Origin: Alphaproteobacteria bacterium
Lineage (GTDB): Bacteria; Pseudomonadota; Alphaproteobacteria; Bin95
Direction of reading: 5' to 3'
Length of the DNA: 64,000 nt
NCBI GenBank assembly: GCA_030833925.1
Contig: JAURGE010000007.1
Coordinates: 8,048-72,047, forward strand
The notes beneath the pieces were generated by a model. The model had not been told where the DNA came from. It searched no databases and saw only the letters and a program-made list of their open reading frames with translations. Each line of letters opens with the position of its first letter. The first letter of the stretch is position 1. Below, one piece after another: positions 1 to 64,000 of the stretch. The translations under genes were made by a program, and so were the position numbers.

Positions 1-88
1 AATTCTGCATCGGGGTTCAATGGCATCCCGAATACAGTATTAGCCAAGCTGACGATGCCATTCTCCAAGCTTTCGTAGAGGCTTCACG

Positions 89-847
89 GTGAATCAAGAC
101 CACGAAAAAGAACGTATTGCCAAACGGATTGCCCGGGCTGGGGTTGCTTCTCGGCGTGAAGCTGAAGCTATGATCCTTGCCGGACGGGTATCGCTGAATG
201 GTGTAAGTCTTGAGACTGCGGCAACTCTAGTTAGCTCCAATGACATCATTTTGATCGATGGTAAGCCATTAAATGCACCTGAAAAAACACGGCTCTGGCG
301 TTATCACAAGCCTAAAGGCCTTGTTACAACAAACCGCGACGAACGTGGACGCATAACAATTTTTGACAAATTGCCCAGTACCTTGCCAAGGGTAATGACC
401 GTAGGCCGCCTTGATTTAACATCGGAAGGACTATTGCTGCTGACTAATGATGGGGGATTAGCCCGCACTTTAGAGCACCCTTCACGCGGCTGGACTCGGC
501 GTTACAGAGCTCGAGTTTTTGGCATGCCGCACAATGATGCGCTAGCCGCTTTAAAACGTGGCATCACTGTGGAAGGTATTACATTCGGGTCGATTAACGC
601 TGTCGTCGAAGAAGGCGATCAGAACGCTGGGCGCTCAAACGTTTGGCTCACAGTCACCCTGAAAGAGGGAAAAAACCGTGAGGTTCGAAGAGCCTTAGAA
701 TTTGTGGGGCATCCCGTATCTCGCCTAATCCGAACTGCCTATGGGCCATTCCAACTTGGCAAACTCCAGCCTGGCGAAGTTGAAGAAACTCCTAGTAAGG
801 TCTTGAAAGAGCAACTTGGCACTTCAGCATTAGAGTACAAAATATAA
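89..847 (+). CDS. rluB: RsuA/RluB-family rRNA pseudouridine synthase with N-terminal S4 domain
   Basis: [20 protein letters not shown]4 start, GRLD catalytic motif, EGKNREVRR; adjacent to rsmD. Confidence 0.85.
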
Positions 848-851
848 GAAT

Positions 852-1412
852 ATGCGGATTGTTGGCGGCATTCACAGAGGACGGCCTATCAAAGCACCAG
901 AGGGGTTAGATGTTCGTCCGACATCAGATCGCGTTCGGCAAGCTCTATTTAATGTCCTTGAACACGGAAACCTGCCCAAAATTGGTAACCCGGTTGTTGA
1001 TGCTGTAGTGTTGGATGCGTTTTCCGGCACAGGTGCTCTTGCGATTGAAGCTTTATCGCGTGGAGCAGCGTCGGCGATATGCATGGATAGTAACCAAAAG
1101 GTTTTGGAGCAAATTCAAGAAAACGTTGTTAGTCTATCTGAAATAAATAGGATAAAACTGGTCCTAGCGGATGCAACGAAACCTCCTCGTGCGACTACTT
1201 CCGCTAATCTCATATTCATGGATCCGCCCTACGGCCTGGAGCTTCCCGAACTAGCATTAAAAGCTCTTTTAGCTGCTAACTGGATTGCCAAAGATGCAAT
1301 TGTGGTCGTCGAAACCGGGTCGAACGAGACCGTCAATTCCATAGATGGCTTCATCATTTGCGATCAACGCAAATATGGTCGAACCGCTCTAACTTTTCTG
1401 CAAGCTCATTAA
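852..1412 (+). CDS. rsmD: 16S rRNA m2G966 methyltransferase
   Basis: MRIVGG, RPTSDRVRQALFN, DAFSGTGAL, DPPY motifs. Confidence 0.95.
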   Translation: MRIVGGIHRGRPIKAPEGLDVRPTSDRVRQALFNVLEHGNLPKIGNPVVDAVVLDAFSGTGALAIEALSRGAASAICMDSNQKVLEQIQENVVSLSEINRIKLVLADATKPPRATTSANLIFMDPPYGLELPELALKALLAANWIAKDAIVVVETGSNETVNSIDGFIICDQRKYGRTALTFLQAH

Positions 1413-1508
1413 TATTATCATTCGGATATAAATCTTAAAAAAAACTCGAAGCCTCACGCAGTCCTACGATCTTAACACGATATCATTAGTTGCAGCTGTG
1501 TAACCGCA

Positions 1509-2210
1509 TTACTCTGCAGCCAGACGTCCAAAACGTGTTTCAAGTTCAGACAAAACCGCATCCAAAGGTTCTACATCCGCCATTTTCATATCCATATCAA
1601 ACATATTAGCTCGATGAACTTGCTGTGATCGGTCCCCACAGCAATCCTCAATAACAGTCACGCGAAAATTGTGGTTAAACGCATCCAACGCACCAGCCCG
1701 AACACATCCTGAGGTTGAAATACCTACGATAATAATACTGTCGATACCCTCATAACGAAGCCAACTTTCCAGAGGTGTAGCGAAGAAGGGGGAAGGTTTA
1801 TTTTTCAGAACCACAACATCTCGCTGTCGAGGCCCATAGGACTCTGGCCATTGGTCAGCTTCAGGGTCAGAGGTGTATTGGTATGTGTTTGAAGTTCCAA
1901 GTTTTAAATTCCAAACGCCCCTCTTTGTGGGATGGCTTCTATCGTCTCGACGACTATAAAAAATAGGCAAATTGAGTTGCCTAAATGCCTCGGTCACCCG
2001 AACTAAATTAGCCAGTAATCTCTCATCTCGCTCTGCACACATATCGTATTTTGGATCAACAAAATTATTTGTTGTATCGATATTCAAAAGTGCTGGTCTT
2101 GCTCCAATTCCAATTTTTTCGCCAAACCCAGCCTTTGCATAAGCTTGCATCTCAGACTCATCTATAAGGTCTGCCCATCGGCGCAGCTTGGCATTAGGTA
2201 CCTTAGACAT
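1509..2210 (-). CDS. Isochorismatase-family cysteine hydrolase (maleamate amidohydrolase / N-carbamoylsarcosine amidase-like)
   Basis: Asp-Lys-Cys triad: PALLNID, KNKPSPF, GISTSGCVRA. Confidence 0.85.
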   Translation of the reverse strand: MSKVPNAKLRRWADLIDESEMQAYAKAGFGEKIGIGARPALLNIDTTNNFVDPKYDMCAERDERLLANLVRVTEAFRQLNLPIFYSRRDDRSHPTKRGVWNLKLGTSNTYQYTSDPEADQWPESYGPRQRDVVVLKNKPSPFFATPLESWLRYEGIDSIIIVGISTSGCVRAGALDAFNHNFRVTVIEDCCGDRSQQVHRANMFDMDMKMADVEPLDAVLSELETRFGRLAAE

Positions 2211-2299
2211 CAGCCCATCCTGGTTTCAAACTGTTAGCATCAACTTTGTGACACTTTAAAGCTTTTGAAACGCCTGAAGTTAATATTTTAAGCGATCCA

Positions 2300-2953
2300 T
2301 TACCCTTGCGCCGGCAACCAGGGTTCGCCAATTTTGTCGAGAAACACAAATTCACCGATGTCCCCTCGCCCTACTGGCCCAAAATTACCCATCGGATACC
2401 CGATCGGTATTATAGCATAAGAGTGCACACCTTTCGGTAATCCTAGAGCCTTTTCAGACTCTTCCTCAAAGTAAAGGTGCCGGTTGGTGAGAGTGGCGCC
2501 AAGACCAAGCGTACGCGCAGCTAAAAGCATGTTCTGAACAGCAGGATAAATTGATGCCCCCGAGTGACGAGTTGGCTTCGCGTCACCGTGATCTATGCAC
2601 GCCACGACCCAGATTGGTGCTTCATGGAAATGATCTGTGAGGTATTCAACTGCAGAATGCTGTCGATGGTAGCTTTCTTTTGTTGCGCCTGGCGGAGGCT
2701 TTATTGTTGAGTAGCGGGGACTAATCCATTCGTCATAAGCACGTTTATAAATTTTTTGGACCTTTTTCTTAATTTCAACGTCTTTGACTACCAAGAACCT
2801 CCAGGTTTGCATGTTACCGCCATTTGCTGCGGACATGCCGGCTTTTAAAATTTTAACGATTAAATGATCTGGAACTGGATCGGGTCTTAACCGGCGCATG
2901 GCCCTTGTTGTTGCCATGATGTCGAAGACATCTCGTGAAGAAAGATCAACCAT
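2300..2953 (-). CDS. Nitroreductase-family flavoprotein
   Basis: TTRAMRR, AANGGNMQTWRF, AVQNMLLAARTLGLG, IPIGYP. Confidence 0.9.
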   Translation of the reverse strand: MVDLSSRDVFDIMATTRAMRRLRPDPVPDHLIVKILKAGMSAANGGNMQTWRFLVVKDVEIKKKVQKIYKRAYDEWISPRYSTIKPPPGATKESYHRQHSAVEYLTDHFHEAPIWVVACIDHGDAKPTRHSGASIYPAVQNMLLAARTLGLGATLTNRHLYFEEESEKALGLPKGVHSYAIIPIGYPMGNFGPVGRGDIGEFVFLDKIGEPWLPAQG

Positions 2954-3126
2954 TAAAATTACACTCCGAATGATAAATGCATCTAATAAAGTTCAGCAAA
3001 CAAACCTAATTAGTTAAATTTTCTAATACATCACCACTTCAGATAATTTCAGGCAACAAAAAAGGGCTATGGCAATCCGGCCTAACAGGTTTACCATTAA
3101 TTATTATAGCAAGGGAGGTTTGCTAG

Positions 3127-4011
3127 ATGCCGCTCTCTATTAGCCAATTGGGCCCCTGTTTTGCGGGCGAAGTTACCAACATAGACTTAACCAAACCACT
3201 TGCCGCTGGTGTTGCACAAGAAATCCACGATGCAATGGATGAGTATGCTGTTTTGGTCTTCCCAAACCAGGACTTCACAGATGAAACCCAGATTTCATTC
3301 ACTGAACAGCTAGGCCCAATTGAGCATTCGATTGGAGCAGGGCTAAGAAAGCCGGATGAATATCGGCTTTCAACTCACTTCGCCGACGTATCAAATCTCG
3401 ATAAAGAAAATAACGTTTATGGACGTGAAGACCGTCGGCGGCTCTTTGCCATAGGGAACCGTCTCTGGCATTCCGATAGCAGTTTCAAAGTTGTGCCTGC
3501 CAAGTATTCACTGCTTCACGCTCGTGCGATCCCATCAAAGGGTGGCAACACTGAATTTGCGGACATGCGGACAGCATATGATGAACTAGAACAGGAGATG
3601 AAAGACCACATAGATGGAATGATTGCCGAGCATACGCAGATTCATAGTAGAAGATCTGTTGGCTTCGAAGAATTCGACGAAGAAGAGCGAATTCGCATGG
3701 CTCCGGTAAAACAGCGGCTTGTCAGAACTCACCCATCAACTGGCCGAAAATCACTGTATCTTTCTAGCCATGCTGGTCGGATTGATGGTGTTCCAGTTAC
3801 TGAAGCAATGCTTTTATTAAAAGACCTCACTGAGCATGCCACTCAGCGGGAATATGTTTATTCACATAAATGGCGGCTGCACGATCTGGTCATTTGGGAT
3901 AACCGCCGGACAATGCACAGGGCTCGCCCCTTCCCCGAGCATGAGCCACGTGACATGCGACGAACGACTGTAATTGGTGATGGTCCAACCGTTGACCAGA
4001 AGGTGGCCTGA
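3127..4011 (+). CDS. TauD/TfdA-family Fe(II)/2-oxoglutarate dioxygenase, TfdA-like
   Basis: NRLWHSDSSF (HxD), GGNTEFADM, WDNRRTMHRA; GGGAGG RBS. Confidence 0.9.
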   Translation: MPLSISQLGPCFAGEVTNIDLTKPLAAGVAQEIHDAMDEYAVLVFPNQDFTDETQISFTEQLGPIEHSIGAGLRKPDEYRLSTHFADVSNLDKENNVYGREDRRRLFAIGNRLWHSDSSFKVVPAKYSLLHARAIPSKGGNTEFADMRTAYDELEQEMKDHIDGMIAEHTQIHSRRSVGFEEFDEEERIRMAPVKQRLVRTHPSTGRKSLYLSSHAGRIDGVPVTEAMLLLKDLTEHATQREYVYSHKWRLHDLVIWDNRRTMHRARPFPEHEPRDMRRTTVIGDGPTVDQKVA

Positions 4012-4854
4012 TTACTTTCCGCTCGAGCGCGCAAAGAACTCTAGAAGGGTAGAATTGAAAATATTTGGAGATTCCCAAAAAAGTGGATGCCCAACATCTG
4101 GTACGATCACTGACTCGGCAGAACCTATTCGTGGAATAATGTGTCGGAGTAAGGCAGGCGGCAGATATAGGTCTGCACCGCCTGTCATTAAAAGCATTGG
4201 CACCTGGTTGGACGCTAAATTCTTCCAGTTAATCTGCGCAATACGTCCTTGAACAACACGCTGTTTCTTAGGCCCAAAATTATTTAGGTGATAGATTTCA
4301 AGGAATTCCTTTACGCCGTCAGGATCAAGAGCTCGAAAGGAGGCAGAAATCTCACGTGCTTCGACTGGAAGCTCATTAAACCAGCTTGGCCGGGCTCTTT
4401 CTGATGCAATCTTATAGTCATCTTCTTCGATGCTCATAAGGCTTGATGCAACGACAGAAGAAATTGTCCGTTCGGGAAATGCCAGAGTAAAATCAAGCGC
4501 GCAGGAGCCCCCTGCAGCAGAGCCAACCACATGCACACGCTGTATACCAAAACAGTCAAGAAGAAGCGCTAAATCACCGGCCTCGGTTCCGTGGTCATTA
4601 ACGGGGCCAATTTCTGACCCAAAATATCCACGCCTTGAATAACCTATTACGCGATACCCAGCCTTGGCAAATATCGGCTGTTGTCTACTCCACGACCTAT
4701 GGTTTCCTGAATGGGGATGAATAAAAACAACTACCTCTCCATCACCGGAGGTGTCCCAAGCATACAATGCAGCACCATTTGCAAGCCGATGAATACCCTC
4801 GTACTGCTTAACCTGAATTGGTGGAGGTGGCAGGGGCAAGGCATCCACTAACAA
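4012..4854 (-). CDS. Alpha/beta-hydrolase fold protein with a non-canonical elbow (GSAAG)
   Basis: GYRVIGYSRRGYFGS, GGADLY, VGHPLFWESP; TTG start after AGGA. Confidence 0.8.
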   Translation of the reverse strand: MLVDALPLPPPPIQVKQYEGIHRLANGAALYAWDTSGDGEVVVFIHPHSGNHRSWSRQQPIFAKAGYRVIGYSRRGYFGSEIGPVNDHGTEAGDLALLLDCFGIQRVHVVGSAAGGSCALDFTLAFPERTISSVVASSLMSIEEDDYKIASERARPSWFNELPVEAREISASFRALDPDGVKEFLEIYHLNNFGPKKQRVVQGRIAQINWKNLASNQVPMLLMTGGADLYLPPALLRHIIPRIGSAESVIVPDVGHPLFWESPNIFNSTLLEFFARSSGK

Positions 4855-4897
4855 TTTCTAAATCCTGCATGACTGAATAGAGATAACTGCTGGCTAC

Positions 4898-5569
4898 TTA
4901 TTGAGGCCGATCTAGAGCCACAACATCGCCATTTTGCATAAGTAACATCCGATCGATCAGATCAATAAATAACCCATGCGCAACAACACCTGGGGTCATA
5001 TTCAGCAAAACATCCAATTCATATGGATCTTCTATTAACTCAAATGCCGCATCAATAATCCAATGGCCCTCATCGGACACAAAAGGCTTGCCATCTTGCA
5101 ATCTGATTTCGGATTTAGCCCCTAGGTCAGATATTTTTCTCAAAACCACAGAGCTTGCAAAAGGCGAAACCTCAATGGGAAGTGGGAATTTACCGAGTCT
5201 ATCAACTAATTTTGTGTCATCACCGATGTACACTACTGTCTCTGAGATACTGGCAACGATCTTTTCACGCATTAAAGCACCGCCGCCGCCCTTTATTGCA
5301 GTTAAATTGGCATCTACCTCATCAACTCCATCAACAGTAAGGTCAATTTTACTCAGAACATCTAAGCCAACAACATCAAACCCGAGCCCTAACGCCATAA
5401 CCGCTGTAGCCTCAGATGTAGCCACGCAGCGCGGTCGGAGACCCCTCTCAGCTAAGGCTTGGATAAAACAAGTAGCTGTTGAGCCGGTACCCAATCCAAG
5501 GGTCATTCCAGATTCGACAAGGTCTGCCGCAGCCTTGCCAACACGCTCTTTCTGATCTTGTTGGGACAC
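4898..5569 (-). CDS. rpiA: Ribose-5-phosphate isomerase A
   Basis: GLGTGST, DGVDE, KGGGGALMREK. Confidence 0.96.
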   Translation of the reverse strand: MSQQDQKERVGKAAADLVESGMTLGLGTGSTATCFIQALAERGLRPRCVATSEATAVMALGLGFDVVGLDVLSKIDLTVDGVDEVDANLTAIKGGGGALMREKIVASISETVVYIGDDTKLVDRLGKFPLPIEVSPFASSVVLRKISDLGAKSEIRLQDGKPFVSDEGHWIIDAAFELIEDPYELDVLLNMTPGVVAHGLFIDLIDRMLLMQNGDVVALDRPQ

Positions 5570-5652
5570 GTCTGTCTAACCATTTCCGCGTTGAGTGAAC
5601 ATATTCATTCTGCAGTATTAAAAATTTAACGCCAACAGGCTGGAGTGTGCCA

Positions 5653-7395
5653 TTAATTTGCTAACGCCGCATCCTCCAACACCAACCTAGCTTCATCCCT
5701 TCCCTGCCATGTATTAATTTCAATTCGACCGGCAACGTGAATTACGGGCGGTTTAGAGCAAATAAAGTCGCCCAAGTCCGAACCAACACTGCGAAAACAC
5801 ATTGCGGAAATCCTGGAGCTATCAGGTCCTTCTAATTGAAGCGCTAAATGCGCCTCCTTAATAATTTTAATATCTCGAACCCGAAGCCCCCCGAGTGCAA
5901 ATCTTGGTTCCGGATTACCCATTCCAAAAGGAGCCAGTCTATCTAGAGCGGTAGCCGCGGCATATGCCCCTTGCGGCCCGACGACTGCATCGATCCTCAT
6001 AGAAGACTGTGAAGCTGCTTTTTCAATACTATCAGAAATTAAATCAGATAACGCTTTAATAAAACTTGAAAAGCCGTTGTCATCTAGCCGAAAACCAGCA
6101 GCCATGTTGTGGCCACCCCCTGAGATTAATAAGCCGCTCTCACGAAGTGCAATAACTGCTGGACCAAGCGCCACACCAGGAATTGACCGACCTGAGCCGG
6201 TAGCAATTCCATTTTCAATTGACGCCACCAGGGCAGGACGCCCGAACCGTTCAACTAGGCGACTTGCAACAATACCAACTACTCCTTGCCGCCACCCCTG
6301 CCCTTTGACAGCAATAACTTTGGCCCCCTGCGCTGCCTGACTTTCTGCCTCTAAAACTGCTTCATCGAAGACAGAACGCTCTATTTGCTGACGTTCACGA
6401 TTGAGATTATCCAATTCGGCGGCAATTTTTGCAGCCTTCTCTGGATCATCCGTAGATAACAATTCAAGGCCCAAATCACTTTGGCCAATCCGCCCCCCTG
6501 CATTAATCCTTGGCCCAACGATAAAACCCATATGTGAAGCTTTTAAGCTTCCAGATACACCTGCCAACCTTAACAATTCCGCGATACCAATTTTAGGCCG
6601 TTGAGACATCGCACGAAGACCTTGGGCAACTAAAGCCCGGTTAACTCCAGTCAGAGGTGCCACATCAGCGATAGTTCCCAGTGCGACTAAATCGAGAAAA
6701 CTCAAAAGATCGATATCGCTCCCAAGTTTTCGCCTGAGAGCTACAACGAACAAAAAAACCACACCAACGGCAGCTAACTGAGTGTGAGGGCTTGTTTCAT
6801 CAGCTCTGTTTGGATTAACCACAGCATAAGCAGCGGGTGTTTCGGCTGCTCCCACATGGTGGTCGAGGACGATAACGTCTACGCCGAGGGCATTAGCGGA
6901 ATCAATCGCCTCAAATGCAGTAGCACCACAATCTAATGTGATAACTAGACTAGCGCCCATTTCTCTGAGCTTGGCGATAGCGCGAGGATTAGGGCCGTAT
7001 CCTTCTTTTTCTCTGTCTGGGACGTAAGTAACTGTATCACCACCTACTGCCTCAAGAAATCTTCGAAGCAGAGCTCCAGAAGTTGCACCATCAACATCAT
7101 AGTCGGCTAAAATTGCAATCCGCTCACTGGAGTTAAGAGCTTTAATAACACGCTCAACGGCAACATCCATATCAAGGAAATCTGACGGGTCAGGAAGTTG
7201 TTCTCTTAACCTGGGCGTCAAATACGCATCAGCATCTTCCGGACTTGAAGTGCGAGCAGCTAAAACACTAGCAACCGCGTCGGGAAGATCAAATTGTCTA
7301 GCAAGAAATTGAGCGCGCTGCGTATCTCCTGCGGCAGAGACCCAAGCCTTTCCACTCGCTGACTTGTTAACATTAAGAACGAATTCAGAGAGCAA
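5653..7395 (-). CDS. recJ: Single-stranded-DNA-specific exonuclease RecJ (start moved to TTG 7395, after GAGGAG)
   Basis: DYDVDG, DHH, PRINAGGR, GGHNMAAG, PFGMGNPEP. Confidence 0.95.
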   Translation of the reverse strand: MLSEFVLNVNKSASGKAWVSAAGDTQRAQFLARQFDLPDAVASVLAARTSSPEDADAYLTPRLREQLPDPSDFLDMDVAVERVIKALNSSERIAILADYDVDGATSGALLRRFLEAVGGDTVTYVPDREKEGYGPNPRAIAKLREMGASLVITLDCGATAFEAIDSANALGVDVIVLDHHVGAAETPAAYAVVNPNRADETSPHTQLAAVGVVFLFVVALRRKLGSDIDLLSFLDLVALGTIADVAPLTGVNRALVAQGLRAMSQRPKIGIAELLRLAGVSGSLKASHMGFIVGPRINAGGRIGQSDLGLELLSTDDPEKAAKIAAELDNLNRERQQIERSVFDEAVLEAESQAAQGAKVIAVKGQGWRQGVVGIVASRLVERFGRPALVASIENGIATGSGRSIPGVALGPAVIALRESGLLISGGGHNMAAGFRLDDNGFSSFIKALSDLISDSIEKAASQSSMRIDAVVGPQGAYAAATALDRLAPFGMGNPEPRFALGGLRVRDIKIIKEAHLALQLEGPDSSRISAMCFRSVGSDLGDFICSKPPVIHVAGRIEINTWQGRDEARLVLEDAALAN

Positions 7396-7409
7396 AAAGC
7401 AAACTCTCC

Positions 7410-8384
7410 TCAATCAAACATCGATTTTCGCTCAAAATTGTGAAAGGTCTCTATTTTACGAACAGTTCCTGTCTTGGAACGCATAACTAGGGACTGTGTC
7501 GTTACCCCTTGTCCTTCCCGACGAACACCAGCAAGCATGGAACCGCTAGTCACACCTGTCGCAGCAAACATTACATCGCCAGAGGCTAATTCTTCTAGAT
7601 TATATTTACGGTTTAAATCTTCTACACCTATCCGATGGGCGCGCCCGCGCTCATCGTCGTTCCTAAAAATTAAACGTCCTTGAAATTGCCCGCCGATGCA
7701 ACGAAGGGCTGCAGCGGCAAGCACGCCCTCGGGAGCACCGCCAGATCCCATATAAATATCTACACCGCTGTCGGGATTTGTCGTCGCTATGACGCCAGAC
7801 ACATCACCATCAGAAATAAGCATGATGCGCGCACCAGAATTTCTGACCTCTTCAATCAATTCTTGATGACGGGGACGATCAAGTATGCACGCCACTAAAT
7901 CCTGTATTTTTACACCTCTGGCATCCGCCAGATTATGAAGATTTTGAGTAGGCGTATTATCAAGATCGATCACACCGGCTGGAAGCCCTGGTCCAACACC
8001 TATTTTATCCATGTAGACATCCGGAGCATGCAAAAAGCCCCCATCATCTGCCATAGCAATAACCGCTAGAGCATTTGCTCCGCCCTTTGCGGTAATCGTC
8101 GTTCCTTCTAAAGGGTCCAACGCAATGTCTATCTTAGGACCTTTACCAGTGCCAACTTTCTCTCCGATGAAAAGCATTGGCGCTTCATCGCGCTCGCCCT
8201 CTCCAATCACAACCTTGCCATCTATGTCTAAGGAATTGAGTGCTTGCCTCATCGCATCAACAGCGGCCTGGTCTGCAGCCTTTTCATCGCCACGCCCCAT
8301 TAGGCGGGATGCAGCGAGCGCCGCAAATTCTGTAACACGTACTGCCTCAAGCGCCAGGTTACGGTCCATCTTTTCTAATGACAT
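7410..8384 (-). CDS. glpX: Class II fructose-1,6-bisphosphatase
   Basis: VIGEGERDEAPML, DPLEGT, GGAPEGV. Confidence 0.97.
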   Translation of the reverse strand: MSLEKMDRNLALEAVRVTEFAALAASRLMGRGDEKAADQAAVDAMRQALNSLDIDGKVVIGEGERDEAPMLFIGEKVGTGKGPKIDIALDPLEGTTITAKGGANALAVIAMADDGGFLHAPDVYMDKIGVGPGLPAGVIDLDNTPTQNLHNLADARGVKIQDLVACILDRPRHQELIEEVRNSGARIMLISDGDVSGVIATTNPDSGVDIYMGSGGAPEGVLAAAALRCIGGQFQGRLIFRNDDERGRAHRIGVEDLNRKYNLEELASGDVMFAATGVTSGSMLAGVRREGQGVTTQSLVMRSKTGTVRKIETFHNFERKSMFD

Positions 8385-8417
8385 ATTCTAGTTTCCTCCG
8401 ACCTTTAAAAGGCGCAC

Positions 8418-9704
8418 TTAGATAGATTCTATCCGCATCAAAATAGGGGGTTCTGCTACAGTCGCCAATGCACTCAGCTCTGTGACCACATTGCGGATCG
8501 TGCCCTCATTTGTATCATGCGTAGTCATTACAACAGGCACAGCTTCTTCAGGCTGACGTCCATGCTGCAATAGAGACTCTATTGATACACCGTTACGCCC
8601 AAACACATCGGCCATTGCTGCTATCACACCTGGGCGATCAATGACCATGACCCGGATGTAATACGAACCAGATCGAGCCGAGACTGGTGTAACTGATAAC
8701 TCCTTTAGAGTTGAAGCCGCACCGCCAAAACCTCGCGCACCTCTTCCTCCGGCTATATCCACGATGTCACCCATAACTGCCGACGCTGTTGCCCCACCGC
8801 CAGCTCCTGGGCCGACCAGTAACGACTGGCCTACAGGTAAACCTTCAATGAGAACGGCATTCGTCACACCATCAACGCGTGCTAGCGGGTGTGATTTTGG
8901 GGTCATGCAAGCAGATACCCTCTGCATTAGACCTTCTGGCGTTTTCTCAGCCACGCCAATCAGCCGAATTTGATAACCCAATTCTTTGGCAAACCGGATG
9001 TCGAGATCCGACACATGCCTAATCCCAGAGGTATCGACGGACTCAAAATGTGGGGTGCCTCCAAATGCAATAGCGGCCAAAATAGAGAGCTTCTGCGCAG
9101 CATCGACACCATCGATGTCAAAAGCTGGATCAGCCTCGGCGTAACCCATTTCTTGGGCTTCCTTTAACACGTCGGCGAAGGAGCGTCCGGTTTCAAACAT
9201 TTCTGTAACTATATAGTTACATGTCCCGTTCAGGATCCCTGAAACTCTATTAATCCGGTTTCCTGCCAAACCCTCTTTGAGTGCCTTTAAAACCGGTATC
9301 CCCCCGGCTACAGCAGCCTCAAAGGCTAGAGTAACGTTGTGATTTTCAGCCAGCGAGGCCAACGTGGCTCCATGCCGCGATATCATTGCCTTGTTCGCAG
9401 TAACCAGGTGCTTACCAGCAGCAAGCGCTGCTTCTGCTATCTGTAAGGCAACACCACCTTCGCCACCGACAAGCTCAACCACCACATCAACATCATCGCT
9501 TGCAACAAGTGATAACGGGTCATCTCGCCATACATAATCTCGGAGATTGATCCCACGGTCCTTTAATTTATCGCGCGCAGATACTTCTGTAACCTGTACC
9601 GCCTGGCCTGACCGCGCCTCAATGATATCGGCGTGATCCTTGAGCGTGCGAAGTGTTTCGGAACCAACAACTCCTAATCCGATAACTCCCAATCGCATCG
9701 TCAT
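8418..9704 (-). CDS. hom: Homoserine dehydrogenase with C-terminal ACT domain
   Basis: GLGVVG, TANKA, EAAVAGGIP, NGTCNY, GYAEADP, DRPGV. Confidence 0.96.
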   Translation of the reverse strand: MTMRLGVIGLGVVGSETLRTLKDHADIIEARSGQAVQVTEVSARDKLKDRGINLRDYVWRDDPLSLVASDDVDVVVELVGGEGGVALQIAEAALAAGKHLVTANKAMISRHGATLASLAENHNVTLAFEAAVAGGIPVLKALKEGLAGNRINRVSGILNGTCNYIVTEMFETGRSFADVLKEAQEMGYAEADPAFDIDGVDAAQKLSILAAIAFGGTPHFESVDTSGIRHVSDLDIRFAKELGYQIRLIGVAEKTPEGLMQRVSACMTPKSHPLARVDGVTNAVLIEGLPVGQSLLVGPGAGGGATASAVMGDIVDIAGGRGARGFGGAASTLKELSVTPVSARSGSYYIRVMVIDRPGVIAAMADVFGRNGVSIESLLQHGRQPEEAVPVVMTTHDTNEGTIRNVVTELSALATVAEPPILMRIESI

Positions 9705-10945
9705 TGTGCCGCCTCCGCAATTTTTGCCTCTTGCTTTTTGGCCATCTCAGCAGCGTCCTTCGAGTCCCTTACCTTAGCCAAAAATTGCTTAACACCTCGC
9801 GCTGCCTGACGGATGCGTTGCCGGTTTTCGACAAGGGCCAAGCGCACATAGCCCTCTCCTCTTTCGCCAAATCCTACCCCTGGGGAAACCGCAACATCTG
9901 CTTCTTCAAGAAGCAATTTCGAAAACCCAAGACAACCAAGCTCACGAAATTGTTCTGGTATTGGCGCCCACGCAAACATGGTTGCTGGAGGAGGAGGAAT
10001 ATCCCAACCAGCCTGACTAAACGCATCAACCATTACATCTCTGCGCTCTTTGTAGAGATTTCGAATATCTGCCACACAGTCTTGTGGTCCATTCAAAGCA
10101 GCGGCCGCAGCTACTTGAATTGGAGTAAAAGCACCGTAGTCAAGATAAGATTTTACCCTAGCTAAAGCGCCAACTAAGTCCCGATTACCTACTCCGTACC
10201 CAACACGCCAACCTGGCATTGAGTAGGTTTTTGACAGTGAACCAAATTCAACAGCAATATCGATAGCACCAGGCACCTGAAGGATTGAAGGTGGTGGAAT
10301 GTCATCAAAATAAATTTCAGAATAGGCCAAGTCTGATACGACAAAGATCCCGTGCCTTTTTGCAAATGCTATAACGTCCTTATAGAAATCTAGATCCGCT
10401 GTTAGCGCTGTTGGATTTGATGGATAGCTAAGTAGCAATGCAGTTGGAGGCGGAACAGCATGACGAACGGCCCGTTCCAGCTCAGTAAAGAAAGACGCGT
10501 CGGGCTGAACAGATACATGCCAAAGAGATGCACCGGCGATCACAAATCCAAATGCATGGATCGGGTAACTAGGGTTAGGTGCGAGAATTATATCTCCGGG
10601 AGACGTAATTGCCTGTGCAAGGTTTGCTAGCCCCTCTTTCGATCCCAAAGTAACAACGACTTCAGTCTCTGGGTCTAGCGACACATTAAAACGTCGATCA
10701 TAATAGCTCGAAATAGCGCGGCGCAGACCCGGAACACCTTTTGAACTAGAATAACGATGCGTTCGCCCGTCTCTCACGGTTTCTGTCAGCTTATCTACGA
10801 TATGCTGAGGCGTTGCAGAGTCAGGATTACCCATGCCAAAATCAATAATATCGCGACCAGATTTCCGAGCGGCAGCCTTCATCGCGTTAACTTCGGCAAA
10901 CAGGTAAGGCGGCAAGCGACGTATTTTGTGAAATTGAAAGCTCAT
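9701..10945 (-). CDS. alaC: PLP class I aminotransferase (AlaC / LL-DAP aminotransferase-like)
   Basis: RLPPYLF, DFGMGNPD, SKTYSMPGWRVG, SYLDYG. Confidence 0.8.
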   Translation of the reverse strand: MSFQFHKIRRLPPYLFAEVNAMKAAARKSGRDIIDFGMGNPDSATPQHIVDKLTETVRDGRTHRYSSSKGVPGLRRAISSYYDRRFNVSLDPETEVVVTLGSKEGLANLAQAITSPGDIILAPNPSYPIHAFGFVIAGASLWHVSVQPDASFFTELERAVRHAVPPPTALLLSYPSNPTALTADLDFYKDVIAFAKRHGIFVVSDLAYSEIYFDDIPPPSILQVPGAIDIAVEFGSLSKTYSMPGWRVGYGVGNRDLVGALARVKSYLDYGAFTPIQVAAAAALNGPQDCVADIRNLYKERRDVMVDAFSQAGWDIPPPPATMFAWAPIPEQFRELGCLGFSKLLLEEADVAVSPGVGFGERGEGYVRLALVENRQRIRQAARGVKQFLAKVRDSKDAAEMAKKQEAKIAEAAQ

Positions 10946-11001
10946 TGTTTAGTGAGATCCAAAGCTGGATAAAGACGTTTTATAATGCAGCAATACCTGG
11001 T

Positions 11002-11448
11002 TCAGCGCGCAAGGTATAGCTCTACTCTGGACGTGGCCTCTGGTGTTTTAGGATAATCCGCAATCATAGATTTCACGCCATAAGATTTTAGTTGGTTCAC
11101 GAAGTTGCTCAAAGCTATTTCATCAATATTTCCATAAGCCATCACGAGCGCATCACTTCCGCTTTCTTGAGCTAACCTCGCTGCCTCGTTCACGTACTTT
11201 GCATCTGTTAATTCATTGACCTGCAGCGTTTTCAAGAAAGTATATGCCCGTCCATTATAAAATTTGCTTTGTTCGTTCGCCGCCAAACGAGAGGTTGAGA
11301 TGATTTTAGCGATACGATCGGGTGCATTATCCCGTGCTATAATTAAATCGCGAGGGATTTCAGTAGGTGCAGAGCCCAAACTTGGATAATCGCCGCGACA
11401 GCCAGCCGCAAGGAGTCCAATTAAGAAAATCGTTGCAAATAATCGCAT
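11002..11448 (-). CDS. Hypothetical lipoprotein
   Basis: Hydrophobic N-terminus and lipobox LAAG-C; fills the alaC-phaC gap. Confidence 0.65.
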   Translation of the reverse strand: MRLFATIFLIGLLAAGCRGDYPSLGSAPTEIPRDLIIARDNAPDRIAKIISTSRLAANEQSKFYNGRAYTFLKTLQVNELTDAKYVNEAARLAQESGSDALVMAYGNIDEIALSNFVNQLKSYGVKSMIADYPKTPEATSRVELYLAR

Positions 11449-11472
11449 ATCAGCACATCTAAAATTAAATTT

Positions 11473-11487
11473 TGCTGCGATGCAGCA
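11473..11487. promoter_or_regulatory. Putative PhaR operator TGCTGC-GAT-GCAGCA
   Basis: Perfect inverted repeat containing CTGC-N3-GCAG just upstream of the phaC RBS (GGAGG). Confidence 0.65.
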
Positions 11488-11502
11488 TTTTTGGAGGGAC
11501 CA

Positions 11503-13296
11503 ATGAATTCTATTCCAGAGCCGCTCTCACAGGAAGCATTAAGTCGCCTTGCAAAAGAGCTAACCGACATCGCAGAGCGCAGCCAGCGCTTAATAGCAGA
11601 TTTTGTAGAAAAGTCGGGGCAAATAAACCCTGCCGATACACATCAAGAATTTATGCTGATTGGTCAAACGTTCATGCAATACGCTATGAAACTCTCTGAG
11701 AACCCAACTCAGATGATTGAGGCGCAGGCTGATCTTTGGGCCCAGTATGCCGCTCTTTGGCAAACCACACTGCAGAGGATGGCAGGGAGTGAAAGCTCTC
11801 CAATAGCCACGCCTGATAAGGGTGACAGACGATTTAAAGATACCGAGTGGTCTGATAATCTTATATTTGACTATATCAAACAGTCTTACCTTCTGACGTC
11901 ACGTTGGCTGACAGATCAAACTGGGCAAGTTGAGGGTCTAGAACCCCAGCTAGCGAAAAAAGTCGATTTTTATACCCGTCAGTTTGTAGACGCGATCTCA
12001 CCCACTAATTTTGTTGCAACAAACCCCGCAGTGCTTCGTGAAACTGTTGAAACTCACGGTGAGAACCTACTCAAGGGTTTACAAAATATCTTAAATGATA
12101 TGGAGCGAGGACACGGCCAGCTTCGGATAAGTCAGACAGATATGGAAGCATTTTCTGTTGGCGAAAATATCGCGGTAACACCCGGAAAAGTCGTCTTTCA
12201 AAATGACCTAATGCAGCTGTTGCATTATCAACCAACAACTGAAAAACAATTCGTCAATCCTCTTCTGATTATCCCGCCCTGGATCAACAAGTTTTATATT
12301 TTAGACCTCCGCCCAGAAAATTCATTCATCAGATGGGCAACCGATCAAGGCCATAGTGTCTACGTCATTTCTTGGGTCAACCCGACAGCCGATCTAAGAG
12401 ACAAAGACTTCACCTCCTACATGCTAGAAGGTCCCCTCGCCGCTGTAGAAGCTATAGAAAGGGATACAGGCACCAAAAAAGTGAACGCGATTGGGTATTG
12501 CCTGGGCGGCACATTACTATCAGCAACTTTGGCCTATGCAGCAAAGAAGAAGATAAACAGCTTTGCCAGCGCAACCTTCTTCACGACCCTAGTTGATTTT
12601 GAACAAGCGGGTGAGCTTTCCGTTGTTGTAGACGAAGAGCAAATCCAGCTCATTGAACGGAAGATGCATGAAAAAGGTTATCTCGACGGTGCTGAGATGG
12701 CCTCAACATTCAATAGTCTGCGCTCAAATGATTTGATTTGGTCGTTTGTAGTCAGCAACTATCTGATGGGTAAAGAGCCATTCCCATTTGATTTATTGTT
12801 TTGGAACTCCGACTCCACGCGTCTTCCCGAAGCGATGCATTCGTTCTACCTTCGGAATATGTATCAAAAGAATTTAATGCGTGAGCCTGGTGGTATTTCT
12901 ATGAATGAACAGCCAATTGATCTGGGTGACATTGAAACACCAACCTATTTCCTAGCTACCAAAGAAGATCATATCGCTCCCTGGCCCGGCGTATATCAAG
13001 GTATGAAACGATTTGGCGGTGAAACAAAATTCGTTCTTGCTGCATCAGGACACATCGCTGGAGTGGTAAACCCACCAACCGCTAATAAGTATAGCTATTG
13101 GACTAACGAAAATAAGCCAGAGACCGAACAAGAATGGTTCGATAATTCAATCGAAAAATCTGGATCTTGGTGGGCTGATTGGCAGTCCTGGGTTGCAGCA
13201 AAAGCTGGCAAGAAGATTCCCGCTCGTGTCCCTGGCAAAGGAAAACTAGCTGTTATTGAAGCTGCGCCTGGGTCCTACGTAAAGGTCCGATCTTAA
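11503..13296 (+). CDS. phaC: Class I polyhydroxyalkanoate synthase
   Basis: DRRF, PPWINKFYILDL, lipase box GYCLGG, EDHIAP, SGHIAG; ATG 11503 after GGAGG. Confidence 0.97.
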   Translation: MNSIPEPLSQEALSRLAKELTDIAERSQRLIADFVEKSGQINPADTHQEFMLIGQTFMQYAMKLSENPTQMIEAQADLWAQYAALWQTTLQRMAGSESSPIATPDKGDRRFKDTEWSDNLIFDYIKQSYLLTSRWLTDQTGQVEGLEPQLAKKVDFYTRQFVDAISPTNFVATNPAVLRETVETHGENLLKGLQNILNDMERGHGQLRISQTDMEAFSVGENIAVTPGKVVFQNDLMQLLHYQPTTEKQFVNPLLIIPPWINKFYILDLRPENSFIRWATDQGHSVYVISWVNPTADLRDKDFTSYMLEGPLAAVEAIERDTGTKKVNAIGYCLGGTLLSATLAYAAKKKINSFASATFFTTLVDFEQAGELSVVVDEEQIQLIERKMHEKGYLDGAEMASTFNSLRSNDLIWSFVVSNYLMGKEPFPFDLLFWNSDSTRLPEAMHSFYLRNMYQKNLMREPGGISMNEQPIDLGDIETPTYFLATKEDHIAPWPGVYQGMKRFGGETKFVLAASGHIAGVVNPPTANKYSYWTNENKPETEQEWFDNSIEKSGSWWADWQSWVAAKAGKKIPARVPGKGKLAVIEAAPGSYVKVRS

Positions 13297-13430
13297 CAGG
13301 ATAAAGTCTTAATCAAACTTTTCTAGCAAAACTGCAAAAAGAACTGGTTATGGCTAGAGGCGTTCTTTGAATTAACAGTCCACAAACTAAAGTATGGCGA
13401 GCGTTTCATTGGCGGCTTATAAGCAAACTT

Positions 13431-14396
13431 ATGATTATGCCTGCTGCAGAGTCCCTCTCCTCCCGCCATCTTATTGGGATTGAGGGCCTATCCCCTGCCG
13501 AGATTGAGTTGCTACTCGATCTTTCGGACCACTACGTCGACTTTAATCGCAGCCCCAACAAAAAGGGTGACGCGCTTAGAGGTCGGACTATCATCAACGT
13601 GTTTTTTGAAAATTCGACAAGAACACGAACGTCATTCGAGTTGGCTGGCAAGAGATTAGGCGCCGACGTCATAAATATCTCACCGGAGGTCAGCTCAGTT
13701 CGCAAAGGCGAAACACTGCTCGATACAGCGTTAACGCTAGACGCAATGCATGCCGATTTACTTGTCGTTCGCCATCCAGAGTCTGGTGCAGTTGGACTAA
13801 TTTCACAAAAGGTACGCTGTTCAGTTGTGAACGGCGGTGATGGTGCCCACGAACACCCAACACAAGCGCTTTTAGATGCCCTTGCCATCCGCCGGCGAAA
13901 GGGACGGCTGTCTGGACTTGTAGTAGCGATATGTGGCGATATTCTTCACAGTCGTGTGGCGCGCTCTAACATGATTTTGCTTCGGACCATGGGGGCTGAA
14001 GTTAGACTAGTGGCTCCACCAACTCTGCTTCCTACAGAAGTAGAGCGATATGGAGTTTCTATCCACACTGACCTTTTAGAAGGTCTAAAAGATGCAGATA
14101 TCGTCATGATGCTGCGACTTCAGCAAGAGCGGATGAGAGGAAGTTTTGTACCTTCCACAGCGGAATATTTCCGATTTTTTGGCCTAGATAGTATTAAGCT
14201 TTCTATGGCTAAACCCGATGCGCTTATCATGCACCCCGGCCCTATGAACCGAGGCGTCGAAATTGATTCAGATGTAGCTGATGATATCAACCGCAGTTTA
14301 ATCCAAGAGCAGGTAGAAATGGGTGTTGCGGTGCGTATGGCATGCCTCGATCTTTTGACGAGACATCTCAGAGGCAATAAGGGCCCGGCGGAATGA
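13431..14396 (+). CDS. pyrB: Aspartate carbamoyltransferase catalytic subunit
   Basis: [22 protein letters not shown]. Confidence 0.97.
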
Positions 14397-15685
14397 AACG
14401 GATATTCTTCCAAAATGCCAGAATCTTAGACCCTGCAAGCAATCTCGATGTCGTAGGGGGTCTTCTCGTTGAAGGTTCTATAATTGCCGACTTTGGACCC
14501 CACTTAGATAAGGCACCCGCAGATGCGGACGTGATCGACTGTCAGGGGCTCTGCTTGTCACCAGGCCTGGTCGACATTCGAGTACATCTATGCGAGCCGG
14601 GTGAAGAACACAAAGAAACCATAGATGGCCTGTCTGCCGCTGCTGCAAGGGGTGGAATCACGACAGTTGTTGGGCTTCCCAACACGGACCCCCCAATAGA
14701 CGATGCAGCAGTTGTAGAATTTGTTGCGAGGCGTGCCCGAGAGGTTCGAGGTGTAAAGATCTTTGTTTATGGAGCAGCAACTAGGGGATTTGATGGTAAA
14801 CGCCTGACGGAGATGGGATTACTTAAGGAAGCAGGGGCCAAGGCTTTTACAGATGGCGACGTTGCAATCGCTGATGCGATTATGATGCGGCGTGTCTTAT
14901 CATACGCCAGCGGCTTTGATGCTTTAGTTATTCAACATCCTGAAGAGCCAACGCTTACAGCCTCCGCGGTAGCTACCGAAGGAGAGTATGCTACCCGACT
15001 AGGCCTACCGGCTGCACCATCTGCAGCGGAAGTAATAATGGTCGAGCGAGACATGAGACTAGTTGAGATGACCGGGGCTCGTTATCACGCGGCGCACATC
15101 TCGACTGGTGCAGCAGCCAAAGAAATTGCAGCAGCAAAACGCCGAGGACTTGACGTTACCGCAGACACAGCCCCTGTTTACTTTTCCCTCAATGAAACTG
15201 AGCTCTTAGAATATCGAACTTTCGCAAAATTATCTCCTCCCCTGCGCTCTGAAGAAGATCGCCGTGCAATAGTTCAAGCACTGAAAGAAGGCGTTATTGA
15301 CATCATAGCAAGCGATCATTGGCCACAAGATCAGGAATCAAAACGGCTTCCTTTTGCCCAGGCAAATCCTGGCACTGTGGGTGTTGAAACACTATTACCA
15401 GTATCACTTGAATTGGTACATCGTGGCGAGATTGAACTCCTTGACCTATTGGCAAAGTTAACAGTGAACCCAGCTAAGTTGCTTGACTTACCTGGAGGGA
15501 CGTTAACCCAAGGTGGCCCAGCCGACATTGTTCTCTTTGATATTGATCGTCCGTTTTGTATTGATGCTGACTCCCTCTCATCAAAATCAAAAAATTCCGC
15601 ATTTGATGGTCGACCTGTCCAAGGCTTAGTCATAGTAACAATGGTTGACGGCCGGTTGGTCTACGATGGACGAAAAACGGGATGA
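14393..15685 (+). CDS. pyrC: Dihydroorotase-like protein, possibly the inactive PyrC' type
   Basis: [23 protein letters not shown]; overlaps pyrB by ATGA. Confidence 0.85.
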
Positions 15686-16302
15686 TCTATCCATTAGGGG
15701 GATGGGCATTTTTATGGCCGCTGCTAATCGGTTTTGTTGCTGCTTATCTCTTAGGGTCTATCCCCTTTGGCCTGATATTGACGAAACTTTTTGGTGCGGG
15801 CGACATACGCAAGATCGGCTCTGGTAATATTGGCGCAACAAATGTCTTAAGAACCGGTCGTAAAGGTCTAGCTGCTTCCACACTTGTTTTAGATATGGCC
15901 AAAGGGTTTTTGGCTGTATTTCTTGGTTGGTATTTCGGCGGGCCAGATCTCGCAACGCTCGCCGCCTACGGAGCGGTGATTGGCCATTGTTTCCCTATTT
16001 GGCTCAAATTCAGAGGTGGCAAGGGCGTCGCAACTTTTCTTGGGATAGCAACAGCACTTGCTTGGCCTATCGGCGCTATTTCCGCGCTGGTTTGGCTTGG
16101 ATCGATAGCTGCCACACGTATTTCATCCATCGGAGGCATCTTATCAGCGGTCTCCGCACCAATCACAGCAGCCTTTATTGGTGATCGCCAGCTGGTAGAG
16201 GCCACAGCATTAATAGCCATCCTGATTGTAATTCGGCATTGGCAAAATATTTGCCGATTACTGCGGCGCAAAGAACCAAAAATTGGTCAAAACTCTAGAT
16301 AA
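15682..16302 (+). CDS. plsY: Glycerol-3-phosphate acyltransferase
   Basis: YLLGSIPFG, GSGNIGATN, GGKGVAT. Confidence 0.96.
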   Translation: MIYPLGGWAFLWPLLIGFVAAYLLGSIPFGLILTKLFGAGDIRKIGSGNIGATNVLRTGRKGLAASTLVLDMAKGFLAVFLGWYFGGPDLATLAAYGAVIGHCFPIWLKFRGGKGVATFLGIATALAWPIGAISALVWLGSIAATRISSIGGILSAVSAPITAAFIGDRQLVEATALIAILIVIRHWQNICRLLRRKEPKIGQNSR

Positions 16303-16399
16303 AACAACGGCATATCAATACCCGCTTTCGATATGTCTCTGAGCTATAAAACTTTAAACTCAAATCACCATCAAATGCCTTATCACCGAATATTTCTGC

Positions 16400-17626
16400 C
16401 TACTTCCACTTCAATTTTGGTTCAAAACCAAAACATCGAGAAGCATTCATCCCAAGAATATTCCGCTTAGCCTCTTCGTCTAACCAATCAATTTCTGCGA
16501 TAACCCGCGGCGCATCAAAATCGAAATGAGGCCAATCAGAGGCGTAAAGCAACTGAGTCTTAGCGTTTATCATCTCAAACGTAGCCTTCAATCCCACCTC
16601 ACTGGATTTCTCCATTGGTTGACAGGTGTACCAGCAGTTTTGACGCATATAGTCCGACGGCATTTGCTTCAAAAGTGGCGCCTCTGACATTCTCATTAAA
16701 TATTGGTCATCTAGCCGCTGCATTACAAAAGGAACCCAGGCAAGACCACTTTCAATCCAAACAGATTTTAGTTTTGGAAAACGCTCCGGGATCCCATTTA
16801 AAATCCAATTTGTCATGTGAACAATGTTGCACCATGCAAAACCAAGGGCATGCATGCCAAGGAAACTATTGCAGGTAGCTAAAGACGGGTCTTGCCAATG
16901 ATAACCGGCGTGAAATGCTATCGGCTTTCCAGTTTCTTCGATCATTCGATAAAGCCTCATATACTCGTTGGCATGAACTGGCTTGTATCGTGTTGATGTC
17001 ACAGTAAACCCAATGACACCGGGCTTATCGGCAAAGTCTTCAACTGTACGGCAGGCATCTTCAGGAGAATTAAACGGGAGCAGAGCTAATGCACCAATGC
17101 CGTCATCGCCTGGGGTTACTCGCTCTGTCAGCCAGCGGTTATAGGCACGCGTGAGGAGAACCTCCATCTCGACCTGAGGATGCATTCCAAGAAATAGCAT
17201 CGGTGTTGGGAAAACGACCATTTTGTCGATGCACATTGCCTCCATGGCCCGGCGAGTTAGGACGACATCTCTATGCACGTCCCCCTCATCTACCTTCTCA
17301 CGCTGCCCAGACTGATGAGGAATGCGTCCCCCAACATCTTGATATCGGAGTCCAAGATCACCGTTCAGTCCGTAAGGCGGAGCACCAAAACGCTCCTTCT
17401 GGTAAGTCAACGCTTGGTGACGAACTACTGGGTCCTCAATGTGCTCGATAACTTCGTGCCAATGCACGGTTTCCAGATGATGAGCATCGATATCGCAGAT
17501 AAACCAGTCTGCAAAACCCATTTTGCGCGCGTCCTCGCGCGCTGGCGCGAGATAATCACGAGTATCGGTGTAGACATCCATCTCTTGGACAGACATTGCC
17601 TTCGATGAAATGATATTGGCGTCCAT
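16400..17626 (-). CDS. Amidohydrolase_2-fold metalloprotein; candidate dimetal monooxygenase
   Basis: DIDAHH, AFHAG, WIESG, ASDWPHFD; GAGGAG RBS; same operon as a Rieske ferredoxin. Confidence 0.85.
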   Translation of the reverse strand: MDANIISSKAMSVQEMDVYTDTRDYLAPAREDARKMGFADWFICDIDAHHLETVHWHEVIEHIEDPVVRHQALTYQKERFGAPPYGLNGDLGLRYQDVGGRIPHQSGQREKVDEGDVHRDVVLTRRAMEAMCIDKMVVFPTPMLFLGMHPQVEMEVLLTRAYNRWLTERVTPGDDGIGALALLPFNSPEDACRTVEDFADKPGVIGFTVTSTRYKPVHANEYMRLYRMIEETGKPIAFHAGYHWQDPSLATCNSFLGMHALGFAWCNIVHMTNWILNGIPERFPKLKSVWIESGLAWVPFVMQRLDDQYLMRMSEAPLLKQMPSDYMRQNCWYTCQPMEKSSEVGLKATFEMINAKTQLLYASDWPHFDFDAPRVIAEIDWLDEEAKRNILGMNASRCFGFEPKLKWK

Positions 17627-17662
17627 TGTGCGTCTCCTCGATAGAAGGGCTTGTGGCCGATA

Positions 17663-18031
17663 TTAATCTTTTAATGGCTCCGGTGGGATATCATGATAAT
17701 CTTCTGGCCGGCGACGCGACCAGAGGCCAAATTCCATTGGTCCAAGACGTAGCGCTCGCAGAATTTCAGTGACTGACGTTAGAGCTTCGGTTGGCGTTAC
17801 GATTTCATCACCTTGGCCTAAAACTGCTTTTGGACTGCGCATCTCTCCATCAGCTTTAGCAGCGTAAAGTTTTATAGCCGCAGTCATGATACGCGCTACT
17901 GCCACATCAGAAACACGCCCAGCATCACCTTCAGAGAGAAGTGCCTTTGCATCCTCCCATACTCTATTGGAAATAACCTCTAAATCATTAGCTGGGTCAT
18001 TTCCCTGTGAATTGGGTTCAGACGACGACAT
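17663..18031 (-). CDS. Small hypothetical helical protein between the Rieske and amidohydrolase genes
   Basis: ATG 18031 overlaps the end of the Rieske gene; amphipathic segments ARIMTAAIKLYAAKA and VTPTEALTSVTEILRAL. Confidence 0.75.
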   Translation of the reverse strand: MSSSEPNSQGNDPANDLEVISNRVWEDAKALLSEGDAGRVSDVAVARIMTAAIKLYAAKADGEMRSPKAVLGQGDEIVTPTEALTSVTEILRALRLGPMEFGLWSRRRPEDYHDIPPEPLKD

Positions 18032-18392
18032 AAACATCACCATCTTGAACCTGCGTTGAGTACCCTTCGAGATTCATAATTTTTACTGCTGACGCACCAG
18101 CAAATTCCCCTGTACGAATATCAAACTCAAGGCCATGCCATGGGCAGACAATGTGGGTCGTCGAGTCATCAAAATCACGCCCACGACTTTTTAAATCCGC
18201 GTCCAGCACTTCAAGTACTTTATTGTAGATGCGCCCCTGGCAGACTGGGCCACCTTGATGGGGGCATTTATTTTTCCAAGCAAAAAATTCATTGCCTATA
18301 CGAAAGACGCCGATCTGTTCCCCCTCAGTTTCAACCACGATCTTCCCACCGTCCTGAATATCAGCGACACGGCCCACACGAATTGTCGGCAT
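18018..18392 (-). CDS. Rieske [2Fe-2S] ferredoxin
   Basis: CPH-X37-CPWH; AGGA RBS. Confidence 0.92.
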   Translation of the reverse strand: MPTIRVGRVADIQDGGKIVVETEGEQIGVFRIGNEFFAWKNKCPHQGGPVCQGRIYNKVLEVLDADLKSRGRDFDDSTTHIVCPWHGLEFDIRTGEFAGASAVKIMNLEGYSTQVQDGDVYVVV

Positions 18393-18574
18393 TTATCGTC
18401 CTATCGAATTTAATGATCGATGAGCAGCATTGTCTCCATTAAGTGATGATCAATCAACTAAATGCTGACTATTAATCATTGATTGCACACAAAAACGAAT
18501 ATTTTTCGATGAAACCAATCTGAGTGGTTCAGAAAACCAACATTTAACCTTTGAAATAAGCTCGGTAAAAATAA

Positions 18575-19741
18575 CTACTTTACCGGCGGCGTATGCAAAA
18601 CTTGGCCAGGATAAATTAGATCGGGATTATCTACCTGATCCCTGTTAGCCGCATAAATCACAGTATATCGGAACCCCGACCCATAGGTCCGTCTCGCAAT
18701 GCGCCACAGACTATTGCCTGGCTGGACTACTACCAAACGGCCTTTGGGAAAGGTCTTAACTAGATCGGCAGGAGCAAATGGTATCCGCGCTGTCGATACT
18801 TCCTCTCCAATAGCAGCTGTAGCTCCAACCTGGATTGCATCCTTACCAATCCCTTCAGAGGTTGTGATAGACCATTTCCCCGCATTATCCGCCATCGTGG
18901 AAGCGATAACCTTACCATTAATATCGAGAGAAATTTTTGAGCTGGGCTTTGCCTCACCACTAACAGTTAACCGTCCTTTCTCATCGTAATCGATGACCGT
19001 TATTTTAATTTTTCCGCCATTTTCGTTGTCTTGACTGTTTCTAGTGACAGGAGTTTTCGAGGAACTCTCGGAGTTGTTAAGTAACTCAGAAGCCCCTTTC
19101 GACGCAGGTCGTTGGAGGATCCTGGACGCGTAATCAGCCGTATCCCGTTGAACGAGGATAAGTGCTGGGCGGTTGCCATTACGAGAAACAACTAGCTGCT
19201 CAACAGCTCTGACAATCGCTCCCCCAGGAACCTCTTCAACTTCAAGTGAGAGAACAGATTCACCCTCAGGCAAGGGGTTCAGAGAAAGAATGGTAAAGGC
19301 ACCATCTTCAAGAGCTATCGTTTCACCAACTAATGTACCATCTGAATTTCTCAGCCAAACTCTGACTTTTGGTTTTGCGCGGCCAGAAAATATACCGTTG
19401 CCAAATTCGTCGACCTCTGCCACGTCAAACCGAGGAATTTCAAGCAGACCTGTTTCATTGCTCGTCTTGGACAACTCTCCTGAGCCTTTAGATTGCCCAG
19501 ACTGTGCCATATCGGTTTTCTTAGCTTTTGGTTTCTTGTTTTCACTATCTGGGAACCGACTTAATGCCTGGCCTGCGCTTTCAAGCGCTGTTTTAAGTTT
19601 TTCACTGTCTTGGGCGTCAGAGGTCGCGGCCACTTTGTCACTATCACTCGTAACAGGCGCGTCGACCACTAATTGGCTGTAGTAAATACCGCCAACAATA
19701 ATTCCAATTGCCAGGAGACGGCCTATCCAAGACTTATTCAC
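18575..19741 (-). CDS. Membrane-anchored LysM peptidoglycan-binding protein with Ig-like repeats
   Basis: N-terminal TM segment; C-terminal VVQPGNSLWRIA...NPDLIYPGQ; GTG start after GGAGG. Confidence 0.88.
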   Translation of the reverse strand: MNKSWIGRLLAIGIIVGGIYYSQLVVDAPVTSDSDKVAATSDAQDSEKLKTALESAGQALSRFPDSENKKPKAKKTDMAQSGQSKGSGELSKTSNETGLLEIPRFDVAEVDEFGNGIFSGRAKPKVRVWLRNSDGTLVGETIALEDGAFTILSLNPLPEGESVLSLEVEEVPGGAIVRAVEQLVVSRNGNRPALILVQRDTADYASRILQRPASKGASELLNNSESSSKTPVTRNSQDNENGGKIKITVIDYDEKGRLTVSGEAKPSSKISLDINGKVIASTMADNAGKWSITTSEGIGKDAIQVGATAAIGEEVSTARIPFAPADLVKTFPKGRLVVVQPGNSLWRIARRTYGSGFRYTVIYAANRDQVDNPDLIYPGQVLHTPPVK

Positions 19742-19860
19742 GGCGTCACAACCTCCTGCGAAGTGTGCATTACACGTATTGCAACCTATATTTGATAATG
19801 CACGTGTATTTGCTCTTTTATAAGGGCATTCGCATCAAAATAGCTGAATTGGTTAATTTA

Positions 19861-20412
19861 ATGACTCGCAAAATCAATATCTGCGTATTCTGTGGCTCAC
19901 GTGAAGGGAACAACCAAGCCTTTCGTTCGACAGCTATTGAGACGGGCAATCACATAGGAAAACGCGGTTGGCGCTTAGTTTATGGCGGGGGTGGTGTTGG
20001 CCTTATGGGCCTTGTGGCAAATTCAACTATGGAGGCTGGTGGAGACGCACTCGGCATTATTCCTGAATTTTTAAGCCTGCGCGAAGCAGGACATACAGAC
20101 CTTGATGATCTAATCGTCACCAGTGGTATGCATGACAGAAAACAAATCATGTACAGCTTCGCTGATGCTTTCATCGCCCTTCCGGGTGGGGTCGGTACAC
20201 TCGACGAAACAATCGAAATATTGACCTGGAAACAACTTGAACGTCATAAAAAACCAATAATTTTGATAGATACAAATAACTTCTGGAGAGCTTTTTTAGC
20301 TGTATTAGCGAATAGCGTAGAAACCGGTTTCATGGATAAATCCATATATGAGCTTCTAGAAATTGCCCCAGATGTAGAAACAGCATTCAAGATAATTGAA
20401 AGTCATATATAA
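19861..20412 (+). CDS. LOG-family (TIGR00730) nucleotide phosphoribohydrolase
   Basis: ICVFCGS, YGGG, GMHDRK, PGGVGTLDE; start moved to ATG 19861. Confidence 0.92.
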   Translation: MTRKINICVFCGSREGNNQAFRSTAIETGNHIGKRGWRLVYGGGGVGLMGLVANSTMEAGGDALGIIPEFLSLREAGHTDLDDLIVTSGMHDRKQIMYSFADAFIALPGGVGTLDETIEILTWKQLERHKKPIILIDTNNFWRAFLAVLANSVETGFMDKSIYELLEIAPDVETAFKIIESHI

Positions 20413-20487
20413 ATGTTACTCTAAAAATGGTTGCCAGGATGCAAATTGATTGCAACGCTTATCAGAGAGATTTGCGGGAGGCGATCT

Positions 20488-20580
20488 ATGAAATTTGGCA
20501 TCTTTTACCAATTGCAGCTTCCTAGACCATGGGAACCACACACTGAGTGGCAACTCCATCATAATGTCCCAGGCCGCTGA
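20488..20580 (+). pseudogene. 5' remnant of a luciferase-like (LLM) flavin monooxygenase gene
   Basis: GGGAGG RBS followed by MKFGIFYQLQLPRPWEPHTEWQLHHNVPGR*, a typical LLM N-terminus, stopping after 30 codons. Confidence 0.7.
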
Positions 20581-20593
20581 ATAGGCAGCGGTC

Positions 20594-20968
20594 GTGAGAA
20601 GCTATAGCGGTAGCTGTCACTGCGGGACAGTAAAAATCAAAATCTCTAAGCCGTCCCCAATATCGATGATCACCGAGTGCAACTGCTCGATCTGTCAAAA
20701 GAAAGGGATATTGCATACTGCAACAGAGCAAAATGAGCTGACGCTGGTTAAAGGAAAAGACGCGTTAACACTCTATCAATTTGGTTCCGGCGTAGCCGAA
20801 CATCAGTTCTGTAAGATTTGCGGCATTCACGTATTTGGGAGGCCGAGGAGTGCGCCTGATCGACTCACAGTAAATGTGCGCTGCCTCGATGACTTCGAAG
20901 AAATTCTGTCCTCAGCGAAAATTTCACGATTTGATGGACAAAACCATCCAAAAGACCAGTCACCATAA
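20594..20968 (+). CDS. GFA/CENP-V family Zn-binding protein
   Basis: GSCHCG, CNCSIC, FCKICG. Confidence 0.9.
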   Translation: MRSYSGSCHCGTVKIKISKPSPISMITECNCSICQKKGILHTATEQNELTLVKGKDALTLYQFGSGVAEHQFCKICGIHVFGRPRSAPDRLTVNVRCLDDFEEILSSAKISRFDGQNHPKDQSP

Positions 20969-21039
20969 CGCAGCAAAGGCTTTTGTCTGGCAGTGGCCGC
21001 AATAGAGGCCTCAGTTGAATTATCTAGCCAGAAACAGTC

Positions 21040-21525
21040 TCATTTTGGCCTTAGATAATGCATTTCATCACCTGTCCAGCCAACTCCATTTGGGACGGTA
21101 TAATAAAACTCAATGGTCATCTCTTGAAATCGCCATCCCAAATCTGTTCGGCGATAAACATCATCATAGCGACCAGACACCAAATAAGAGACCCCAAATC
21201 GGCCATAACGAGCTTCTAGATAAGAGTGACCGGTCCCTCTATCACCATCTACAAAGATGCGATGGCTATGAATCATTTGTTTTATAAAAAATCGTTCTCT
21301 CTCGCCCATTCCTTCAAAGGTTTTGGCTATTTCAACTTGGCCACGACTTTCTGATAAGTATCCGAGCTTAACGTAGGCATCCTCAGTGAAAAGTTCTGCT
21401 ATTTCTCCATAGCGCCCATCATTAATCGCGGCATGATAGGAGTCTCGCAGGGCTCGTATTTCTTCTCGATCTTCGAGCAATTGAATTCGCGCCTGAAGTC
21501 GCGCGATCATGCTATCATCTGCCAT
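21040..21525 (-). CDS. NTF2/SnoaL-like fold protein
   Basis: LEDREEIRAL..Y, LFTEDA, GRYDDVYRRTDLGWRF. Confidence 0.88.
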   Translation of the reverse strand: MADDSMIARLQARIQLLEDREEIRALRDSYHAAINDGRYGEIAELFTEDAYVKLGYLSESRGQVEIAKTFEGMGERERFFIKQMIHSHRIFVDGDRGTGHSYLEARYGRFGVSYLVSGRYDDVYRRTDLGWRFQEMTIEFYYTVPNGVGWTGDEMHYLRPK

Positions 21526-21589
21526 AGTGGCTACCCTATCCCCACTTTAAAATCGTTAAGTCTCTAGAACTATAGCAAGGATTTTTCCA

Positions 21590-22402
21590 ATGCGCCTTTG
21601 GTATCAAAGTGTTACCCGGGAAGGCTCTTTCCCTAAATATCGGGCAACACTCCAACGACTGATTGATGCTGCGAGCGGTCCAGAGGTATCCGTCGATGTT
21701 CATGGAATTCTTAGACAAGGCGGAACTGGCGACCAATATCGCTATCTCGCCTTTTTGGAGACGGTTGAAATACTAGAAAATGTCCACCGCGCTCAGGAAC
21801 AAGGCTACGATGCCTTTTTGATAGGAAATTTGTTCGATCCCGGGCTACGCGAGGCAAGAGAGATCGCAGATATCCCCATAATGAGCCTTGGTGAAACAGT
21901 AATGCAAACAGCTGAGACCATGGGTGAAAAATTTGGCTTTGTCTCAATAAATAAAAAATTCGAACCTCGCCTTTGGGATGTTCTCCACCGTCGTCGTCTT
22001 TCCGATAAGGTAGCTAAAATATCATCCATGGAAGTGCCATCTATGGCTGAACTCGAAGCTGCAGGTGACAACGGGCAAGCAACGAAAGCTCTGCTAGACA
22101 GATTTATGACTGCTGCAAACGAAACGGTAGAATCTGGGGCTGAAGTAGTTCTTGCTGCTGGTGGGGTGGTGATGGCTATTGTTTCGGATCAAGGAATGAA
22201 CAAAACAAGCGCAGGTGCTCCAATCGTTAATGGGATAGCGGCATTAATTCAGCGCGGAAAAGCAGCTGTTGAACTCCGTCGGTTAATGGGTGGTGCCTAC
22301 ACGTCCCCCGTTTTAACATTTTCCAAACCAAGTCCCAATGAAGCTGTTGGTTTCCGCAGCGCTTATGGGCAACGCGTATATCCTGGTGTTGAAGGAGAAT
22401 AA
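21590..22402 (+). CDS. Asp/Glu/hydantoin racemase-family protein lacking catalytic cysteines
   Basis: AQEQGYDAFLIGNLFDPGLREAREIADIPI, GAEVVLAAGG. Confidence 0.8.
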   Translation: MRLWYQSVTREGSFPKYRATLQRLIDAASGPEVSVDVHGILRQGGTGDQYRYLAFLETVEILENVHRAQEQGYDAFLIGNLFDPGLREAREIADIPIMSLGETVMQTAETMGEKFGFVSINKKFEPRLWDVLHRRRLSDKVAKISSMEVPSMAELEAAGDNGQATKALLDRFMTAANETVESGAEVVLAAGGVVMAIVSDQGMNKTSAGAPIVNGIAALIQRGKAAVELRRLMGGAYTSPVLTFSKPSPNEAVGFRSAYGQRVYPGVEGE

Positions 22403-23190
22403 TGCATATGGAAATGGGTCGTAGGTTTGAAGGTAAATCTGGAATCTTAACGGGTGGTGCCAAGGGCATAGGACGGGCGACTTCTCTCCGTTTTTTATCT
22501 GAAGGAGGCAATCTGGCTGTAATTGACAAAGAGCCAGCAGACGGAGAATTGGCTAACGCTCTCCGCAAAGATGCCGGTGAAGCAGCTAACAGGATCTGTT
22601 TCATTAATTGTGAAGCCACAGATGAAGCACAAGTTATTGATGCTGTTGCAAAGGCGGAAAAAGAAATAGGCACCCCCGATATTCTCATTAATAATGTTGG
22701 TTTTGGAGGCAATCCCAGACCAATAGAGGATCTTGGACTCGCCGAATGGCGTCAATTTCAAGACATTAACTTGACCAGCGTTTTTCTAGTAACGAGGGCA
22801 GTTCTTCCGGGAATGCGAACACGAGGCTACGGCAGGATTGTGAATCTTGCTTCAATAGCGGGTCGCAGTATTTCTGAAATTTCCAATCTTCATTATTCAA
22901 CAGCAAAAGCTGCTGTCTTAGGTTTCACTAGAAAATTAGCATTTGAAGAAGCACCGAATGGCATCACGATAAATGCCGTTGCTCCTGGGACAGTTTTCAC
23001 AGAACGCGTTGAAACACGGTATCGAGCACTTCCTGAGGCTGAGCAGGTTCAACGAATGGATGAGATACCAATGAAGAGAGCTGCCAGGCCCGAAGAAATT
23101 GCTGCTGCAATTCTTTTTTTAGCCTCCGATGATGCCAGCTACATCACTGGTGCTGCATTGGATGTAAATGGTGGCCGGTTTATGAGTTGA
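22402..23190 (+). CDS. Short-chain dehydrogenase/reductase
   Basis: TGGAKGIG, NNVG, YSTAK; overlaps the upstream stop codon. Confidence 0.92.
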   Translation: MHMEMGRRFEGKSGILTGGAKGIGRATSLRFLSEGGNLAVIDKEPADGELANALRKDAGEAANRICFINCEATDEAQVIDAVAKAEKEIGTPDILINNVGFGGNPRPIEDLGLAEWRQFQDINLTSVFLVTRAVLPGMRTRGYGRIVNLASIAGRSISEISNLHYSTAKAAVLGFTRKLAFEEAPNGITINAVAPGTVFTERVETRYRALPEAEQVQRMDEIPMKRAARPEEIAAAILFLASDDASYITGAALDVNGGRFMS

Positions 23191-23334
23191 AAGTGTTGTG
23201 ACTTTCTTATGATTAAAATCTAGTTTGGTCCCGCTACCATTTGACCTCATGGAAACTGTCGGAAAGCCAATCCATATGGTGGTATGACACCACGAGTGAC
23301 CTACCCAAGAAGCAGTAGAAGATCCGATATACCG

Positions 23335-24567
23335 ATGCGCAGGGATGAATATGAAGCTTTTTTCAAAGATGGCATTTCCAGCCTTCAAAATGAAGGTCGG
23401 TATCGAGTTTTTGCAGCGCTAGAACGCCTTACGGGTCAGCACCCTCGTGCGGTATGGCACGGCCCCGATGGAACAAAAAAAGACATAATCAACTGGTGCT
23501 CCAACGATTATCTTGGAATGAGTCAGCACCCAAGTGTTGTTAAAGCTGCTGAAGAAACGCTAAAAAATGAAGGTGCTGGTGCCGGGGGAACTCGGAATAT
23601 TGCAGGCTGCAATCACCTACACGTTGAATTGGAAGCTGAACTTGCTGACCTTCATGAAAAGGAGGCTTCGCTTCTCTTTACTTCTGGGTACGTAGCAAAT
23701 GAGGCGGCCCTTGGTGCTGTCGCTGGAATGCTTCCAAACGCTGTTATTTTTTCGGACGCGTTAAATCATGCTTCGATGATAGCTGGTATAAGAACTAGCG
23801 GTGCCGAAAAACATATCTTTAGACACAATGACATAGCCGACTTGAAGCGGCTTCTTCAGTCCGTTGACCCAACACGACCAAAGATAATTGCATTTGAGTC
23901 AATTTACTCAATGGAAGGGGACATTGCTCCAATATCAGCGATATGTGATCTCGCAGATGAGTATGGCGCCCTCACCTATTTAGATGAAGTACACGCTGTG
24001 GGGATGTACGGTGAACGAGGTGGCGGTATTGCCGAACACGTTGGTGTAATGGACCGAGTGGACCTGATAGAAGGAACTTTAGCTAAAGCTTTTGGAGTTT
24101 TAGGAGGCTATGTCGCAGGTTCGGAAGCCGCTATCGATTTCATCCGTTCCCACGCTGCTAGCTTTATATTTACCACGGCACCAGCACCAGCTTTGGCGGC
24201 CGGAGCTCTGGCTGCTGTTCGCCACCTTAAATCGAGCCAGCAAGAACGATCAGCACAACAGCGCCAAGTCCAATTAATGAAGAATAAACTGCGCTCTGCA
24301 GGTCTGCCCCAGCTGCCTTCTGCTAGCCACATCGTTCCGATCCCCGTTGGTGATCCTAAGTTATGCAAGCAAGCAAGCGATATTTTGCTAAAAGAATATG
24401 GAATTTATGTGCAGCCTATTAATTACCCAACAGTTCCAAGAGGAACTGAACGCCTGCGCTTCACGCCCGGACCCAACCATGACGATAGAATGATAGAAGA
24501 AGCCGTCCAAGCTCTTACCGAAGTTTGGCTTCGTCTTGGTCTATCCATTATTCATAGGGCTGCTTGA
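23335..24567 (+). CDS. hemA: 5-aminolevulinate synthase (start uncertain)
   Basis: [37 protein letters not shown]. Confidence 0.95.
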
Positions 24568-24799
24568 TAGGTTTTTAAGACGATTGTCGCGGTATAAGTG
24601 GCAAATTTGAAAAATAACGACGTTTAAACAAGCTTTTTTCATGGCTTTGCATTAGCGCTCCATGAGCTAGGTTGCCTTTTTGAGTTGCTAAAAAACAATC
24701 TGAATTTAGTGATATCCTTGTTTGATTTAAGTATTCCGGGTTCCAGATGCGCTTAAGGCATCGTAGGCTTTTTTCGATAACCGCGTCGGAGCCCATAAA

Positions 24800-26362
24800 A
24801 TGTTGCACACTCCAGAGACATTCATCCCTACAAAAGCAGTTGTACATTCATCGGGAGGAATAGTCGCGGCGCAACACTGGGAGGCAGCCGAAGCAGGGGC
24901 AGCTGTGCTTAGAGCTGGCGGCAATGCAATTGATGCGGCCATTGCTACTGCGCTGGCGATAGGCTGTGTAGAACCATGGATGAGCGGCATAGGTGGCGGC
25001 GGCTATATGCTGATTGGCTTAGCCGGAAGTAAAAAAGTGTACCAAGCAACATACGGAATGATTGCGCCTAAGGCCCTTGACCCAGGGCGATATCCACTCG
25101 CAAAGGGTGGTGTTGCTCCTGCAGACTTTCTCTTTGTATGGCCCCGCGTTGAAGACGATCGCAATGTCCTTGGCCCAGAAGCTGTTTGCGTACCTGGCGC
25201 AGTCGCCGGATTTTCTAATGTACTAGAACGTTTTGGAACGCTTACCTGGCGTGAAGCCATTCAACCTGCAATTTCTCTCGCCGAGAAAGGAATGCCGACT
25301 GACTGGTATCAGACGCTTCAAATTGCATACGGTGCAGCAGCTGGGTTAGGAAAATTTAAAGAAAGTGCAAAGACCTATCTCCCAGATGGCACTCCCCCTG
25401 TTTCTCTTTCATCACATGCACCTAACAGAATAATTCTTGGAAACTTAGGTAAAACATTGCACCGCTTAGCTGAAGCTGGTCCAGCAGATTTCTATAAAGG
25501 CAAGATCGCTGACTTGATCCTTTCAGATCTTCAAGATTCAGCATTCCAGGCTGCGGATCTCAATGACTACAACGCACCAATCACAGAGGTTGAGGGGATA
25601 GAATATCGAGGAAAACGCATACATCTCACGAGTGGCCTGACCGCTGGGCCAACTTTTGCACGCGCCCTTAACACCATCCAACAGACGTTAAATCCCTCAG
25701 CCGGATTGGGCATAGATGCCTACGTTGCATGGGCTGATGCACTCAAAGAAGCATATGAATATCGGTTTAAGTTCCTTGGACATGCAGCGCCTGCGGACGA
25801 GCTAGCCTGCACAACACATCTATGTGTTGTCGATCGTGAAGGAAACATGGTCTCTCTCACGAATACCTTATTAGAACGATTTGGTTCACGTTACATGGGT
25901 TCAGAAACGGGCATACTCTTTAACAACGGCATGATGTGGTTTGACCCGGAGCCAGGAAAGCCAAATTCAATTGCAGCAGGGCAACGCCCCCTCTCAAATA
26001 TGTGTCCAACCATTGTAACTGATAATGGCGTACCTGTTTTTGCCTGTGGAGCTTCCGGAGGCAGACGCATTGTTCCTGCTTGCTTCCAACTTACGTCAAT
26101 GGCAGTCGACTTTGGCATGGATCTAGACATGATCTATTCCACACCACGCCTCGACGTCTCAGGGACCGATGGCGCTATGGCTGATGCGCGGCTAGAACCG
26201 GAAATCATCCAAGCAATTGCAGCAAGAATGCCAGTTCAGCCGACTTTTCAATCGGTAGGGACCCGTCCATTCGCAAATCCACAAGCCGTTATGCGTCAGG
26301 GCAACAAAAATTCCGCGGCGGCCGTTATCGAAATGGCAACTTCAGCTGCAGTGGCAGAATAA
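24800..26362 (+). CDS. Gamma-glutamyltransferase-family Ntn hydrolase
   Basis: GGNAIDAAIA, EPWMSGIGGGG, nucleophile CTTH, NNGM, GASGG; no signal peptide. Confidence 0.9.
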   Translation: MLHTPETFIPTKAVVHSSGGIVAAQHWEAAEAGAAVLRAGGNAIDAAIATALAIGCVEPWMSGIGGGGYMLIGLAGSKKVYQATYGMIAPKALDPGRYPLAKGGVAPADFLFVWPRVEDDRNVLGPEAVCVPGAVAGFSNVLERFGTLTWREAIQPAISLAEKGMPTDWYQTLQIAYGAAAGLGKFKESAKTYLPDGTPPVSLSSHAPNRIILGNLGKTLHRLAEAGPADFYKGKIADLILSDLQDSAFQAADLNDYNAPITEVEGIEYRGKRIHLTSGLTAGPTFARALNTIQQTLNPSAGLGIDAYVAWADALKEAYEYRFKFLGHAAPADELACTTHLCVVDREGNMVSLTNTLLERFGSRYMGSETGILFNNGMMWFDPEPGKPNSIAAGQRPLSNMCPTIVTDNGVPVFACGASGGRRIVPACFQLTSMAVDFGMDLDMIYSTPRLDVSGTDGAMADARLEPEIIQAIAARMPVQPTFQSVGTRPFANPQAVMRQGNKNSAAAVIEMATSAAVAE

Positions 26363-26364
26363 AA

Positions 26365-27729
26365 ATGACTGAACTTCCAAGCAATCCTCAAGACCTTCGC
26401 GTCCCAGACCCTGGAATTCGAGGCTTATTTAAGACTGACAGTCGCTGGCAAGCTTGGCTGGACGTTGAGGCGGCTCTTGCTAAAGCTCAAGCTAAGATTG
26501 GCATGATTCCACTTCAAGCCGCCGAGGAAATTTCTAAAAAGGCAAAACTGACGCTTTTTGATAGGAAGAAATTGGCAGATGGGTTTCTGCGAAGTGGTCA
26601 CACATTAACACCCTTGATCTGGGAACTGGATCGCGTTTGCGAGGGCGATGCCGGTGGTTATGCTCATTGGGGTGCCACCACCCAAAACATCGTACAAACG
26701 GGTGACCTGCTAATTTTACGGCAAGCGGATGCAATCTTTTGCAAACAGCTATCTGAGCTTTTGGATCTAATGGCTGATCTTGCCGAATATCATGCAGACA
26801 CGCCTATGGCCGCCCGCACCCACGGCCAACATGCAGTTCCCACCACATTCGGTGCCAAGGTAGCAGTTTGGATTGATGAATTAGGTCGTCATGGTGAGAG
26901 GCTCAAGGAGGCGTCTCCAAGGGTATTTCGGGCAATGCTGGGTGGGGCTGCGGGAACCCTCGCCTCATTCGGAGACAAAGGTTTTACCCTTCAAGAAGCC
27001 TTTGCAGCTGAGTTAGGCATGACCGCCATGCCTGTACCAAGCCGCGCGGAAGGCGATCATCTATCCGAATATGTTTTATTGCTGGGCTTGATGGCAGCAA
27101 CATGTGGAAAGATCGCACGCGAGATATACACTCTTCAAAAGCAAGAATTTGGTGAATTGGAAGAGCCTACACCGGAGGGTTCAGTTGGTTCGAGTACAAT
27201 GCCACAGAAACGTAACCCTTTTATGGCTCAAGATATTGTCGCGTTAGCTTCAGAAATTCGTATGCAAGTCCCTCTCGCCCTTGAAGCAATGCAAACAGAG
27301 CACGAGGCAGATCGGGCGACTTCCCTTCAAATACGTCAGGCAACTGAGAGAGCATGCGTGGCAACAGGCGATATGTTGGCCCGCATGAATATCATCATCA
27401 AGGGGCTTACCGTTAAACCAACGCGGATGCGAGAAAACCTCGATTTAACTAATGGGCTCATAATGGCTGAACCAATAATGCTCGCTCTTGGATCAAGTAT
27501 TGGACGACAGTTAGCCCATGATATTGTTTACGATGCGGCTCAGGCAGCCGCAGTCGGAAAAGGTCGATTTGTAGATCTTTTAGCAGCGGACCAACGCATA
27601 TCATCGGCTATTTCTAAACAAAACCTTGAAAAGTTGCTTAATCCGGTCAGCTACGTTGGGCTATCACCCGAACTTGCGCGAAGGGCGGCCATATCTGCAA
27701 GAAAAACAGCAGGTCAATTGAAACATTAA
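26365..27729 (+). CDS. Adenylosuccinate lyase / PcaB-like lyase (fumarase superfamily)
   Basis: HWGATTQN, ARTHGQHA, GSSTMPQKRNP. Confidence 0.88.
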   Translation: MTELPSNPQDLRVPDPGIRGLFKTDSRWQAWLDVEAALAKAQAKIGMIPLQAAEEISKKAKLTLFDRKKLADGFLRSGHTLTPLIWELDRVCEGDAGGYAHWGATTQNIVQTGDLLILRQADAIFCKQLSELLDLMADLAEYHADTPMAARTHGQHAVPTTFGAKVAVWIDELGRHGERLKEASPRVFRAMLGGAAGTLASFGDKGFTLQEAFAAELGMTAMPVPSRAEGDHLSEYVLLLGLMAATCGKIAREIYTLQKQEFGELEEPTPEGSVGSSTMPQKRNPFMAQDIVALASEIRMQVPLALEAMQTEHEADRATSLQIRQATERACVATGDMLARMNIIIKGLTVKPTRMRENLDLTNGLIMAEPIMLALGSSIGRQLAHDIVYDAAQAAAVGKGRFVDLLAADQRISSAISKQNLEKLLNPVSYVGLSPELARRAAISARKTAGQLKH

Positions 27730-27757
27730 ACAAAGGCGCGAGAGATTGCGATGCCTC

Positions 27758-28408
27758 TTAGAAGACACCATATTTTTTGAGAGCATCGACCGGATCCATG
27801 CCCGCCATCAGTGCAGATCTCATTTCAGTTTCGGCTCCCGCTTTTACCTCGGTAGCAGCGATGGCTTCTTCAGCCATGTTCCGAGGAATAATCACGACGC
27901 CATCAATATCAGCGAGCACATAATCACCGCTCACAATCCTTACTCCACCAATATCAATGGGCTGCCCCATGCTTTTTGCTTTCCATCTTCCGACAATATC
28001 TTTTGGAGTATTAAAACGGCAGAAGGTGGGAAATTTATTTTCTAGTAGGAAAGAGACGTCTCGGGTTGCCCCATCCACAATATAACCCCGTACCCCTTTC
28101 TTTTTCAGGACTTCCGAGGACAACTCCCCCATCAGAGCAACTTCATATGTATTCGGCTGGCACACCAAAACCTTTCCTGTTGGCGCCCGCGAGAGAACAG
28201 TAGCCCAACTAATGAGCGTTTCATTATCATCCTGGCCAACCTCAAAATGCCCATCAATCGTAAATATCTCTCCTGCTAATTTTTGGCCTGGGATTAACGC
28301 TGAAATACCCGGAGGAAGCACACAATTATCATGCCCCAATGCACGCAATGAATCATAAACTGCACTTGCATAAAGTTTCTCGAGGCGAGCAATTAAATTA
28401 TTTTCCAC
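27758..28408 (-). CDS. RraA-family / HMG aldolase-like protein
   Basis: ALMGEL, DGATRD, GDYVLADIDGVVIIP. Confidence 0.88.
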   Translation of the reverse strand: MENNLIARLEKLYASAVYDSLRALGHDNCVLPPGISALIPGQKLAGEIFTIDGHFEVGQDDNETLISWATVLSRAPTGKVLVCQPNTYEVALMGELSSEVLKKKGVRGYIVDGATRDVSFLLENKFPTFCRFNTPKDIVGRWKAKSMGQPIDIGGVRIVSGDYVLADIDGVVIIPRNMAEEAIAATEVKAGAETEMRSALMAGMDPVDALKKYGVF

Positions 28409-28428
28409 AGGAGTTCCTACGTTTTTTG

Positions 28429-31400
28429 TTAGTTATTACTTAAAGAAAAATGCTTAATGCTCTGTATTTTATTTGTTATTTCTGAAAAAATTTTTCTCAA
28501 ATCACTGCCGATAACCACCAGTGCCGGCACCACAAATAAGACTAAGAACGTTGCAATTAGTAGTCCAAACACGATGGTCACCGCCATTGGAATTAAGAAA
28601 CGTGCCTGCAAACTTGTTTCAAACATCATAGGGGTTAGACCACCTATGGTGGTTAGTGAAGTAAGAAGTACTGCCCTAAGCCTATCGACACTGCCTTGAG
28701 TTGCAGCAACGGTAAGATCCTCACCCTCAGCTCTATGTTCATCAATCGCAATGATCAGGACTATGGAGTCATTAACTACAATCCCAGCAAGTCCTAAAAG
28801 AGCTATCATTGAAAGAATTGTGAGATCAAATCCCATCAATAAATGCCCAAAAGAAGCGCCGATAAACCCAAAGGGTATAATTATCATTACAGCTAAAGGA
28901 CGGCTAAAACTTCCAAAGACCCAGCAGAGCACAATGTACATTAAGACTAGGCCAATAAGTGCACCTGTCTTCATGTCCTTGAACGTTCCCTGTTGCTCTT
29001 CTGCCTTGCCAGCAAACCTGTAGGCTATTCCATACTTGGCAGCGATATCAGATAAGCCATCTCTTTCTAGAGCAGCTAGAACATCATTGCTCGTCGTAAT
29101 TGTTTCGTCGATTTCGGCCGTAACAGCGATACGCCGTGTTCCATCTTCCCGCTTAATTTGTGAGAAGCCGGCAGTTTCTCGGAAATTTACGATTTCACTC
29201 AGGGGAATTTGAACACCAGACGGCGAACGGACGTATAAATCCCGAACTGATAAACCAGACAGAGAATTTTGATCGAGACGAACTCTTACTGTGATTTCAT
29301 CATCCCCGCGAGGAAAACGCTTCGCAATAGCGCCAGAATAAGCATCGCGGACCTGTCGGGAAACATTTTCCGTTGTAAATCCAAGGGCATGACCCTTATC
29401 ACTCAATTCAAGAACAAGCTCGCCCTTTCCATAGGGCATGTCGTCTTCGATTGCGCTAGTACCAGAATAATTTTCTAGTAAACCACGAACCGCCTGAGCT
29501 GCCTGCTTAAGAACTGCAGGATCCCCTCCCGATAACCTTATATCTACTTCACGCCCCGGCGGCCCACCTTGCGCCGGAGTTAAAGTAAAACTCTCAATCC
29601 CGGCAATTGACGGTAAAGCAGCATTCCACGCAGATAAAAACTCATTGGTTCTGACAGTTCTATTGTCTGACGATATAAGCTCGAGGAAAACTGAACCAAT
29701 TTCGTCACCATTGGTTCCGGTTCCTTGTTCGCGCCCAACAGTTGCTCCAACTTTCGCTAGAGTCTGACGAACAAGGTCTCCCTTGTTGAAACCAAGCTTC
29801 TGCTCAGCTTCATATGCGGCTTTTTCTATTTGACGAACAGCATTCTCTGTTGCGTTTCGCCCTCCGCCGGGGATGAGCCTAACATTAGCAAATACAACAT
29901 CGGCCTCGACAGAAGGAAAAAAATTAAATGCAACACGCCCACCAGCTACGAGACCAGCCGAAACTATGAGTGCTGCAATTGCAGCAGCCACTGTTGCATA
30001 GCGAAACTGGATAGCAGCCAATACAGCACGCTTGAATGTACCGTCTCGGAAACGATCAAATGCTCTGTTAAAAGCAGCACGTATCCCATATTGCGCTACC
30101 ATTGGGCCTCTTAATGCGCTTTTCATATGCCCTGGCAATGCAAGAAAACACTCGAATAAACTTGCTAAAAGGGCAGCGACCACAGCCATTGGTATGGCGG
30201 CAATTATTACCCCAATAAGATCGCCTATTACGAAAAGTGGAAGAAATGCGGCGATTGTTGTTAACGTCGAGCTCACAACAGGCGCTGCCATTTTCCGCGC
30301 GCCCTGCTCTGCAGCCGCTAGAGCTGACAACCCTTTGCGGCGCAGAGACTCCGCATGTTCACCAACAACGATTGCGTCGTCTACGACAATTCCCAAGACC
30401 AAAATAAGACCAAACAAACTAATCATATTGACTGATTGGCCAGACAACCACATGACAGCGAGCGCTGCCATTAGTGATGCAGGGATACCAACCGCGACCC
30501 AAAAAGCAACTCGGACATTTAAGAAAAGGAATAACACAAGTACCACGAGTACAAGCCCACTTGCTCCGTTCTTAATTAACAGCCAAATCCTTTCCTTTAC
30601 TAGATTTGACTCAACGCCGTACTTTTCGACACGTAAGTCAGGCGGAAGAGTTGGCAAAACCTTGTCCAAGTAGTCATCAAGGATAGTGGCCGTCTCTAAA
30701 CTGTCAGCTGTGGTCGCGCGTTGAACAAGTAATTCTATGGCCGGCGATCCAAAGTGTAGCGCTGTGACCTGATCCGCATCAAAGGTTTCACGAACTACTG
30801 CAACATCAGCAATGCGCACCTTACTACCAAGGTCGATATTTTTTAGCTCAATGGCTGCGATTTCCCCCGCCGTTTTTGCCAGTCCTAAACTACGAATTTG
30901 ACGAATACCCCCACCAGTTTCACCTGAAGGAATATCTTGCGATGAGCTAGAAATTGCGCGGGAAACATCCGCCAATGTCACATCGATGGCACGCAGCCGA
31001 AATGGATCTACCTCAACCGATATTTCAGGATCCCGCATCCCTGAAAATGAGACACGGGCAATACCAGCCTTCATCATCTCATCACGCATACGTTTGGCTA
31101 ATGTTCGAAGAGCTGATTCAGAATACGGGCCAGATAGAGCAATTCGCGCGATAGTGTCATAGCGGACAATTCGCGCTACATCGGGTTGTTCACTTCCCTG
31201 GGGAAGTGTTGTGGCACGCGCAACAGCCGCATCAACATTTGCGAATGCATTCTGCATATTCGCACCTTGTTGAAACTCTACAATAACAGACGCAGCCCCT
31301 TCCCGCGCTGTAGACCTCACTCTTTTAACATCATCTAAAAACCGGACTTCTCTCTCGATTGTTTGCACAATTGAGAGGTCTACATCATCTGCCGACGCAC

Positions 31401-31611
31401 CTTCCCAACGGACATTTATTGAAACAATGTCGATACCAAAATCTGGGAAAAATTGCGTGTTCATCCGCCACAACCCAGCCAAGCCAGCTATGATCATGAT
31501 GGCCATTATTAAATTTGCTGCTGTCGGATGCCGAGCGAAGAGGCTAATTAATCCTCTTTGTGGCGTCTCACGTGGAAAGCCTTCAGAGCTACTATCGAGC
31601 GTGTCGTTCAC
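28429..31611 (-). CDS. RND (AcrB-family) transporter permease
   Basis: HPTAANL, GIVVDDAIVVGE, RLRAVLLTSLTT; two TM bundles. Confidence 0.93.
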   Translation of the reverse strand: MNDTLDSSSEGFPRETPQRGLISLFARHPTAANLIMAIMIIAGLAGLWRMNTQFFPDFGIDIVSINVRWEGASADDVDLSIVQTIEREVRFLDDVKRVRSTAREGAASVIVEFQQGANMQNAFANVDAAVARATTLPQGSEQPDVARIVRYDTIARIALSGPYSESALRTLAKRMRDEMMKAGIARVSFSGMRDPEISVEVDPFRLRAIDVTLADVSRAISSSSQDIPSGETGGGIRQIRSLGLAKTAGEIAAIELKNIDLGSKVRIADVAVVRETFDADQVTALHFGSPAIELLVQRATTADSLETATILDDYLDKVLPTLPPDLRVEKYGVESNLVKERIWLLIKNGASGLVLVVLVLFLFLNVRVAFWVAVGIPASLMAALAVMWLSGQSVNMISLFGLILVLGIVVDDAIVVGEHAESLRRKGLSALAAAEQGARKMAAPVVSSTLTTIAAFLPLFVIGDLIGVIIAAIPMAVVAALLASLFECFLALPGHMKSALRGPMVAQYGIRAAFNRAFDRFRDGTFKRAVLAAIQFRYATVAAAIAALIVSAGLVAGGRVAFNFFPSVEADVVFANVRLIPGGGRNATENAVRQIEKAAYEAEQKLGFNKGDLVRQTLAKVGATVGREQGTGTNGDEIGSVFLELISSDNRTVRTNEFLSAWNAALPSIAGIESFTLTPAQGGPPGREVDIRLSGGDPAVLKQAAQAVRGLLENYSGTSAIEDDMPYGKGELVLELSDKGHALGFTTENVSRQVRDAYSGAIAKRFPRGDDEITVRVRLDQNSLSGLSVRDLYVRSPSGVQIPLSEIVNFRETAGFSQIKREDGTRRIAVTAEIDETITTSNDVLAALERDGLSDIAAKYGIAYRFAGKAEEQQGTFKDMKTGALIGLVLMYIVLCWVFGSFSRPLAVMIIIPFGFIGASFGHLLMGFDLTILSMIALLGLAGIVVNDSIVLIIAIDEHRAEGEDLTVAATQGSVDRLRAVLLTSLTTIGGLTPMMFETSLQARFLIPMAVTIVFGLLIATFLVLFVVPALVVIGSDLRKIFSEITNKIQSIKHFSLSNN

Positions 31612-32864
31612 GTATTTGACTCACGGACACGCACTTTTAAACCTGGTGCTATTTCGGGGATACGTGTCACCACAAGTTGGCTTGCATCCGCAATATCACC
31701 GGAAATGAGTAAGTCAAAACCATCGTGAGCAAGCACCGTTACAATTCGCTCTACTAATCTACCTTTATCTATTAGGTAAATCCTCTCGGAATCATAGACA
31801 GCAATCTCAGGAACACGGAAAACATTTTCGTAAACAATATCAGGGGTTTGGGCTTCTATAAATGCACCTGGCCGAAGGTCAAAGGCATTCTGGCCTTTAT
31901 CAATTGGTGCATAGAGCCAAACCCCTCCTGAAGCAGCATCAAATTCACCCTGAACCCGTTCTAATGTTGCCTTGAGTTTTATTGATGCCTTACCAGCGCG
32001 CCAAACGACAAGCGCCGGACGACCCTTAACCCCCCCCTCAGATGAAAGTCTTCCAAATTGCGCATCACTCATGTGAAAACGAGCTTCTAGTCGCTCACTA
32101 TCGACTATCCTAGCAACCTTATCGGAAGCACTAAGCCGTTTTCCTACAGCAGCTGCTGTTTCAACTAAAACACCATCAAAGGGCGCCGTAAGACGGGTTT
32201 CCTCTAGATTACGTTTTGCCCTTTTTAATCTCACCTCTGCTCTAGTAACACTTGCTGAAAGCCGAGTAACCTGAGCTTCCAAACGCGTAATTGTCTCACT
32301 GCGAGCAACCCTGTTTTGCCGAGCGGAAAGATAAGAAAAACGTGCATCATCTGCAGTTTTGCTTGCGACTACTCCCCTGTCTGCCAGGCTCTTTTTCCGC
32401 TCAAGGTCAGTCTTCCGCAGTACTTCTTGTTCTTGATCGAATGTAGCGAGCACCTTATTTGAGGCCAGATCAGACTTTATCTCAACTAGAGAAGCTTTAG
32501 CTTCAACTAGAGACGCCTCCGCATCACTAAGCTCTGTTTCATATTTGAAGGGATCAATTGCAACGAGGAGCTCTCCCTTTATTACTTTTCCCCCTGCGTA
32601 AAAATTGGGTCCTATTTCAACGACCCGCCCCTCAACCAATGGCCTTAAGTCTGCATCCTGGGAGGAAATGATTTGTCCCTGAAGCCGCAAAGTGGGTTGG
32701 AGGTTAGCTCTTTGCAAAACAACTGAGTCTACAACCCAGTCTTTCTCAACGGGAGGTTTAGAAGCAGCCTCAGTTTTTGTAAGCACCAGAAGTGCAAAGA
32801 TCGCACCACCACCACCTAGGAAGAGTAACGCCAAAATTAACTGAGCAAGCCTACGCAAAATCAA
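31608..32864 (-). CDS. RND periplasmic adaptor (MFP)
   Basis: N-terminal anchor, lipoyl-like VEGRV..GELL, helical hairpin, LTAPFDG. Confidence 0.9.
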   Translation of the reverse strand: MILRRLAQLILALLFLGGGGAIFALLVLTKTEAASKPPVEKDWVVDSVVLQRANLQPTLRLQGQIISSQDADLRPLVEGRVVEIGPNFYAGGKVIKGELLVAIDPFKYETELSDAEASLVEAKASLVEIKSDLASNKVLATFDQEQEVLRKTDLERKKSLADRGVVASKTADDARFSYLSARQNRVARSETITRLEAQVTRLSASVTRAEVRLKRAKRNLEETRLTAPFDGVLVETAAAVGKRLSASDKVARIVDSERLEARFHMSDAQFGRLSSEGGVKGRPALVVWRAGKASIKLKATLERVQGEFDAASGGVWLYAPIDKGQNAFDLRPGAFIEAQTPDIVYENVFRVPEIAVYDSERIYLIDKGRLVERIVTVLAHDGFDLLISGDIADASQLVVTRIPEIAPGLKVRVRESNT

Positions 32865-33114
32865 TACTCCCTCAGCAAAACCTCAAGACCGGAACGTGCG
32901 TTGCGCCACCAAAAACCATGGTCAAATCTGAAACTTCTAAATTTCTAGAATTCCATACAGGCATATTCTTAAAAATTGTTACTTTCAACATCCTGTAACC
33001 CTTGTATCCAAGTGTTAGACGCAGACCATTATTAGATGTCGCCTCTCAGCTTCCGGCACAGTTAAGCAAGTCTGCGTCTTGCACAAACAAAGCCCTATGC
33101 CTAACACTTACGTA

Positions 33115-33447
33115 ATGAACGCCAATTCTGATCAAAAAATTCAAAAATTACTTGATCCTTCAGCAATGGAAGTTGTGATTGAACTTCAGAAGGCTGAGCT
33201 AGACCGACTACTTCTCGAGAATAGGCGTCTTCATGAAAGGATCGACCAGCTACTTCAATTGCAAGAGCGGGAACAGGTGTTGCGCCAACAACTACAGTCC
33301 CTGCTCGGCCATTCTCCTAAAACATCTCAAATTCCAAATAAGCTGATAAATGACAAAGCCCTTCAATCGGCCCAAACACGCTATGACAGATTGAAGGATA
33401 CCTTAGGCTTACTCCTAGTGGCTCTTGAAAAGCGGACTAGAACTTAA
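33115..33447 (+). CDS. Hypothetical coiled-coil protein (start uncertain, 33079-33115)
   Basis: Leu/Gln/Glu heptads ELDRLLLENRRLHERIDQLLQLQ; only ORF filling the gap. Confidence 0.6.
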   Translation: MNANSDQKIQKLLDPSAMEVVIELQKAELDRLLLENRRLHERIDQLLQLQEREQVLRQQLQSLLGHSPKTSQIPNKLINDKALQSAQTRYDRLKDTLGLLLVALEKRTRT

Positions 33448-33835
33448 CGATTACGTAATCACCTTCGGTAGACACGTCGACTGTCTCGGCATGCATTTCT
33501 TTGCCATCCCCAACTTCAATGTCATAAGAATGGGTTTTCCAACGTTTTGGATCAAACCGAGATTTTCCAGTCCTGAGATCAAACTCCCAGCCATGCCACG
33601 GGCATCTGACAATCTCACCACCGCGACTATAATTGTAGCATCCTGGCTTATTGGCTTCTACTAGCCCAATCACAACACCCTCCGAGAGCAGTCCCCCCAT
33701 ATGCGGACAGGCATCCCTTAGGCCAAAATATTCTCCATCAACATTAAAGATGGCAACTTTTCGACCTGCCACCTCAACGCTAACACGTGTGCCCGGAGGA
33801 ATATCCTCCACTTTCGCCGCAATATGCTTCGCCAT
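33437..33835 (-). CDS. Rieske [2Fe-2S] ferredoxin
   Basis: CPH-X32-CPWH. Confidence 0.92.
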   Translation of the reverse strand: MAKHIAAKVEDIPPGTRVSVEVAGRKVAIFNVDGEYFGLRDACPHMGGLLSEGVVIGLVEANKPGCYNYSRGGEIVRCPWHGWEFDLRTGKSRFDPKRWKTHSYDIEVGDGKEMHAETVDVSTEGDYVIVKF

Positions 33836-33839
33836 GCCC

Positions 33840-34949
33840 TCAGATGCCGTAAAGAGAACGTGCGTTACCTAAAAAGAAACCCTCTTTTTGCTCATCAGTT
33901 GCACGCGGCAAAGGTATACGTGTCGGGTCATCAAAATCCCAATGAGGATAATCAGTTGCAAATAATAATTTATCCCAACCAATCCACTCAAAGACGTCTT
34001 TTAGATGGCCACGACGATCAGGCTCTTCAAAAGGCTGTGTAGTGTACCAAATATGCTCAGCCATATATTCAGAGGGTGGTCGCTTCACGTGGGGTAGCTC
34101 TTGTCTATTCTGAGCCCAAATCCTGTCCAAGCGCCATGAAAGCGACGGAGCCCAGGCAAACCCAGCTTCAACAATGATCAATTTCAATTTCGGCCAACGC
34201 TCAAAGACACCTTCTAGCACCATTGATGAAACCAAGGATTGCGCCGATTGTGAATGCCCCACCATGTCTTCTGTATAATAACTGGGCCAACCACCTCCAG
34301 TGACCGGCGTACCGCCAAACCCGAAGGCATGCACAGCAAGGGGAAGATTTGCATCCTGACAGGCACTAAAAATTGGCCAATAGCGGCGGTTACCCATTGG
34401 CTCTGATGTCCTGATTAACATGAAAGCCTGAATGAAATTTGTATCGCCGGCGCGACGCTCTATCTCCTGGGCCGAAAGGAAACCATCTTCATATGGAAGA
34501 CACACAGAACCCTTTAAGCGAGCCTCTTTGGAAGTCCATTCTGCAATCTGCCAATCATTAATTGCTTTACAGTAAGCAGCAGCAAAGTCCGGGTTCTGAA
34601 GTCCCTGCCCTGACTTTAATGGATTCAAAACACCCAGCTGAACATTATATGGGTCTAGGTGATGCTTTCGCATAAATTCTAGGTCTGAACCAGGTTTCTC
34701 ACCGTTTGGTCCATACGCATCACGGCGCGCCGCATCAGGCTGCCCTTTTGGATAGGCTGGCCCCGCTTGATATGGCTGTCGTAGCAACATCCCATAGGTT
34801 TGGTAATGGTCTTGCCAGCGCTTTGAGAGATAGGGGAAAATCTCCCTCTCAACCGACTTAGGACTTGGATGAATGTCGCAGTCCGCTATTGCAAGTTTCT
34901 GATTTGCAGGCTTCGTGGCCGAAGCTTGGCCGATGGTTTCGACAGTCAC
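33840..34949 (-). CDS. Amidohydrolase_2-fold protein; candidate catalytic dimetal monooxygenase subunit
   Basis: DCDIH, AVHAFG, IVEAG, TDYPHWD; GTG start overlapping the upstream stop. Confidence 0.85.
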   Translation of the reverse strand: MTVETIGQASATKPANQKLAIADCDIHPSPKSVEREIFPYLSKRWQDHYQTYGMLLRQPYQAGPAYPKGQPDAARRDAYGPNGEKPGSDLEFMRKHHLDPYNVQLGVLNPLKSGQGLQNPDFAAAYCKAINDWQIAEWTSKEARLKGSVCLPYEDGFLSAQEIERRAGDTNFIQAFMLIRTSEPMGNRRYWPIFSACQDANLPLAVHAFGFGGTPVTGGGWPSYYTEDMVGHSQSAQSLVSSMVLEGVFERWPKLKLIIVEAGFAWAPSLSWRLDRIWAQNRQELPHVKRPPSEYMAEHIWYTTQPFEEPDRRGHLKDVFEWIGWDKLLFATDYPHWDFDDPTRIPLPRATDEQKEGFFLGNARSLYGI

Positions 34950-36016
34950 GTTACGGCCTCCTTTAATCTCGGATAAGTCGCAAGAGGATTATCATAGCAG
35001 ATTTTATTCTGAAGTGCTCTCGAGATTCCATCAGGAATCGCGTTATTTCCCTCGTAGTGCCAATGCGGATAGTCACTAGAGAATAGAAGCATTTCATCAC
35101 TGTCAAAATGCTCAATTAATTTTTCTAAGTCATCTGGCCTAGGTGGTGCATCATAAGGTTGTATTGTCAGTCGAACATGGTCCTTGGCAATTTCAAGCGG
35201 ATGCCTGTCCACCCAAGGGGTTTCCATCCTCAAACCACGCCAAAACTTACCAAGCCTCCAAAGGTGTGCAGGTAACCAAGCGAAGCCGGACTCTAAAAGA
35301 ACAACCTTTAATTCAGGGAATTCCGCAAAAACTCCCTCCGTGATCAAGCTAGTGAGTGTTGTTTGGAATGCCTGTGACTGTGCAGCTGAGTCTTCGGCAT
35401 AATAAGTAGGCCAACCAACTGACGTTACGGGATGCCTATAAGCACTGCCCGCATGAATACCTACAGGAAGGCCATTCCTCTCTGCAGCCCGATAAATTGG
35501 CCAGTAGCGGCGACGCCCTAAAGGCATTTCATCCATTACCAGCATTAAAACCTGAACAAACCGCTTATCGACAGCCATGCGATCTATCTCGGCTGCGGCA
35601 TAATCAGGATTTTGTGGAGAAACGACGATAGAAGCGCGAAGGCGCGGCTCTTTATCCAACCATTCTGTGGCAATCCAATCATTCACCGCCCGAGCAAATG
35701 CGTAAGCCATATCTTCGGTATACAAAAGTTGAACACCGTAAAGACAGTTGCAGATGGCAAATTTCGTACCAAAACCATCCAGCGCTTCTTTTCTAAGTCG
35801 CACTAAGTCTTGGCCAGCCTTACCCACTTCCGGCTTCCAGTCAGGACGGGCTGAAATAGGAGCGTTCTTAGGGTAGCTGATTGAATCTAATTCATGCACA
35901 CCTCGCTGGATCACCATATCACGCCAATGATCATCCAGATATGGCAGCAAAGCCTTGATACTAGGCACCGCTGGATGAAGATCACAGTCTATAGCGCCAA
36001 CCGGCGGGTAAGGCAT
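34946..36016 (-). CDS. Amidohydrolase_2-fold protein; candidate partner subunit
   Basis: DCDLH, GIHAG, LLESG, SDYPHWH. Confidence 0.85.
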   Translation of the reverse strand: MPYPPVGAIDCDLHPAVPSIKALLPYLDDHWRDMVIQRGVHELDSISYPKNAPISARPDWKPEVGKAGQDLVRLRKEALDGFGTKFAICNCLYGVQLLYTEDMAYAFARAVNDWIATEWLDKEPRLRASIVVSPQNPDYAAAEIDRMAVDKRFVQVLMLVMDEMPLGRRRYWPIYRAAERNGLPVGIHAGSAYRHPVTSVGWPTYYAEDSAAQSQAFQTTLTSLITEGVFAEFPELKVVLLESGFAWLPAHLWRLGKFWRGLRMETPWVDRHPLEIAKDHVRLTIQPYDAPPRPDDLEKLIEHFDSDEMLLFSSDYPHWHYEGNNAIPDGISRALQNKICYDNPLATYPRLKEAVT

Positions 36017-36019
36017 TTT

Positions 36020-36916
36020 TTAGTCCTCCTCAGGCCTGGACCGCCATTCCTCAGCGTCGAATGCTACATGCTCTCCAAAATGATGAATGGTCGTATCAGT
36101 AGGAAGGGTCATTTTCGAGAATTGTGTTTCCGCCGAAGATAGATGAACAACGCGAGACTGGGTCTGAAGCCATTTTGTTGCGGGTAGAAGTGTCGACTGC
36201 CGCTGAGTCACATCCATCAAAAAATAATGATGTGGAATCACTACTTTTGGTCGCAATCGGTTAATTATGCTGTCCACCATTTCAAATCCCATTACATGCT
36301 GGCTATCGTCAACAGGCAGCAAAGCAACGTCTACGTTACCAAGTTTTTCCCATACATAATCTGGGGGATTATGCCTGTTATCGCCCCAGTGAAGAAATCG
36401 AAGACCACCAGTTTCAATAACAACTATTACATTATCCCATGATCGTGGATTATCTGGCGGCTCGATATCAACACCGTTGAAACGTTTGTGAATTAGCTTG
36501 AAATCATATGTGGCGGCACTTGAGTCGGTAGCATGTTTATCGGCAATGCCATCAATCAAAACATCAAGAAAACTGTATTGGCCGATTGGCCTATCCAAAA
36601 GAACACTTGCGTCTAACCTATCGAGAGCATCGTGATCAAAGTGAGCATGGGTTGAAATTCCTATGTCAATCTTTGTGAGTGGCATATCCTTAAAATACCA
36701 GTCCCAAGTCCTACTTGGGTGGTTTCGCCAGGGATCAATCATTATTGATAGGCCCTGTGGCGTCGTCAGCCTAAACGCACTCGATCCGAAGTAAGCAATT
36801 TTTACAATGCCAAGATCTTCGGGTTTTCCAATACCTGACTCTTGTTTAAGCATCATTGAGTTGTGATTGCTCGCGCGAAGCCAAGATGTAAGACCCGAAT
36901 TAAGCTTACGCATCAT
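36020..36916 (-). CDS. Metallo-beta-lactamase-fold hydrolase
   Basis: IMIDPW, STHAHFDH, HWGD, VIPHHY. Confidence 0.88.
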   Translation of the reverse strand: MMRKLNSGLTSWLRASNHNSMMLKQESGIGKPEDLGIVKIAYFGSSAFRLTTPQGLSIMIDPWRNHPSRTWDWYFKDMPLTKIDIGISTHAHFDHDALDRLDASVLLDRPIGQYSFLDVLIDGIADKHATDSSAATYDFKLIHKRFNGVDIEPPDNPRSWDNVIVVIETGGLRFLHWGDNRHNPPDYVWEKLGNVDVALLPVDDSQHVMGFEMVDSIINRLRPKVVIPHHYFLMDVTQRQSTLLPATKWLQTQSRVVHLSSAETQFSKMTLPTDTTIHHFGEHVAFDAEEWRSRPEED

Positions 36917-37609
36917 TTAGTCCTCGAAAATCGCAACAGCTCGAATTGGACTAGCTGTTCCTCCCCTAATTTTTAGCGGAAAACCTGCAAAACGGAAGCG
37001 ACCCTTTCCAACCAACTCCTCTAAGTTCCATAGGCATTCAATGTGGGTGATGCCCCGCTCCCCACAAGCCAGATGGGCTTTATAATTTGCGGCGCCTTCA
37101 GGAGCAGGACTAATAGCTTCAACACCAAATTGACGTATTTTTTTATCCGCAAGCCAATGAACTGAAGCAACATGGAGGCCTGGAAAGTCGTGTTGATACC
37201 CAGGCTTCCCCCATAATCGAGCATTAACGCTCATGTGTATCAATACGGTATCACCCTCAAGGATCTCTTCCCCAGTGGCCTTAAGTGCTGCTTCCATCTC
37301 ATCAACCGTTATTTCATGGCGTAACGGGACATCGGAAAGATCTAGGCAAAGGCCGCCTGTATAAAAATTTTCTAATGGAATTTCGTCTATAGAGGCTGCC
37401 CCAGGTCGTGGGTCAAAATGAATTGGAGCGTCTATATGGGTTCCCGCATGGTCAGACATGGAAATCGACATTGCTTTAGAGGAAAATTTAATTCCACCCG
37501 CTTCCTTCACCTCTGAATGGTCGTTCCACGTTGTAATGATCACCGGAGGGTGGGCGGGATGCGCGGGGGTTCGATGATAGAGCTCTCTTGAAAGGTCAAT
37601 TATACGCAT
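36917..37609 (-). CDS. Cyclase-family (kynurenine formamidase-like) metal hydrolase
   Basis: IIDLS, HAGTHIDAP, FPLKIRGGTASPIRA; ATG 37609 after GGAG. Confidence 0.9.
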   Translation of the reverse strand: MRIIDLSRELYHRTPAHPAHPPVIITTWNDHSEVKEAGGIKFSSKAMSISMSDHAGTHIDAPIHFDPRPGAASIDEIPLENFYTGGLCLDLSDVPLRHEITVDEMEAALKATGEEILEGDTVLIHMSVNARLWGKPGYQHDFPGLHVASVHWLADKKIRQFGVEAISPAPEGAANYKAHLACGERGITHIECLWNLEELVGKGRFRFAGFPLKIRGGTASPIRAVAIFED

Positions 37610-37653
37610 CCGCATCTCCAGCAATAAAAGGAAGTCATTAAAACTATAGATCC

Positions 37654-37671
37654 CCGTCACAAAGATTACAT
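37654..37671 (+). promoter_or_regulatory. Putative Pho box upstream of phnN
   Basis: CCGTCAC-AAAG-ATTACAT with 11-bp period, plus in-phase AAGTCAT 22 bp upstream. Confidence 0.5.
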
Positions 37672-37721
37672 AATCTTGGGTGCAAATAGGGAATCGATAC
37701 AATAACGAAAAGTGACAATGG

Positions 37722-38303
37722 ATGACTGGCTTAGCGCCATTAATCTTGGTTGTTGGTCCAAGCGGAGCCGGCAAAGATACCCTTCTTGAGGGAGCCGCCC
37801 GCGAACTCGAACCAACAGGCAATTTCAGTTTTGCGAAACGAGTGATAACCCGCCCTGTTACTCCTGAGGGCGAACAACACATCGAGATGAGCACAGACGA
37901 GTTTAATCAAAAGGAAGCAGAGGGATATTTTCTTCTATCATGGCGCGCGCATGGCTATTGTTATGGTATCTTAGCCGAGCCGACAGAAACACTTAGGACA
38001 CGCGGGTGCGCTGTAGTGGCAAGTGTTTCTAGAACAGTAATAGATGACGCAAAGTCTCGCCATCAACCTGTCCATGTTATCGTCGTAACAGCACCCAAAA
38101 CTATTCTTGCAAGGCGTTTAGCCGATCGGGGCCGCGAACCCGAAGCTGATGTTTTAGCGAGACTTGAGCGCTCTGATGCTATCGACGTTTGCGGTCAAAA
38201 CGTAACGATTATTGAAAATATTTCTGATGTAAAAAGTGGCATCAGACAGATGATATCAGCATTAGAAGCTGCTTCATCCTTTGAATGGAAATCGACGGAT
38301 TAA
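37722..38303 (+). CDS. phnN: Ribose 1,5-bisphosphate phosphokinase
   Basis: VVGPSGAGKD, RVITR, WRAHGYCYG, RLADRGRE. Confidence 0.92.
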   Translation: MTGLAPLILVVGPSGAGKDTLLEGAARELEPTGNFSFAKRVITRPVTPEGEQHIEMSTDEFNQKEAEGYFLLSWRAHGYCYGILAEPTETLRTRGCAVVASVSRTVIDDAKSRHQPVHVIVVTAPKTILARRLADRGREPEADVLARLERSDAIDVCGQNVTIIENISDVKSGIRQMISALEAASSFEWKSTD

Positions 38304-38969
38304 CCGAAAGGGCTGATCTGATCCCACCTGCTCGTAAAGACTTACTCCAGAGACCTCCATTGGTCCTACCGCACCTGCAGCTTCGGCAGCACTTATTAAT
38401 CCGGCAGTTAACTTTGATCTAAGCCCGTCTGCTGCTATGGCGCTGGTTAGCGTCATATGAAAACGGAAATCTTCCATGACGTAAGGGTATCCCCAGCGCA
38501 GGAGATTTTCTTCCTGGCGTCCAGTCAATCCAGCCAAGCGACGCTTCGCTAGCTCTTTCTCTGTCTGTGGCGCTCTAAACGGCTCAAAAACCTCAACAGC
38601 ATTGGCTGCCAATTCAATCATCGATTTTGACTGAACGAGAAGCTTAAACGCAACAAAATTGCCTAACTCTGCCGGAGCAACCATTGGGCAGTTAAAGGAC
38701 TTTTGCGTTGATACAAAGTCCTCACACGTTCGGATTAAATCAGCGAATGAGCAGCCTTCAGACAGGCGGAAAGGAGGCTTTAAAGTTGCATGAAACCCAT
38801 ACAAACGAGGAGATGCTGTAAGTTCATCTAAATTTAAACCGCTTAATCCACTCAAAGATGGACGAATGAGAGGCTCACCTGTTTCGACATCCCTACCTAA
38901 CCACGCATTGCCAAATCTCCAGAGAGGACTTTCACGGTCAGGTGCAAAATAAATTGCATAACGTGTCAT
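38274..38969 (-). CDS. DUF1045 phosphonate-metabolism protein (2H phosphoesterase-like)
   Basis: RYAIYFAP, YGFHATLKPPF, WGYPYV, RFHMTLT. Confidence 0.9.
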   Translation of the reverse strand: MTRYAIYFAPDRESPLWRFGNAWLGRDVETGEPLIRPSLSGLSGLNLDELTASPRLYGFHATLKPPFRLSEGCSFADLIRTCEDFVSTQKSFNCPMVAPAELGNFVAFKLLVQSKSMIELAANAVEVFEPFRAPQTEKELAKRRLAGLTGRQEENLLRWGYPYVMEDFRFHMTLTSAIAADGLRSKLTAGLISAAEAAGAVGPMEVSGVSLYEQVGSDQPFRLIRRFPFKG

Positions 38970-40099
38970 GCTACTTTTACGCCATGCACCCAGGTGCCTC
39001 GGACCACTGCAGCATCATCGATTTTACGCACGCGCACGAGATCTGCTCTGAGACCCACAGCAATCTCTCCACGATCAAGATGGCCCAGCATTTCAGCAGG
39101 ATTTTTAGATACTGTCGCGACTGCTTTAGGCAAAGTCATGACACCAATTTCATTTAGTTTAAATGCCGCTTGAACCAAGCTAATGGGCGCATAGTCTGAA
39201 GAGAGTGCATCGAGAAGGTCAGCGTCCGCTAGATCAATTGCAGAGACATTACCCGAATGGGACCCCCCTCTAGCAACATTAGGTCCACCCATAACTGTCC
39301 GCATCCCAGCGGCTTTCGCAGCCTCTGCTGCTTCCATAGTGGTAGGAAATTCAGAAATTCGAATGTTGTCTTTTACAGCCTCAGAGACATGCTCTGGTGT
39401 AGTATCATCATGACTTGCTACAGGACCACGATCAGACCACAGATCAAGAATTTGTCTACGATTAACCTCGGAGTTTTTGCTTGCCGAGGCAATTCTTGAA
39501 GCGACATATGCCTCAAATTCCTTATCAGACATGTTGGCGTTTTTATATACTTTAAAGGATTTGAGATCGCGCCATTGACGCTGACCAGGCGTGTGATCCA
39601 TCAATGAAATTAGTCGGACGACTGGATCTTTGGCATATGGCTTGAACAGTTCCGGCGCTACATCATCGGCAATCTCACACCGAAGATGAACATAATGATC
39701 TGCTCTAAATAAATTCAATGTACTAGCTTCTGTAACAGCCTCCATAACGGTTTTGAGCAGCGCTCGGCGATAATTCCGATCCAAATACTCACCTACCGCG
39801 ATGGCGTCATAAACAGTGGTTACTCCAGCAGCTACCATCTGCGCATCATGAGCAAGGATAGCCGCTACGGGAGAAGGCCATACAACTCCTGGACGCGGGA
39901 CCATATGTTTTTCAACATTATCTGTGTGGATTTCAACAAATCCTGGCAGCAGGAAATCCTGACCAAGGTCATGAGCACCATTGGGAATGTTATCCCCTTC
40001 CCAGATCTCCGAGATACGACCTTCCGTTACTGCAATCCCTCCAAGGAATTCTGCTTCGGCATTAACAATTCGAGCGTTGGCCAATATTAAATCAGTCAT
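38966..40099 (-). CDS. phnM: Alpha-D-ribose 1-methylphosphonate 5-triphosphate diphosphatase
   Basis: EIHTDN, HLRCE, MDHTPGQRQ, SHDD, GGSHSGNV. Confidence 0.96.
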   Translation of the reverse strand: MTDLILANARIVNAEAEFLGGIAVTEGRISEIWEGDNIPNGAHDLGQDFLLPGFVEIHTDNVEKHMVPRPGVVWPSPVAAILAHDAQMVAAGVTTVYDAIAVGEYLDRNYRRALLKTVMEAVTEASTLNLFRADHYVHLRCEIADDVAPELFKPYAKDPVVRLISLMDHTPGQRQWRDLKSFKVYKNANMSDKEFEAYVASRIASASKNSEVNRRQILDLWSDRGPVASHDDTTPEHVSEAVKDNIRISEFPTTMEAAEAAKAAGMRTVMGGPNVARGGSHSGNVSAIDLADADLLDALSSDYAPISLVQAAFKLNEIGVMTLPKAVATVSKNPAEMLGHLDRGEIAVGLRADLVRVRKIDDAAVVRGTWVHGVKVA

Positions 40100-40806
40100 T
40101 AGGCTGCAGCCTTAAATTGAGAAACATCAAATAATCTATCAGCAAAGCGATCTCGGGCTGTCTCGTCGTGGCAAATTGCAATAATCGCAGCGCCTCGGGA
40201 CTTCGCCTCCAAAATTAGCTCAATGGCCGACTCTCTATTGCTGGCATCAAGCGAGGCCGTTGGTTCATCGAGTAATAAAATTGGATAAGGCCTTACAAGC
40301 CCCATAGCGATATTTACTCTTTGCTGTTCACCACCCGAAAACGTTGCGGGAGGCACATTCCATAAATGTTCTGGAAGATTAAGCCGCCTTAGAAGAGCAC
40401 TGGACACCTCAATGGCGATCTCAGAAGACATTCCCCCCGAGATGGCAACCTCAGAAATAAGATCGATGGAGGAAATTCTTGGAATAACCCGGAGAAATTG
40501 GCTTACATAACCAATAGTTTCCCGTCGTATTTCAAGCTTTGTTCTTGCTTCAACAGAAGCTATGTCGACCCATTCACCATGATGTTTGACAAGAATTTCT
40601 CCTGCTGATGGGAGATAATTTGCATATAAGCTGCGAAGGAGAGTCGACTTTCCAGACCCAGAACTACCAATCAAAGCAACACATTCGCCGGCTGAAACTT
40701 CAAACGATATATCGTTAAAGACAGGGAGCTGAACACCACCACGCCCGTGCAGGGTAAATGTCTTGCGTAGATTTCGTACCTGCAACATCAAAGATTTTTG
40801 GGTCAT
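40099..40806 (-). CDS. phnL: C-P lyase system ATPase PhnL
   Basis: KTFTLH, GSSGSGKS, VSQFLRVIPR, PPATFSGGEQQR. Confidence 0.95.
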   Translation of the reverse strand: MTQKSLMLQVRNLRKTFTLHGRGGVQLPVFNDISFEVSAGECVALIGSSGSGKSTLLRSLYANYLPSAGEILVKHHGEWVDIASVEARTKLEIRRETIGYVSQFLRVIPRISSIDLISEVAISGGMSSEIAIEVSSALLRRLNLPEHLWNVPPATFSGGEQQRVNIAMGLVRPYPILLLDEPTASLDASNRESAIELILEAKSRGAAIIAICHDETARDRFADRLFDVSQFKAAA

Positions 40807-41579
40807 GCCTGTAGCACCGATGAAACGAGGAGTTGGCTGTAAGGATGTTGAGGATCATCAAGAACCTGGTCGGTTAACCCGGTTTCCACTACACGTCCCT
40901 GCCGCATCACCATCAATCGATCGGAGAGCAAGCGAACTACAGCAAGATCATGAGTGACGACAACAGCGGCAACGCCAAGGTCTCGGACTAAGCCTCGAAG
41001 AAGATCAAGCAGTCTTGCCTGCACAGAAACATCCAGTCCACCCGTCGGCTCATCCATAAAAATCAGACGTGGTTTTGACACGAGAATTCGGGCAATTTGG
41101 ACACGCTGCTGCATCCCGCCAGAAAAAGTACGAGGGAGATCATCAACACGTGATGAAGGTATCTCTACCCGGGTCAACCAATCGAGGGCCTCATTTCGGA
41201 TATTTCCGTAATTTCTAGCGCCCACAGCCATTAAACGCTCACCTACATTTCCGCCGGCAGACACATTCATCCGAAGGCCATCGCGCGGATTTTGGCGGAC
41301 AATGCCCCAGTCTGTCCGCATAAGAAGCCTTCGCTCGGGCTCCGACAAACTGAAAACATCCCTGAGTCCCTGTCCACCAACATCGAACCTAACAATGCCA
41401 TTCGACGGTTCGAGCATCCCAGATAGACACCCCAGCAGCGTTGACTTTCCAGAGCCTGATTCCCCAACAACGCCAAGCACCTCTCCAGGGTAAAGGCGAA
41501 AGGAAACGTCTTCACAACCGAGCTGACCACCAGGGTAAGAGTGACCAACCGACTCAGCTTCAAGTAACGCTTTCATCAT
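40803..41579 (-). CDS. phnK: C-P lyase system ATPase PhnK
   Basis: GESGSGKS, QNPRDGLRM, FSGGMQQR, DEPTGGLDVSVQARLLD. Confidence 0.96.
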   Translation of the reverse strand: MMKALLEAESVGHSYPGGQLGCEDVSFRLYPGEVLGVVGESGSGKSTLLGCLSGMLEPSNGIVRFDVGGQGLRDVFSLSEPERRLLMRTDWGIVRQNPRDGLRMNVSAGGNVGERLMAVGARNYGNIRNEALDWLTRVEIPSSRVDDLPRTFSGGMQQRVQIARILVSKPRLIFMDEPTGGLDVSVQARLLDLLRGLVRDLGVAAVVVTHDLAVVRLLSDRLMVMRQGRVVETGLTDQVLDDPQHPYSQLLVSSVLQA

Positions 41580-42496
41580 GCCTCTCCCTCCGAGGACACA
41601 AATCCAATGCTGGCCGCATCAGAGGCACGATGCCCAGCATGACCTGCGGCTCTGCGCTCACGACAATGATCACTGTCTGAACAAACAAACATGTGATCAC
41701 CTTTGTCATCCAAAATCACTTCATCAAGAAATACCCCTTCTGCGCCGCATAGGGCGCACGGGTCTTCAAATCTCTGGATTTCAAAAGGATGATCATCGAA
41801 GTCGAGGCTTCGGACACGAGTATACGGCGGTATCGCATAAATGCGTTTCTCTCGCCCAGCTCCAAACAATTGCAATGCAGGCATCATCGCCATCTTTGGG
41901 TTATCAAACTTAGGTATTGGCGATGGAGACATTATATGGCGGGCATTAACCTCAACTGGATAATCGTAGGTCGTTATAATCTCACCATGCCTAGAAATAT
42001 CCTCATAAAGCTTCACATGCATAAGGCCGTATTCGGAATACGCATGTAACTTTCTTGTTTCAACTTCACGAGGCTCAAGCTTCCAAAGCGGTTCAGGCTG
42101 CGGAACCTGATAAACAAGAATTTGATTTTCGGTTAACTGCTTTTCGGGAATTCTATGTCGTGTCTGGATGAGGGTCGCTTTTTGCGTTTCCTCCGTAGTC
42201 TTAACCCCCGAAACCCTCTGAAAAAAGCGCCGGATAGATACTGCATTCGTTGTATCGTCTGCACCTTGGTCAATAACTTTGAGTGTGTCGTCTTTACCAA
42301 TGATGGACGCTGTAATCTGGATGCCACCCGTTCCCCAGCCATAGGCCATAGGCATCTCTCGCCCCCCAAACGGAACCTGATATCCAGGGACAGCAATGGC
42401 TTTTAGAAGCGTCCTCCGGATCATTCGCTTCGTTTGCTCATCGAGATACGCAAAATTGTAGGTACCATCGACCGAATGAAACGCCTGAGAATTCAT
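41576..42496 (-). CDS. phnJ: C-P lyase radical SAM subunit
   Basis: YNFAYLDEQTKRMIRR, YGWGTGG, CALC...VCSDSDHC. Confidence 0.98.
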   Translation of the reverse strand: MNSQAFHSVDGTYNFAYLDEQTKRMIRRTLLKAIAVPGYQVPFGGREMPMAYGWGTGGIQITASIIGKDDTLKVIDQGADDTTNAVSIRRFFQRVSGVKTTEETQKATLIQTRHRIPEKQLTENQILVYQVPQPEPLWKLEPREVETRKLHAYSEYGLMHVKLYEDISRHGEIITTYDYPVEVNARHIMSPSPIPKFDNPKMAMMPALQLFGAGREKRIYAIPPYTRVRSLDFDDHPFEIQRFEDPCALCGAEGVFLDEVILDDKGDHMFVCSDSDHCRERRAAGHAGHRASDAASIGFVSSEGEA

Positions 42497-43587
42497 TCCG
42501 CAGCCTCCTGTCCCGGGGTTTTCAAAGCGTCAGCGCGCAGGCCGCGCAACATTGAAAGCTCAGACTGGAAATCAACGTAATGTGGTAATTTCAAATGGCT
42601 CACGAAGCCCGCAGCTTCGACGTTGTCGCTGTGCGCAAGCACAAATTCTTCGTCTTGCGGAGGATGGTCTCGGTCTTCACCCAATTCACTGGCTTTAAGC
42701 GCACGATCGACCAAGGCCATTGCCATAGTCTTTCGTTCTGACTGTCCAAAGGCGAGGCCATAACCCCGAGTGAACATGGGCTCAATACCCTTCGCACCTT
42801 GGAATTGGTTTATCATCTGGCATTCAGTTACTTCGATGGTTCCGATCGAAATTGGGAACCCTAGCTCAGGTGGGGTAAAAACCACTTCGACAAAGCCCAT
42901 CCTAATTTCCCCGACAAAAGGATGGTTACGACCATAACCTCGCTGCGTCGCATAACCGAGTGCGAGAACAAAACCCTCATCGCCTCGGAATAAATTTTGA
43001 AGTCTCTGGTCCCGATCCGCAGGAAACGACATTGGCTGTCTGCCTAAATCAAATGGCTCCGCCTCTGGTTCAGATCTCGTCTCCGCTTGCATAAGACCCT
43101 GAGCACCTAAAATATCAGTTACACGCGGCATAGTTGGATCGGTGGCTGTGGCCTCTGGCGCTACCCGCTCAGCTTGGTCTGATTTAGCAAGACCAAAATC
43201 CAAAAGCCGATGCGTGTAATCATATGTGGGACCCAATATCTGGCCACCTGGCACATCTTTAAAAGCTGCAGAAATACGCCGGCGGATAATCATCTTGGAC
43301 GTGTCTATTGGCTGGGTGGCACCAAATCGCGGCAGTGTTGTGCGAAAGGCCCTAAGAAGAAAAATCGCTTCAACCATATCCCCTTGGGCCTGTTTTATGG
43401 CTAGCGCCGCTAAGTCTGGATCGTAGAGCGATCCTTCTGTCATAACGCGATCGACAGCCCGTCCAAGTTGATTTCGCACCTGGTCGATAGCAAGCTCAGG
43501 AACGGAAGTATCTCCTCTCCTTTCCTCAGCAATCAACCCGTGCGTGGCTTCAATGGCGGCCTCTCCGCCTTTCGTTGCGACGTACAT
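42493..43587 (-). CDS. phnI: C-P lyase complex subunit PhnI
   Basis: MYVATKGGEAAI, PGGQILGPTYDY, HLKLPHYVDFQ. Confidence 0.97.
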   Translation of the reverse strand: MYVATKGGEAAIEATHGLIAEERRGDTSVPELAIDQVRNQLGRAVDRVMTEGSLYDPDLAALAIKQAQGDMVEAIFLLRAFRTTLPRFGATQPIDTSKMIIRRRISAAFKDVPGGQILGPTYDYTHRLLDFGLAKSDQAERVAPEATATDPTMPRVTDILGAQGLMQAETRSEPEAEPFDLGRQPMSFPADRDQRLQNLFRGDEGFVLALGYATQRGYGRNHPFVGEIRMGFVEVVFTPPELGFPISIGTIEVTECQMINQFQGAKGIEPMFTRGYGLAFGQSERKTMAMALVDRALKASELGEDRDHPPQDEEFVLAHSDNVEAAGFVSHLKLPHYVDFQSELSMLRGLRADALKTPGQEAAE

Positions 43588-43591
43588 AGTG

Positions 43592-44179
43592 TCAGACCTC
43601 CAAAGTGTGAGCAGACACGCTACGTGGCAGAGCTAATGCTAAGTTGCCTGTAAAAAGGCAGACATCAAACCCAAGTGGGTAGAGTGCATTATTTGTTGCC
43701 CAGGCCGCCCAAAAGCTTGCAACTTCAAGCATTGGCTCAATTCTACGTTTTCCCTTGATCCCCGGACCGGATATTTCGATCACGGGACCTTTTGAAAGGC
43801 TCTGGCAGGCAACTAATAACGTTGCTGATCTATCTGGATATTTATCGGTGCCAATTTTGAATTGCTGGAAGGGAGCCGACTCAGGATCGAGAATAATGGC
43901 AAAATCAGCTTCATTTGGCTGAGAGGTTATTCGACAACCCGCATGGAAGTTTAAGTATCGTATGGTTTCTGGGTCTTCTTTATCCAGCCAAATGGATACA
44001 TCGTTGTCTAAAAGTGTAAGGCATGCAGCAGCTAGCGAAGATGGCCAGCCGGTGGGCGCCTCTTGAGGGCCCTGGACTTCTACTATGCGACCAGGGAATG
44101 AGAATGCCTCCATGATTGAACGAAAAGCAGACTGCGCACCAAATACAGGCTGTGAAAAGCCGGTGGCTATATGTGTCAT
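43592..44179 (-). CDS. phnH: C-P lyase complex subunit PhnH
   Basis: AQSAFRSIM, LTLLD, GTDKYPDRSAT, LPRS. Confidence 0.94.
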   Translation of the reverse strand: MTHIATGFSQPVFGAQSAFRSIMEAFSFPGRIVEVQGPQEAPTGWPSSLAAACLTLLDNDVSIWLDKEDPETIRYLNFHAGCRITSQPNEADFAIILDPESAPFQQFKIGTDKYPDRSATLLVACQSLSKGPVIEISGPGIKGKRRIEPMLEVASFWAAWATNNALYPLGFDVCLFTGNLALALPRSVSAHTLEV

Positions 44180-44182
44180 GAC

Positions 44183-44656
44183 TTAACTTTCCGCCCTAAC
44201 CATAGTGAAGAAATCGACCTTTGTAGCACCAGCCTTCCGTCGAGATTTTAGGTGTCTCTCTTTTTCTTCACTCCGAAGAGGCTCGATAACTTTTGCCCAA
44301 ATCTCGTCGCGCCGCGACGTTTGCAGGAGGGCATCACAAATAGCTGCGGCTTTTGCCTTCTCAATGTCTCTCCCTTGGACGTAAGCATGCCCAACAACAT
44401 CTGGGAGCGATTCCATCGTGATTGCGCACCGGGTGACACTCATCTCACCCACAGAAAACATTTGCCCTGTTCCACCAGCTCTACCGCGTGTCATTACAGC
44501 GCCTACTTCAGGCTGTCTTAGCCAACGAAAATCTGGTGGGTCACTTATGGTATCAAAACACTTAGCTAAGGACTGAGCATGTGCCCTGGCCAGCACGCCC
44601 ATCCATTCAGCCCGGTCTGCATTAGGATTTTTCTCAAGGTCGGAATTGGACGACAT
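44183..44656 (-). CDS. phnG: C-P lyase complex subunit PhnG
   Basis: RAEWMGVLA, RGRAGGTG, GEMSVTRC, ATKVDFFTMVR. Confidence 0.95.
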   Translation of the reverse strand: MSSNSDLEKNPNADRAEWMGVLARAHAQSLAKCFDTISDPPDFRWLRQPEVGAVMTRGRAGGTGQMFSVGEMSVTRCAITMESLPDVVGHAYVQGRDIEKAKAAAICDALLQTSRRDEIWAKVIEPLRSEEKERHLKSRRKAGATKVDFFTMVRAES

Positions 44657-44672
44657 CGAACACCCTCATATT

Positions 44673-44689
44673 TGTCTAGACATCTAGAT
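44673..44689. promoter_or_regulatory. Putative PhnF (HutC-type GntR) operator
   Basis: Palindrome TGTCTAGACA overlapping a second palindrome ATCTAGAT, between phnG and phnF. Confidence 0.65.
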
Positions 44690-44734
44690 ATGTTGAAGGT
44701 AACTACAAGTTGATCCTGTGTAAACCGGAAAAAG

Positions 44735-44752
44735 AAGACAGTTATATGACAA
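44735..44752 (-). promoter_or_regulatory. Putative Pho box driving phnG-M
   Basis: Minus strand reads TTGTCAT-ATAA-CTGTCTT, close to the CTGTCAT-N4-CTGTCAY consensus. Confidence 0.65.
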
Positions 44753-45489
44753 TTGATGAAACCACTCCGGAAAACCTTTCTCGCGGAAATGGGGAGGCCC
44801 TTTGGAAGCAGATCGCGTTGGCACTTGAGAATGATATAAGATGTGGAACATTCTCAGGGGGTGGCCATAGATTACCTACAGAACAGACCCTAACGACACG
44901 CTTTGCAGTCAATCGCCATACCGTCCGGCGTGCAATCCAAGCTCTGGCTGAAAAAGGACTAGTTCGGACAGAGCAAGGCCGAGGCGTATTCGTAAACGCT
45001 GAAATGGTGGAATATCCCTTGGGCCGTCGTGTCCGATTTAGCGAAAGTCTCACTGCACAACAAAAAGCACCAAAGGGGCAAATTCTGCATGTCGCTCGCG
45101 TTCAGGCGCCGATAGATGCAAGAGAGGCCTTGGAACTAGAAACCCGCGATAAAGCGTGGCGAGTCGATCGCCTAGGTTTCAGCGAAGACCGTCCAATAAC
45201 TCTTTCTTCGCACTATTTTAGCTATCATCGCTTCCCAAAGCTGGCTGAGGCGTTTCACGAAAATGACTCGATTACAAAAGCTCTCAAACTCTCTGGAGTG
45301 ACCGACTATGAACGGAGAGAAACACGAATTCATGCACGCCCTGCCACAGCCGAAGAAACACGCATTTTAGAATTACCCAGGGGACGGCCAGTTCTCGTTA
45401 CTGAGGGAATTAATATTGATAGCAATGCATTACCCGTTGAATTTAGTATCGCGAGATTTGCAGCCGATAGAGTTCAACTAGTCACATAA
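44746..45489 (+). CDS. phnF: Phosphonate metabolism regulator (GntR HTH plus UTRA)
   Basis: LWKQIA, LPTE, RFAVNRHTVRRA, RVRFSE; divergent from phnG. Confidence 0.93.
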   Translation: MTIDETTPENLSRGNGEALWKQIALALENDIRCGTFSGGGHRLPTEQTLTTRFAVNRHTVRRAIQALAEKGLVRTEQGRGVFVNAEMVEYPLGRRVRFSESLTAQQKAPKGQILHVARVQAPIDAREALELETRDKAWRVDRLGFSEDRPITLSSHYFSYHRFPKLAEAFHENDSITKALKLSGVTDYERRETRIHARPATAEETRILELPRGRPVLVTEGINIDSNALPVEFSIARFAADRVQLVT

Positions 45490-45559
45490 AACACTTCGAA
45501 CATGGTAAGGCCCATTCGATGTCTGTGGTCTGTTTATAACTTATCCATAAAAGCACTTG

Positions 45560-46330
45560 TTACCTGAAGCCTCCGCCTCCATTCACATAGACCGTATCAG
45601 CCGTCATATAACTGCAAGCATCCGAACACATAAAAAGCACTAACTCGCCGATTTCGTCGGGCCGCCCAAGCCTTCCCATCGGCACGTCAGCAAGAGCCCG
45701 TTTCCGAGCTTCATCATTCCCACCGGCAGTGTCCTCAAAGGGGGTATCAATTGGACCAGGTGAGATGGAAAGAACACGGATACCTCGGTCGGCAAACTCT
45801 CGAGCGACACCCATTGTGAGTGTAACCACAGCGCCCTTTGATGCGGCGTAGGGAATTAGCCCGCCAGCCCCTCCTCGCCTGTGGGACATCGATGCGGCAT
45901 TCACGATTACTCCTCTTCCCTGAGCAAGCATATGAGGCAGAACTTCCTGCATACAATAAAATACACCGGTCGCATTTATCGCCATTGCACCCGTCCAAAG
46001 CTCATCGTCAATGTCCAAAAAGGATGCACGTCTTAGTGCTGCCCCTGCACAATTGAATTGAAAATCCAAACCGCCAAATTCGTTTATGGCTTTAGCTATT
46101 GAGTCTTTTACCGACGCTCGGTCTGTAACGTCCGTCTTAATTGCGAGAGCATTACTCCCTAATTTTCGAACTGCATCCGCTGTATCTTCCGCCCCAATTA
46201 AATTCACATCGGTGGCAACGACATTAGCACCTTCGCGAGCAAAAATGAGCGCAGTCTCTCGACCGATCCCACTTGCAGCTCCTGTTATTATTATTGTTTT
46301 ATCGACGAACTCATCAGGTGACCTGGGCAT
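45560..46330 (-). CDS. Short-chain dehydrogenase/reductase
   Basis: TGAASGIG, YAASKG, PGPIDT; ATG 46330 after AGGA. Confidence 0.9.
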   Translation of the reverse strand: MPRSPDEFVDKTIIITGAASGIGRETALIFAREGANVVATDVNLIGAEDTADAVRKLGSNALAIKTDVTDRASVKDSIAKAINEFGGLDFQFNCAGAALRRASFLDIDDELWTGAMAINATGVFYCMQEVLPHMLAQGRGVIVNAASMSHRRGGAGGLIPYAASKGAVVTLTMGVAREFADRGIRVLSISPGPIDTPFEDTAGGNDEARKRALADVPMGRLGRPDEIGELVLFMCSDACSYMTADTVYVNGGGGFR

Positions 46331-46387
46331 TTTTACCGTCCTGACATTCAAGGTCGCTGTTTAAAATCTCTGGAGACAGCCCCTGCA

Positions 46388-47785
46388 TCAGCCATCTTCT
46401 TGAAGTTGTTCATGATCAGCCGAAGCAGGTCCCGCAATCCGTTGATCAGTAGCTGGGTCATCTTCGCCTGGCACGTGTACAACTACATAATCCAAGCCCT
46501 CGCGTTTAACTGGCATAGTTGCATCCAGACCCATTTTGTCGGAGATGCCATCCTGTGCTGAAGGATCGAGCTTTGAACCCAGACTTGATTTTAGGATCAC
46601 TAAGTCCTTTGATGCCTGAAAGCGTGTTGCAACAGCCCATTCGACTGCCGTTGGGTCATGCACATCCACATCTTCATCAACCACAACGACCTGTTTGATA
46701 TCAGCATGGGCGCTAAACGCCCCAGCAATCACATTCTTTGCCTCCCCCTCATGCCGCTTTTTGATCTGCACAAAAAGATGGTACCGACACACGCCGCCAA
46801 GAGAGAGATGAACATCAATCACGTTGGGAAAACTTCGCTGGAGCAAAGCCACAATAGTGGCTTCCCGCGGTATTGCCCCCAAAAGGAGATGCTCCATACC
46901 TGCAGACACAATTGTATGAAACATCGGCTTTGAGCGAGTAGTTATAGCATCGACTTCAATAACCTCACGATCACCGGCCGGACCGTAATACTGAGGAAAC
47001 TCAGCAAATGGCCCCTCTGATTCCCTCACTTTTGGCAAAAGCCGTCCTTCTATGACGACTTCGGCATCCGCCGGGACCCGAACTTCGTTTGAAACACACT
47101 TAACGACGCGTAAAGGATGTCCGTGAAGAGCACCTGCAATTTCTAACTCATCGAAATCGATTGGCACAATCGCCTGAGAGGCCAGCAAGGTAGCAGGATC
47201 AACACCGATGGCGACCGCAACCTCCAGAACGTCCCCCTGGTTCTCAGCAGCTTGATAGAAGTTGTGAAGGTGGCGGGGGAGCATAAGAATGCCCATTCGA
47301 TCTTTAGTGGAGATTTGAAGTCTGTTGATTGAAACGTTTTGGATTCCAGTTCTCGGATTGCGGGCAATTACAAGACCAGCTGATATATAAGGACCGCTAT
47401 CGTGCTCATTGTGGAGAGGTATAGGAAGATCACGAAGAAGGTCGGGATCCCTTATAATGGTTTGCTGAACTGGAGCATTTGATATCTCTTCTGACTTTAT
47501 AGGTGCATCCACAGCTTGGCGGAAGGCGCTGAGGACCTCGCCCGGCTCAACACCAAGCGCCTCCGCCACCCAGCTCCTTTGCGCTAATAAATTAGCTATT
47601 ACCGGCACCGATGGTGCATTAGCGCCACCCCGTTTTGGGGACGGAAATAAAACTGCCTTCGAACCATCTTGACGCTTTGCGACTGCTGCCACCTCGAAAT
47701 CAAGATCAACCCCTGACTCAGCAAGCATTAAACGATCAGTTTCCGCAAGATGACGGAGCCAGCTCCGCAATGTCCGATACGCCAT
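46388..47785 (-). CDS. UbiD-family prenylated-FMN (de)carboxylase
   Basis: DSGPYI, NVSINR, EGPFAEFPQYY, VVVDEDVD, LDPS; ATG 47785 after GGAG. Confidence 0.92.
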   Translation of the reverse strand: MAYRTLRSWLRHLAETDRLMLAESGVDLDFEVAAVAKRQDGSKAVLFPSPKRGGANAPSVPVIANLLAQRSWVAEALGVEPGEVLSAFRQAVDAPIKSEEISNAPVQQTIIRDPDLLRDLPIPLHNEHDSGPYISAGLVIARNPRTGIQNVSINRLQISTKDRMGILMLPRHLHNFYQAAENQGDVLEVAVAIGVDPATLLASQAIVPIDFDELEIAGALHGHPLRVVKCVSNEVRVPADAEVVIEGRLLPKVRESEGPFAEFPQYYGPAGDREVIEVDAITTRSKPMFHTIVSAGMEHLLLGAIPREATIVALLQRSFPNVIDVHLSLGGVCRYHLFVQIKKRHEGEAKNVIAGAFSAHADIKQVVVVDEDVDVHDPTAVEWAVATRFQASKDLVILKSSLGSKLDPSAQDGISDKMGLDATMPVKREGLDYVVVHVPGEDDPATDQRIAGPASADHEQLQEDG

Positions 47786-47876
47786 GTCACACTCCCAGGT
47801 GCTTAAGCCAAGAACTAAGTTGCCGGCCAGCATTGAGCCGTCTCGATGTCAGGATCGCAAGAGCCAAGGACACAAA

Positions 47877-48257
47877 ATGCCAATTTTGTATAAACAAAAT
47901 ATTGGATTTAAGAGCGCTATAACCCGTGGGTTACGAAGGCGCTGCCCTTGTTGCGGAGAGGGAAACGCCTTTCGCGGTTACCTCCGACCGGTAGAAATGT
48001 GTGCTGTATGCAATACACAACTAGGAAGTATTCGAGCCGATGATTTTCCTCCTTATTTAACCATATTTTTGGTAGGGCACATTGTTGTCCCTCTCGCATT
48101 AATTGCGGAGCAAAACTGGTCTTGGTCTATCCAGCTTCACATGTGGATTTGGTTACCACTTACCCTGGCGCTCCTTCTGGTCATCCTGCCATTTATGAAA
48201 GGTGCTGCAATTGGGTTAATGTGGCGGCTGGGTCTAAAAGGTGATGAACAACATTGA
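47877..48257 (+). CDS. DUF983 membrane protein
   Basis: [23 protein letters not shown], two TM helices. Confidence 0.85.
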
Positions 48258-48706
48258 ATGAAAAAATTCCATTCTGGCAGAACAAAAGCCTGCAGGAGAT
48301 GAGCAGAGAGGAGTGGGAATCTCTTTGCGATGGCTGTGGCAAATGCTGCCTTTTAAAGGTGGAGTATGTAGATACAGGAGAAATTCTTCCTACTTCTGTC
48401 GCTTGCAAGTTGCTAGATTTAAACAGCTGCCGCTGTCAAAACTACTCAAATCGCAAGCGATTTGTTCCTGATTGCATAGACCTCCGAGAAAAAAATCTGT
48501 CGTCCTTACCCTGGCTACCACAAACCTGTGCTTATCGGCTCATAGACGAAGGAAAAGATCTACAATGGTGGCATCCACTAGTTTCAGGATCTTCAAAAAC
48601 TGTCCATGAAGCTGGTATATCTGTTCGCCATAAGGTCATTTCTGAAGATGACCTCGATGATTTAGATGAAGACCTGCCAAATTATGTCGTTGACTGGACC
48701 TTATGA
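48254..48706 (+). CDS. ycgN: YcgN/UPF0260 cysteine-cluster protein
   Basis: [35 protein letters not shown]. Confidence 0.92.
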
Positions 48707-49391
48707 GCATCTGCCACTTGCAAACGGTGACATAGCACCAGTCCATATTCGCGTTGACGGCCGGGCAAAACGTATTTCGTTAAAGGTCGAAAAAATCGGC
48801 GGCCTCGTTACTTTAACGGCGCCAAGCGAGGCTAAATTACCAGAAGCACGTCGCTTCATGAGTAAGCGCACGCGTTGGATTGCAGAACGGCGAGCTGAAG
48901 CTCATGAAATTACGCCTTTTGAACCAGGGTCGGTTGTCCCATTCCTCGGTAGAATGCGCCGGATCGTTCAAGACAAGAGTGCCAAAGACCCTTTGGTAGT
49001 CTTTGGAGACCAGATACTCGTTGGGGGACCAGGCTCCTCTGTGAAATCTGCCATATATCGGTTCTTTAAGGCTGAAGCTCTAAGGCGCTTAATTGCATCA
49101 ACAAGCAAATATGCAGCCAAGTCAGGCGTAACAGTAAAACGCGTTTCTATCCGTGATGCAAAAACTCGCTGGGGAAGCTGCTCAGCCGACGGGCGTCTTT
49201 CCTTCTCTTGGCGCCTAGTAATGGCTCCAGAACACGTGCTGGATTATGTCGCTGCTCACGAAGTCGCTCATCTTCAACACATGAACCATAGCCCTGAATA
49301 CTGGACCCACCTGGCAGGATTGTTTCCTGAATTTAAGGTTGCCGAGAGTTGGCTGAAGGAAAACGGCCCTAGCCTTAGAAGCTACGGTTAA
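48684..49391 (+). CDS. YgjP/DUF45 (M48-like) zinc metallohydrolase
   Basis: [25 protein letters not shown]. Confidence 0.9.
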
Positions 49392-49414
49392 AGTGCCGTT
49401 TAGAAAGGACCTTC

Positions 49415-50494
49415 ATGAAAAAGCATATTGTAATCGCTGGAGCCCTGGGCACAGTTGGAAGAGCAGCACTTGAACATTTTGACAAGCTAGATGATTGGGA
49501 AGTAACCGCGCTTTCCCGCCGACCTCCCGATTTTGAAAATCGGGCTAATTGGATATCCGTAGATCTTCAAGATCCAATCGATTGCCATTCAAAACTTGTT
49601 GGGCTCAAAGGCATTACACATATTGCCTATGCTGCTGTTTATGAAATGCCAGAAGTAGCCCGTGGCTGGCTAACCCAGGAGCATGCTGACGTAAATCTGT
49701 CCATGCTTCAGAACCTGTTTCGGCCGTTATTTGAAGCTTCACCAGACATACGCCACATTTCCATTCTACAAGGAACCAAGGCCTACGGGGGTCACCTTGG
49801 CCCATTTAAGCAGCCCGCCAAAGAAAATGACCCCCGTTATATGCCTCCCAACTTCTATTACTTACAAACGGATTGGCTTGCAGAAGAACGAATTAAAACG
49901 GGTGCTAAGTGGCGTTGGACTGTCCTGCGCCCTCAGATTGTTTGCGGACTTGCTATTGGGAGTCCAATGAACGTTATTGCTGGCCTAGGTGTATTTGCAG
50001 CGATTTCCAGAGAATACGGCATGCCTCTTCGCTTTCCAGGTGGAGATGCAAGGATCGGTGAGGCAACTGATGCTCGGATTATCGCAAAGGCTATCGAGTG
50101 GGCCGCTTCAGATCATCGAGCAGCCGACCAGGTCTTCAACATAACAAATGGTGATGTTTATCAATGGGAGGTTATTTGGCCCCACATAGCGAAGCTGTTC
50201 GATATGGAAGTGGGCGTTCGTCACCCAATATCCCTAGCGCGAACAATGCCTGCCAATGCACATTTATGGCCAAAAATTGCAAAAAAGCATGGCCTTGCTC
50301 AGTACACTTATGAACAAATGGTCCCGAGTTGGGGATTTATCGACTTTGTTCTAGGGCACGGCCAGCGCCCCAATCCACATCATATGAGCACAATCAAAGC
50401 CCGAAAAGCAGGTTTTCATGAATGCATCGACACTGAGGAGATGTTTGTAGAGCTGATCCAAGAGATGCAGGCTCGAAAATATTTACCTTACTAA
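49415..50494 (+). CDS. Extended SDR, PRISE (progesterone 5-beta-reductase-like) type
   Basis: GALGTVG, QGTKAYG, NFYY, FNITNGD. Confidence 0.82.
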   Translation: MKKHIVIAGALGTVGRAALEHFDKLDDWEVTALSRRPPDFENRANWISVDLQDPIDCHSKLVGLKGITHIAYAAVYEMPEVARGWLTQEHADVNLSMLQNLFRPLFEASPDIRHISILQGTKAYGGHLGPFKQPAKENDPRYMPPNFYYLQTDWLAEERIKTGAKWRWTVLRPQIVCGLAIGSPMNVIAGLGVFAAISREYGMPLRFPGGDARIGEATDARIIAKAIEWAASDHRAADQVFNITNGDVYQWEVIWPHIAKLFDMEVGVRHPISLARTMPANAHLWPKIAKKHGLAQYTYEQMVPSWGFIDFVLGHGQRPNPHHMSTIKARKAGFHECIDTEEMFVELIQEMQARKYLPY

Positions 50495-50561
50495 AATTAA
50501 TGTAATTTTTTAATTTTTTTTTATATCTTACTGTCAAACAAAAGAATATTTACCTCTTTTT

Positions 50562-51230
50562 CTATTGATGCAAAATAGCAACACGGTCAATTGTCGGTTG
50601 CCTTAAACGGTTTTTTGTTGCTGCAAAGGCTATTGCATCAAGTTGAGCAAGACGTTTCGCTTCCTCGATCGCTTCGATGAACACATCACCTTCTGTGACA
50701 TGATCAAGATAACCAGCACTTACTGCTTCATCAGGGTTATATAATTTTGCCATTATCGTGGCTGCTTGAAGTTCTGAAGGACTTAAACGGTCGCGGGCAA
50801 ATTCAAGCCCTATTTGAGGAAGCGGCAAGCCAATCGCAGTTTCATTTAAGCCGATTTTGAAATCACCTCGCCTGCCAATCCTTAGATCTCCAGCCATAAG
50901 AAGGATTGCCCCAGCTGCTACAGCGTGACCAGTGCAAGCCCAAACAATAGGTTGAGGTGATAAATACAGCCGCTTCATCAACTCAGTCCCGAGAGCACGC
51001 ATCCGATCTCGCTCAGCATTATCGTCACCGCGAATTATTCGAAGATCATACCCCCCACACAAAACACCTGGCCTTCCAGTAAGAACAATCGCTTTTGCAT
51101 CGACCGCCGCGATATCCAAAGCAGCACCAATAGCATTAGACATAGCCGGAGACAGCGCATTAGCCTTGCCATCGTCCATATGAATAACGGCTATATCATC
51201 CCTAATTTCAAAGGTTACGATATCAGGCAT
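50562..51230 (-). CDS. Crotonase / enoyl-CoA isomerase family protein
   Basis: DDGKANAL, GYDL, GHAVAAGA, IGLNETAIG. Confidence 0.88.
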   Translation of the reverse strand: MPDIVTFEIRDDIAVIHMDDGKANALSPAMSNAIGAALDIAAVDAKAIVLTGRPGVLCGGYDLRIIRGDDNAERDRMRALGTELMKRLYLSPQPIVWACTGHAVAAGAILLMAGDLRIGRRGDFKIGLNETAIGLPLPQIGLEFARDRLSPSELQAATIMAKLYNPDEAVSAGYLDHVTEGDVFIEAIEEAKRLAQLDAIAFAATKNRLRQPTIDRVAILHQ

Positions 51231-51427
51231 TAATCCCCCCAATTTTGCTCATAAATTAACAATAATAAGACATCGTTCAAATTATCCTTTAACCAAGATA
51301 GCGAACCCAATTAGGAATCTAAATTTCAAAGAGGTGCCGATTTCTTCAAAATTGCGGTGTTATGCCCCTCTTTCGATCAATCAGCGGGTCTGATAGCTGA
51401 GCCTTCTCTAAGCGTGAGTTCTGTGTC

Positions 51428-52180
51428 CTGAACATCGATATTGAAACAGCTGCAGTCATCGCACTTGCATTCTTTCTGGGAAGCCTGGTTAAGGGCGTAG
51501 CGGGTATTGGATTGCCATTGGTGGCAATTCCAATCCTAACATTCGCTATGGATGTTCGAGATGCTACGCCCATGATTGTGGGCCCCGCTATCGTTACAAA
51601 CGTGTTTCAAATTATCGAAACCCGACGTGCACGCTTAAGATATATTGAAATTGCACCCATGATGGTTGGGCTTATCGTTGGAACTTTTTGTGGCGCTCTC
51701 ATTGCCGTCTCAGTTGATCCAAATGTGATGGTTGGAATTCTGGGATTTGTTATTCTGGCCTTCGTAGCTTTCAGTTTCTCTGGTTTTATGCCTTCGGTCC
51801 CACAAAACGGACGAGGCACAATGGGTCTCGCGGCTGGCACAGGCACTGGTTTAATCGGCGGAATGACTGGGGTATTTGGGCCAGTCTTAGCCATTTACAC
51901 CCTAGCATTGAAAATGCCGAAAGATGCGTTTGTCTGGGCAATGGGAGTACTGCTGCTTTTGGCATCTACTGGACTTGGCATTTCCTACGCCAGTCTAGGA
52001 GCCTTCCCACTATGGGTTTTAATAGCCTCATTCGGAGCAATGTTACCATCGTATGCAGGCATTGTTGCAGGGACACGATTGCGAAAGATCGTCTCTGAAC
52101 GGCTTTTCCGTAACGTTGTTCTTTGCATCCTCGGCATCATAGCCTTGAAGCACGTGGCCAGCTCTTTTGGAATTATTTAA
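51428..52180 (+). CDS. TauE/SafE-family membrane protein (probable CTG start)
   Basis: The frame upstream of the called TTG encodes AAVIALAFFLGSLVKGVAGIGLP; GGMTGVFGP; multiple TM helices. Confidence 0.8.
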   Translation: MNIDIETAAVIALAFFLGSLVKGVAGIGLPLVAIPILTFAMDVRDATPMIVGPAIVTNVFQIIETRRARLRYIEIAPMMVGLIVGTFCGALIAVSVDPNVMVGILGFVILAFVAFSFSGFMPSVPQNGRGTMGLAAGTGTGLIGGMTGVFGPVLAIYTLALKMPKDAFVWAMGVLLLLASTGLGISYASLGAFPLWVLIASFGAMLPSYAGIVAGTRLRKIVSERLFRNVVLCILGIIALKHVASSFGII

Positions 52181-52321
52181 AAAATATCCGTGACGGAAAC
52201 TTCACAAGATGCAATGATGATCGCAAGCGTTTTAATAAACGCTGGATTGTTTGAAATCTGTGCTCCGCTTCAGCTTCAAAAGAGGTGAGCGAGCGTGTGA
52301 AACTAAACCGGGAGGATATCC

Positions 52322-53488
52322 ATGAACCGCACTATCGCCGCTCTTGTAGCAGGCGTTTCGGTAGCAGCCTTTGCGAGCTCTGCCCTCGCAGATGGCCATG
52401 CACCTAAGCTACCCAAATCTAATGTTTGGACAGCATATGACCTTGGCTCGTCGGGTTACGCTGAGGCTGCTGGCGTAGCAAACGCATTTCAAAAGAAATA
52501 CAAAGCTCGTGTTCGTATTATCCCATCAGGCACTTCTATTGGTCGTCTTCTGCCTTTGACAACCGGTAAGGCGCAATATGGTTTCCTAGCAAATGAAGCC
52601 TACTTTGCTGCCGAAGGCACCTATGACTTTGCTGTTCCTGAGTGGGGTCCACAGGATCTCCGCATCATCACCGGTCGCCTCGCCAATGTCGGCATGGCAA
52701 CCGCCAAAGATGCAGGGATTAAGGAAATTTCCGACCTTAAAGGTAAGCGGGTTGGATATGTGAAAGGCAATCCTTCAGTCAACGTCAAAAATGATGCTTA
52801 CCTTGCGTTTGGTGGCCTTACACGGGACGATGTGCAAGTTGTCTGGTTTGGCAGCTATGGCGCTATGAAGACTGCTGTCATCGCTGGTCAGCTTGATGCA
52901 TTCGGTAGCGTGACCACCTCAGCAAACATGCGAGAAATCGAGGCAAGCCCACGCGGCCTCCATTGGCCTAACTTCTGGCCGGATAACAAGGAAGGCTGGA
53001 AAAAAGTTACTGACGTCGTCTCGTTTGCTGCTCCTGGCAAAGAAACAAAGGGCGCCGCTCTATCTGATGCAAACCCAGCATGGCTCGTTGGATATCGCTA
53101 TCCGATGATTACAACCTATGCTCGGACATCAGCCGACGATGCCTACAACATGATCAAGGCTCTTGATCAGGCGTTTGATGACTACTCAAAAACTACAGCT
53201 TCATCTTTCAACTGGGAGGTATCAAAGGCGGGGCGTCCACCTTATGACACTCCAGCTCATGACGGCGCTGTCCGTTACATGAAGGAAAAGGGCTACTGGC
53301 AGCCAGAAGATCAGGCTTGGCAAGACAAGCGCCTTGCTCGTCTGAATGCTGTTCTTGATGGCTGGGACAATGCACGTGCCGCTTTTGACGAAATGCGCGC
53401 TGAAAAAGCGAAGGAAAAGGTCAAAGTAGGCGATGACGCATGGGCAGCCTATTGGGAAGATTACATCGCTAAAAATCTGAAGCCGTAA
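52322..53488 (+). CDS. TAXI-family TRAP solute-binding protein
   Basis: Signal peptide SALA, DLKGKRVG, GQLDA, AHDGAVRYMKEKG; GGGAGG RBS. Confidence 0.85.
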   Translation: MNRTIAALVAGVSVAAFASSALADGHAPKLPKSNVWTAYDLGSSGYAEAAGVANAFQKKYKARVRIIPSGTSIGRLLPLTTGKAQYGFLANEAYFAAEGTYDFAVPEWGPQDLRIITGRLANVGMATAKDAGIKEISDLKGKRVGYVKGNPSVNVKNDAYLAFGGLTRDDVQVVWFGSYGAMKTAVIAGQLDAFGSVTTSANMREIEASPRGLHWPNFWPDNKEGWKKVTDVVSFAAPGKETKGAALSDANPAWLVGYRYPMITTYARTSADDAYNMIKALDQAFDDYSKTTASSFNWEVSKAGRPPYDTPAHDGAVRYMKEKGYWQPEDQAWQDKRLARLNAVLDGWDNARAAFDEMRAEKAKEKVKVGDDAWAAYWEDYIAKNLKP

Positions 53489-53512
53489 TCTTTAATTTAA
53501 GAATGCGTAAAG

Positions 53513-53543
53513 AAAGGGCCGTTCTTTAGGACGGCCCTTTTTT
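53513..53543 (+). terminator. Rho-independent terminator
   Basis: AAAGGGCCGTTC-TTTA-GGACGGCCCTTT followed by a T tract. Confidence 0.9.
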
Positions 53544-53562
53544 GCTTTCTTACGAGACTGAG

Positions 53563-53886
53563 ATGTCTGAGACAGTGCTTGTATACGTAACCGCTTCAAA
53601 TAGTGATGAAGCAAAGATGATTGCGGAAACTATTGTCTCCGAACGGCTTGCAGCCTGCGCAAATATACTGGGTGATGTTTCTTCGATCTTTTCCTGGAAT
53701 GGCAACATTCAAAATGAGCAAGAAACCGCGGTTTTTCTTAAAACAACAGTTACTCAAATACCTGCTCTATCAAAGCGCATATGTGAACTACACTCTTATG
53801 ACCAACCATGCGTGATTGCCCTTCCAATCATTGGAGGCAGTCGAGATTTTTTGGACTGGATCAAGTCCGAAACAACTAACAATTAA
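53563..53886 (+). CDS. cutA: CutA divalent-cation tolerance protein
   Basis: VYVTA, RLAACAN, W.G, HSYDQP. Confidence 0.92.
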   Translation: MSETVLVYVTASNSDEAKMIAETIVSERLAACANILGDVSSIFSWNGNIQNEQETAVFLKTTVTQIPALSKRICELHSYDQPCVIALPIIGGSRDFLDWIKSETTNN

Positions 53887-53953
53887 ATACTCTCGACCAG
53901 GGCAAGATAAAAAGCGTATTGTTCGCGTCACTTACTAGATAAGGCTCCAGATA

Positions 53954-55210
53954 ATGCGCGACTTTTTTCGCGGGCCAATGCCCTTCCTGTGCATAGGCCA
54001 TTCCTTCGACCATATGTTCATCTTATTGATCAATGTCGTTGTTCTGCAGGTCCAAAGTGAGTTCGGGCTGACGTTTGGCGAAGGAATAAAACTCGCGTGG
54101 CTAGGCCTTGTTCTCTTCGGGCTTGGCGCTCCATTGGCCGGTTGGTTGGCAGACAAATGGTCAGACATCTGGATGATCACGGTTTTCTTTATCGGCATTG
54201 GCCTTTCCACACTCGGCGCAGGGTTGGCCCAGACCTCAACTCAGATGTTTATCTGCCTATCCTTTATTGGCCTATTTGCATCAATATACCATCCAGTTGG
54301 TATCCCAATGGTAATGAGAGTGGCCGGATCCAAGTCTGGCCGGATGCTCGGCATAAATGGGGTTTTCGGCAGTTATGGCATGGCTATGGCCAGTGGCTTA
54401 GCTGCTTTAATGATATGGCTATTCAATTGGAGAATGGCCTATATCCTGCCCGGAGCAATTAGTGTCTGCCTAGGAATTTGGTTCGCAATTCGTTTCCGTG
54501 CTCAAGTATCTGAAACCAGAGCAGCCCGCCTGCTAATGAACCAATCCCAAACCAGAAAAGAAGGGTTGGGAGATATGGTTCGCGAGTTAGGCCTTAGCCG
54601 ATTTTTACAAATAATGGGCGCTCTATCTCTGATGACTTTAGGTGCCGGCCTAGTATTCCAGTGTATGACGATTGGACTTCCAAAGATCTTGGAAGCTCGC
54701 GTCGACTTTGTCACTAATCCAGAAAGCGCTGGCTTTGTTGCATCCTTAATTTTCTTTGTTGGTGCTCTCGCCCAGCTAGCGGGCGGTCTATTGGCAGACA
54801 AATTTCCTCTAAAATGGCTTTTTATATGCATATATGGGCTGATGACACCGGCTCTATTCCTGGCCGCCGTTAGTACAAACTATGTCATGATTGGGGCCAT
54901 CTGGCTGATAGTGATGATCACTGTCGGCAATCAGCCTGTATCCGACTTCCTTTTCTCACGATATGTACCCAAGCGATGGGTGAATACAGCTTTTGGATTT
55001 AGGTTTGCCCTCTCCTTAGGCACAGCAGTAGTGGCGGTACCACTTGTTGGTGAGGTTTTCGACCGGACCGGCGACTTCTACTACGCCTTCTTGGCGATGG
55101 CTGCTGCTGCAGCAATAGCAGTTTTATCAGCACTTATCCTCCCCAACAGAGGAATGCAAACGCCTGTTGCTTCAACTACGCCTGCAGCAGAACCAGCTAC
55201 AGCAGATTAA
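53954..55210 (+). CDS. MFS transporter
   Basis: GWLADKW, SIYHPVG, GGLLADKF; about 12 TM segments. Confidence 0.9.
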   Translation: MRDFFRGPMPFLCIGHSFDHMFILLINVVVLQVQSEFGLTFGEGIKLAWLGLVLFGLGAPLAGWLADKWSDIWMITVFFIGIGLSTLGAGLAQTSTQMFICLSFIGLFASIYHPVGIPMVMRVAGSKSGRMLGINGVFGSYGMAMASGLAALMIWLFNWRMAYILPGAISVCLGIWFAIRFRAQVSETRAARLLMNQSQTRKEGLGDMVRELGLSRFLQIMGALSLMTLGAGLVFQCMTIGLPKILEARVDFVTNPESAGFVASLIFFVGALAQLAGGLLADKFPLKWLFICIYGLMTPALFLAAVSTNYVMIGAIWLIVMITVGNQPVSDFLFSRYVPKRWVNTAFGFRFALSLGTAVVAVPLVGEVFDRTGDFYYAFLAMAAAAAIAVLSALILPNRGMQTPVASTTPAAEPATAD

Positions 55211-55746
55211 GACTTCGGCTCTAAATGACGAAGGCGAGGACGGCCATGTACATGGTCTGCCAAGGCTTCCACGGGCCCACCACTTCTAACAGGACGCTCA
55301 GCAAACCTGCCAAGCGAAATCATCCGGTCGTACATCACAATCGCCCCCGCTAAGCCGACATTCACGCAAAAACTTGTTGGGATCTTAACCACGTGGGAAC
55401 ACAGCCCCACCATCTCTGGTGAAAGGCTTGCACGTTCTGGGCCTAGCACGTAAGCGGCTCTTAGCGGATGACGAAAACTTGGCAACTCAATCGCATCATT
55501 GGTGAGCTCAATACCGATCAATTGGCAACCTTCCGGAAGGCGCATCGCGTCTAGATCTGCAAAATCATAGATGGGCAATGAATTCGTCGATCGGCTAGTA
55601 TCTGTCTTCCGCCCTATTCTGGTGGCGTAACGCGCGCCAACCGTAAATAGAAACTGCGCTCCAAAAGCATGCGCAGTTCGCATTAGAGCACCAAGGTTGC
55701 GGGCCTTGGAAATCCCTTCCGCGCCTATACCGAAATATCCCTTCAT
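55207..55746 (-). CDS. SpoU/TrmH-family RNA methyltransferase
   Basis: NLGALMRTAHAFG, LGPE, CVNVGLAG. Confidence 0.9.
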   Translation of the reverse strand: MKGYFGIGAEGISKARNLGALMRTAHAFGAQFLFTVGARYATRIGRKTDTSRSTNSLPIYDFADLDAMRLPEGCQLIGIELTNDAIELPSFRHPLRAAYVLGPERASLSPEMVGLCSHVVKIPTSFCVNVGLAGAIVMYDRMISLGRFAERPVRSGGPVEALADHVHGRPRLRHLEPKS

Positions 55747-55792
55747 TGGTCTATGCTTACATTTCTGAGCAAAAAACTGAAAGAGCTAACGT

Positions 55793-56824
55793 ATGCGTGC
55801 CTTATACTGTCGTGACTGGAGACCATTCGACGAACTCGAAATAGTGGATATTCCGGATCCTGAACCTCCAGCAAAAGGACTTCGCATTCGTGTAATGGCT
55901 GCGGGTGTAAGTTTTGCCCAAAGCTTAGTCGTACAGGGTAAGTATCAACGAAAACCCCCGTGTCCGTTTACCCCAGGATCGGAAGTCGCTGGTGTCGTTG
56001 AGGCTGTTGGACCTGAAGCCAGCCGCTTTAAAGTTGGCGACAAAGTTTTTGCTGTCATCGATTGGGGCGGTCTTGCCGAGAAAGCAACAGCTCTGGAAGT
56101 AAACACATACGCGATACCCGAGGGACTTGATTTCGCCAAAGCAATTTCAATTACCAATTCCTATGGAACTTCAGCTGCTGCTTTGATGTGGCCACACCTT
56201 TTAAACGTTCAATCTGGTCAAACACTTTTGGTTCATGGCGCAGCTGGCGGCGTAGGTATAGCGGCCGTCGAAATTGGGAAAATTTTAGGAGCAACAGTAA
56301 TTGCAACAGCAAGCTCACAGCAGAAACTCACAATTGCAAAGGCCCATGGAGCCGATCATACGATCAACTACAGTGATGGATCTTTCAAAGACGCCGTTAT
56401 GGATATTACCGGCGGCCGGGGCGTGAATGCTTGTTACGACCCTGTTGGGGGACAAATTTTTGACCAATCCTTGCGGTGCATGGCTGTTGAGGGAAGAATT
56501 ATGCCTGTTGGGTTTGCGGGAGGCGAAATTTCGAGCATTCCAGCCAACATCTTGCTTGTCAAAAATATTACAGTTACCGGCCTCAATATGGGCTATTACA
56601 TGGGCTGGAGCCCCTATGATGCACGCTACGAAAGTGAGGAGCGGGTTAGGCCAATAATGGAGAAGCTAGCCGAATGGACAGTTTCAGGCCAAATCCGTCC
56701 GGAACTTGCTGCAGCTTTCCTCATAGATGATTTTCGCGATGCCATGGCGATGGTGCTTGGACGCAAAGCAATTGGCCGTGTTGCAGTGGTATTTGGCGAC
56801 GAAGCGACCAGGCTTGGACTTTAA
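55793..56824 (+). CDS. NADPH:quinone oxidoreductase (MDR superfamily)
   Basis: GKYQ..P..PFTPGSE, HGAAGGVG, DPVGG, GFAGG. Confidence 0.9.
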   Translation: MRALYCRDWRPFDELEIVDIPDPEPPAKGLRIRVMAAGVSFAQSLVVQGKYQRKPPCPFTPGSEVAGVVEAVGPEASRFKVGDKVFAVIDWGGLAEKATALEVNTYAIPEGLDFAKAISITNSYGTSAAALMWPHLLNVQSGQTLLVHGAAGGVGIAAVEIGKILGATVIATASSQQKLTIAKAHGADHTINYSDGSFKDAVMDITGGRGVNACYDPVGGQIFDQSLRCMAVEGRIMPVGFAGGEISSIPANILLVKNITVTGLNMGYYMGWSPYDARYESEERVRPIMEKLAEWTVSGQIRPELAAAFLIDDFRDAMAMVLGRKAIGRVAVVFGDEATRLGL

Positions 56825-56872
56825 TAAGTTACTCATTAATTCGACGATAAATCTCAACAAAAGGTAGAAAAT

Positions 56873-57616
56873 ATGGATCGTTTTGATGGAAAAGTCGTAA
56901 TTGTAACCGGCGGGGGAAATGGGATCGGTGCTGCTATTGTTGAAAGACTAGCACGTGAGGGCGCTTCGGTAGTCATCGTTGATCGTGAAGAAGATGCAGC
57001 TCAAGAAATCGCCCAAAAAACAGCCGGCACAGCTTTAGGAGGAGATGTCTCAGATCCTCAGACTGCTCTAAATGCTGTCAAAACTGCCGTATCAAAATAT
57101 GGCAAACTTAATATCGTGATTTGCAATGCAGGAATAACCGACCGATCCCCCTTCCTTGAAATGACACCAGATTTTTTCGAAAGAGTAATTGGTATTAACC
57201 TCAAAGGATCATTCTACTTTTCGCAGGCAGCAGCCAAACAAATGGTCGCACAAGGTGAAGGTGGCCGCATAATTACAGTGGCATCGAATTCAGGACTGTT
57301 TGGTGGCAGGGGCCGTGCAGCTTACGGTGCAAGTAAGGCTGGCCTAATAAATTTAGTACAAACAATGGCTATTGAGCTCGCGGAGTACGGCATCAATGTT
57401 AACGCCGTAGTTCCGGGTCCAACAAAAACACGCGTAACTAAAACAGCCGATCTACCCCCAAGTGTACAAAGTCGTATGCCTTTGCAACGCTTTGGTAAAC
57501 CAGAGGAAATTGCATCTGTCGCTGCATTTCTAGCATCGGATGAAGCAAGCTTCGTTACAGGCCAGGCCTATGCGGCTGATGGAGGGTATACGACGGCCGG
57601 AATGATGGAAGGTTGA
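56873..57616 (+). CDS. Short-chain dehydrogenase/reductase
   Basis: TGGGNGIG, CNAG, YGASK. Confidence 0.92.
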   Translation: MDRFDGKVVIVTGGGNGIGAAIVERLAREGASVVIVDREEDAAQEIAQKTAGTALGGDVSDPQTALNAVKTAVSKYGKLNIVICNAGITDRSPFLEMTPDFFERVIGINLKGSFYFSQAAAKQMVAQGEGGRIITVASNSGLFGGRGRAAYGASKAGLINLVQTMAIELAEYGINVNAVVPGPTKTRVTKTADLPPSVQSRMPLQRFGKPEEIASVAAFLASDEASFVTGQAYAADGGYTTAGMMEG

Positions 57617-57690
57617 AACCTTTTAAATTGGTAATTTTGGTTGTCTAACGCTTGGCTAGCGCTGCATTTTCCGTTAAAGAAGCTGTCCCT

Positions 57691-57885
57691 TCGCGATCGG
57701 GAGCAGGAGCACAGAAGCCCCTGCCCGAGACTTGCGATCCAAAAGAGCACGTCGGCGCCGTCTACTGCGAGTGCTGCGCTAGATGGATTGCACGGGGAAG
57801 CCGCGGGTTTCACATAGTCCCGGCCTAGCAAATTAAGAGGGGCTACCCCTTGATTTCGCATGGCCGGGGTCTAGGGAATCCTAGA
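57691..57885 (+). ncRNA. Candidate structured 5' leader or small RNA upstream of gltB
   Basis: Four inverted-repeat stems visible in a GC-rich 304-bp intergenic region. Confidence 0.4.
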
Positions 57886-57920
57886 GGTTAACTTGAACTT
57901 TGATTTAAGGACTAAGGCCA

Positions 57921-60900
57921 ATGTCCAAAACGCCTGAAGCCCAGGGGCTTTATGACCCTAGGAATGAGCACGATGCCTGCGGTGTCGGCTTTGTGGCGGA
58001 TGTTAAGGGCCGAAAATCGCATCAAATCATTCAAGAAGGCTTGGAAATCCTCTTAAAGCTAGATCACCGGGGCGCTGTTGGCGCCGATCCGCTGGCTGGT
58101 GACGGAGCCGGTCTCCTCTCACAAATACCTGATGGTTTCTTTCGGAAACAAACCCTAGGCTTTGATCTGCCGCCATTGGGTTCTTACGCAGTTGGTCAAA
58201 TTTTCTTGCCGAAGAACCAGGAACATTCGGCACCATTAGAGAAATTGGTAGAAGCCTATTGTCGTGCAGAAGGCTTAACCGTGTTGGGCTGGCGCGATGT
58301 TCCAGTTGATGGGCATGGACTTGGTGTTTCGGTCATAAAGACAGAGCCAAAGACCAAACAAATTTTTGTGACTGCTGACTATGCCGGCAGTGACCAAGAT
58401 AGGTTTGAGCGGAAAGTCTTTGTCGCTCGCAAATCAGTGGCAAATAAAATTACTGGCGAGAAGATACCAGGCTTTGAAGATTTTTATATTTCATCCATGT
58501 CATCAAGAACCATTACCTATAAAGGTATGCTGTTAGCGGGACAGGTGGGTTCTTATTTCCTTGACCTCCAAGACCCAGACTTCACATCTGCTTTAGCTCT
58601 TGTCCACCAACGTTTTTCGACCAACACATTCCCGTCCTGGCGCCTCGCCCATCCCTACCGCATGGTCTGCCATAACGGTGAAATCAATACGCTCCGCGGC
58701 AACGTAAATTGGATGGCAGCGCGTAAGCACGCCATGACCTCTGACTTGTTGGGCGACGATTTAGAAAAATTGTGGCCAATAATTCCTGAAGGCCAGTCAG
58801 ATACAGCCTGCTTTGATAATGCTCTGGAATTGCTCGTAATGGGCGGCTACTCGTTAGCTCATGCTATGATGGTCTTAATTCCTGAAGCGTGGTCTGGAAA
58901 TCCATTAATGGATGAAAAGCGGCGAGCATTCTATGAATACTATGCCGCCGCAATGGAACCTTGGGATGGACCTGCAGCGGTCGCCTTCACTGATGGCCGC
59001 CAGATCGGGGCAACGCTTGACAGAAACGGGCTTCGTCCAGCCCGTTATCTCGTCACTACTGATGACAAAGTTGTAATGGCATCTGAAATTGGGGTGCTGG
59101 ATATTCCACCGGAGAAGATTGCTCGGCAGTGGCGTTTACAACCAGGTAAGATGTTCCTTATCGACTTAGATGAGGGACGCATAATTGATGATGCTGAGCT
59201 TAAAAAAGGCCTATCTGAAGCTCGAAACTACAAGGACCTTTTGTCGAAGACGCAGTTTAATCTTGGCGAGCTAGCAAAGGTTAAAGCGGCTGCGCCAACC
59301 TCGAATATCCCGCTCATTGATAGGCAACAGGCATTTGGATACTCCCAGGAAGACCTGAAATTTTTCTTGGAGCCAATGGCCGCTGAGGGCGATGATCCGA
59401 TTGGCTCGATGGGTAAAGATACTCCAATCTCAGTTCTCTCAGATAAGTCGAAGCTTCTCTACACATATTTCAAACAAAATTTTGCACAGGTAACGAACCC
59501 ACCTATCGATCCAATTCGTGAAGAGTTGGTGATGTCCTTGGTTTCGATGATTGGTCCGCGTCCAAACCTATTCAGTGTAGATGTCGGTGACGACCCGCAC
59601 TGGCGATTAGAAGTTAAACAGCCAATCTTAACTAACGAAGATCTTGAAAAAATCAGGCACGTTAAAGATTTGGTTGGTGATGCTTTCAGAACGGCAACAC
59701 TCGATGCTTGCTGGCCCGCTGAACAAGGTCTGTCTGGAATGAAAGCAGCAATCTCTCGCCTTCAACTTGAGGCAGAAAAAGCGGTTCGCGACGACCATCA
59801 GAACATACTCATTATATCCGACCGTTCGATGAGCGAGAGCAATATCCCAATACCAGCGCTTCTAGCCTGCTCGGCTGTGCATCACCATCTAATTCGCGAA
59901 GGCTTGCGCACTGAAACAGGTCTCGTCGTGGAGACTGGTGAAGCACGAGAAGTGCACCACATGTGCGTTCTAGCTGGATATGGTGCCGAAGCCATAAACC
60001 CCTATTTAGCCTTCGATACAATTCGTGATCGGTTAGACGAATTACCAGAAGGAATAAATGAAGAGAAAGCCTTCAAACAATACATTAAGGCTCTTAACAA
60101 AGGTATTCTAAAGGTAATGTCCAAAATGGGCATTTCTACCTATCAGTCCTACTGCGGTGCGCAGATCTTCGATGCAATTGGGCTCTCCACAGAATTCATA
60201 GATGAGTATTTCACTGGCACTGCAACGACGGTTGAAGGCATTTCTGTTGATGAAGTTGCCAGAGAAACCGTAGAACGCCATGCGCGAGCATTCAGCAATG
60301 ATCCTACTCTGGAGCGTATGCTTGAGGTGGGCGGTGAATATGCGTTCAGACTGCGTGGAGAACGCCATGCATGGAATCCAGCGAGTGTTCGCGCCCTGCA
60401 GCATGCAGTTCGCGGAAACCTGCCAAACGAATACAAAACATTCGCTGACTCGATTAACCAACAGTCGCGCAATCTTTTAACACTGCGCGGACTATTTGAT
60501 TTTAAATGGGCAAACTCACCTATATCGATCGATGAGGTTGAACCCGCTTCTGAAATAGTTAAGCGTTTCTCAACTGGTGCTATGTCTTTTGGTTCCATTA
60601 GCAGAGAAGCACACACCACTCTTGCCGTTGCAATGAACCGCATAGGCGGAAGATCAAATACTGGCGAAGGTGGTGAAGAAGCAGATCGCTTTAAGCCAAT
60701 GCCTAACGGCGACAGTATGCGCAGTCGAATTAAACAGGTTGCTAGCGGCCGCTTTGGTGTTACGACTGAATATTTGGTCAACGCCGATGATATTCAAATC
60801 AAGATGGCCCAAGGCGCAAAGCCTGGTGAAGGTGGGCAATTACCTGGCCATAAAGTGGATCGCAATATCGCTGCCGTTCGCCATTCCACTCCTGGTGTGG

Positions 60901-62510
60901 GCCTCATTTCTCCACCACCGCATCACGACATCTATTCAATTGAAGATCTTGCACAGCTCATCCATGATCTTAAGAATGCCAACCCAAGCGCCCGTATTAG
61001 CGTAAAATTAGTTTCCGAAGTTGGTGTTGGCACTGTTGCGGCGGGTGTTTCAAAGGCGCGGGCTGACCACGTTACAATTTCCGGGTTCGAAGGCGGCACT
61101 GGAGCAAGCCCTATTACCTCTCTTACCCACGCTGGCAGCCCATGGGAAATTGGCCTGGCCGAAACCCATCAGACTCTTGTCTTGAACGGGCTCCGTGGGA
61201 GAATTGCAGTTCAGGTTGACGGAGGCCTTCGTACCGGCCGTGATGTCGTAATCGGCGCAATCTTAGGAGCAGACGAATTTGGCTTCGCCACCGCGCCCTT
61301 GATTGCCATGGGTTGCATCATGATGCGGAAGTGTCACTTGAATACGTGTCCAGTTGGAGTGGCAACCCAAAACCCTGAACTTCGCAAACGTTTTACCGGA
61401 ACACCTGAAAACGTAATCAATTACTTCTTTTTCCTCGCGGAAGAGATGCGAGATATTATGTCGAAGCTCGGAATCCGAACAGTGAACGAGCTGATCGGAT
61501 CGACGGAACTTCTCGATATGCGTGACGCGGTCGAGCAATGGAAGGCAGACGGAGTCGATTTGCGTCGGCTAATCTACAAACCCATACCTGCTGAAGGCGT
61601 AGCCACATTTAACTGCGAAATCCAAGACCACGGATTAGACAAAGCTCTCGACCAAGAATTAATTGCCAAGGCCAAACCTGCGTTAGATAATGGCGATGCT
61701 GTTGTTATTCACACCAAAGTTAGAAATGTGAATCGCACGGTAGGCGCCATGTTGTCCGGCGAGGTTGCAAAGAAATATGGTCACGCTGGATTACCGGAAG
61801 ATACTATCGCCATTAAAGCGACAGGAGTTGGTGGGCAAAGCTTTGGGGCGTTCTTGACCCGTGGCGTATCAATAGAACTTGAGGGCGTCGCTAACGACTA
61901 TGTAGGAAAAGGTCTATCTGGCGGGCGTATTTCAATTTTCCCTCCAAAAAACTCTCCCTATTCGCCAAAAGACAACATGATTATTGGAAATACCGTCCTC
62001 TACGGGGCCATCGAGGGCGAGTGTTACTTTAGAGGTGTTGCAGGCGAGCGTTTCTGCGTAAGGAACTCAGGTGCTTTCGCAGTGGTTGAAGGTACTGGTG
62101 ACCACGGCTGCGAATATATGACAGGCGGCTGTGTCGTTGTTCTAGGTTCCACCGGTGTGAACTTCGCAGCCGGAATGTCGGGAGGATTGGCATATGTCCA
62201 TGATCCTGATGGAAGTTTTTCATCTCGATGCAATAAGTCGATGGTGATACTTGAAAAAGTGGAGCCTTCCAGAGCTATAATGACACCACATGACTTCAAG
62301 AGCGACATGCTCAATCATGACGAAATGCGGCTTAAGACGATGATTGAGCGACATGTTCACTACACTGATAGCGATATCGCAAAATCACTCTTAGCCCGTT
62401 GGGAAGAGGCTCGCGGTGAATTTGTTAAGGTGATGCCGGAGGACTATCGGCGTGCCTTGCTAGAAATGAAATCTGATCAGGCCGAGACTAGGAGCGAGAC
62501 CCATGGGTAA
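57921..62510 (+). CDS. gltB: Glutamate synthase large subunit
   Basis: DACGVGF (Ntn Cys), [36 protein letters not shown]. Confidence 0.98.
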
Positions 62511-63930
62511 GCCTACTGGTTTCTTAGAGTTATCTCGTTCTGAAAGAGGATATCTGCCGGTTGAAGATCGGTTAAAAAATTACAACGAATTCGTTGTCCC
62601 TCTTTCTGAAACCGAAGTCAAAAGCCAGGGTGCCCGCTGTATGGATTGCGGCATACCGTTCTGCCACAACGGCTGCCCGGTGAATAACCAAATCCCTGAC
62701 TGGAATGACCTTGTCTATGAGGGAGAATGGCATCGGGCGCTAGTGAACCTTCACTCGACGAATAATTTTCCCGAATTCACAGGGCGCATTTGCCCAGCTC
62801 CTTGTGAAGAGTCTTGTGTACTTAACATAAATGATAATCCAGTCGCCATTAAAACGATTGAGTGTGCAATCGTCGATAAAGGTTTTGAAAACGGTTGGAT
62901 CAATCCTGAGCCACCTGAAAAAAAGACAGGCAAACGCGTTGCTGTTGTGGGGTCCGGCCCGGCAGGCTTGACTACAGCTCAGCAATTAGCAAGAGCAGGA
63001 CATGATGTTGTTCTCTTCGAGAAAAATGATCGGATAGGCGGTCTTCTTAGATACGGCATTCCAGATTTCAAAATGGAGAAACATCTTATCGACCGCCGCA
63101 TTGAACAGATGGCGGCGGAAGGTGTGGAATTCCGGACCGGGGTCAATGTTGGCATTGACATAAAATCGGCCGATTTAATGTCTGAGTTCGACGCCATAGT
63201 ATTATCCGGAGGAGCGGAAGCTCCCCGTGATCTGCCCGTTGAGGGCCGTAAACTAGATGGCGTTCATTTTGCCATGGAATTCCTGCCCCAACAGAATAAG
63301 CGTGTGGCTGGTGACATTGTACCAGACGACATTTCAATACTGGCAAATGGCAAGAAAGTACTTGTTATTGGTGGTGGCGATACTGGTTCAGACTGCATTG
63401 GAACGTCAAACCGTCACGGAGCTATTGGCGTTACCCAGCTCGAGATCATGCCCAAACCACCAGTGAAGGAAGATAAACCACTGGTATGGCCAGATTGGCC
63501 AATCAAGCTTCGCACTTCAACCAGCCATGACGAAGGTGCAGAGCGGAAATTTGCTGCATCCACCCTCGAATTTCAGGGTGAAAACGGAAAGGTGACAGGG
63601 GCGACCATCTCGGAAGTAGAGTGGACTAAAAGTGGGCCCCAGCCCATAAAGGGAACCGAGCAACAAATTGAATGCGACCTAGTCTTGCTAGCAATGGGTT
63701 TTGTTGGGCCTGTGAAGCAGGGCTTAATAGAAGAATTAGGCGTGGACCTCGACCAGCGCGGTAACGTTTTCGCCGATGATTTCACCTACAAAACTTCTGT
63801 AGATAAGGTCTTCACTGCTGGTGATATGCGCCGCGGTCAATCGCTTGTCGTATGGGCAATTCGGGAAGGACGGCAGTGCGCCCGCGCGGTCGACGAGTAC
63901 CTAATGGGCGCCACAAGACTCCCTCGTTAA
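62503..63930 (+). CDS. gltD: Glutamate synthase small subunit
   Basis: [42 protein letters not shown]. Confidence 0.98.
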
Positions 63931-64000
63931 ACCAAAGCAACGAATGCCCAAGGATAACTGGGGCTGCAGACATATCCACTGCAGCCACCAGCCTAAAGCT

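Follow-up and report, generated by a model that had tools for sequence, protein, structure and literature searches.

A conserved three-gene locus encoding a Rieske ferredoxin, a small helical protein and a candidate amidohydrolase-related dinuclear oxygenase in Alphaproteobacteria

The three-gene locus and its Rieske ferredoxin

The window, that is, the whole stretch of 64,000 nucleotides analysed from an alphaproteobacterial genome (contig JAURGE010000007.1), contains in its ORF list three minus-strand ORFs between 16400 and 18392, which are co-directional and tightly packed, with exactly the limits given in the first-pass annotation. In reading order, they encode a Rieske [2Fe-2S] ferredoxin of 124 amino acids (18018..18392), a small helical protein of 126 amino acids in its longest ORF (17663..18043), which falls in no known family and is recognized by its conserved homologues and its gene linkage, and a protein of 408 amino acids (16400..17626), assigned to the amidohydrolase-related dinuclear oxygenases (AROs) by a PF04909 match and by its motifs. 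Since all three are conserved in other genomes, none of them is a chance ORF. The longest ORFs of the Rieske gene and the small gene overlap; the homologues of the small protein start at MSSS, and the ATG at 18031 is thus its likely start, giving a product of 122 amino acids and an overlap of 14 nt with the Rieske stop. A gap of 36 nt, containing GGAG, separates the small gene from the ARO gene, and the genes flanking the trio in the window are housekeeping genes.

The AT-rich intergenic region 5' of the Rieske gene (18393..18574, minus strand) is the presumed location of the promoter, and a terminator-like hairpin of the upstream LysM gene can be read at 18585-18563. Consensus scans returned one terminator-like site against 2.6 expected from shuffled sequence and three promoter-like sites against 3.6 expected, neither above chance, and both assignments are therefore presumptive readings of the sequence. 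RNA-library contigs cover parts of all three genes, the uncovered bins carrying no meaning, and the sampled-word shares of the runs are small (0.05 to 0.14). In two of three studies contigs span the junction between the Rieske and small genes, which leaves transcription unproven as DNA can occur in RNA libraries, and one contig spans the small-ARO junction, although a contig over two genes is not proof of a single transcript.

The Rieske protein matches PF00355 at 4.2e-14, and PF13806 and PF22543 as well. It is a small protein with the C-x-H ... C-x-x-H arrangement of soluble Rieske-type ferredoxins, the cluster ligands being provided by C43-P-H45 (nt 18258-18266) and C83-P-W-H86 (nt 18135-18146), and its best relatives in the PDB are oxygenase ferredoxins, such as CarAc. 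As to its electron source, a Pfam family search of the genome (90.9% complete) found no PF14759 and two PF00175 matches, both on contigs other than that of the trio, while the sole PF07992 match on the trio's contig lies about 45 kb off (window positions ~62935-63870). With 51 PF07992 matches genome-wide, no reductase partner is assignable among them. The earlier statement that no reductase is encoded locally thus holds for the three families searched.

Assignment of the large protein

The large ORF matches Amidohydro_2 (PF04909) at 1.3e-22, scoring 81.4 bits where the cut-off is 26.4. In the main text of PMC13154177, an ARO is defined in silico by PF04909 together with D-x-H and D-x-P-H-x-D/E motifs, the latter preceded by about 200 residues or more. 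Both motifs can be read in the translation, the former as D47-A48-H49 (nt 17480-17488) and the latter as D364-W-P-H367-F-D369-F370 (nt 16517-16537), with 363 residues ahead of it. Furthermore, H239 (nt 16910-16912) and E292 (nt 16751-16753) align with a conserved His and Glu of 8SM7, SfbO, AibH2 and 8SM9, columns taken as ligands from the papers' descriptions rather than from coordinates. The DxH, H, E and DWPHFD elements reported previously for this protein were therefore all recovered, in the translation and in the alignment to the four solved AROs. We propose D47, H49, H239, E292, D364 and H367 as putative metal ligands, with D369 as a probable second-sphere residue. No proposed ligand varies among 14 orthologues of 63 to 92% identity, where the middle residue of D-x-H is Ala in all cases except one Ser. 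In addition, D47-A48-H49 aligns with DIH of 8SM9, albeit within a weak local stretch, and the AF2 model places a strand at residues 44-45, directly ahead of it; in AROs this motif is expected on the first beta strand. The D-x-P-H-x-D/E motif occurs in 80 of the 83 clade ORFs; two of the exceptions are at loci cut by contig ends, and the third (L074) is a shorter ORF of 379 amino acids.

Comparison with known structures points in the same direction. In the PDB sequence search the best match was 8SM7 (7e-32), and AibH2 (1e-23), 8SM9, SfbO and 8SM8 also stood at the top, the whole set ranging from 7e-32 to 1.8e-19; the decarboxylases ranked lower, with LigW at 1e-10 and ACMSD at 2e-6. The profile search gave the same order. 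The AF2 model (pLDDT 72, pTM 0.79) shows alternating strands and helices, and the 12 Foldseek matches listed through rank 20 were all ARO entries (TMq 0.63 to 0.69), the first decarboxylase appearing at rank 21.

These data bear on whether the large protein could be an ordinary, non-redox PF04909 enzyme, i.e., a mononuclear hydrolase, hydratase or decarboxylase, with the Rieske gene as an unrelated neighbour. The family carries the label "amidohydrolase", the orthologues appear in RefSeq as "amidohydrolase family protein", and decarboxylases do occur lower in the PDB match lists. However, AROs outrank all of these decarboxylases by sequence and by fold, and the two motifs, invariant here, occur together in none of the characterised hydrolases and decarboxylases of this fold, according to the main text of PMC13154177. 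Considering also the conservation of the Rieske gene described below, we regard this explanation as highly improbable. Motifs, PDB sequence rank and the Foldseek result on the predicted model thus support the assignment of the large protein to the ARO family, as a member of dimetal-oxygenase type rather than of hydrolase or decarboxylase type, as the first-pass annotation had argued.

That annotation had also presented the enzyme as a candidate new monooxygenase, and here it must be corrected. Papers of 2024 and 2026 had already delimited the ARO superfamily by these very motifs, D-x-H and D-x-P-H-x-D/E (main texts of PMC10811679 and PMC13154177), so that the enzyme is a further member of a kind already known. 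The superfamily comprises approximately 17,000 sequences (PMC13154177, main text), 3,307 of which were found by mining through neighbouring Rieske genes (PMC10811679).

The published rules on metal preference give a mixed signal when applied to this sequence. According to Table 1 of PMC13154177, the Mn-preferring low-potential subclass features a hydrophobic gamma1, a hydrophilic gamma2 and an aromatic gamma4, and the same article adds an adjacent Rieske ferredoxin and a hydrophobic or aromatic gamma5. In the window protein gamma4 is F368, aromatic as in the Mn-preferring rule, while gamma5 is F370 (F, M, W or A across the clade) and the Rieske gene lies in the operon, again in agreement with that subclass. 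Gamma1, different from the Val or Ile of the characterised low-potential, Mn-type AROs and from the Ser or Asp found in Fe2 types, is alanine (A48 of D-x-H; A, S, C or G across the clade), which is not hydrophobic on the octanol scale. The placement of gamma2 is uncertain; the alignment to 8SM7 sets the invariant F139 opposite the Thr of "AVLTG", which would correspond to an Fe2-type state. The preference for Mn or Fe is not settled by these residues.

The small protein and its conserved linkage

The gene linkage was examined starting from the small gene, which led to 64 loci. The order Rieske-small-ARO, on one strand, is found in 60 of them, three of which are cut by contig ends. In the remaining four genomes the small gene neighbours a PLP decarboxylase gene instead of the enzyme, and an ARO orthologue of 72 to 75% identity with an adjoining Rieske gene is present elsewhere. 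The conserved Rieske linkage on which the first-pass annotation had made its reading depend is thus present, in 60 of 64 loci plus the four relocated cases, and this argues against the Rieske gene being an unrelated neighbour of a non-redox enzyme. In one further genome the small gene lies 5.8 kb from the Rieske-ARO pair. When counting started from the enzyme, the small gene was in the locus at 17 of 20 ARO places; at the other three, whose AROs belong to the clade with 47 to 57% identity, neither the Rieske nor the small gene occurs within about 3 kb. Of 401 sampled genomes of the class, ten carry the ARO, and nine of these ten, but no others, carry the small protein; sampling the phylum gave matches in 2 of 401 genomes, and the two extra copies lie within Rieske-small-ARO trios. 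More distant Rieske-linked AROs are without the small gene. The clade is present in cultured, tractable strains of Neorhizobium, Mesorhizobium, Aminobacter and Phaeobacter, on plasmids or chromids, where the trio is annotated as [quoted passage not shown].

The middle gene, indicated beforehand as an "extra component", is therefore real, conserved and linked to the other two. Its product has 319 homologues, which, where named at all, are called "hypothetical protein"; the family comprises 216 clusters at 50% identity, and no fused forms occur among the best 150 of the 216 representatives, which measure 55 to 166 amino acids. No match was obtained in Pfam, NCBIfam or the PDB: the single-sequence search of the PDB gave nothing below E 0.2, the profile search gave just two designed helical proteins (E 0.12 and 0.66), Foldseek found nothing in the PDB for the model at E <= 0.001, and the ESM Atlas returned one "hypothetical protein" cluster with a score of 0.77, below the meaningful level. 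Pfam on ten distant members likewise gave nothing above cut-off, with no match to a DNA-binding family. The model is weak (pLDDT 66.6, and below 50 at residues 101-113, where conservation is highest), and a complex prediction from the ARO and small-protein alignments, run without controls, gave a score of 0.00 with a mark of 0.32, from which nothing is inferred either way. A literature search found no description of the protein. In particular, word searches retrieved no mention of the gene in the main text of PMC10811679 and PMC13154177, whose supplements, with neighbourhood figures and the list of 3,307 candidates, may show it.

Across the wide family W108 is the sole invariant residue, L59, K63, P73 and T85 being nearly so, and no conserved set of Cys, His or carboxylate residues suited to metal binding was found; a role cannot be read from the sequence. 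It is possible to hypothesize that the working enzyme is a two-part ARO, made of oxygenase and ferredoxin, and that the small gene is merely co-transcribed, its product helping in assembly or metal delivery, regulating expression or having an unrelated role. The five genomes in which the small gene lies away from the Rieske-ARO pair would suit this hypothesis, as would the poorly predicted fold of the protein modelled alone and the fact that solved AROs, e.g., SfbO, are active in vitro without such a protein (PMC10811679). On the other hand, every examined genome with the small gene also carries the ARO clade and the Rieske gene, the small gene mostly overlaps or abuts the Rieske gene with a median gap of 19 nt to the called ARO ORF, and its C-terminal 45 residues are nearly invariant, with a conservation approximating that of the enzyme. 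Moreover, the lack of a DNA-binding family match and of a metal-ligand set speaks against a regulator or a metal helper. On balance we consider mere co-transcription unlikely. The reading that we favour, to which we assign a probability of roughly two in three, is that the three genes are transcribed as a unit and encode an ARO-type oxygenase system that depends on O2 and two metals, with the small protein as a dedicated third component.

Comparison with known systems and proposed function

The window ARO shares the fold family and the D-x-H / H / E / D-x-P-H-x-D ligand set with SfbO (8SM6) and with the orphan "TruffO" proteins 8SM7, 8SM8 and 8SM9, even though the identity in the fold alignment is just 20 to 25% approximately. 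As in the Rieske-linked low-potential AROs of PMC10811679 and PMC13154177 (main texts), aromatic residues follow the PH of the C-terminal motif (F368 and F370 here), a small Rieske gene adjoins, and no reductase is encoded locally. Different from SfbO and the TruffO proteins, the trio includes a third conserved gene, the one that goes unmentioned in those main texts. Furthermore, the sulfonate-binding R232 and R235 of SfbO correspond to A260 and F263 in an ungapped alignment across a low-confidence loop.

The 2-aminoisobutyrate hydroxylase of Rhodococcus (AibH1H2/AibG/AibF), to which the third-best PDB sequence match AibH2 belongs, is likewise multicomponent with a Rieske ferredoxin. However, AibH2 requires the non-catalytic PF04909 partner AibH1 and a reductase of its own, whereas the trio has one PF04909 gene, with no second one beside it as in an AibH1H2-type heterodimer, and no reductase; the operon encodes a helical protein of 12 to 14 kDa instead. 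An AibH1H2-like set occurs elsewhere in the same window (33437-36016), and the ARO-profile search of the window ORFs located the other two PF04909 genes at 33840-36016. The DxH motif is at residue 47 in the trio ARO and at residue 25 in the other ARO of the window, corresponding to an N-terminal extension of about 22 residues.

MmoB, TmoD and MmoZ are small cofactor-less effector or gamma subunits encoded in the operons of multicomponent diiron monooxygenases. The likeness of the small protein to them is a functional analogy only, the oxygenase being fed by a ferredoxin or reductase in each case; no sequence or fold similarity was found (PDB, Foldseek), and the oxygenase scaffold is a TIM barrel in the trio and a four-helix bundle in those systems.

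In the dedicated three-component system that we favour, the six ligands proposed above would hold two metal ions (Fe and/or Mn) in the TIM-barrel protein, and the Rieske ferredoxin, reduced by a reductase encoded elsewhere, would dock near F368 and F370 and deliver single electrons to the metal site. Once reduced, the site may activate O2 for the C-H oxidation of a small substrate, with the small helical protein acting as the dedicated third component of this one ARO clade. What the data show is family membership, through motifs, sequence and predicted fold, and the conserved linkage of the three genes; the metal binding, the electron path, the O2 chemistry and any physical contact of the small protein are inferred. 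Most likely, the small protein serves as a subunit or effector without redox activity, contacting the oxygenase, the ferredoxin or both via its invariant C-terminal segment. A more specific proposal, which we advance tentatively and hold to be somewhat short of probable, is that the oxygenase requires it as a third subunit or effector free of cofactors, which binds through that segment (TPTEALT...LRALRLGPMEFGLWSRRRP) and gates Rieske electron delivery or substrate access. It would then be a TIM-barrel counterpart of the effectors of four-helix-bundle diiron monooxygenases and would define a distinct three-component ARO class in Alphaproteobacteria.

The reaction could differ from plain hydroxylation, consisting of N- or O-dealkylation via an unstable hydroxylated intermediate, oxidative decarboxylation or desaturation. 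Known AROs perform all of these; for instance, SfbO catalyses an N-dealkylation and BarH-like enzymes an oxidative decarboxylation (PMC10811679; PMC13154177, main texts). For the neighbour survey, the ORFs of the 64 loci were clustered and Pfam was run on 20 representatives, with longest-ORF calling that mis-calls some GC-rich genes. Some SAR116 and Rhodospirillaceae loci have the trio near a GCV_T folate-binding protein, a TauD-family gene and MFS transporters, which would suit a methylated small metabolite. Nevertheless, the GCV_T and TauD clusters occur in a minority of loci (8 of 64 each), and other lineages have quite different neighbours, i.e., molybdenum hydroxylase subunits, a P450, a TPP enzyme with TTT transporters and protocatechuate-type genes, besides the housekeeping genes of this window. 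A reaction other than hydroxylation is therefore, in our estimate, rather unlikely, if less so than mere co-transcription of the small gene. Beyond the trio the most widespread neighbours are two SDR genes, and no neighbour is found in more than 18 of the 64 loci. Deriving a substrate pathway from the neighbours was attempted and rejected: as they vary from lineage to lineage, no pathway can be named.

The AROs, recognised only in recent years, make up a very large class of enzymes that oxidise C-H bonds; most are orphans, and some use Mn/Fe rather than Fe2. To the published rules this clade adds a third protein, conserved and outside any known family, and the combination of mixed metal-preference residues with a Rieske partner. 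Since the clade occurs in cultured, tractable strains, both the role of the third protein and the metal preference are directly testable, and, if the small protein is needed for activity, it would have to be included when such orphan AROs are expressed and assayed.

Gene layout and identity of the large protein

The three co-directional ORFs that the first-pass annotation had placed at 16400-18392 were recovered there on the minus strand. They encode a Rieske ferredoxin of 124 aa (18018-18392; Pfam Rieske [2Fe-2S] domain, 4.2e-14), a middle ORF of 126 aa without Pfam match (17663-18043), and a large protein of 408 aa (16400-17626; Amidohydro_2, PF04909, 1.3e-22, 81.4 bits). The translated ferredoxin presents C43-P-H45 and C83-P-W-H86, and its NCBIfam matches are ferredoxin-subunit models only, all sub-threshold. 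Since homologues of the middle protein start with MSSS in the alignment, its gene probably begins at the ATG at 18031, with a 14-nt overlap with the Rieske stop; 36 nt containing a GGAG separate it from the large gene. A hairpin with a T-run lies 3' of the upstream LysM gene. Terminator and promoter scans both gave results no higher than the shuffled expectation; the case for one operon therefore comes from how tightly the genes are packed and from their conservation. Each of the three genes is partly covered, at 90-100% likeness, by RNA-library contigs (four runs, three studies); one contig bridges the junction between the small and large genes and two bridge that between the Rieske and small genes. 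Since DNA may persist in such libraries and a contig spanning two genes is no proof of a single transcript, they lend weak support to expression of the trio.

The amidohydrolase-related dinuclear oxygenases (AROs) were named by Liu et al. 2024 (PMC10811679), who mined candidates as PF04909 genes adjoining small Rieske genes. In that study four of the candidates were shown to have diiron sites, and SfbO was shown to hydroxylate C-H bonds with a preference for Mn/Fe. Liu et al. 2026 (PMC13154177) define AROs by PF04909, an N-terminal D-x-H and, after about 200 residues, a C-terminal D-x-P-H-x-D/E, count about 17,000 UniProt sequences in the superfamily, report that all hydrolases and decarboxylases of this fold characterised so far lack the motifs, and associate Rieske genes with the low-potential, Mn-using class. 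In the large protein, the translation contains both D47-A-H49 and D364-W-P-H-F-D369-F370, the DxH and DWPHFD motifs already noticed in the first pass, and all sequence elements of this definition are present. Thus, the earlier proposal correctly identified the type of enzyme, a dimetal oxygenase, but this type has already been published (PMC10811679; PMC13154177).

The closest solved relatives by sequence are 8SM7 (7e-32), AibH2 (6M1W_B, 1e-23), 8SM9, SfbO (8SM6) and 8SM8; lower ranks go to LigW (1e-10) and ACMSD (2e-6), both decarboxylases, and to PtmU3 (2e-9). A 14-orthologue profile gave the same ranking against the PDB. The titles of 8SM7, 8SM8 and 8SM9 read 'G. y4', 'A. ca' and 'C. fi' TruffO, names that we read as referring to the proteins from Geobacillus, Afipia and Cytobacillus in Liu et al. 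2024 (PMC10811679). In the profile alignment, H239 and E292 lie opposite the conserved His and Glu of four solved AROs, and DIDAHH opposite DTDIHH of 8SM9. Moreover, in a fold search with the AF2 model (pLDDT 72.2, pTM 0.79), the 12 matches listed to rank 20 were all ARO entries, with TMq of 0.63-0.69, and a decarboxylase first appeared at rank 21. Judged from its sequence and predicted fold, the 408-aa protein is an ARO with its own Rieske ferredoxin, a known kind.

Metal preference, gene surroundings and other ARO systems

The published rule for metal preference (PMC13154177) considers three positions: gamma1, the x of D-x-H; gamma2, at the end of strand 2; and gamma4, which follows PH. The window ARO shares with the Rieske-linked Mn class aromatic residues at gamma4 (F368) and gamma5 (F370); its gamma1 is Ala (A, S, C or G across 83 ORFs of the clade, never Val or Ile). 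The placement of gamma2 is uncertain: in the alignment to 8SM7 the invariant F139 lies opposite a Thr, and this would be the diiron-type state. Because the signature is mixed, we put Mn/Fe use at about even odds. Different from SfbO, the positions of the sulfonate-binding arginines are occupied by A260 and F263 in the alignment.

No Reductase_C, NAD_binding_1 or nearby Pyr_redox_2 match was found around the trio, and for these searches the earlier statement that no reductase is encoded locally holds. The neighbours vary with lineage: plsY, pyrB, pyrC, a LysM protein and a LOG-family gene in the window; MFS transporters, an altronate/galactarate-dehydratase-like gene, GCV_T, two SDRs and TauD in SAR116 and Rhodospirillaceae; molybdenum-hydroxylase subunits directly 3' in Hyphomicrobiaceae; a TPP enzyme and TTT transporters in Neorhizobium; protocatechuate-type genes in Aminobacter; and a P450 in one locus. 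Just past the LOG gene, the window (20594-22402) carries GFA-family, SnoaL-like and Asp/Glu/hydantoin-racemase-family genes, followed by an ORF resembling a short-chain dehydrogenase; no link between these genes and the trio was found.

A second, different ARO system occupies 33437-37894 on the minus strand, with a Rieske ferredoxin (33437-33835), an ARO with DYPHWD and DxH at residue 25 (33840-34949), an AibH1-like PF04909 protein that lacks the motif (34946-36016), and then genes for an MBL-fold protein (36020-36916) and a cyclase-family protein (36917-37894). Loci L069-L072 of genomes G001-G004 hold tandem PF04909 pairs, 27-28% identical to the window ARO, accompanied by a Rieske gene, an arrangement that looks AibH1H2/AibG-like. 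The source genome, G000 (2.78 Mb, 90.9% complete), yields 14 PF04909 and 10 Rieske-domain matches, a complement that is large for its size.

Linkage of the small gene to the ARO

Starting from the small protein, we gathered 64 loci in one-genome-per-species contigs, nearly all from Alphaproteobacteria (Rhodospirillales, Thalassobaculaceae, SAR116, Hyphomicrobiaceae, Mesorhizobium, Prosthecomicrobium). The order Rieske, small, ARO on one strand was found by tblastn in 60 of them, three cut by contig ends, with identities of 65-98% for full-length ARO, 54-87% for the small protein and 44-80% for the ferredoxin; the Rieske linkage considered in the first pass is conserved. In the four exceptional loci the small gene adjoins a PLP decarboxylase gene, and each genome keeps an ARO orthologue (72-75%) with a Rieske gene immediately before it, the small gene being absent from these pairs. 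At L020, L030 and L037 (about 4450-7500) the small gene is flanked by an Orn/DAP/Arg-type PLP decarboxylase gene on one side and, on the other, by a conserved ORF of about 335 aa without Pfam match; at L028 both are missing as called, and the common feature is a downstream 249-aa ORF only.

In an even class sample of 401 genomes, 10 have the ARO (E <= 1e-100), and the small protein is present in nine of these and in no other; at phylum level 2/401 genomes were positive, own genome included, and both extra copies lay within trios. A count started from the ARO found the small gene in the locus at 17 of 20 places, and 72 of 79 fetched loci with a clade ARO carry it, a count biased because most loci were found via the small gene. 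Of the 12 paralogue loci fetched with a wider profile, nine have one or two AROs next to neighbouring Rieske and small genes, the gene order varying, and the other three (47-57% identity) have neither gene within about 3 kb of the ARO. Two tandem clade AROs flank or follow a single Rieske-small pair at L075, L078 and L082; unlike AibH1/AibH2, both keep D-x-H and D-x-P-H-x-D. Among more distant Rieske-linked AROs, no small gene was found in the window's second system, four AibH1H2-like loci or a haloarchaeal pair.

In RefSeq, cultured strains carry the trio as 'Rieske 2Fe-2S domain-containing protein', 'hypothetical protein' and 'amidohydrolase family protein'; in Aminobacter niigataensis the order is ARO, small, Rieske, then an FAD-dependent oxidoreductase. 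L058, titled Candidatus Angelobacter sp., is the sole full-trio locus whose title names no proteobacterium; it comes from a metagenome bin, where mis-binning and gene transfer are indistinguishable.

The small middle protein

The small protein noticed in the first pass is the product of a real and conserved gene, with 319 homologues (from 356 candidates) in a large protein database, none with a Pfam domain and all named, where named, 'hypothetical protein'. Searched with a profile, 1.84 billion cluster representatives yielded 216 clusters at E <= 1e-3, and the best 150 include no fused forms, since their lengths are all 55-166 aa. The words 'hypothetical', 'small protein' and 'accessory' are absent from the main texts of PMC10811679 and PMC13154177, as are 'third' and 'effector' from that of PMC10811679.

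The C-terminal 45 residues are almost invariant in the close subfamily; the wide family keeps W108 without exception, with L59, K63, P73 and T85 almost as constant. Its members share no conserved set of Cys, His or acidic residues, and this speaks against a role in redox chemistry or in carrying metal. The weak AF2 model (pLDDT 66.6) places helices at 17-38, 46-64 and 84-97, and pLDDT falls below 50 at residues 101-113, the most conserved stretch, which would fit a segment folding on a partner. What sets the clade of the window ARO apart is a small, conserved and so far undescribed partner, together with an unusual second-sphere signature, and the worth of the finding lies in the small protein rather than in the enzyme class.

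What the first reader, a model, noticed from the sequence alone, without database searches (positions are those of the whole stretch)
33437..37609. Operon B: cyclase, MBL hydrolase, two amidohydrolase-fold subunits and a Rieske protein, a candidate undescribed oxidative pathway
Seen: five co-directional genes with gaps of 0, 3, -4 and 4 nt, with GAGG-type RBSs at the ends of upstream genes. Established: the tandem amidohydrolase pair plus Rieske layout is that of the 2-aminoisobutyrate C-H hydroxylase AibH1H2G. Inference: a heteromeric dimetal monooxygenase works with two metal hydrolases to hydroxylate and then deacylate or ring-open an unknown substrate. I know of no described pathway with this gene set. 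No reductase, transporter or regulator is included.
Basis: partly seen in the sequence, partly recalled or inferred. Interest (0 to 1): 0.85.

Follow-up and report, generated by a model that had tools for sequence, protein, structure and literature searches.

The report
Orphan AibH1H2-type oxygenase with two hydrolases
This is a real five-gene operon whose core is an uncharacterised relative of a known two-subunit metal oxygenase with its own small iron-sulfur electron carrier, while the two hydrolase genes joined to it are linked only in this one genus, so it is an orphan member of a known enzyme family rather than a clearly new pathway.

Summary
Five minus-strand genes (33437-37609) lie 0, 3, -4 and 4 nt apart with GAGG-type ribosome sites. 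They encode a cyclase-family hydrolase, an MBL hydrolase, two PF04909 proteins and a Rieske ferredoxin.

The two PF04909 proteins are clear relatives of AibH1 and AibH2, their best matches among solved structures (E 4.7e-87 and 8.5e-80). The H2-like protein carries every signature published for amidohydrolase-related dinuclear oxygenases (AROs). The H1-like protein has the AibH1-type single-metal ligand set. A complex model passes its controls, but a like complex is already solved.

The pathway reading is weaker:
- The H1-H2-Rieske trio is conserved across the family, in 20 of 20 loci read.
- The cyclase and MBL genes adjoin it only in this genus (6 of 6 loci read, against 0 of 14 elsewhere), always beside the phn C-P lyase locus.
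- MBL relatives stand without the other four genes in 77 of 80 loci.
- Relatives of the cyclase, the MBL and the trio each occur in genomes where a match to the others was not found.

Verdict: an orphan AibH1H2G-type monooxygenase, probably Mn/Fe, substrate unknown. It is a new member of a known kind in a genus-specific operon. Interest is moderate.

The parts
36917..37609 (-). Cyclase-family (arylformamidase / isatin hydrolase-like) metal hydrolase, 230 aa, first gene of the operon
   Evidence: PF04199 at 114.5 bits. It is far below the arylformamidase equivalog cut-off (TIGR03035, 63.6 against 223 bits). Best solved relatives are isatin hydrolases and kynurenine formamidases, E 4e-14 to 1e-5. 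The H-x-G-T-H-x-D-x-P-x-H stretch is present (the motif itself is recalled, not from a call). The start at 37609 is supported by the orthologue starts.
36020..36916 (-). MBL-fold metal hydrolase (Lactamase_B_3 / UPF0173-like), 298 aa
   Evidence: PF13483 at 84.7 bits. It is below the NF001911 cut-off (47.5 against 144 bits). Solved relatives are TM0207, Igni_1254 and UPF0173 proteins, E 4.5e-11 to 9e-3. H-A-H-F-D-H is present, and H90, H92, D94 and H95 are invariant in 12 of 12 aligned relatives.
34946..36016 (-). AibH1-like non-catalytic subunit (PF04909), single-metal ligand set, 356 aa
   Evidence: Best solved match is AibH1 (6m1w_A), E 4.7e-87. D12, H14, H188, E242, D315 and H318 align with the AibH1 ligands and its conserved His. 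Position 320 is H here and Q or H in all 16 of 16 orthologues, never an acid, as in AibH1.
33840..34949 (-). AibH2-like catalytic subunit (ARO), two-metal ligand set, 369 aa, GTG start overlapping the H1-like stop
   Evidence: Best solved match is AibH2 (6m1w_B), E 8.5e-80. D25-I-H27, H207, E261 and D333-Y-P-H336-W-D338 are invariant in 16 of 16 orthologues. These are the ARO motifs of PMC13154177 section 7.
33437..33835 (-). Small soluble Rieske [2Fe-2S] ferredoxin (AibG-like), 132 aa
   Evidence: PF00355 at 59.9 bits and PF22543 (soluble Rieske ferredoxin) at 28.7 bits. C43-P-H45 and C78-P-W-H81 are present. It follows the H2-like gene in 20 of 20 related loci.
37610..37721 (.). 112-nt divergent intergenic region between the operon and phnN; presumed promoter region (inferred)
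   Evidence: Sequence read. No Pho-box-like site with up to 3 mismatches. No inverted repeat was reported by the repeat finder. By eye there is an AAGATTA-ca-TAATCTT palindrome, which is not conserved in the other genomes of the genus.

Best explanation
The core of the locus is a three-protein monooxygenase of the AibH1H2G type and belongs to the amidohydrolase-related dinuclear oxygenases (AROs).

- The H2-like protein holds a two-metal site. Its sequence signatures suggest a Mn/Fe site. It activates O2 to hydroxylate a C-H bond of a small polar metabolite.
- The H1-like protein is a non-catalytic partner with one metal. It forms the heteromer with the H2-like protein.
- The Rieske protein passes electrons to the H2-like protein from a reductase encoded elsewhere.
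- In this genus alone, the trio is co-transcribed with a cyclase-family hydrolase and an MBL-fold hydrolase, beside the phn C-P lyase locus. The two hydrolases may act on the same compound before or after hydroxylation, for example as an amide/formamide hydrolase and an ester/lactone hydrolase. That coupling is a genus-level inference.

Shown: homology, ligand sets, gene order and the distribution across genomes. Inferred: oxygenase activity, the metal, the electron path, the heteromer in the cell and any role of the hydrolases. The substrate is unknown.
For: 1. Homology. AibH1 and AibH2 are the best solved matches, E 4.7e-87 and 8.5e-80. They score above the single-subunit AROs 8sm6-8sm9 and far above the PF04909 decarboxylases, which reach E 1e-13 or weaker.
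2. The ARO-defining motifs D-x-H and D-x-P-H-x-[D/E] (PMC13154177 section 7), plus H207 and E261, are present and invariant in 16 of 16 orthologues.
3. The H1-like protein keeps the AibH1 ligands. It lacks the acid that AibH1 also lacks (PMC7782822 discussion).
4. The residue between D and H is Ile or Val and the residue after the motif His is Trp in 16 of 16. These are two of the three criteria for Mn-dependent AROs (PMC13154177 sections 11 and 13).
5. The Rieske gene directly follows in 20 of 20 loci. The same paper reports that Rieske neighbours go with the low-potential, Mn-dependent class (passage).
6. Complex model. Score 0.87, best of 3 controls 0.00. The mark was reached by 58 of 80 solved complexes and 2 of 110 mismatched pairs. 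The runs agree in at least 96% of contacts and the partner's pLDDT is at least 88. A like complex (AibH1H2) is solved, so this shows likeness, not binding.
7. The trio is conserved. Strong H2-like matches (E 1e-150 or better) occur in 21 of 24 other genomes of the family, plus one fragment at a contig end, and in 2 of 16 genomes of other families.
8. All five genes are present and tightly packed in the 6 of 6 genus loci fetched. The same holds in 3 of 3 genus records found, two of which repeat genomes. DNA G+C in these loci runs from 46 to 67%.
9. Contigs of four RNA-library runs, 96-99% alike, lie on the Rieske, H2-like and H1-like genes and cross the Rieske/H2 and H2/H1 junctions. This is compatible with transcription but is not proof: these are contigs, and DNA can be present in such libraries.
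Against: - No activity, metal content or substrate is known for this protein or for any close relative.
- Identity to AibH1 and AibH2 is only about 43% and 41%. These are my hand counts of identical letters in the alignments printed.
- No reductase lies in the operon. None resembling the genome's own Fer2-FAD-NAD protein lies in any of the 20 related loci.
- The third criterion for the Mn class (the gamma2 residue) could not be placed.

Against any coupling with the hydrolases:
- 0 of 14 trio loci outside the genus have a cyclase or MBL relative beside them.
- 77 of 80 MBL-relative loci lack the other four genes within 8 kb.
- In two complete genomes of sister genera, the trio and the relatives of the MBL and the cyclase lie megabases apart.
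- 4 of 8 genomes of one sister genus have the trio but no cyclase relative at E 1e-60.
- The three genomes of other families that have a cyclase relative gave no match to the H2-like or MBL query at E 1e-30.
Confidence: 0.72

Rival explanations
1. All five proteins form one dedicated, undescribed catabolic pathway. The heteromeric oxygenase hydroxylates a compound, and the two hydrolases then deacylate it or open its ring, or prepare it beforehand.
For: - Gaps of 0, 3, -4 and 4 nt with internal ribosome sites point to one transcript.
- The same five genes, equally packed, are kept in every genus locus read: 6 of 6 and 3 of 3. Protein identities run from 62 to 91% and G+C from 46 to 67%.
- Both hydrolases keep their metal motifs.
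- In the 7 genomes of the second sister genus for which I have both searches, the trio and the cyclase relative are present together in 6 and absent together in 1.
Against: - Linkage is confined to one genus.
- The parts lie far apart in complete genomes of sister genera.
- Each part occurs without the others elsewhere.
- The neighbours of MBL relatives vary. The commonest neighbour family is present in 16 of 80 loci, and neighbours include TRAP transporter parts, cupins, luciferase-like oxygenases and dehydrogenases.
- The neighbours of cyclase relatives also differ from place to place.
- Related genomes share ancestry, so the co-occurrence inside the family is weak evidence.
Confidence: 0.3
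2. The enzyme is a true orthologue of the 2-aminoisobutyrate hydroxylase and acts on 2-aminoisobutyrate itself.
For: AibH1 and AibH2 are the closest solved relatives. The subunit types and the gene order are the same.
Against: - Identity is only about 41-43% (hand count).
- None of the other aib genes listed in PMC7782822 (reductase, permease, two dehydrogenases, decarboxylase) adjoins the trio here.
- None turned up among the neighbours scanned in related loci.
- The authors of PMC10401708 describe the neighbourhoods of the 555 AibH2-like proteins as distinct from the aib cluster.
Confidence: 0.07
3. The operon serves phosphonate use. It oxidatively trims or unmasks a substituted (amino)phosphonate so that the neighbouring C-P lyase can take it.
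For: - The operon lies next to phnN, the DUF1045 gene and phnM in every genus locus read. It shares a 112-nt divergent region with phnN.
- Another ARO, SfbO, has its metal-site EPR signal strongly changed by 2-aminoethylphosphonate (PMC10811679, text read).
Against: - The trio is not beside phn genes in any of the 14 loci outside the genus.
- A Pho-box-like site with 2 mismatches lies upstream of phnG at 44735-44752. None with up to 3 mismatches lies in the phnN/operon intergenic region. The window's total of 8 matches is not above chance (5.2 expected).
- The palindrome of the phnF-phnG region is not repeated there.
Confidence: 0.08
4. The two PF04909 proteins are ordinary non-redox amidohydrolase-2 enzymes (hydrolase, hydratase or decarboxylase), as automatic annotation would name them.
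For: The Pfam family is shared. Decarboxylases of the family appear as weak matches.
Against: - Matches to the decarboxylases are at E 1e-13 or weaker, against 1e-80 for AibH2.
- According to PMC13154177 section 7, the D-x-H and D-x-P-H-x-[D/E] motifs are found in no characterised hydrolase or decarboxylase of the fold.
- The adjacent Rieske ferredoxin points to redox chemistry.
Confidence: 0.03

Closest known systems
AibH1H2-AibG-AibF, the 2-aminoisobutyrate hydroxylase of Rhodococcus wratislaviensis (PDB 6M1W, 8FUL-8FUO)
   Same: - Two adjacent PF04909 genes followed by a small Rieske gene, in the same order.
- The H2-type subunit has all six ligands of the two-metal site plus the second-sphere Asp.
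- The H1-type subunit has the single-metal ligand set and no acid after the motif His.
- These are the best solved matches, and the heteromer model passes its controls.
   Different: - About 41-43% identity (hand count).
- The Rieske protein has 132 aa against 169 aa.
- No AibF-type reductase, permease or downstream aib genes lie nearby.
- The residue after the motif His is Trp here and Phe in AibH2.
- Different host (an uncultured alphaproteobacterium) and different neighbours.
SfbO and the other single-subunit AROs found through their Rieske neighbours (PDB 8SM6-8SM9; PMC10811679)
   Same: ARO motifs, a Rieske neighbour, orphan substrate, and hydrophobic/aromatic signature residues of the Mn-preferring class. 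Matches at E 2e-69 to 1e-44 for the H2-like protein.
   Different: The paper treats them as single proteins and names no H1-type partner in the text I read. They score below AibH2. SfbO has a sulfate-binding pocket whose residues I could not map here.
PtmU3 and DitZ (diiron AROs of natural-product or diterpenoid pathways)
   Same: Same fold and the same two-metal motif.
   Different: Distant, E 1.5e-16 and 2.5e-9. They belong to the high-potential diiron class, with a hydrophilic residue between D and H and no Rieske partner (PMC13154177).
Kynurenine formamidase / isatin hydrolase (cyclase family PF04199)
   Same: Same fold family, and the metal-binding His/Asp stretch is present.
   Different: Only distant similarity, E 4e-14 or weaker. 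It is far below the arylformamidase equivalog cut-off, so no substrate can be inferred.
UPF0173 / TM0207 / Igni_1254-type MBL hydrolases (PF13483); one source labels relatives 'UlaG-like'
   Same: Same Pfam family, and the H-x-H-x-D-H motif is present.
   Different: Distant, E 4.5e-11 or weaker. It has a conserved N-terminal extension of about 35 residues. No characterised close relative turned up.

Membership tests
Amidohydrolase-related dinuclear oxygenases (ARO), H2-like protein | PF04909 (amidohydrolase_2) TIM-barrel fold | tested here: met
   PF04909 at 172.4 bits against a cut-off of 26.4.
Amidohydrolase-related dinuclear oxygenases (ARO), H2-like protein | N-terminal D-x-H motif (PMC13154177 section 7) | tested here: met
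   D25-I-H27 aligns with D25 and H27 of AibH2. Invariant in 16 of 16 orthologues.
Amidohydrolase-related dinuclear oxygenases (ARO), H2-like protein | C-terminal D-x-P-H-x-[D/E] motif preceded by about 200 residues or more | tested here: met
   D333-Y-P-H336-W-D338. Invariant in 16 of 16.
Amidohydrolase-related dinuclear oxygenases (ARO), H2-like protein | Remaining ligands of metal site 1 (His and Glu equivalent to H211 and E265 of AibH2) | tested here: met
   H207 and E261 align with them. Invariant in 16 of 16.
Amidohydrolase-related dinuclear oxygenases (ARO), H2-like protein | Redox-active two-metal cofactor and O2-dependent oxidation of a substrate | not testable with these tools
   Needs protein, metal analysis and assays.
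Mn-dependent (low-potential) ARO class of PMC13154177 Table 1 | gamma1 (the x of D-x-H) hydrophobic | tested here: met
   Ile here; Ile in 12 and Val in 4 of 16.
Mn-dependent (low-potential) ARO class of PMC13154177 Table 1 | gamma4 (the residue after the motif His) aromatic | tested here: met
   Trp in 16 of 16.
Mn-dependent (low-potential) ARO class of PMC13154177 Table 1 | gamma2 (end of the second beta strand) hydrophilic | not tested
   The position is defined on structures and in supplementary figures that I could not see. I made no structural alignment.
AibH1H2G-type heteromeric hydroxylase | A second PF04909 subunit with the single-metal ligand set (D, H, H, E, D) and no acid two residues after the motif His | tested here: met
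   D12, H14, H188, E242 and D315; H318-W-H320. Position 320 is Q in 11 and H in 5 of 16.
AibH1H2G-type heteromeric hydroxylase | The two subunits form a heterocomplex | tested here: inconclusive
   Model only. Score 0.87 against a best control of 0.00. The mark was reached by 58 of 80 solved complexes and 2 of 110 mismatched pairs. At least 96% of contacts agree between runs and the partner's pLDDT is at least 88. A like complex is solved, so the pass may come from likeness.
AibH1H2G-type heteromeric hydroxylase | Adjacent small Rieske ferredoxin, gene order H1-H2-Rieske | tested here: met
   the order in the aib cluster is. The same order holds in 20 of 20 related loci.
AibH1H2G-type heteromeric hydroxylase | Dedicated flavin/[2Fe-2S] reductase (AibF) in the cluster | tested here: not met
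   None among the five genes or their flanks. One Fer2-FAD_binding_6-NAD_binding_1 protein lies on another contig. Nothing similar to it lies in the 20 related loci.
AibH1H2G-type heteromeric hydroxylase | Substrate 2-aminoisobutyrate, with the downstream aib genes alongside | tested here: not met
   The gene context was tested and contains no aib-type dehydrogenases, decarboxylase or permease next to the trio. The substrate itself cannot be tested here.
Arylformamidase (TIGR03035 equivalog), cyclase-family protein | Score above the curated cut-off | tested here: not met
   63.6 bits against a cut-off of 223. It is a member of Pfam PF04199 only.
UPF0173 metal-dependent hydrolase (NF001911 equivalog), MBL protein | Score above the curated cut-off | tested here: not met
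   47.5 bits against a cut-off of 144. It is a member of Pfam PF13483.

The most novel reading that the evidence does not exclude
In this genus of uncultured aquatic alphaproteobacteria, three separately inherited genes or gene sets have been welded into one operon next to the C-P lyase locus: an AibH1H2G-type Mn/Fe hydroxylase, a formamidase-like hydrolase and an MBL hydrolase. Together they would carry out an undescribed 'hydroxylate, then hydrolyse' route for an abundant small metabolite of natural waters, possibly an N-substituted or phosphonate-bearing one. This would be the second heteromeric ARO with a physiological role, and the first tied to hydrolases.
Probability: 0.22. Interest if true: 0.65.

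Novelty: new member of a known kind. Interest (0 to 1): 0.4.

Why it matters
Among the papers I could search, AibH1H2 is the only heteromeric ARO with an assigned substrate, and I saw no other C-H hydroxylase shown to need a Mn/Fe site. Thousands of relatives next to Rieske genes remain orphans.

This locus offers a compact second lineage of the two-subunit type. It is conserved in most genomes sampled from its family, and contigs from seawater RNA libraries lie on it. It is therefore a reasonable target for substrate discovery, and for asking what the H1-type subunit is for.

The negative result also matters. The attractive five-gene 'pathway' is a genus-level arrangement and not a conserved module, so the two hydrolases should not be used uncritically to guess the substrate.

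Tried and rejected
- RNA cover. In one search no contig of the four RNA-library runs lay on 36028-37647, the MBL and cyclase genes. Contigs did lie on the trio and on phnN. I draw no conclusion about a separate transcript.
- Pho box. The pattern search gave 8 matches against 5.2 expected, which is not above chance. Only the site upstream of phnG is well placed, and none lies before the operon.
- Shared operator. The palindrome in the phnF-phnG region is not repeated in the phnN/operon region. The by-eye palindrome there is not conserved in the genus. A loosely shared TGTGAC/TATGAC word seen was not pursued.
- Promoter and terminator scan: at chance level.
- My first simple ORF caller picked opposite-strand shadow ORFs in G+C-rich loci. 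I replaced it with a third-codon-position G+C filter. That filter failed for the two loci of 57-59% G+C, so for those I used the maps. The neighbour maps are therefore approximate. Only neighbours confirmed by Pfam are cited.
- Histidinol dehydrogenase. I first took the gene next to the trio in one sister genus for housekeeping hisD. One search shows two copies per genome, and it is the lower-scoring paralogue that adjoins the trio there. In this genome that paralogue lies on another contig. It is an interesting lead on the product (an alcohol oxidised further?) but says nothing direct about this window.
- The zinc-type alcohol dehydrogenase coupled after the Rieske gene in some genomes of the genus has its counterpart here about 30 kb away, just outside the window. 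It is not part of this operon.
- The protein atlas returned only generic names.
- Literature. No paper held all four terms 'cyclase family protein', 'MBL fold metallo-hydrolase', 'amidohydrolase' and 'Rieske'. The searches for AibH1H2, AibH1/AibH2, 'amidohydrolase-related dinuclear' and PF04909+Rieske+monooxygenase returned 3 to 7 listed papers each, with the same four core ARO papers at the top. The genome-neighbourhood tables of the ARO papers may list this gene set, and the gamma2 position is defined there.

Full report
**What is there**

Searches list five co-directional ORFs on the minus strand:
- 36917-37609 (the ORF is open up to 37894, but see below)
- 36020-36916
- 34946-36016
- 33840-34949
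- 33437-33835

The gaps are 0, 3, -4 and 4 nt, and GAGG-type ribosome sites lie inside the ends of the upstream genes. The first gene starts at the ATG at 37609. That ATG lies 6 nt after a GGAG, and the orthologues start at the same residue.

Pfam assigns the five proteins to Cyclase (PF04199), Lactamase_B_3 (PF13483), Amidohydro_2 (PF04909, twice) and Rieske (PF00355), all far above cut-off. No NCBIfam equivalog is reached.

**Surroundings**

- On the promoter side, 112 nt away and divergent, lies phnN. A DUF1045 'phosphonate metabolism' gene and phnM follow it. By my reading of the translations, phnL to phnG and a GntR-type regulator gene complete the locus.
- On the other side, a 122-codon ORF converges on the Rieske gene and overlaps its end. 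Two ORFs follow, which I read as a membrane-fusion and RND efflux pair (no family scan was run on them).
- The five genes include no reductase, transporter or regulator.
- The window is part of a 2.78-Mb, 181-contig assembly rated 91% complete. Related records are titled as Rhodospirillales or Alphaproteobacteria metagenome-assembled genomes.
- Near-identical DNA is held by runs labelled estuary, freshwater and seawater metagenomes. There are 14 rows holding at least half of the sampled words, from 6 studies, and 2 of those rows may be the source of this DNA.

**The oxygenase core**

Against all solved structures, the 356-aa protein matches AibH1 best (6m1w_A, E 4.7e-87) and the 369-aa protein matches AibH2 best (6m1w_B, E 8.5e-80). 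Both score above the single-subunit AROs 8sm6-8sm9. The PF04909 decarboxylases reach E 1e-13 or weaker. My hand count of identical letters in the printed alignments gives about 43% and 41% identity.

Hibi et al. (PMC7782822, passages read) give three relevant facts:
- The gene order is aibH1-aibH2-aibG-aibF.
- The six AibH2 ligands are D25, H27, H211, E265, D337 and H340, with a second-sphere D342.
- The AibH1 ligands are D24, H26, H201, E255 and D328. AibH1 keeps the motif His but lacks the acid that follows it.

In the window's H2-like protein the aligned residues are D25, H27, H207, E261, D333, H336 and D338. In the H1-like protein they are D12, H14, H188, E242, D315 and H318, with His at 320 in place of the acid.

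Across 16 orthologous pairs from the family and two other families, all of these residues are invariant. The H1 position is Q (11) or H (5) and never an acid.

Liu et al. 2026 (PMC13154177, sections 7, 11 and 13 read) define AROs by D-x-H and D-x-P-H-x-[D/E]. They predict Mn dependence from three residues: hydrophobic gamma1, hydrophilic gamma2 and aromatic gamma4. Here gamma1 is Ile (Ile or Val in 16 of 16) and gamma4 is Trp (16 of 16). I could not place gamma2.

The Rieske protein has the canonical C-x-H ... C-x-x-H ligands. It follows the H2-like gene in 20 of 20 loci.

A complex model of the two subunits, built with my alignments, gave a score of 0.87 against a best control of 0.00. The mark was reached by 58 of 80 solved complexes and 2 of 110 mismatched pairs. 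The runs agree in at least 96% of contacts and the partner's pLDDT is at least 88. Because AibH1H2 is solved, this pass shows likeness and does not show binding.

**Is the five-gene set a pathway? Seen from the trio**

- Strong H2-like matches (E 1e-150 or better) occur in 21 of the 24 other genomes sampled from the family. One more is a fragment at a contig end, and two genomes (99% and 100% complete) have only distant paralogues. Outside the family, 2 of 16 sampled genomes have strong matches.
- I fetched 20 loci from 17 of these genomes. All 20 have H1-like, H2-like and Rieske genes in that order; two have about 1 kb inserted between H1 and H2.
- A cyclase and an MBL relative adjoin the trio in 6 of the 20. 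All six are from the window's own genus, and all six lie beside phnN and the DUF1045 gene. The count is 0 of 14 outside the genus.
- Elsewhere the trio sits with quite different genes:
  - a histidinol-dehydrogenase paralogue, an amidase and a 2OG oxygenase in one sister genus;
  - a luciferase-like oxygenase, a CMD-family protein, an AraC/Ada regulator, an Amidohydro_1 protein and an amide/urea-type binding protein in the other sister genus;
  - an alpha/beta hydrolase, an SDR and a TauD-type oxygenase in other families.

**Seen from the MBL gene**

- It has more than 1,300 relatives in the large protein collection.
- 80 loci encoding relatives 56-83% identical were fetched. Only 3 of the 80, all from the genus, hold the cyclase, H1, H2 and Rieske genes within 8 kb. 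The other 77 hold none of them.
- Their neighbours vary. The commonest neighbour family occurs in 16 of 80 loci, and neighbours include TRAP transporter parts, cupins, luciferase-like oxygenases, dehydrogenases and others.

**Seen from the cyclase gene**

- Close relatives (E 1e-40 or better) were found in only 3 of 250 other genomes sampled across the class.
- In those three genomes the neighbours are unrelated. No H2-like or MBL match at E 1e-30 was found in them; one of them is only 87% complete.

**Inside the family**

- The cyclase relative was found in 9 of 9, 16 of 17 and 4 of 10 genomes of the three genera.
- Four genomes of the last genus (93-100% complete) have the trio but no cyclase relative at that threshold.
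- In two complete single-contig genomes of the sister genera, the trio and the relatives of the MBL and the cyclase are all present but lie 0.7 to 3.7 Mb apart.

So the conserved unit is the trio. The five-gene operon was assembled in this genus. There it is kept in every locus I read: 6 of 6 and 3 of 3, two of the latter being the same genomes. This holds despite protein identities of 62-91% and G+C from 46 to 67%. Tight packing argues for co-transcription and leaves functional coupling possible. The wider distribution gives it no support.

**Electron supply and expression**

The genome holds one Fer2-FAD_binding_6-NAD_binding_1 protein of 349 aa on another contig. Nothing similar lies near the trio in the 20 loci. 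The published surveys likewise stress Rieske neighbours and do not report reductases as common neighbours.

Contigs of four seawater or aquatic RNA-library runs, 96-99% alike, lie on the Rieske, H2-like and H1-like genes and on phnN. They cross the Rieske/H2 and H2/H1 junctions. This is compatible with transcription in nature but is not proof.

**Link to phosphonates**

Adjacency to the C-P lyase locus is as genus-specific as the hydrolase linkage. A Pho-box-like site lies upstream of phnG, and none lies in front of the operon. One published ARO binds 2-aminoethylphosphonate at its metal site. I therefore keep this link as a low-probability rival.

**Comparison with what is known, and verdict**

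AibH2-like oxygenases next to Rieske genes are a described, mostly orphan class: 555 proteins with 90% Rieske co-occurrence in PMC10401708 section 7, 3,307 candidates in PMC10811679 and about 17,000 motif-bearing proteins in PMC13154177. This locus meets every sequence criterion that I could test for that class and for the two-subunit AibH1H2 type. It does not meet the criteria that tie AibH1H2 to 2-aminoisobutyrate, namely the reductase and the downstream genes.

It is a new, uncharacterised member of a known kind, sitting in a genus-specific operon with two hydrolases of unknown substrate. Interest is moderate (0.4).

Noticed in passing
window 16400-18392, minus strand: A second ARO-like system in the same window. 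A 408-aa PF04909 protein carries D-A-H and D-W-P-H-F-D motifs. It is preceded by a 126-aa ORF with no Pfam match and a 124-aa Rieske protein with C-P-H ... C-P-W-H. It is about 30% identical to the H2-like protein and has no H1-type partner.
   Followed up: partly
window 37722-44656 and 44710-45489: A C-P lyase locus. I read phnG to phnL from the translations. phnM and a DUF1045 gene were scanned; the latter scores 240.8 bits on TIGR03223, just below its cut-off of 248.95. A GntR-type regulator gene is divergent. phnN lies on the opposite strand and overlaps the end of the DUF1045 gene.
   Followed up: partly
window 44672-44696 and 44735-44752: In the phnF-phnG divergent region there is a TGTCTAGACA / ATCTAGAT palindrome pair. 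From memory it resembles operators of GntR/HutC-type regulators. There is also a Pho-box-like direct repeat with 2 mismatches about 80-95 nt upstream of phnG.
   Followed up: partly
L022, L024, L025, L032 (sister genus); G019:C1:3843235-3844455: In one sister genus a paralogue of histidinol dehydrogenase lies directly upstream of the H1-like gene on the same strand, 66-72 nt away in two complete genomes. It scores about 441 bits, and each genome also has a copy of about 530 bits elsewhere. An amidase and a 2OG-Fe(II) oxygenase lie divergent to it. This hints that the trio's product there is an alcohol that is oxidised further, as in the aib pathway.
   Followed up: partly
L015 7705-8718, L016 11301-12293; own genome C159:72063-73049: In some genomes of the genus, a zinc-type (MDR) alcohol dehydrogenase gene overlaps or closely follows the end of the Rieske gene, followed by hisG and hisD. 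Its 76%-identical counterpart in this genome lies just beyond the window's end.
   Followed up: partly
loci L013-L016, L029, L030: Genomes placed in one genus by the tool differ in local G+C from 46% to 67% while keeping the same gene order. That is an unusually wide span for one genus.
   Followed up: no
window 33079-33447, plus strand: A 122-codon ORF with no family match converges on the Rieske gene and overlaps its last 11 nt. It is conserved at about 68% identity only in the two closest genomes. RNA-library contigs also lie on it.
   Followed up: no
L029 (G005) and L030 (G004): In these two assemblies several genes of the region, and the H2-like or cyclase gene, appear split between frames. 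The cause may be assembly errors or real decay; I did not examine it.
   Followed up: no
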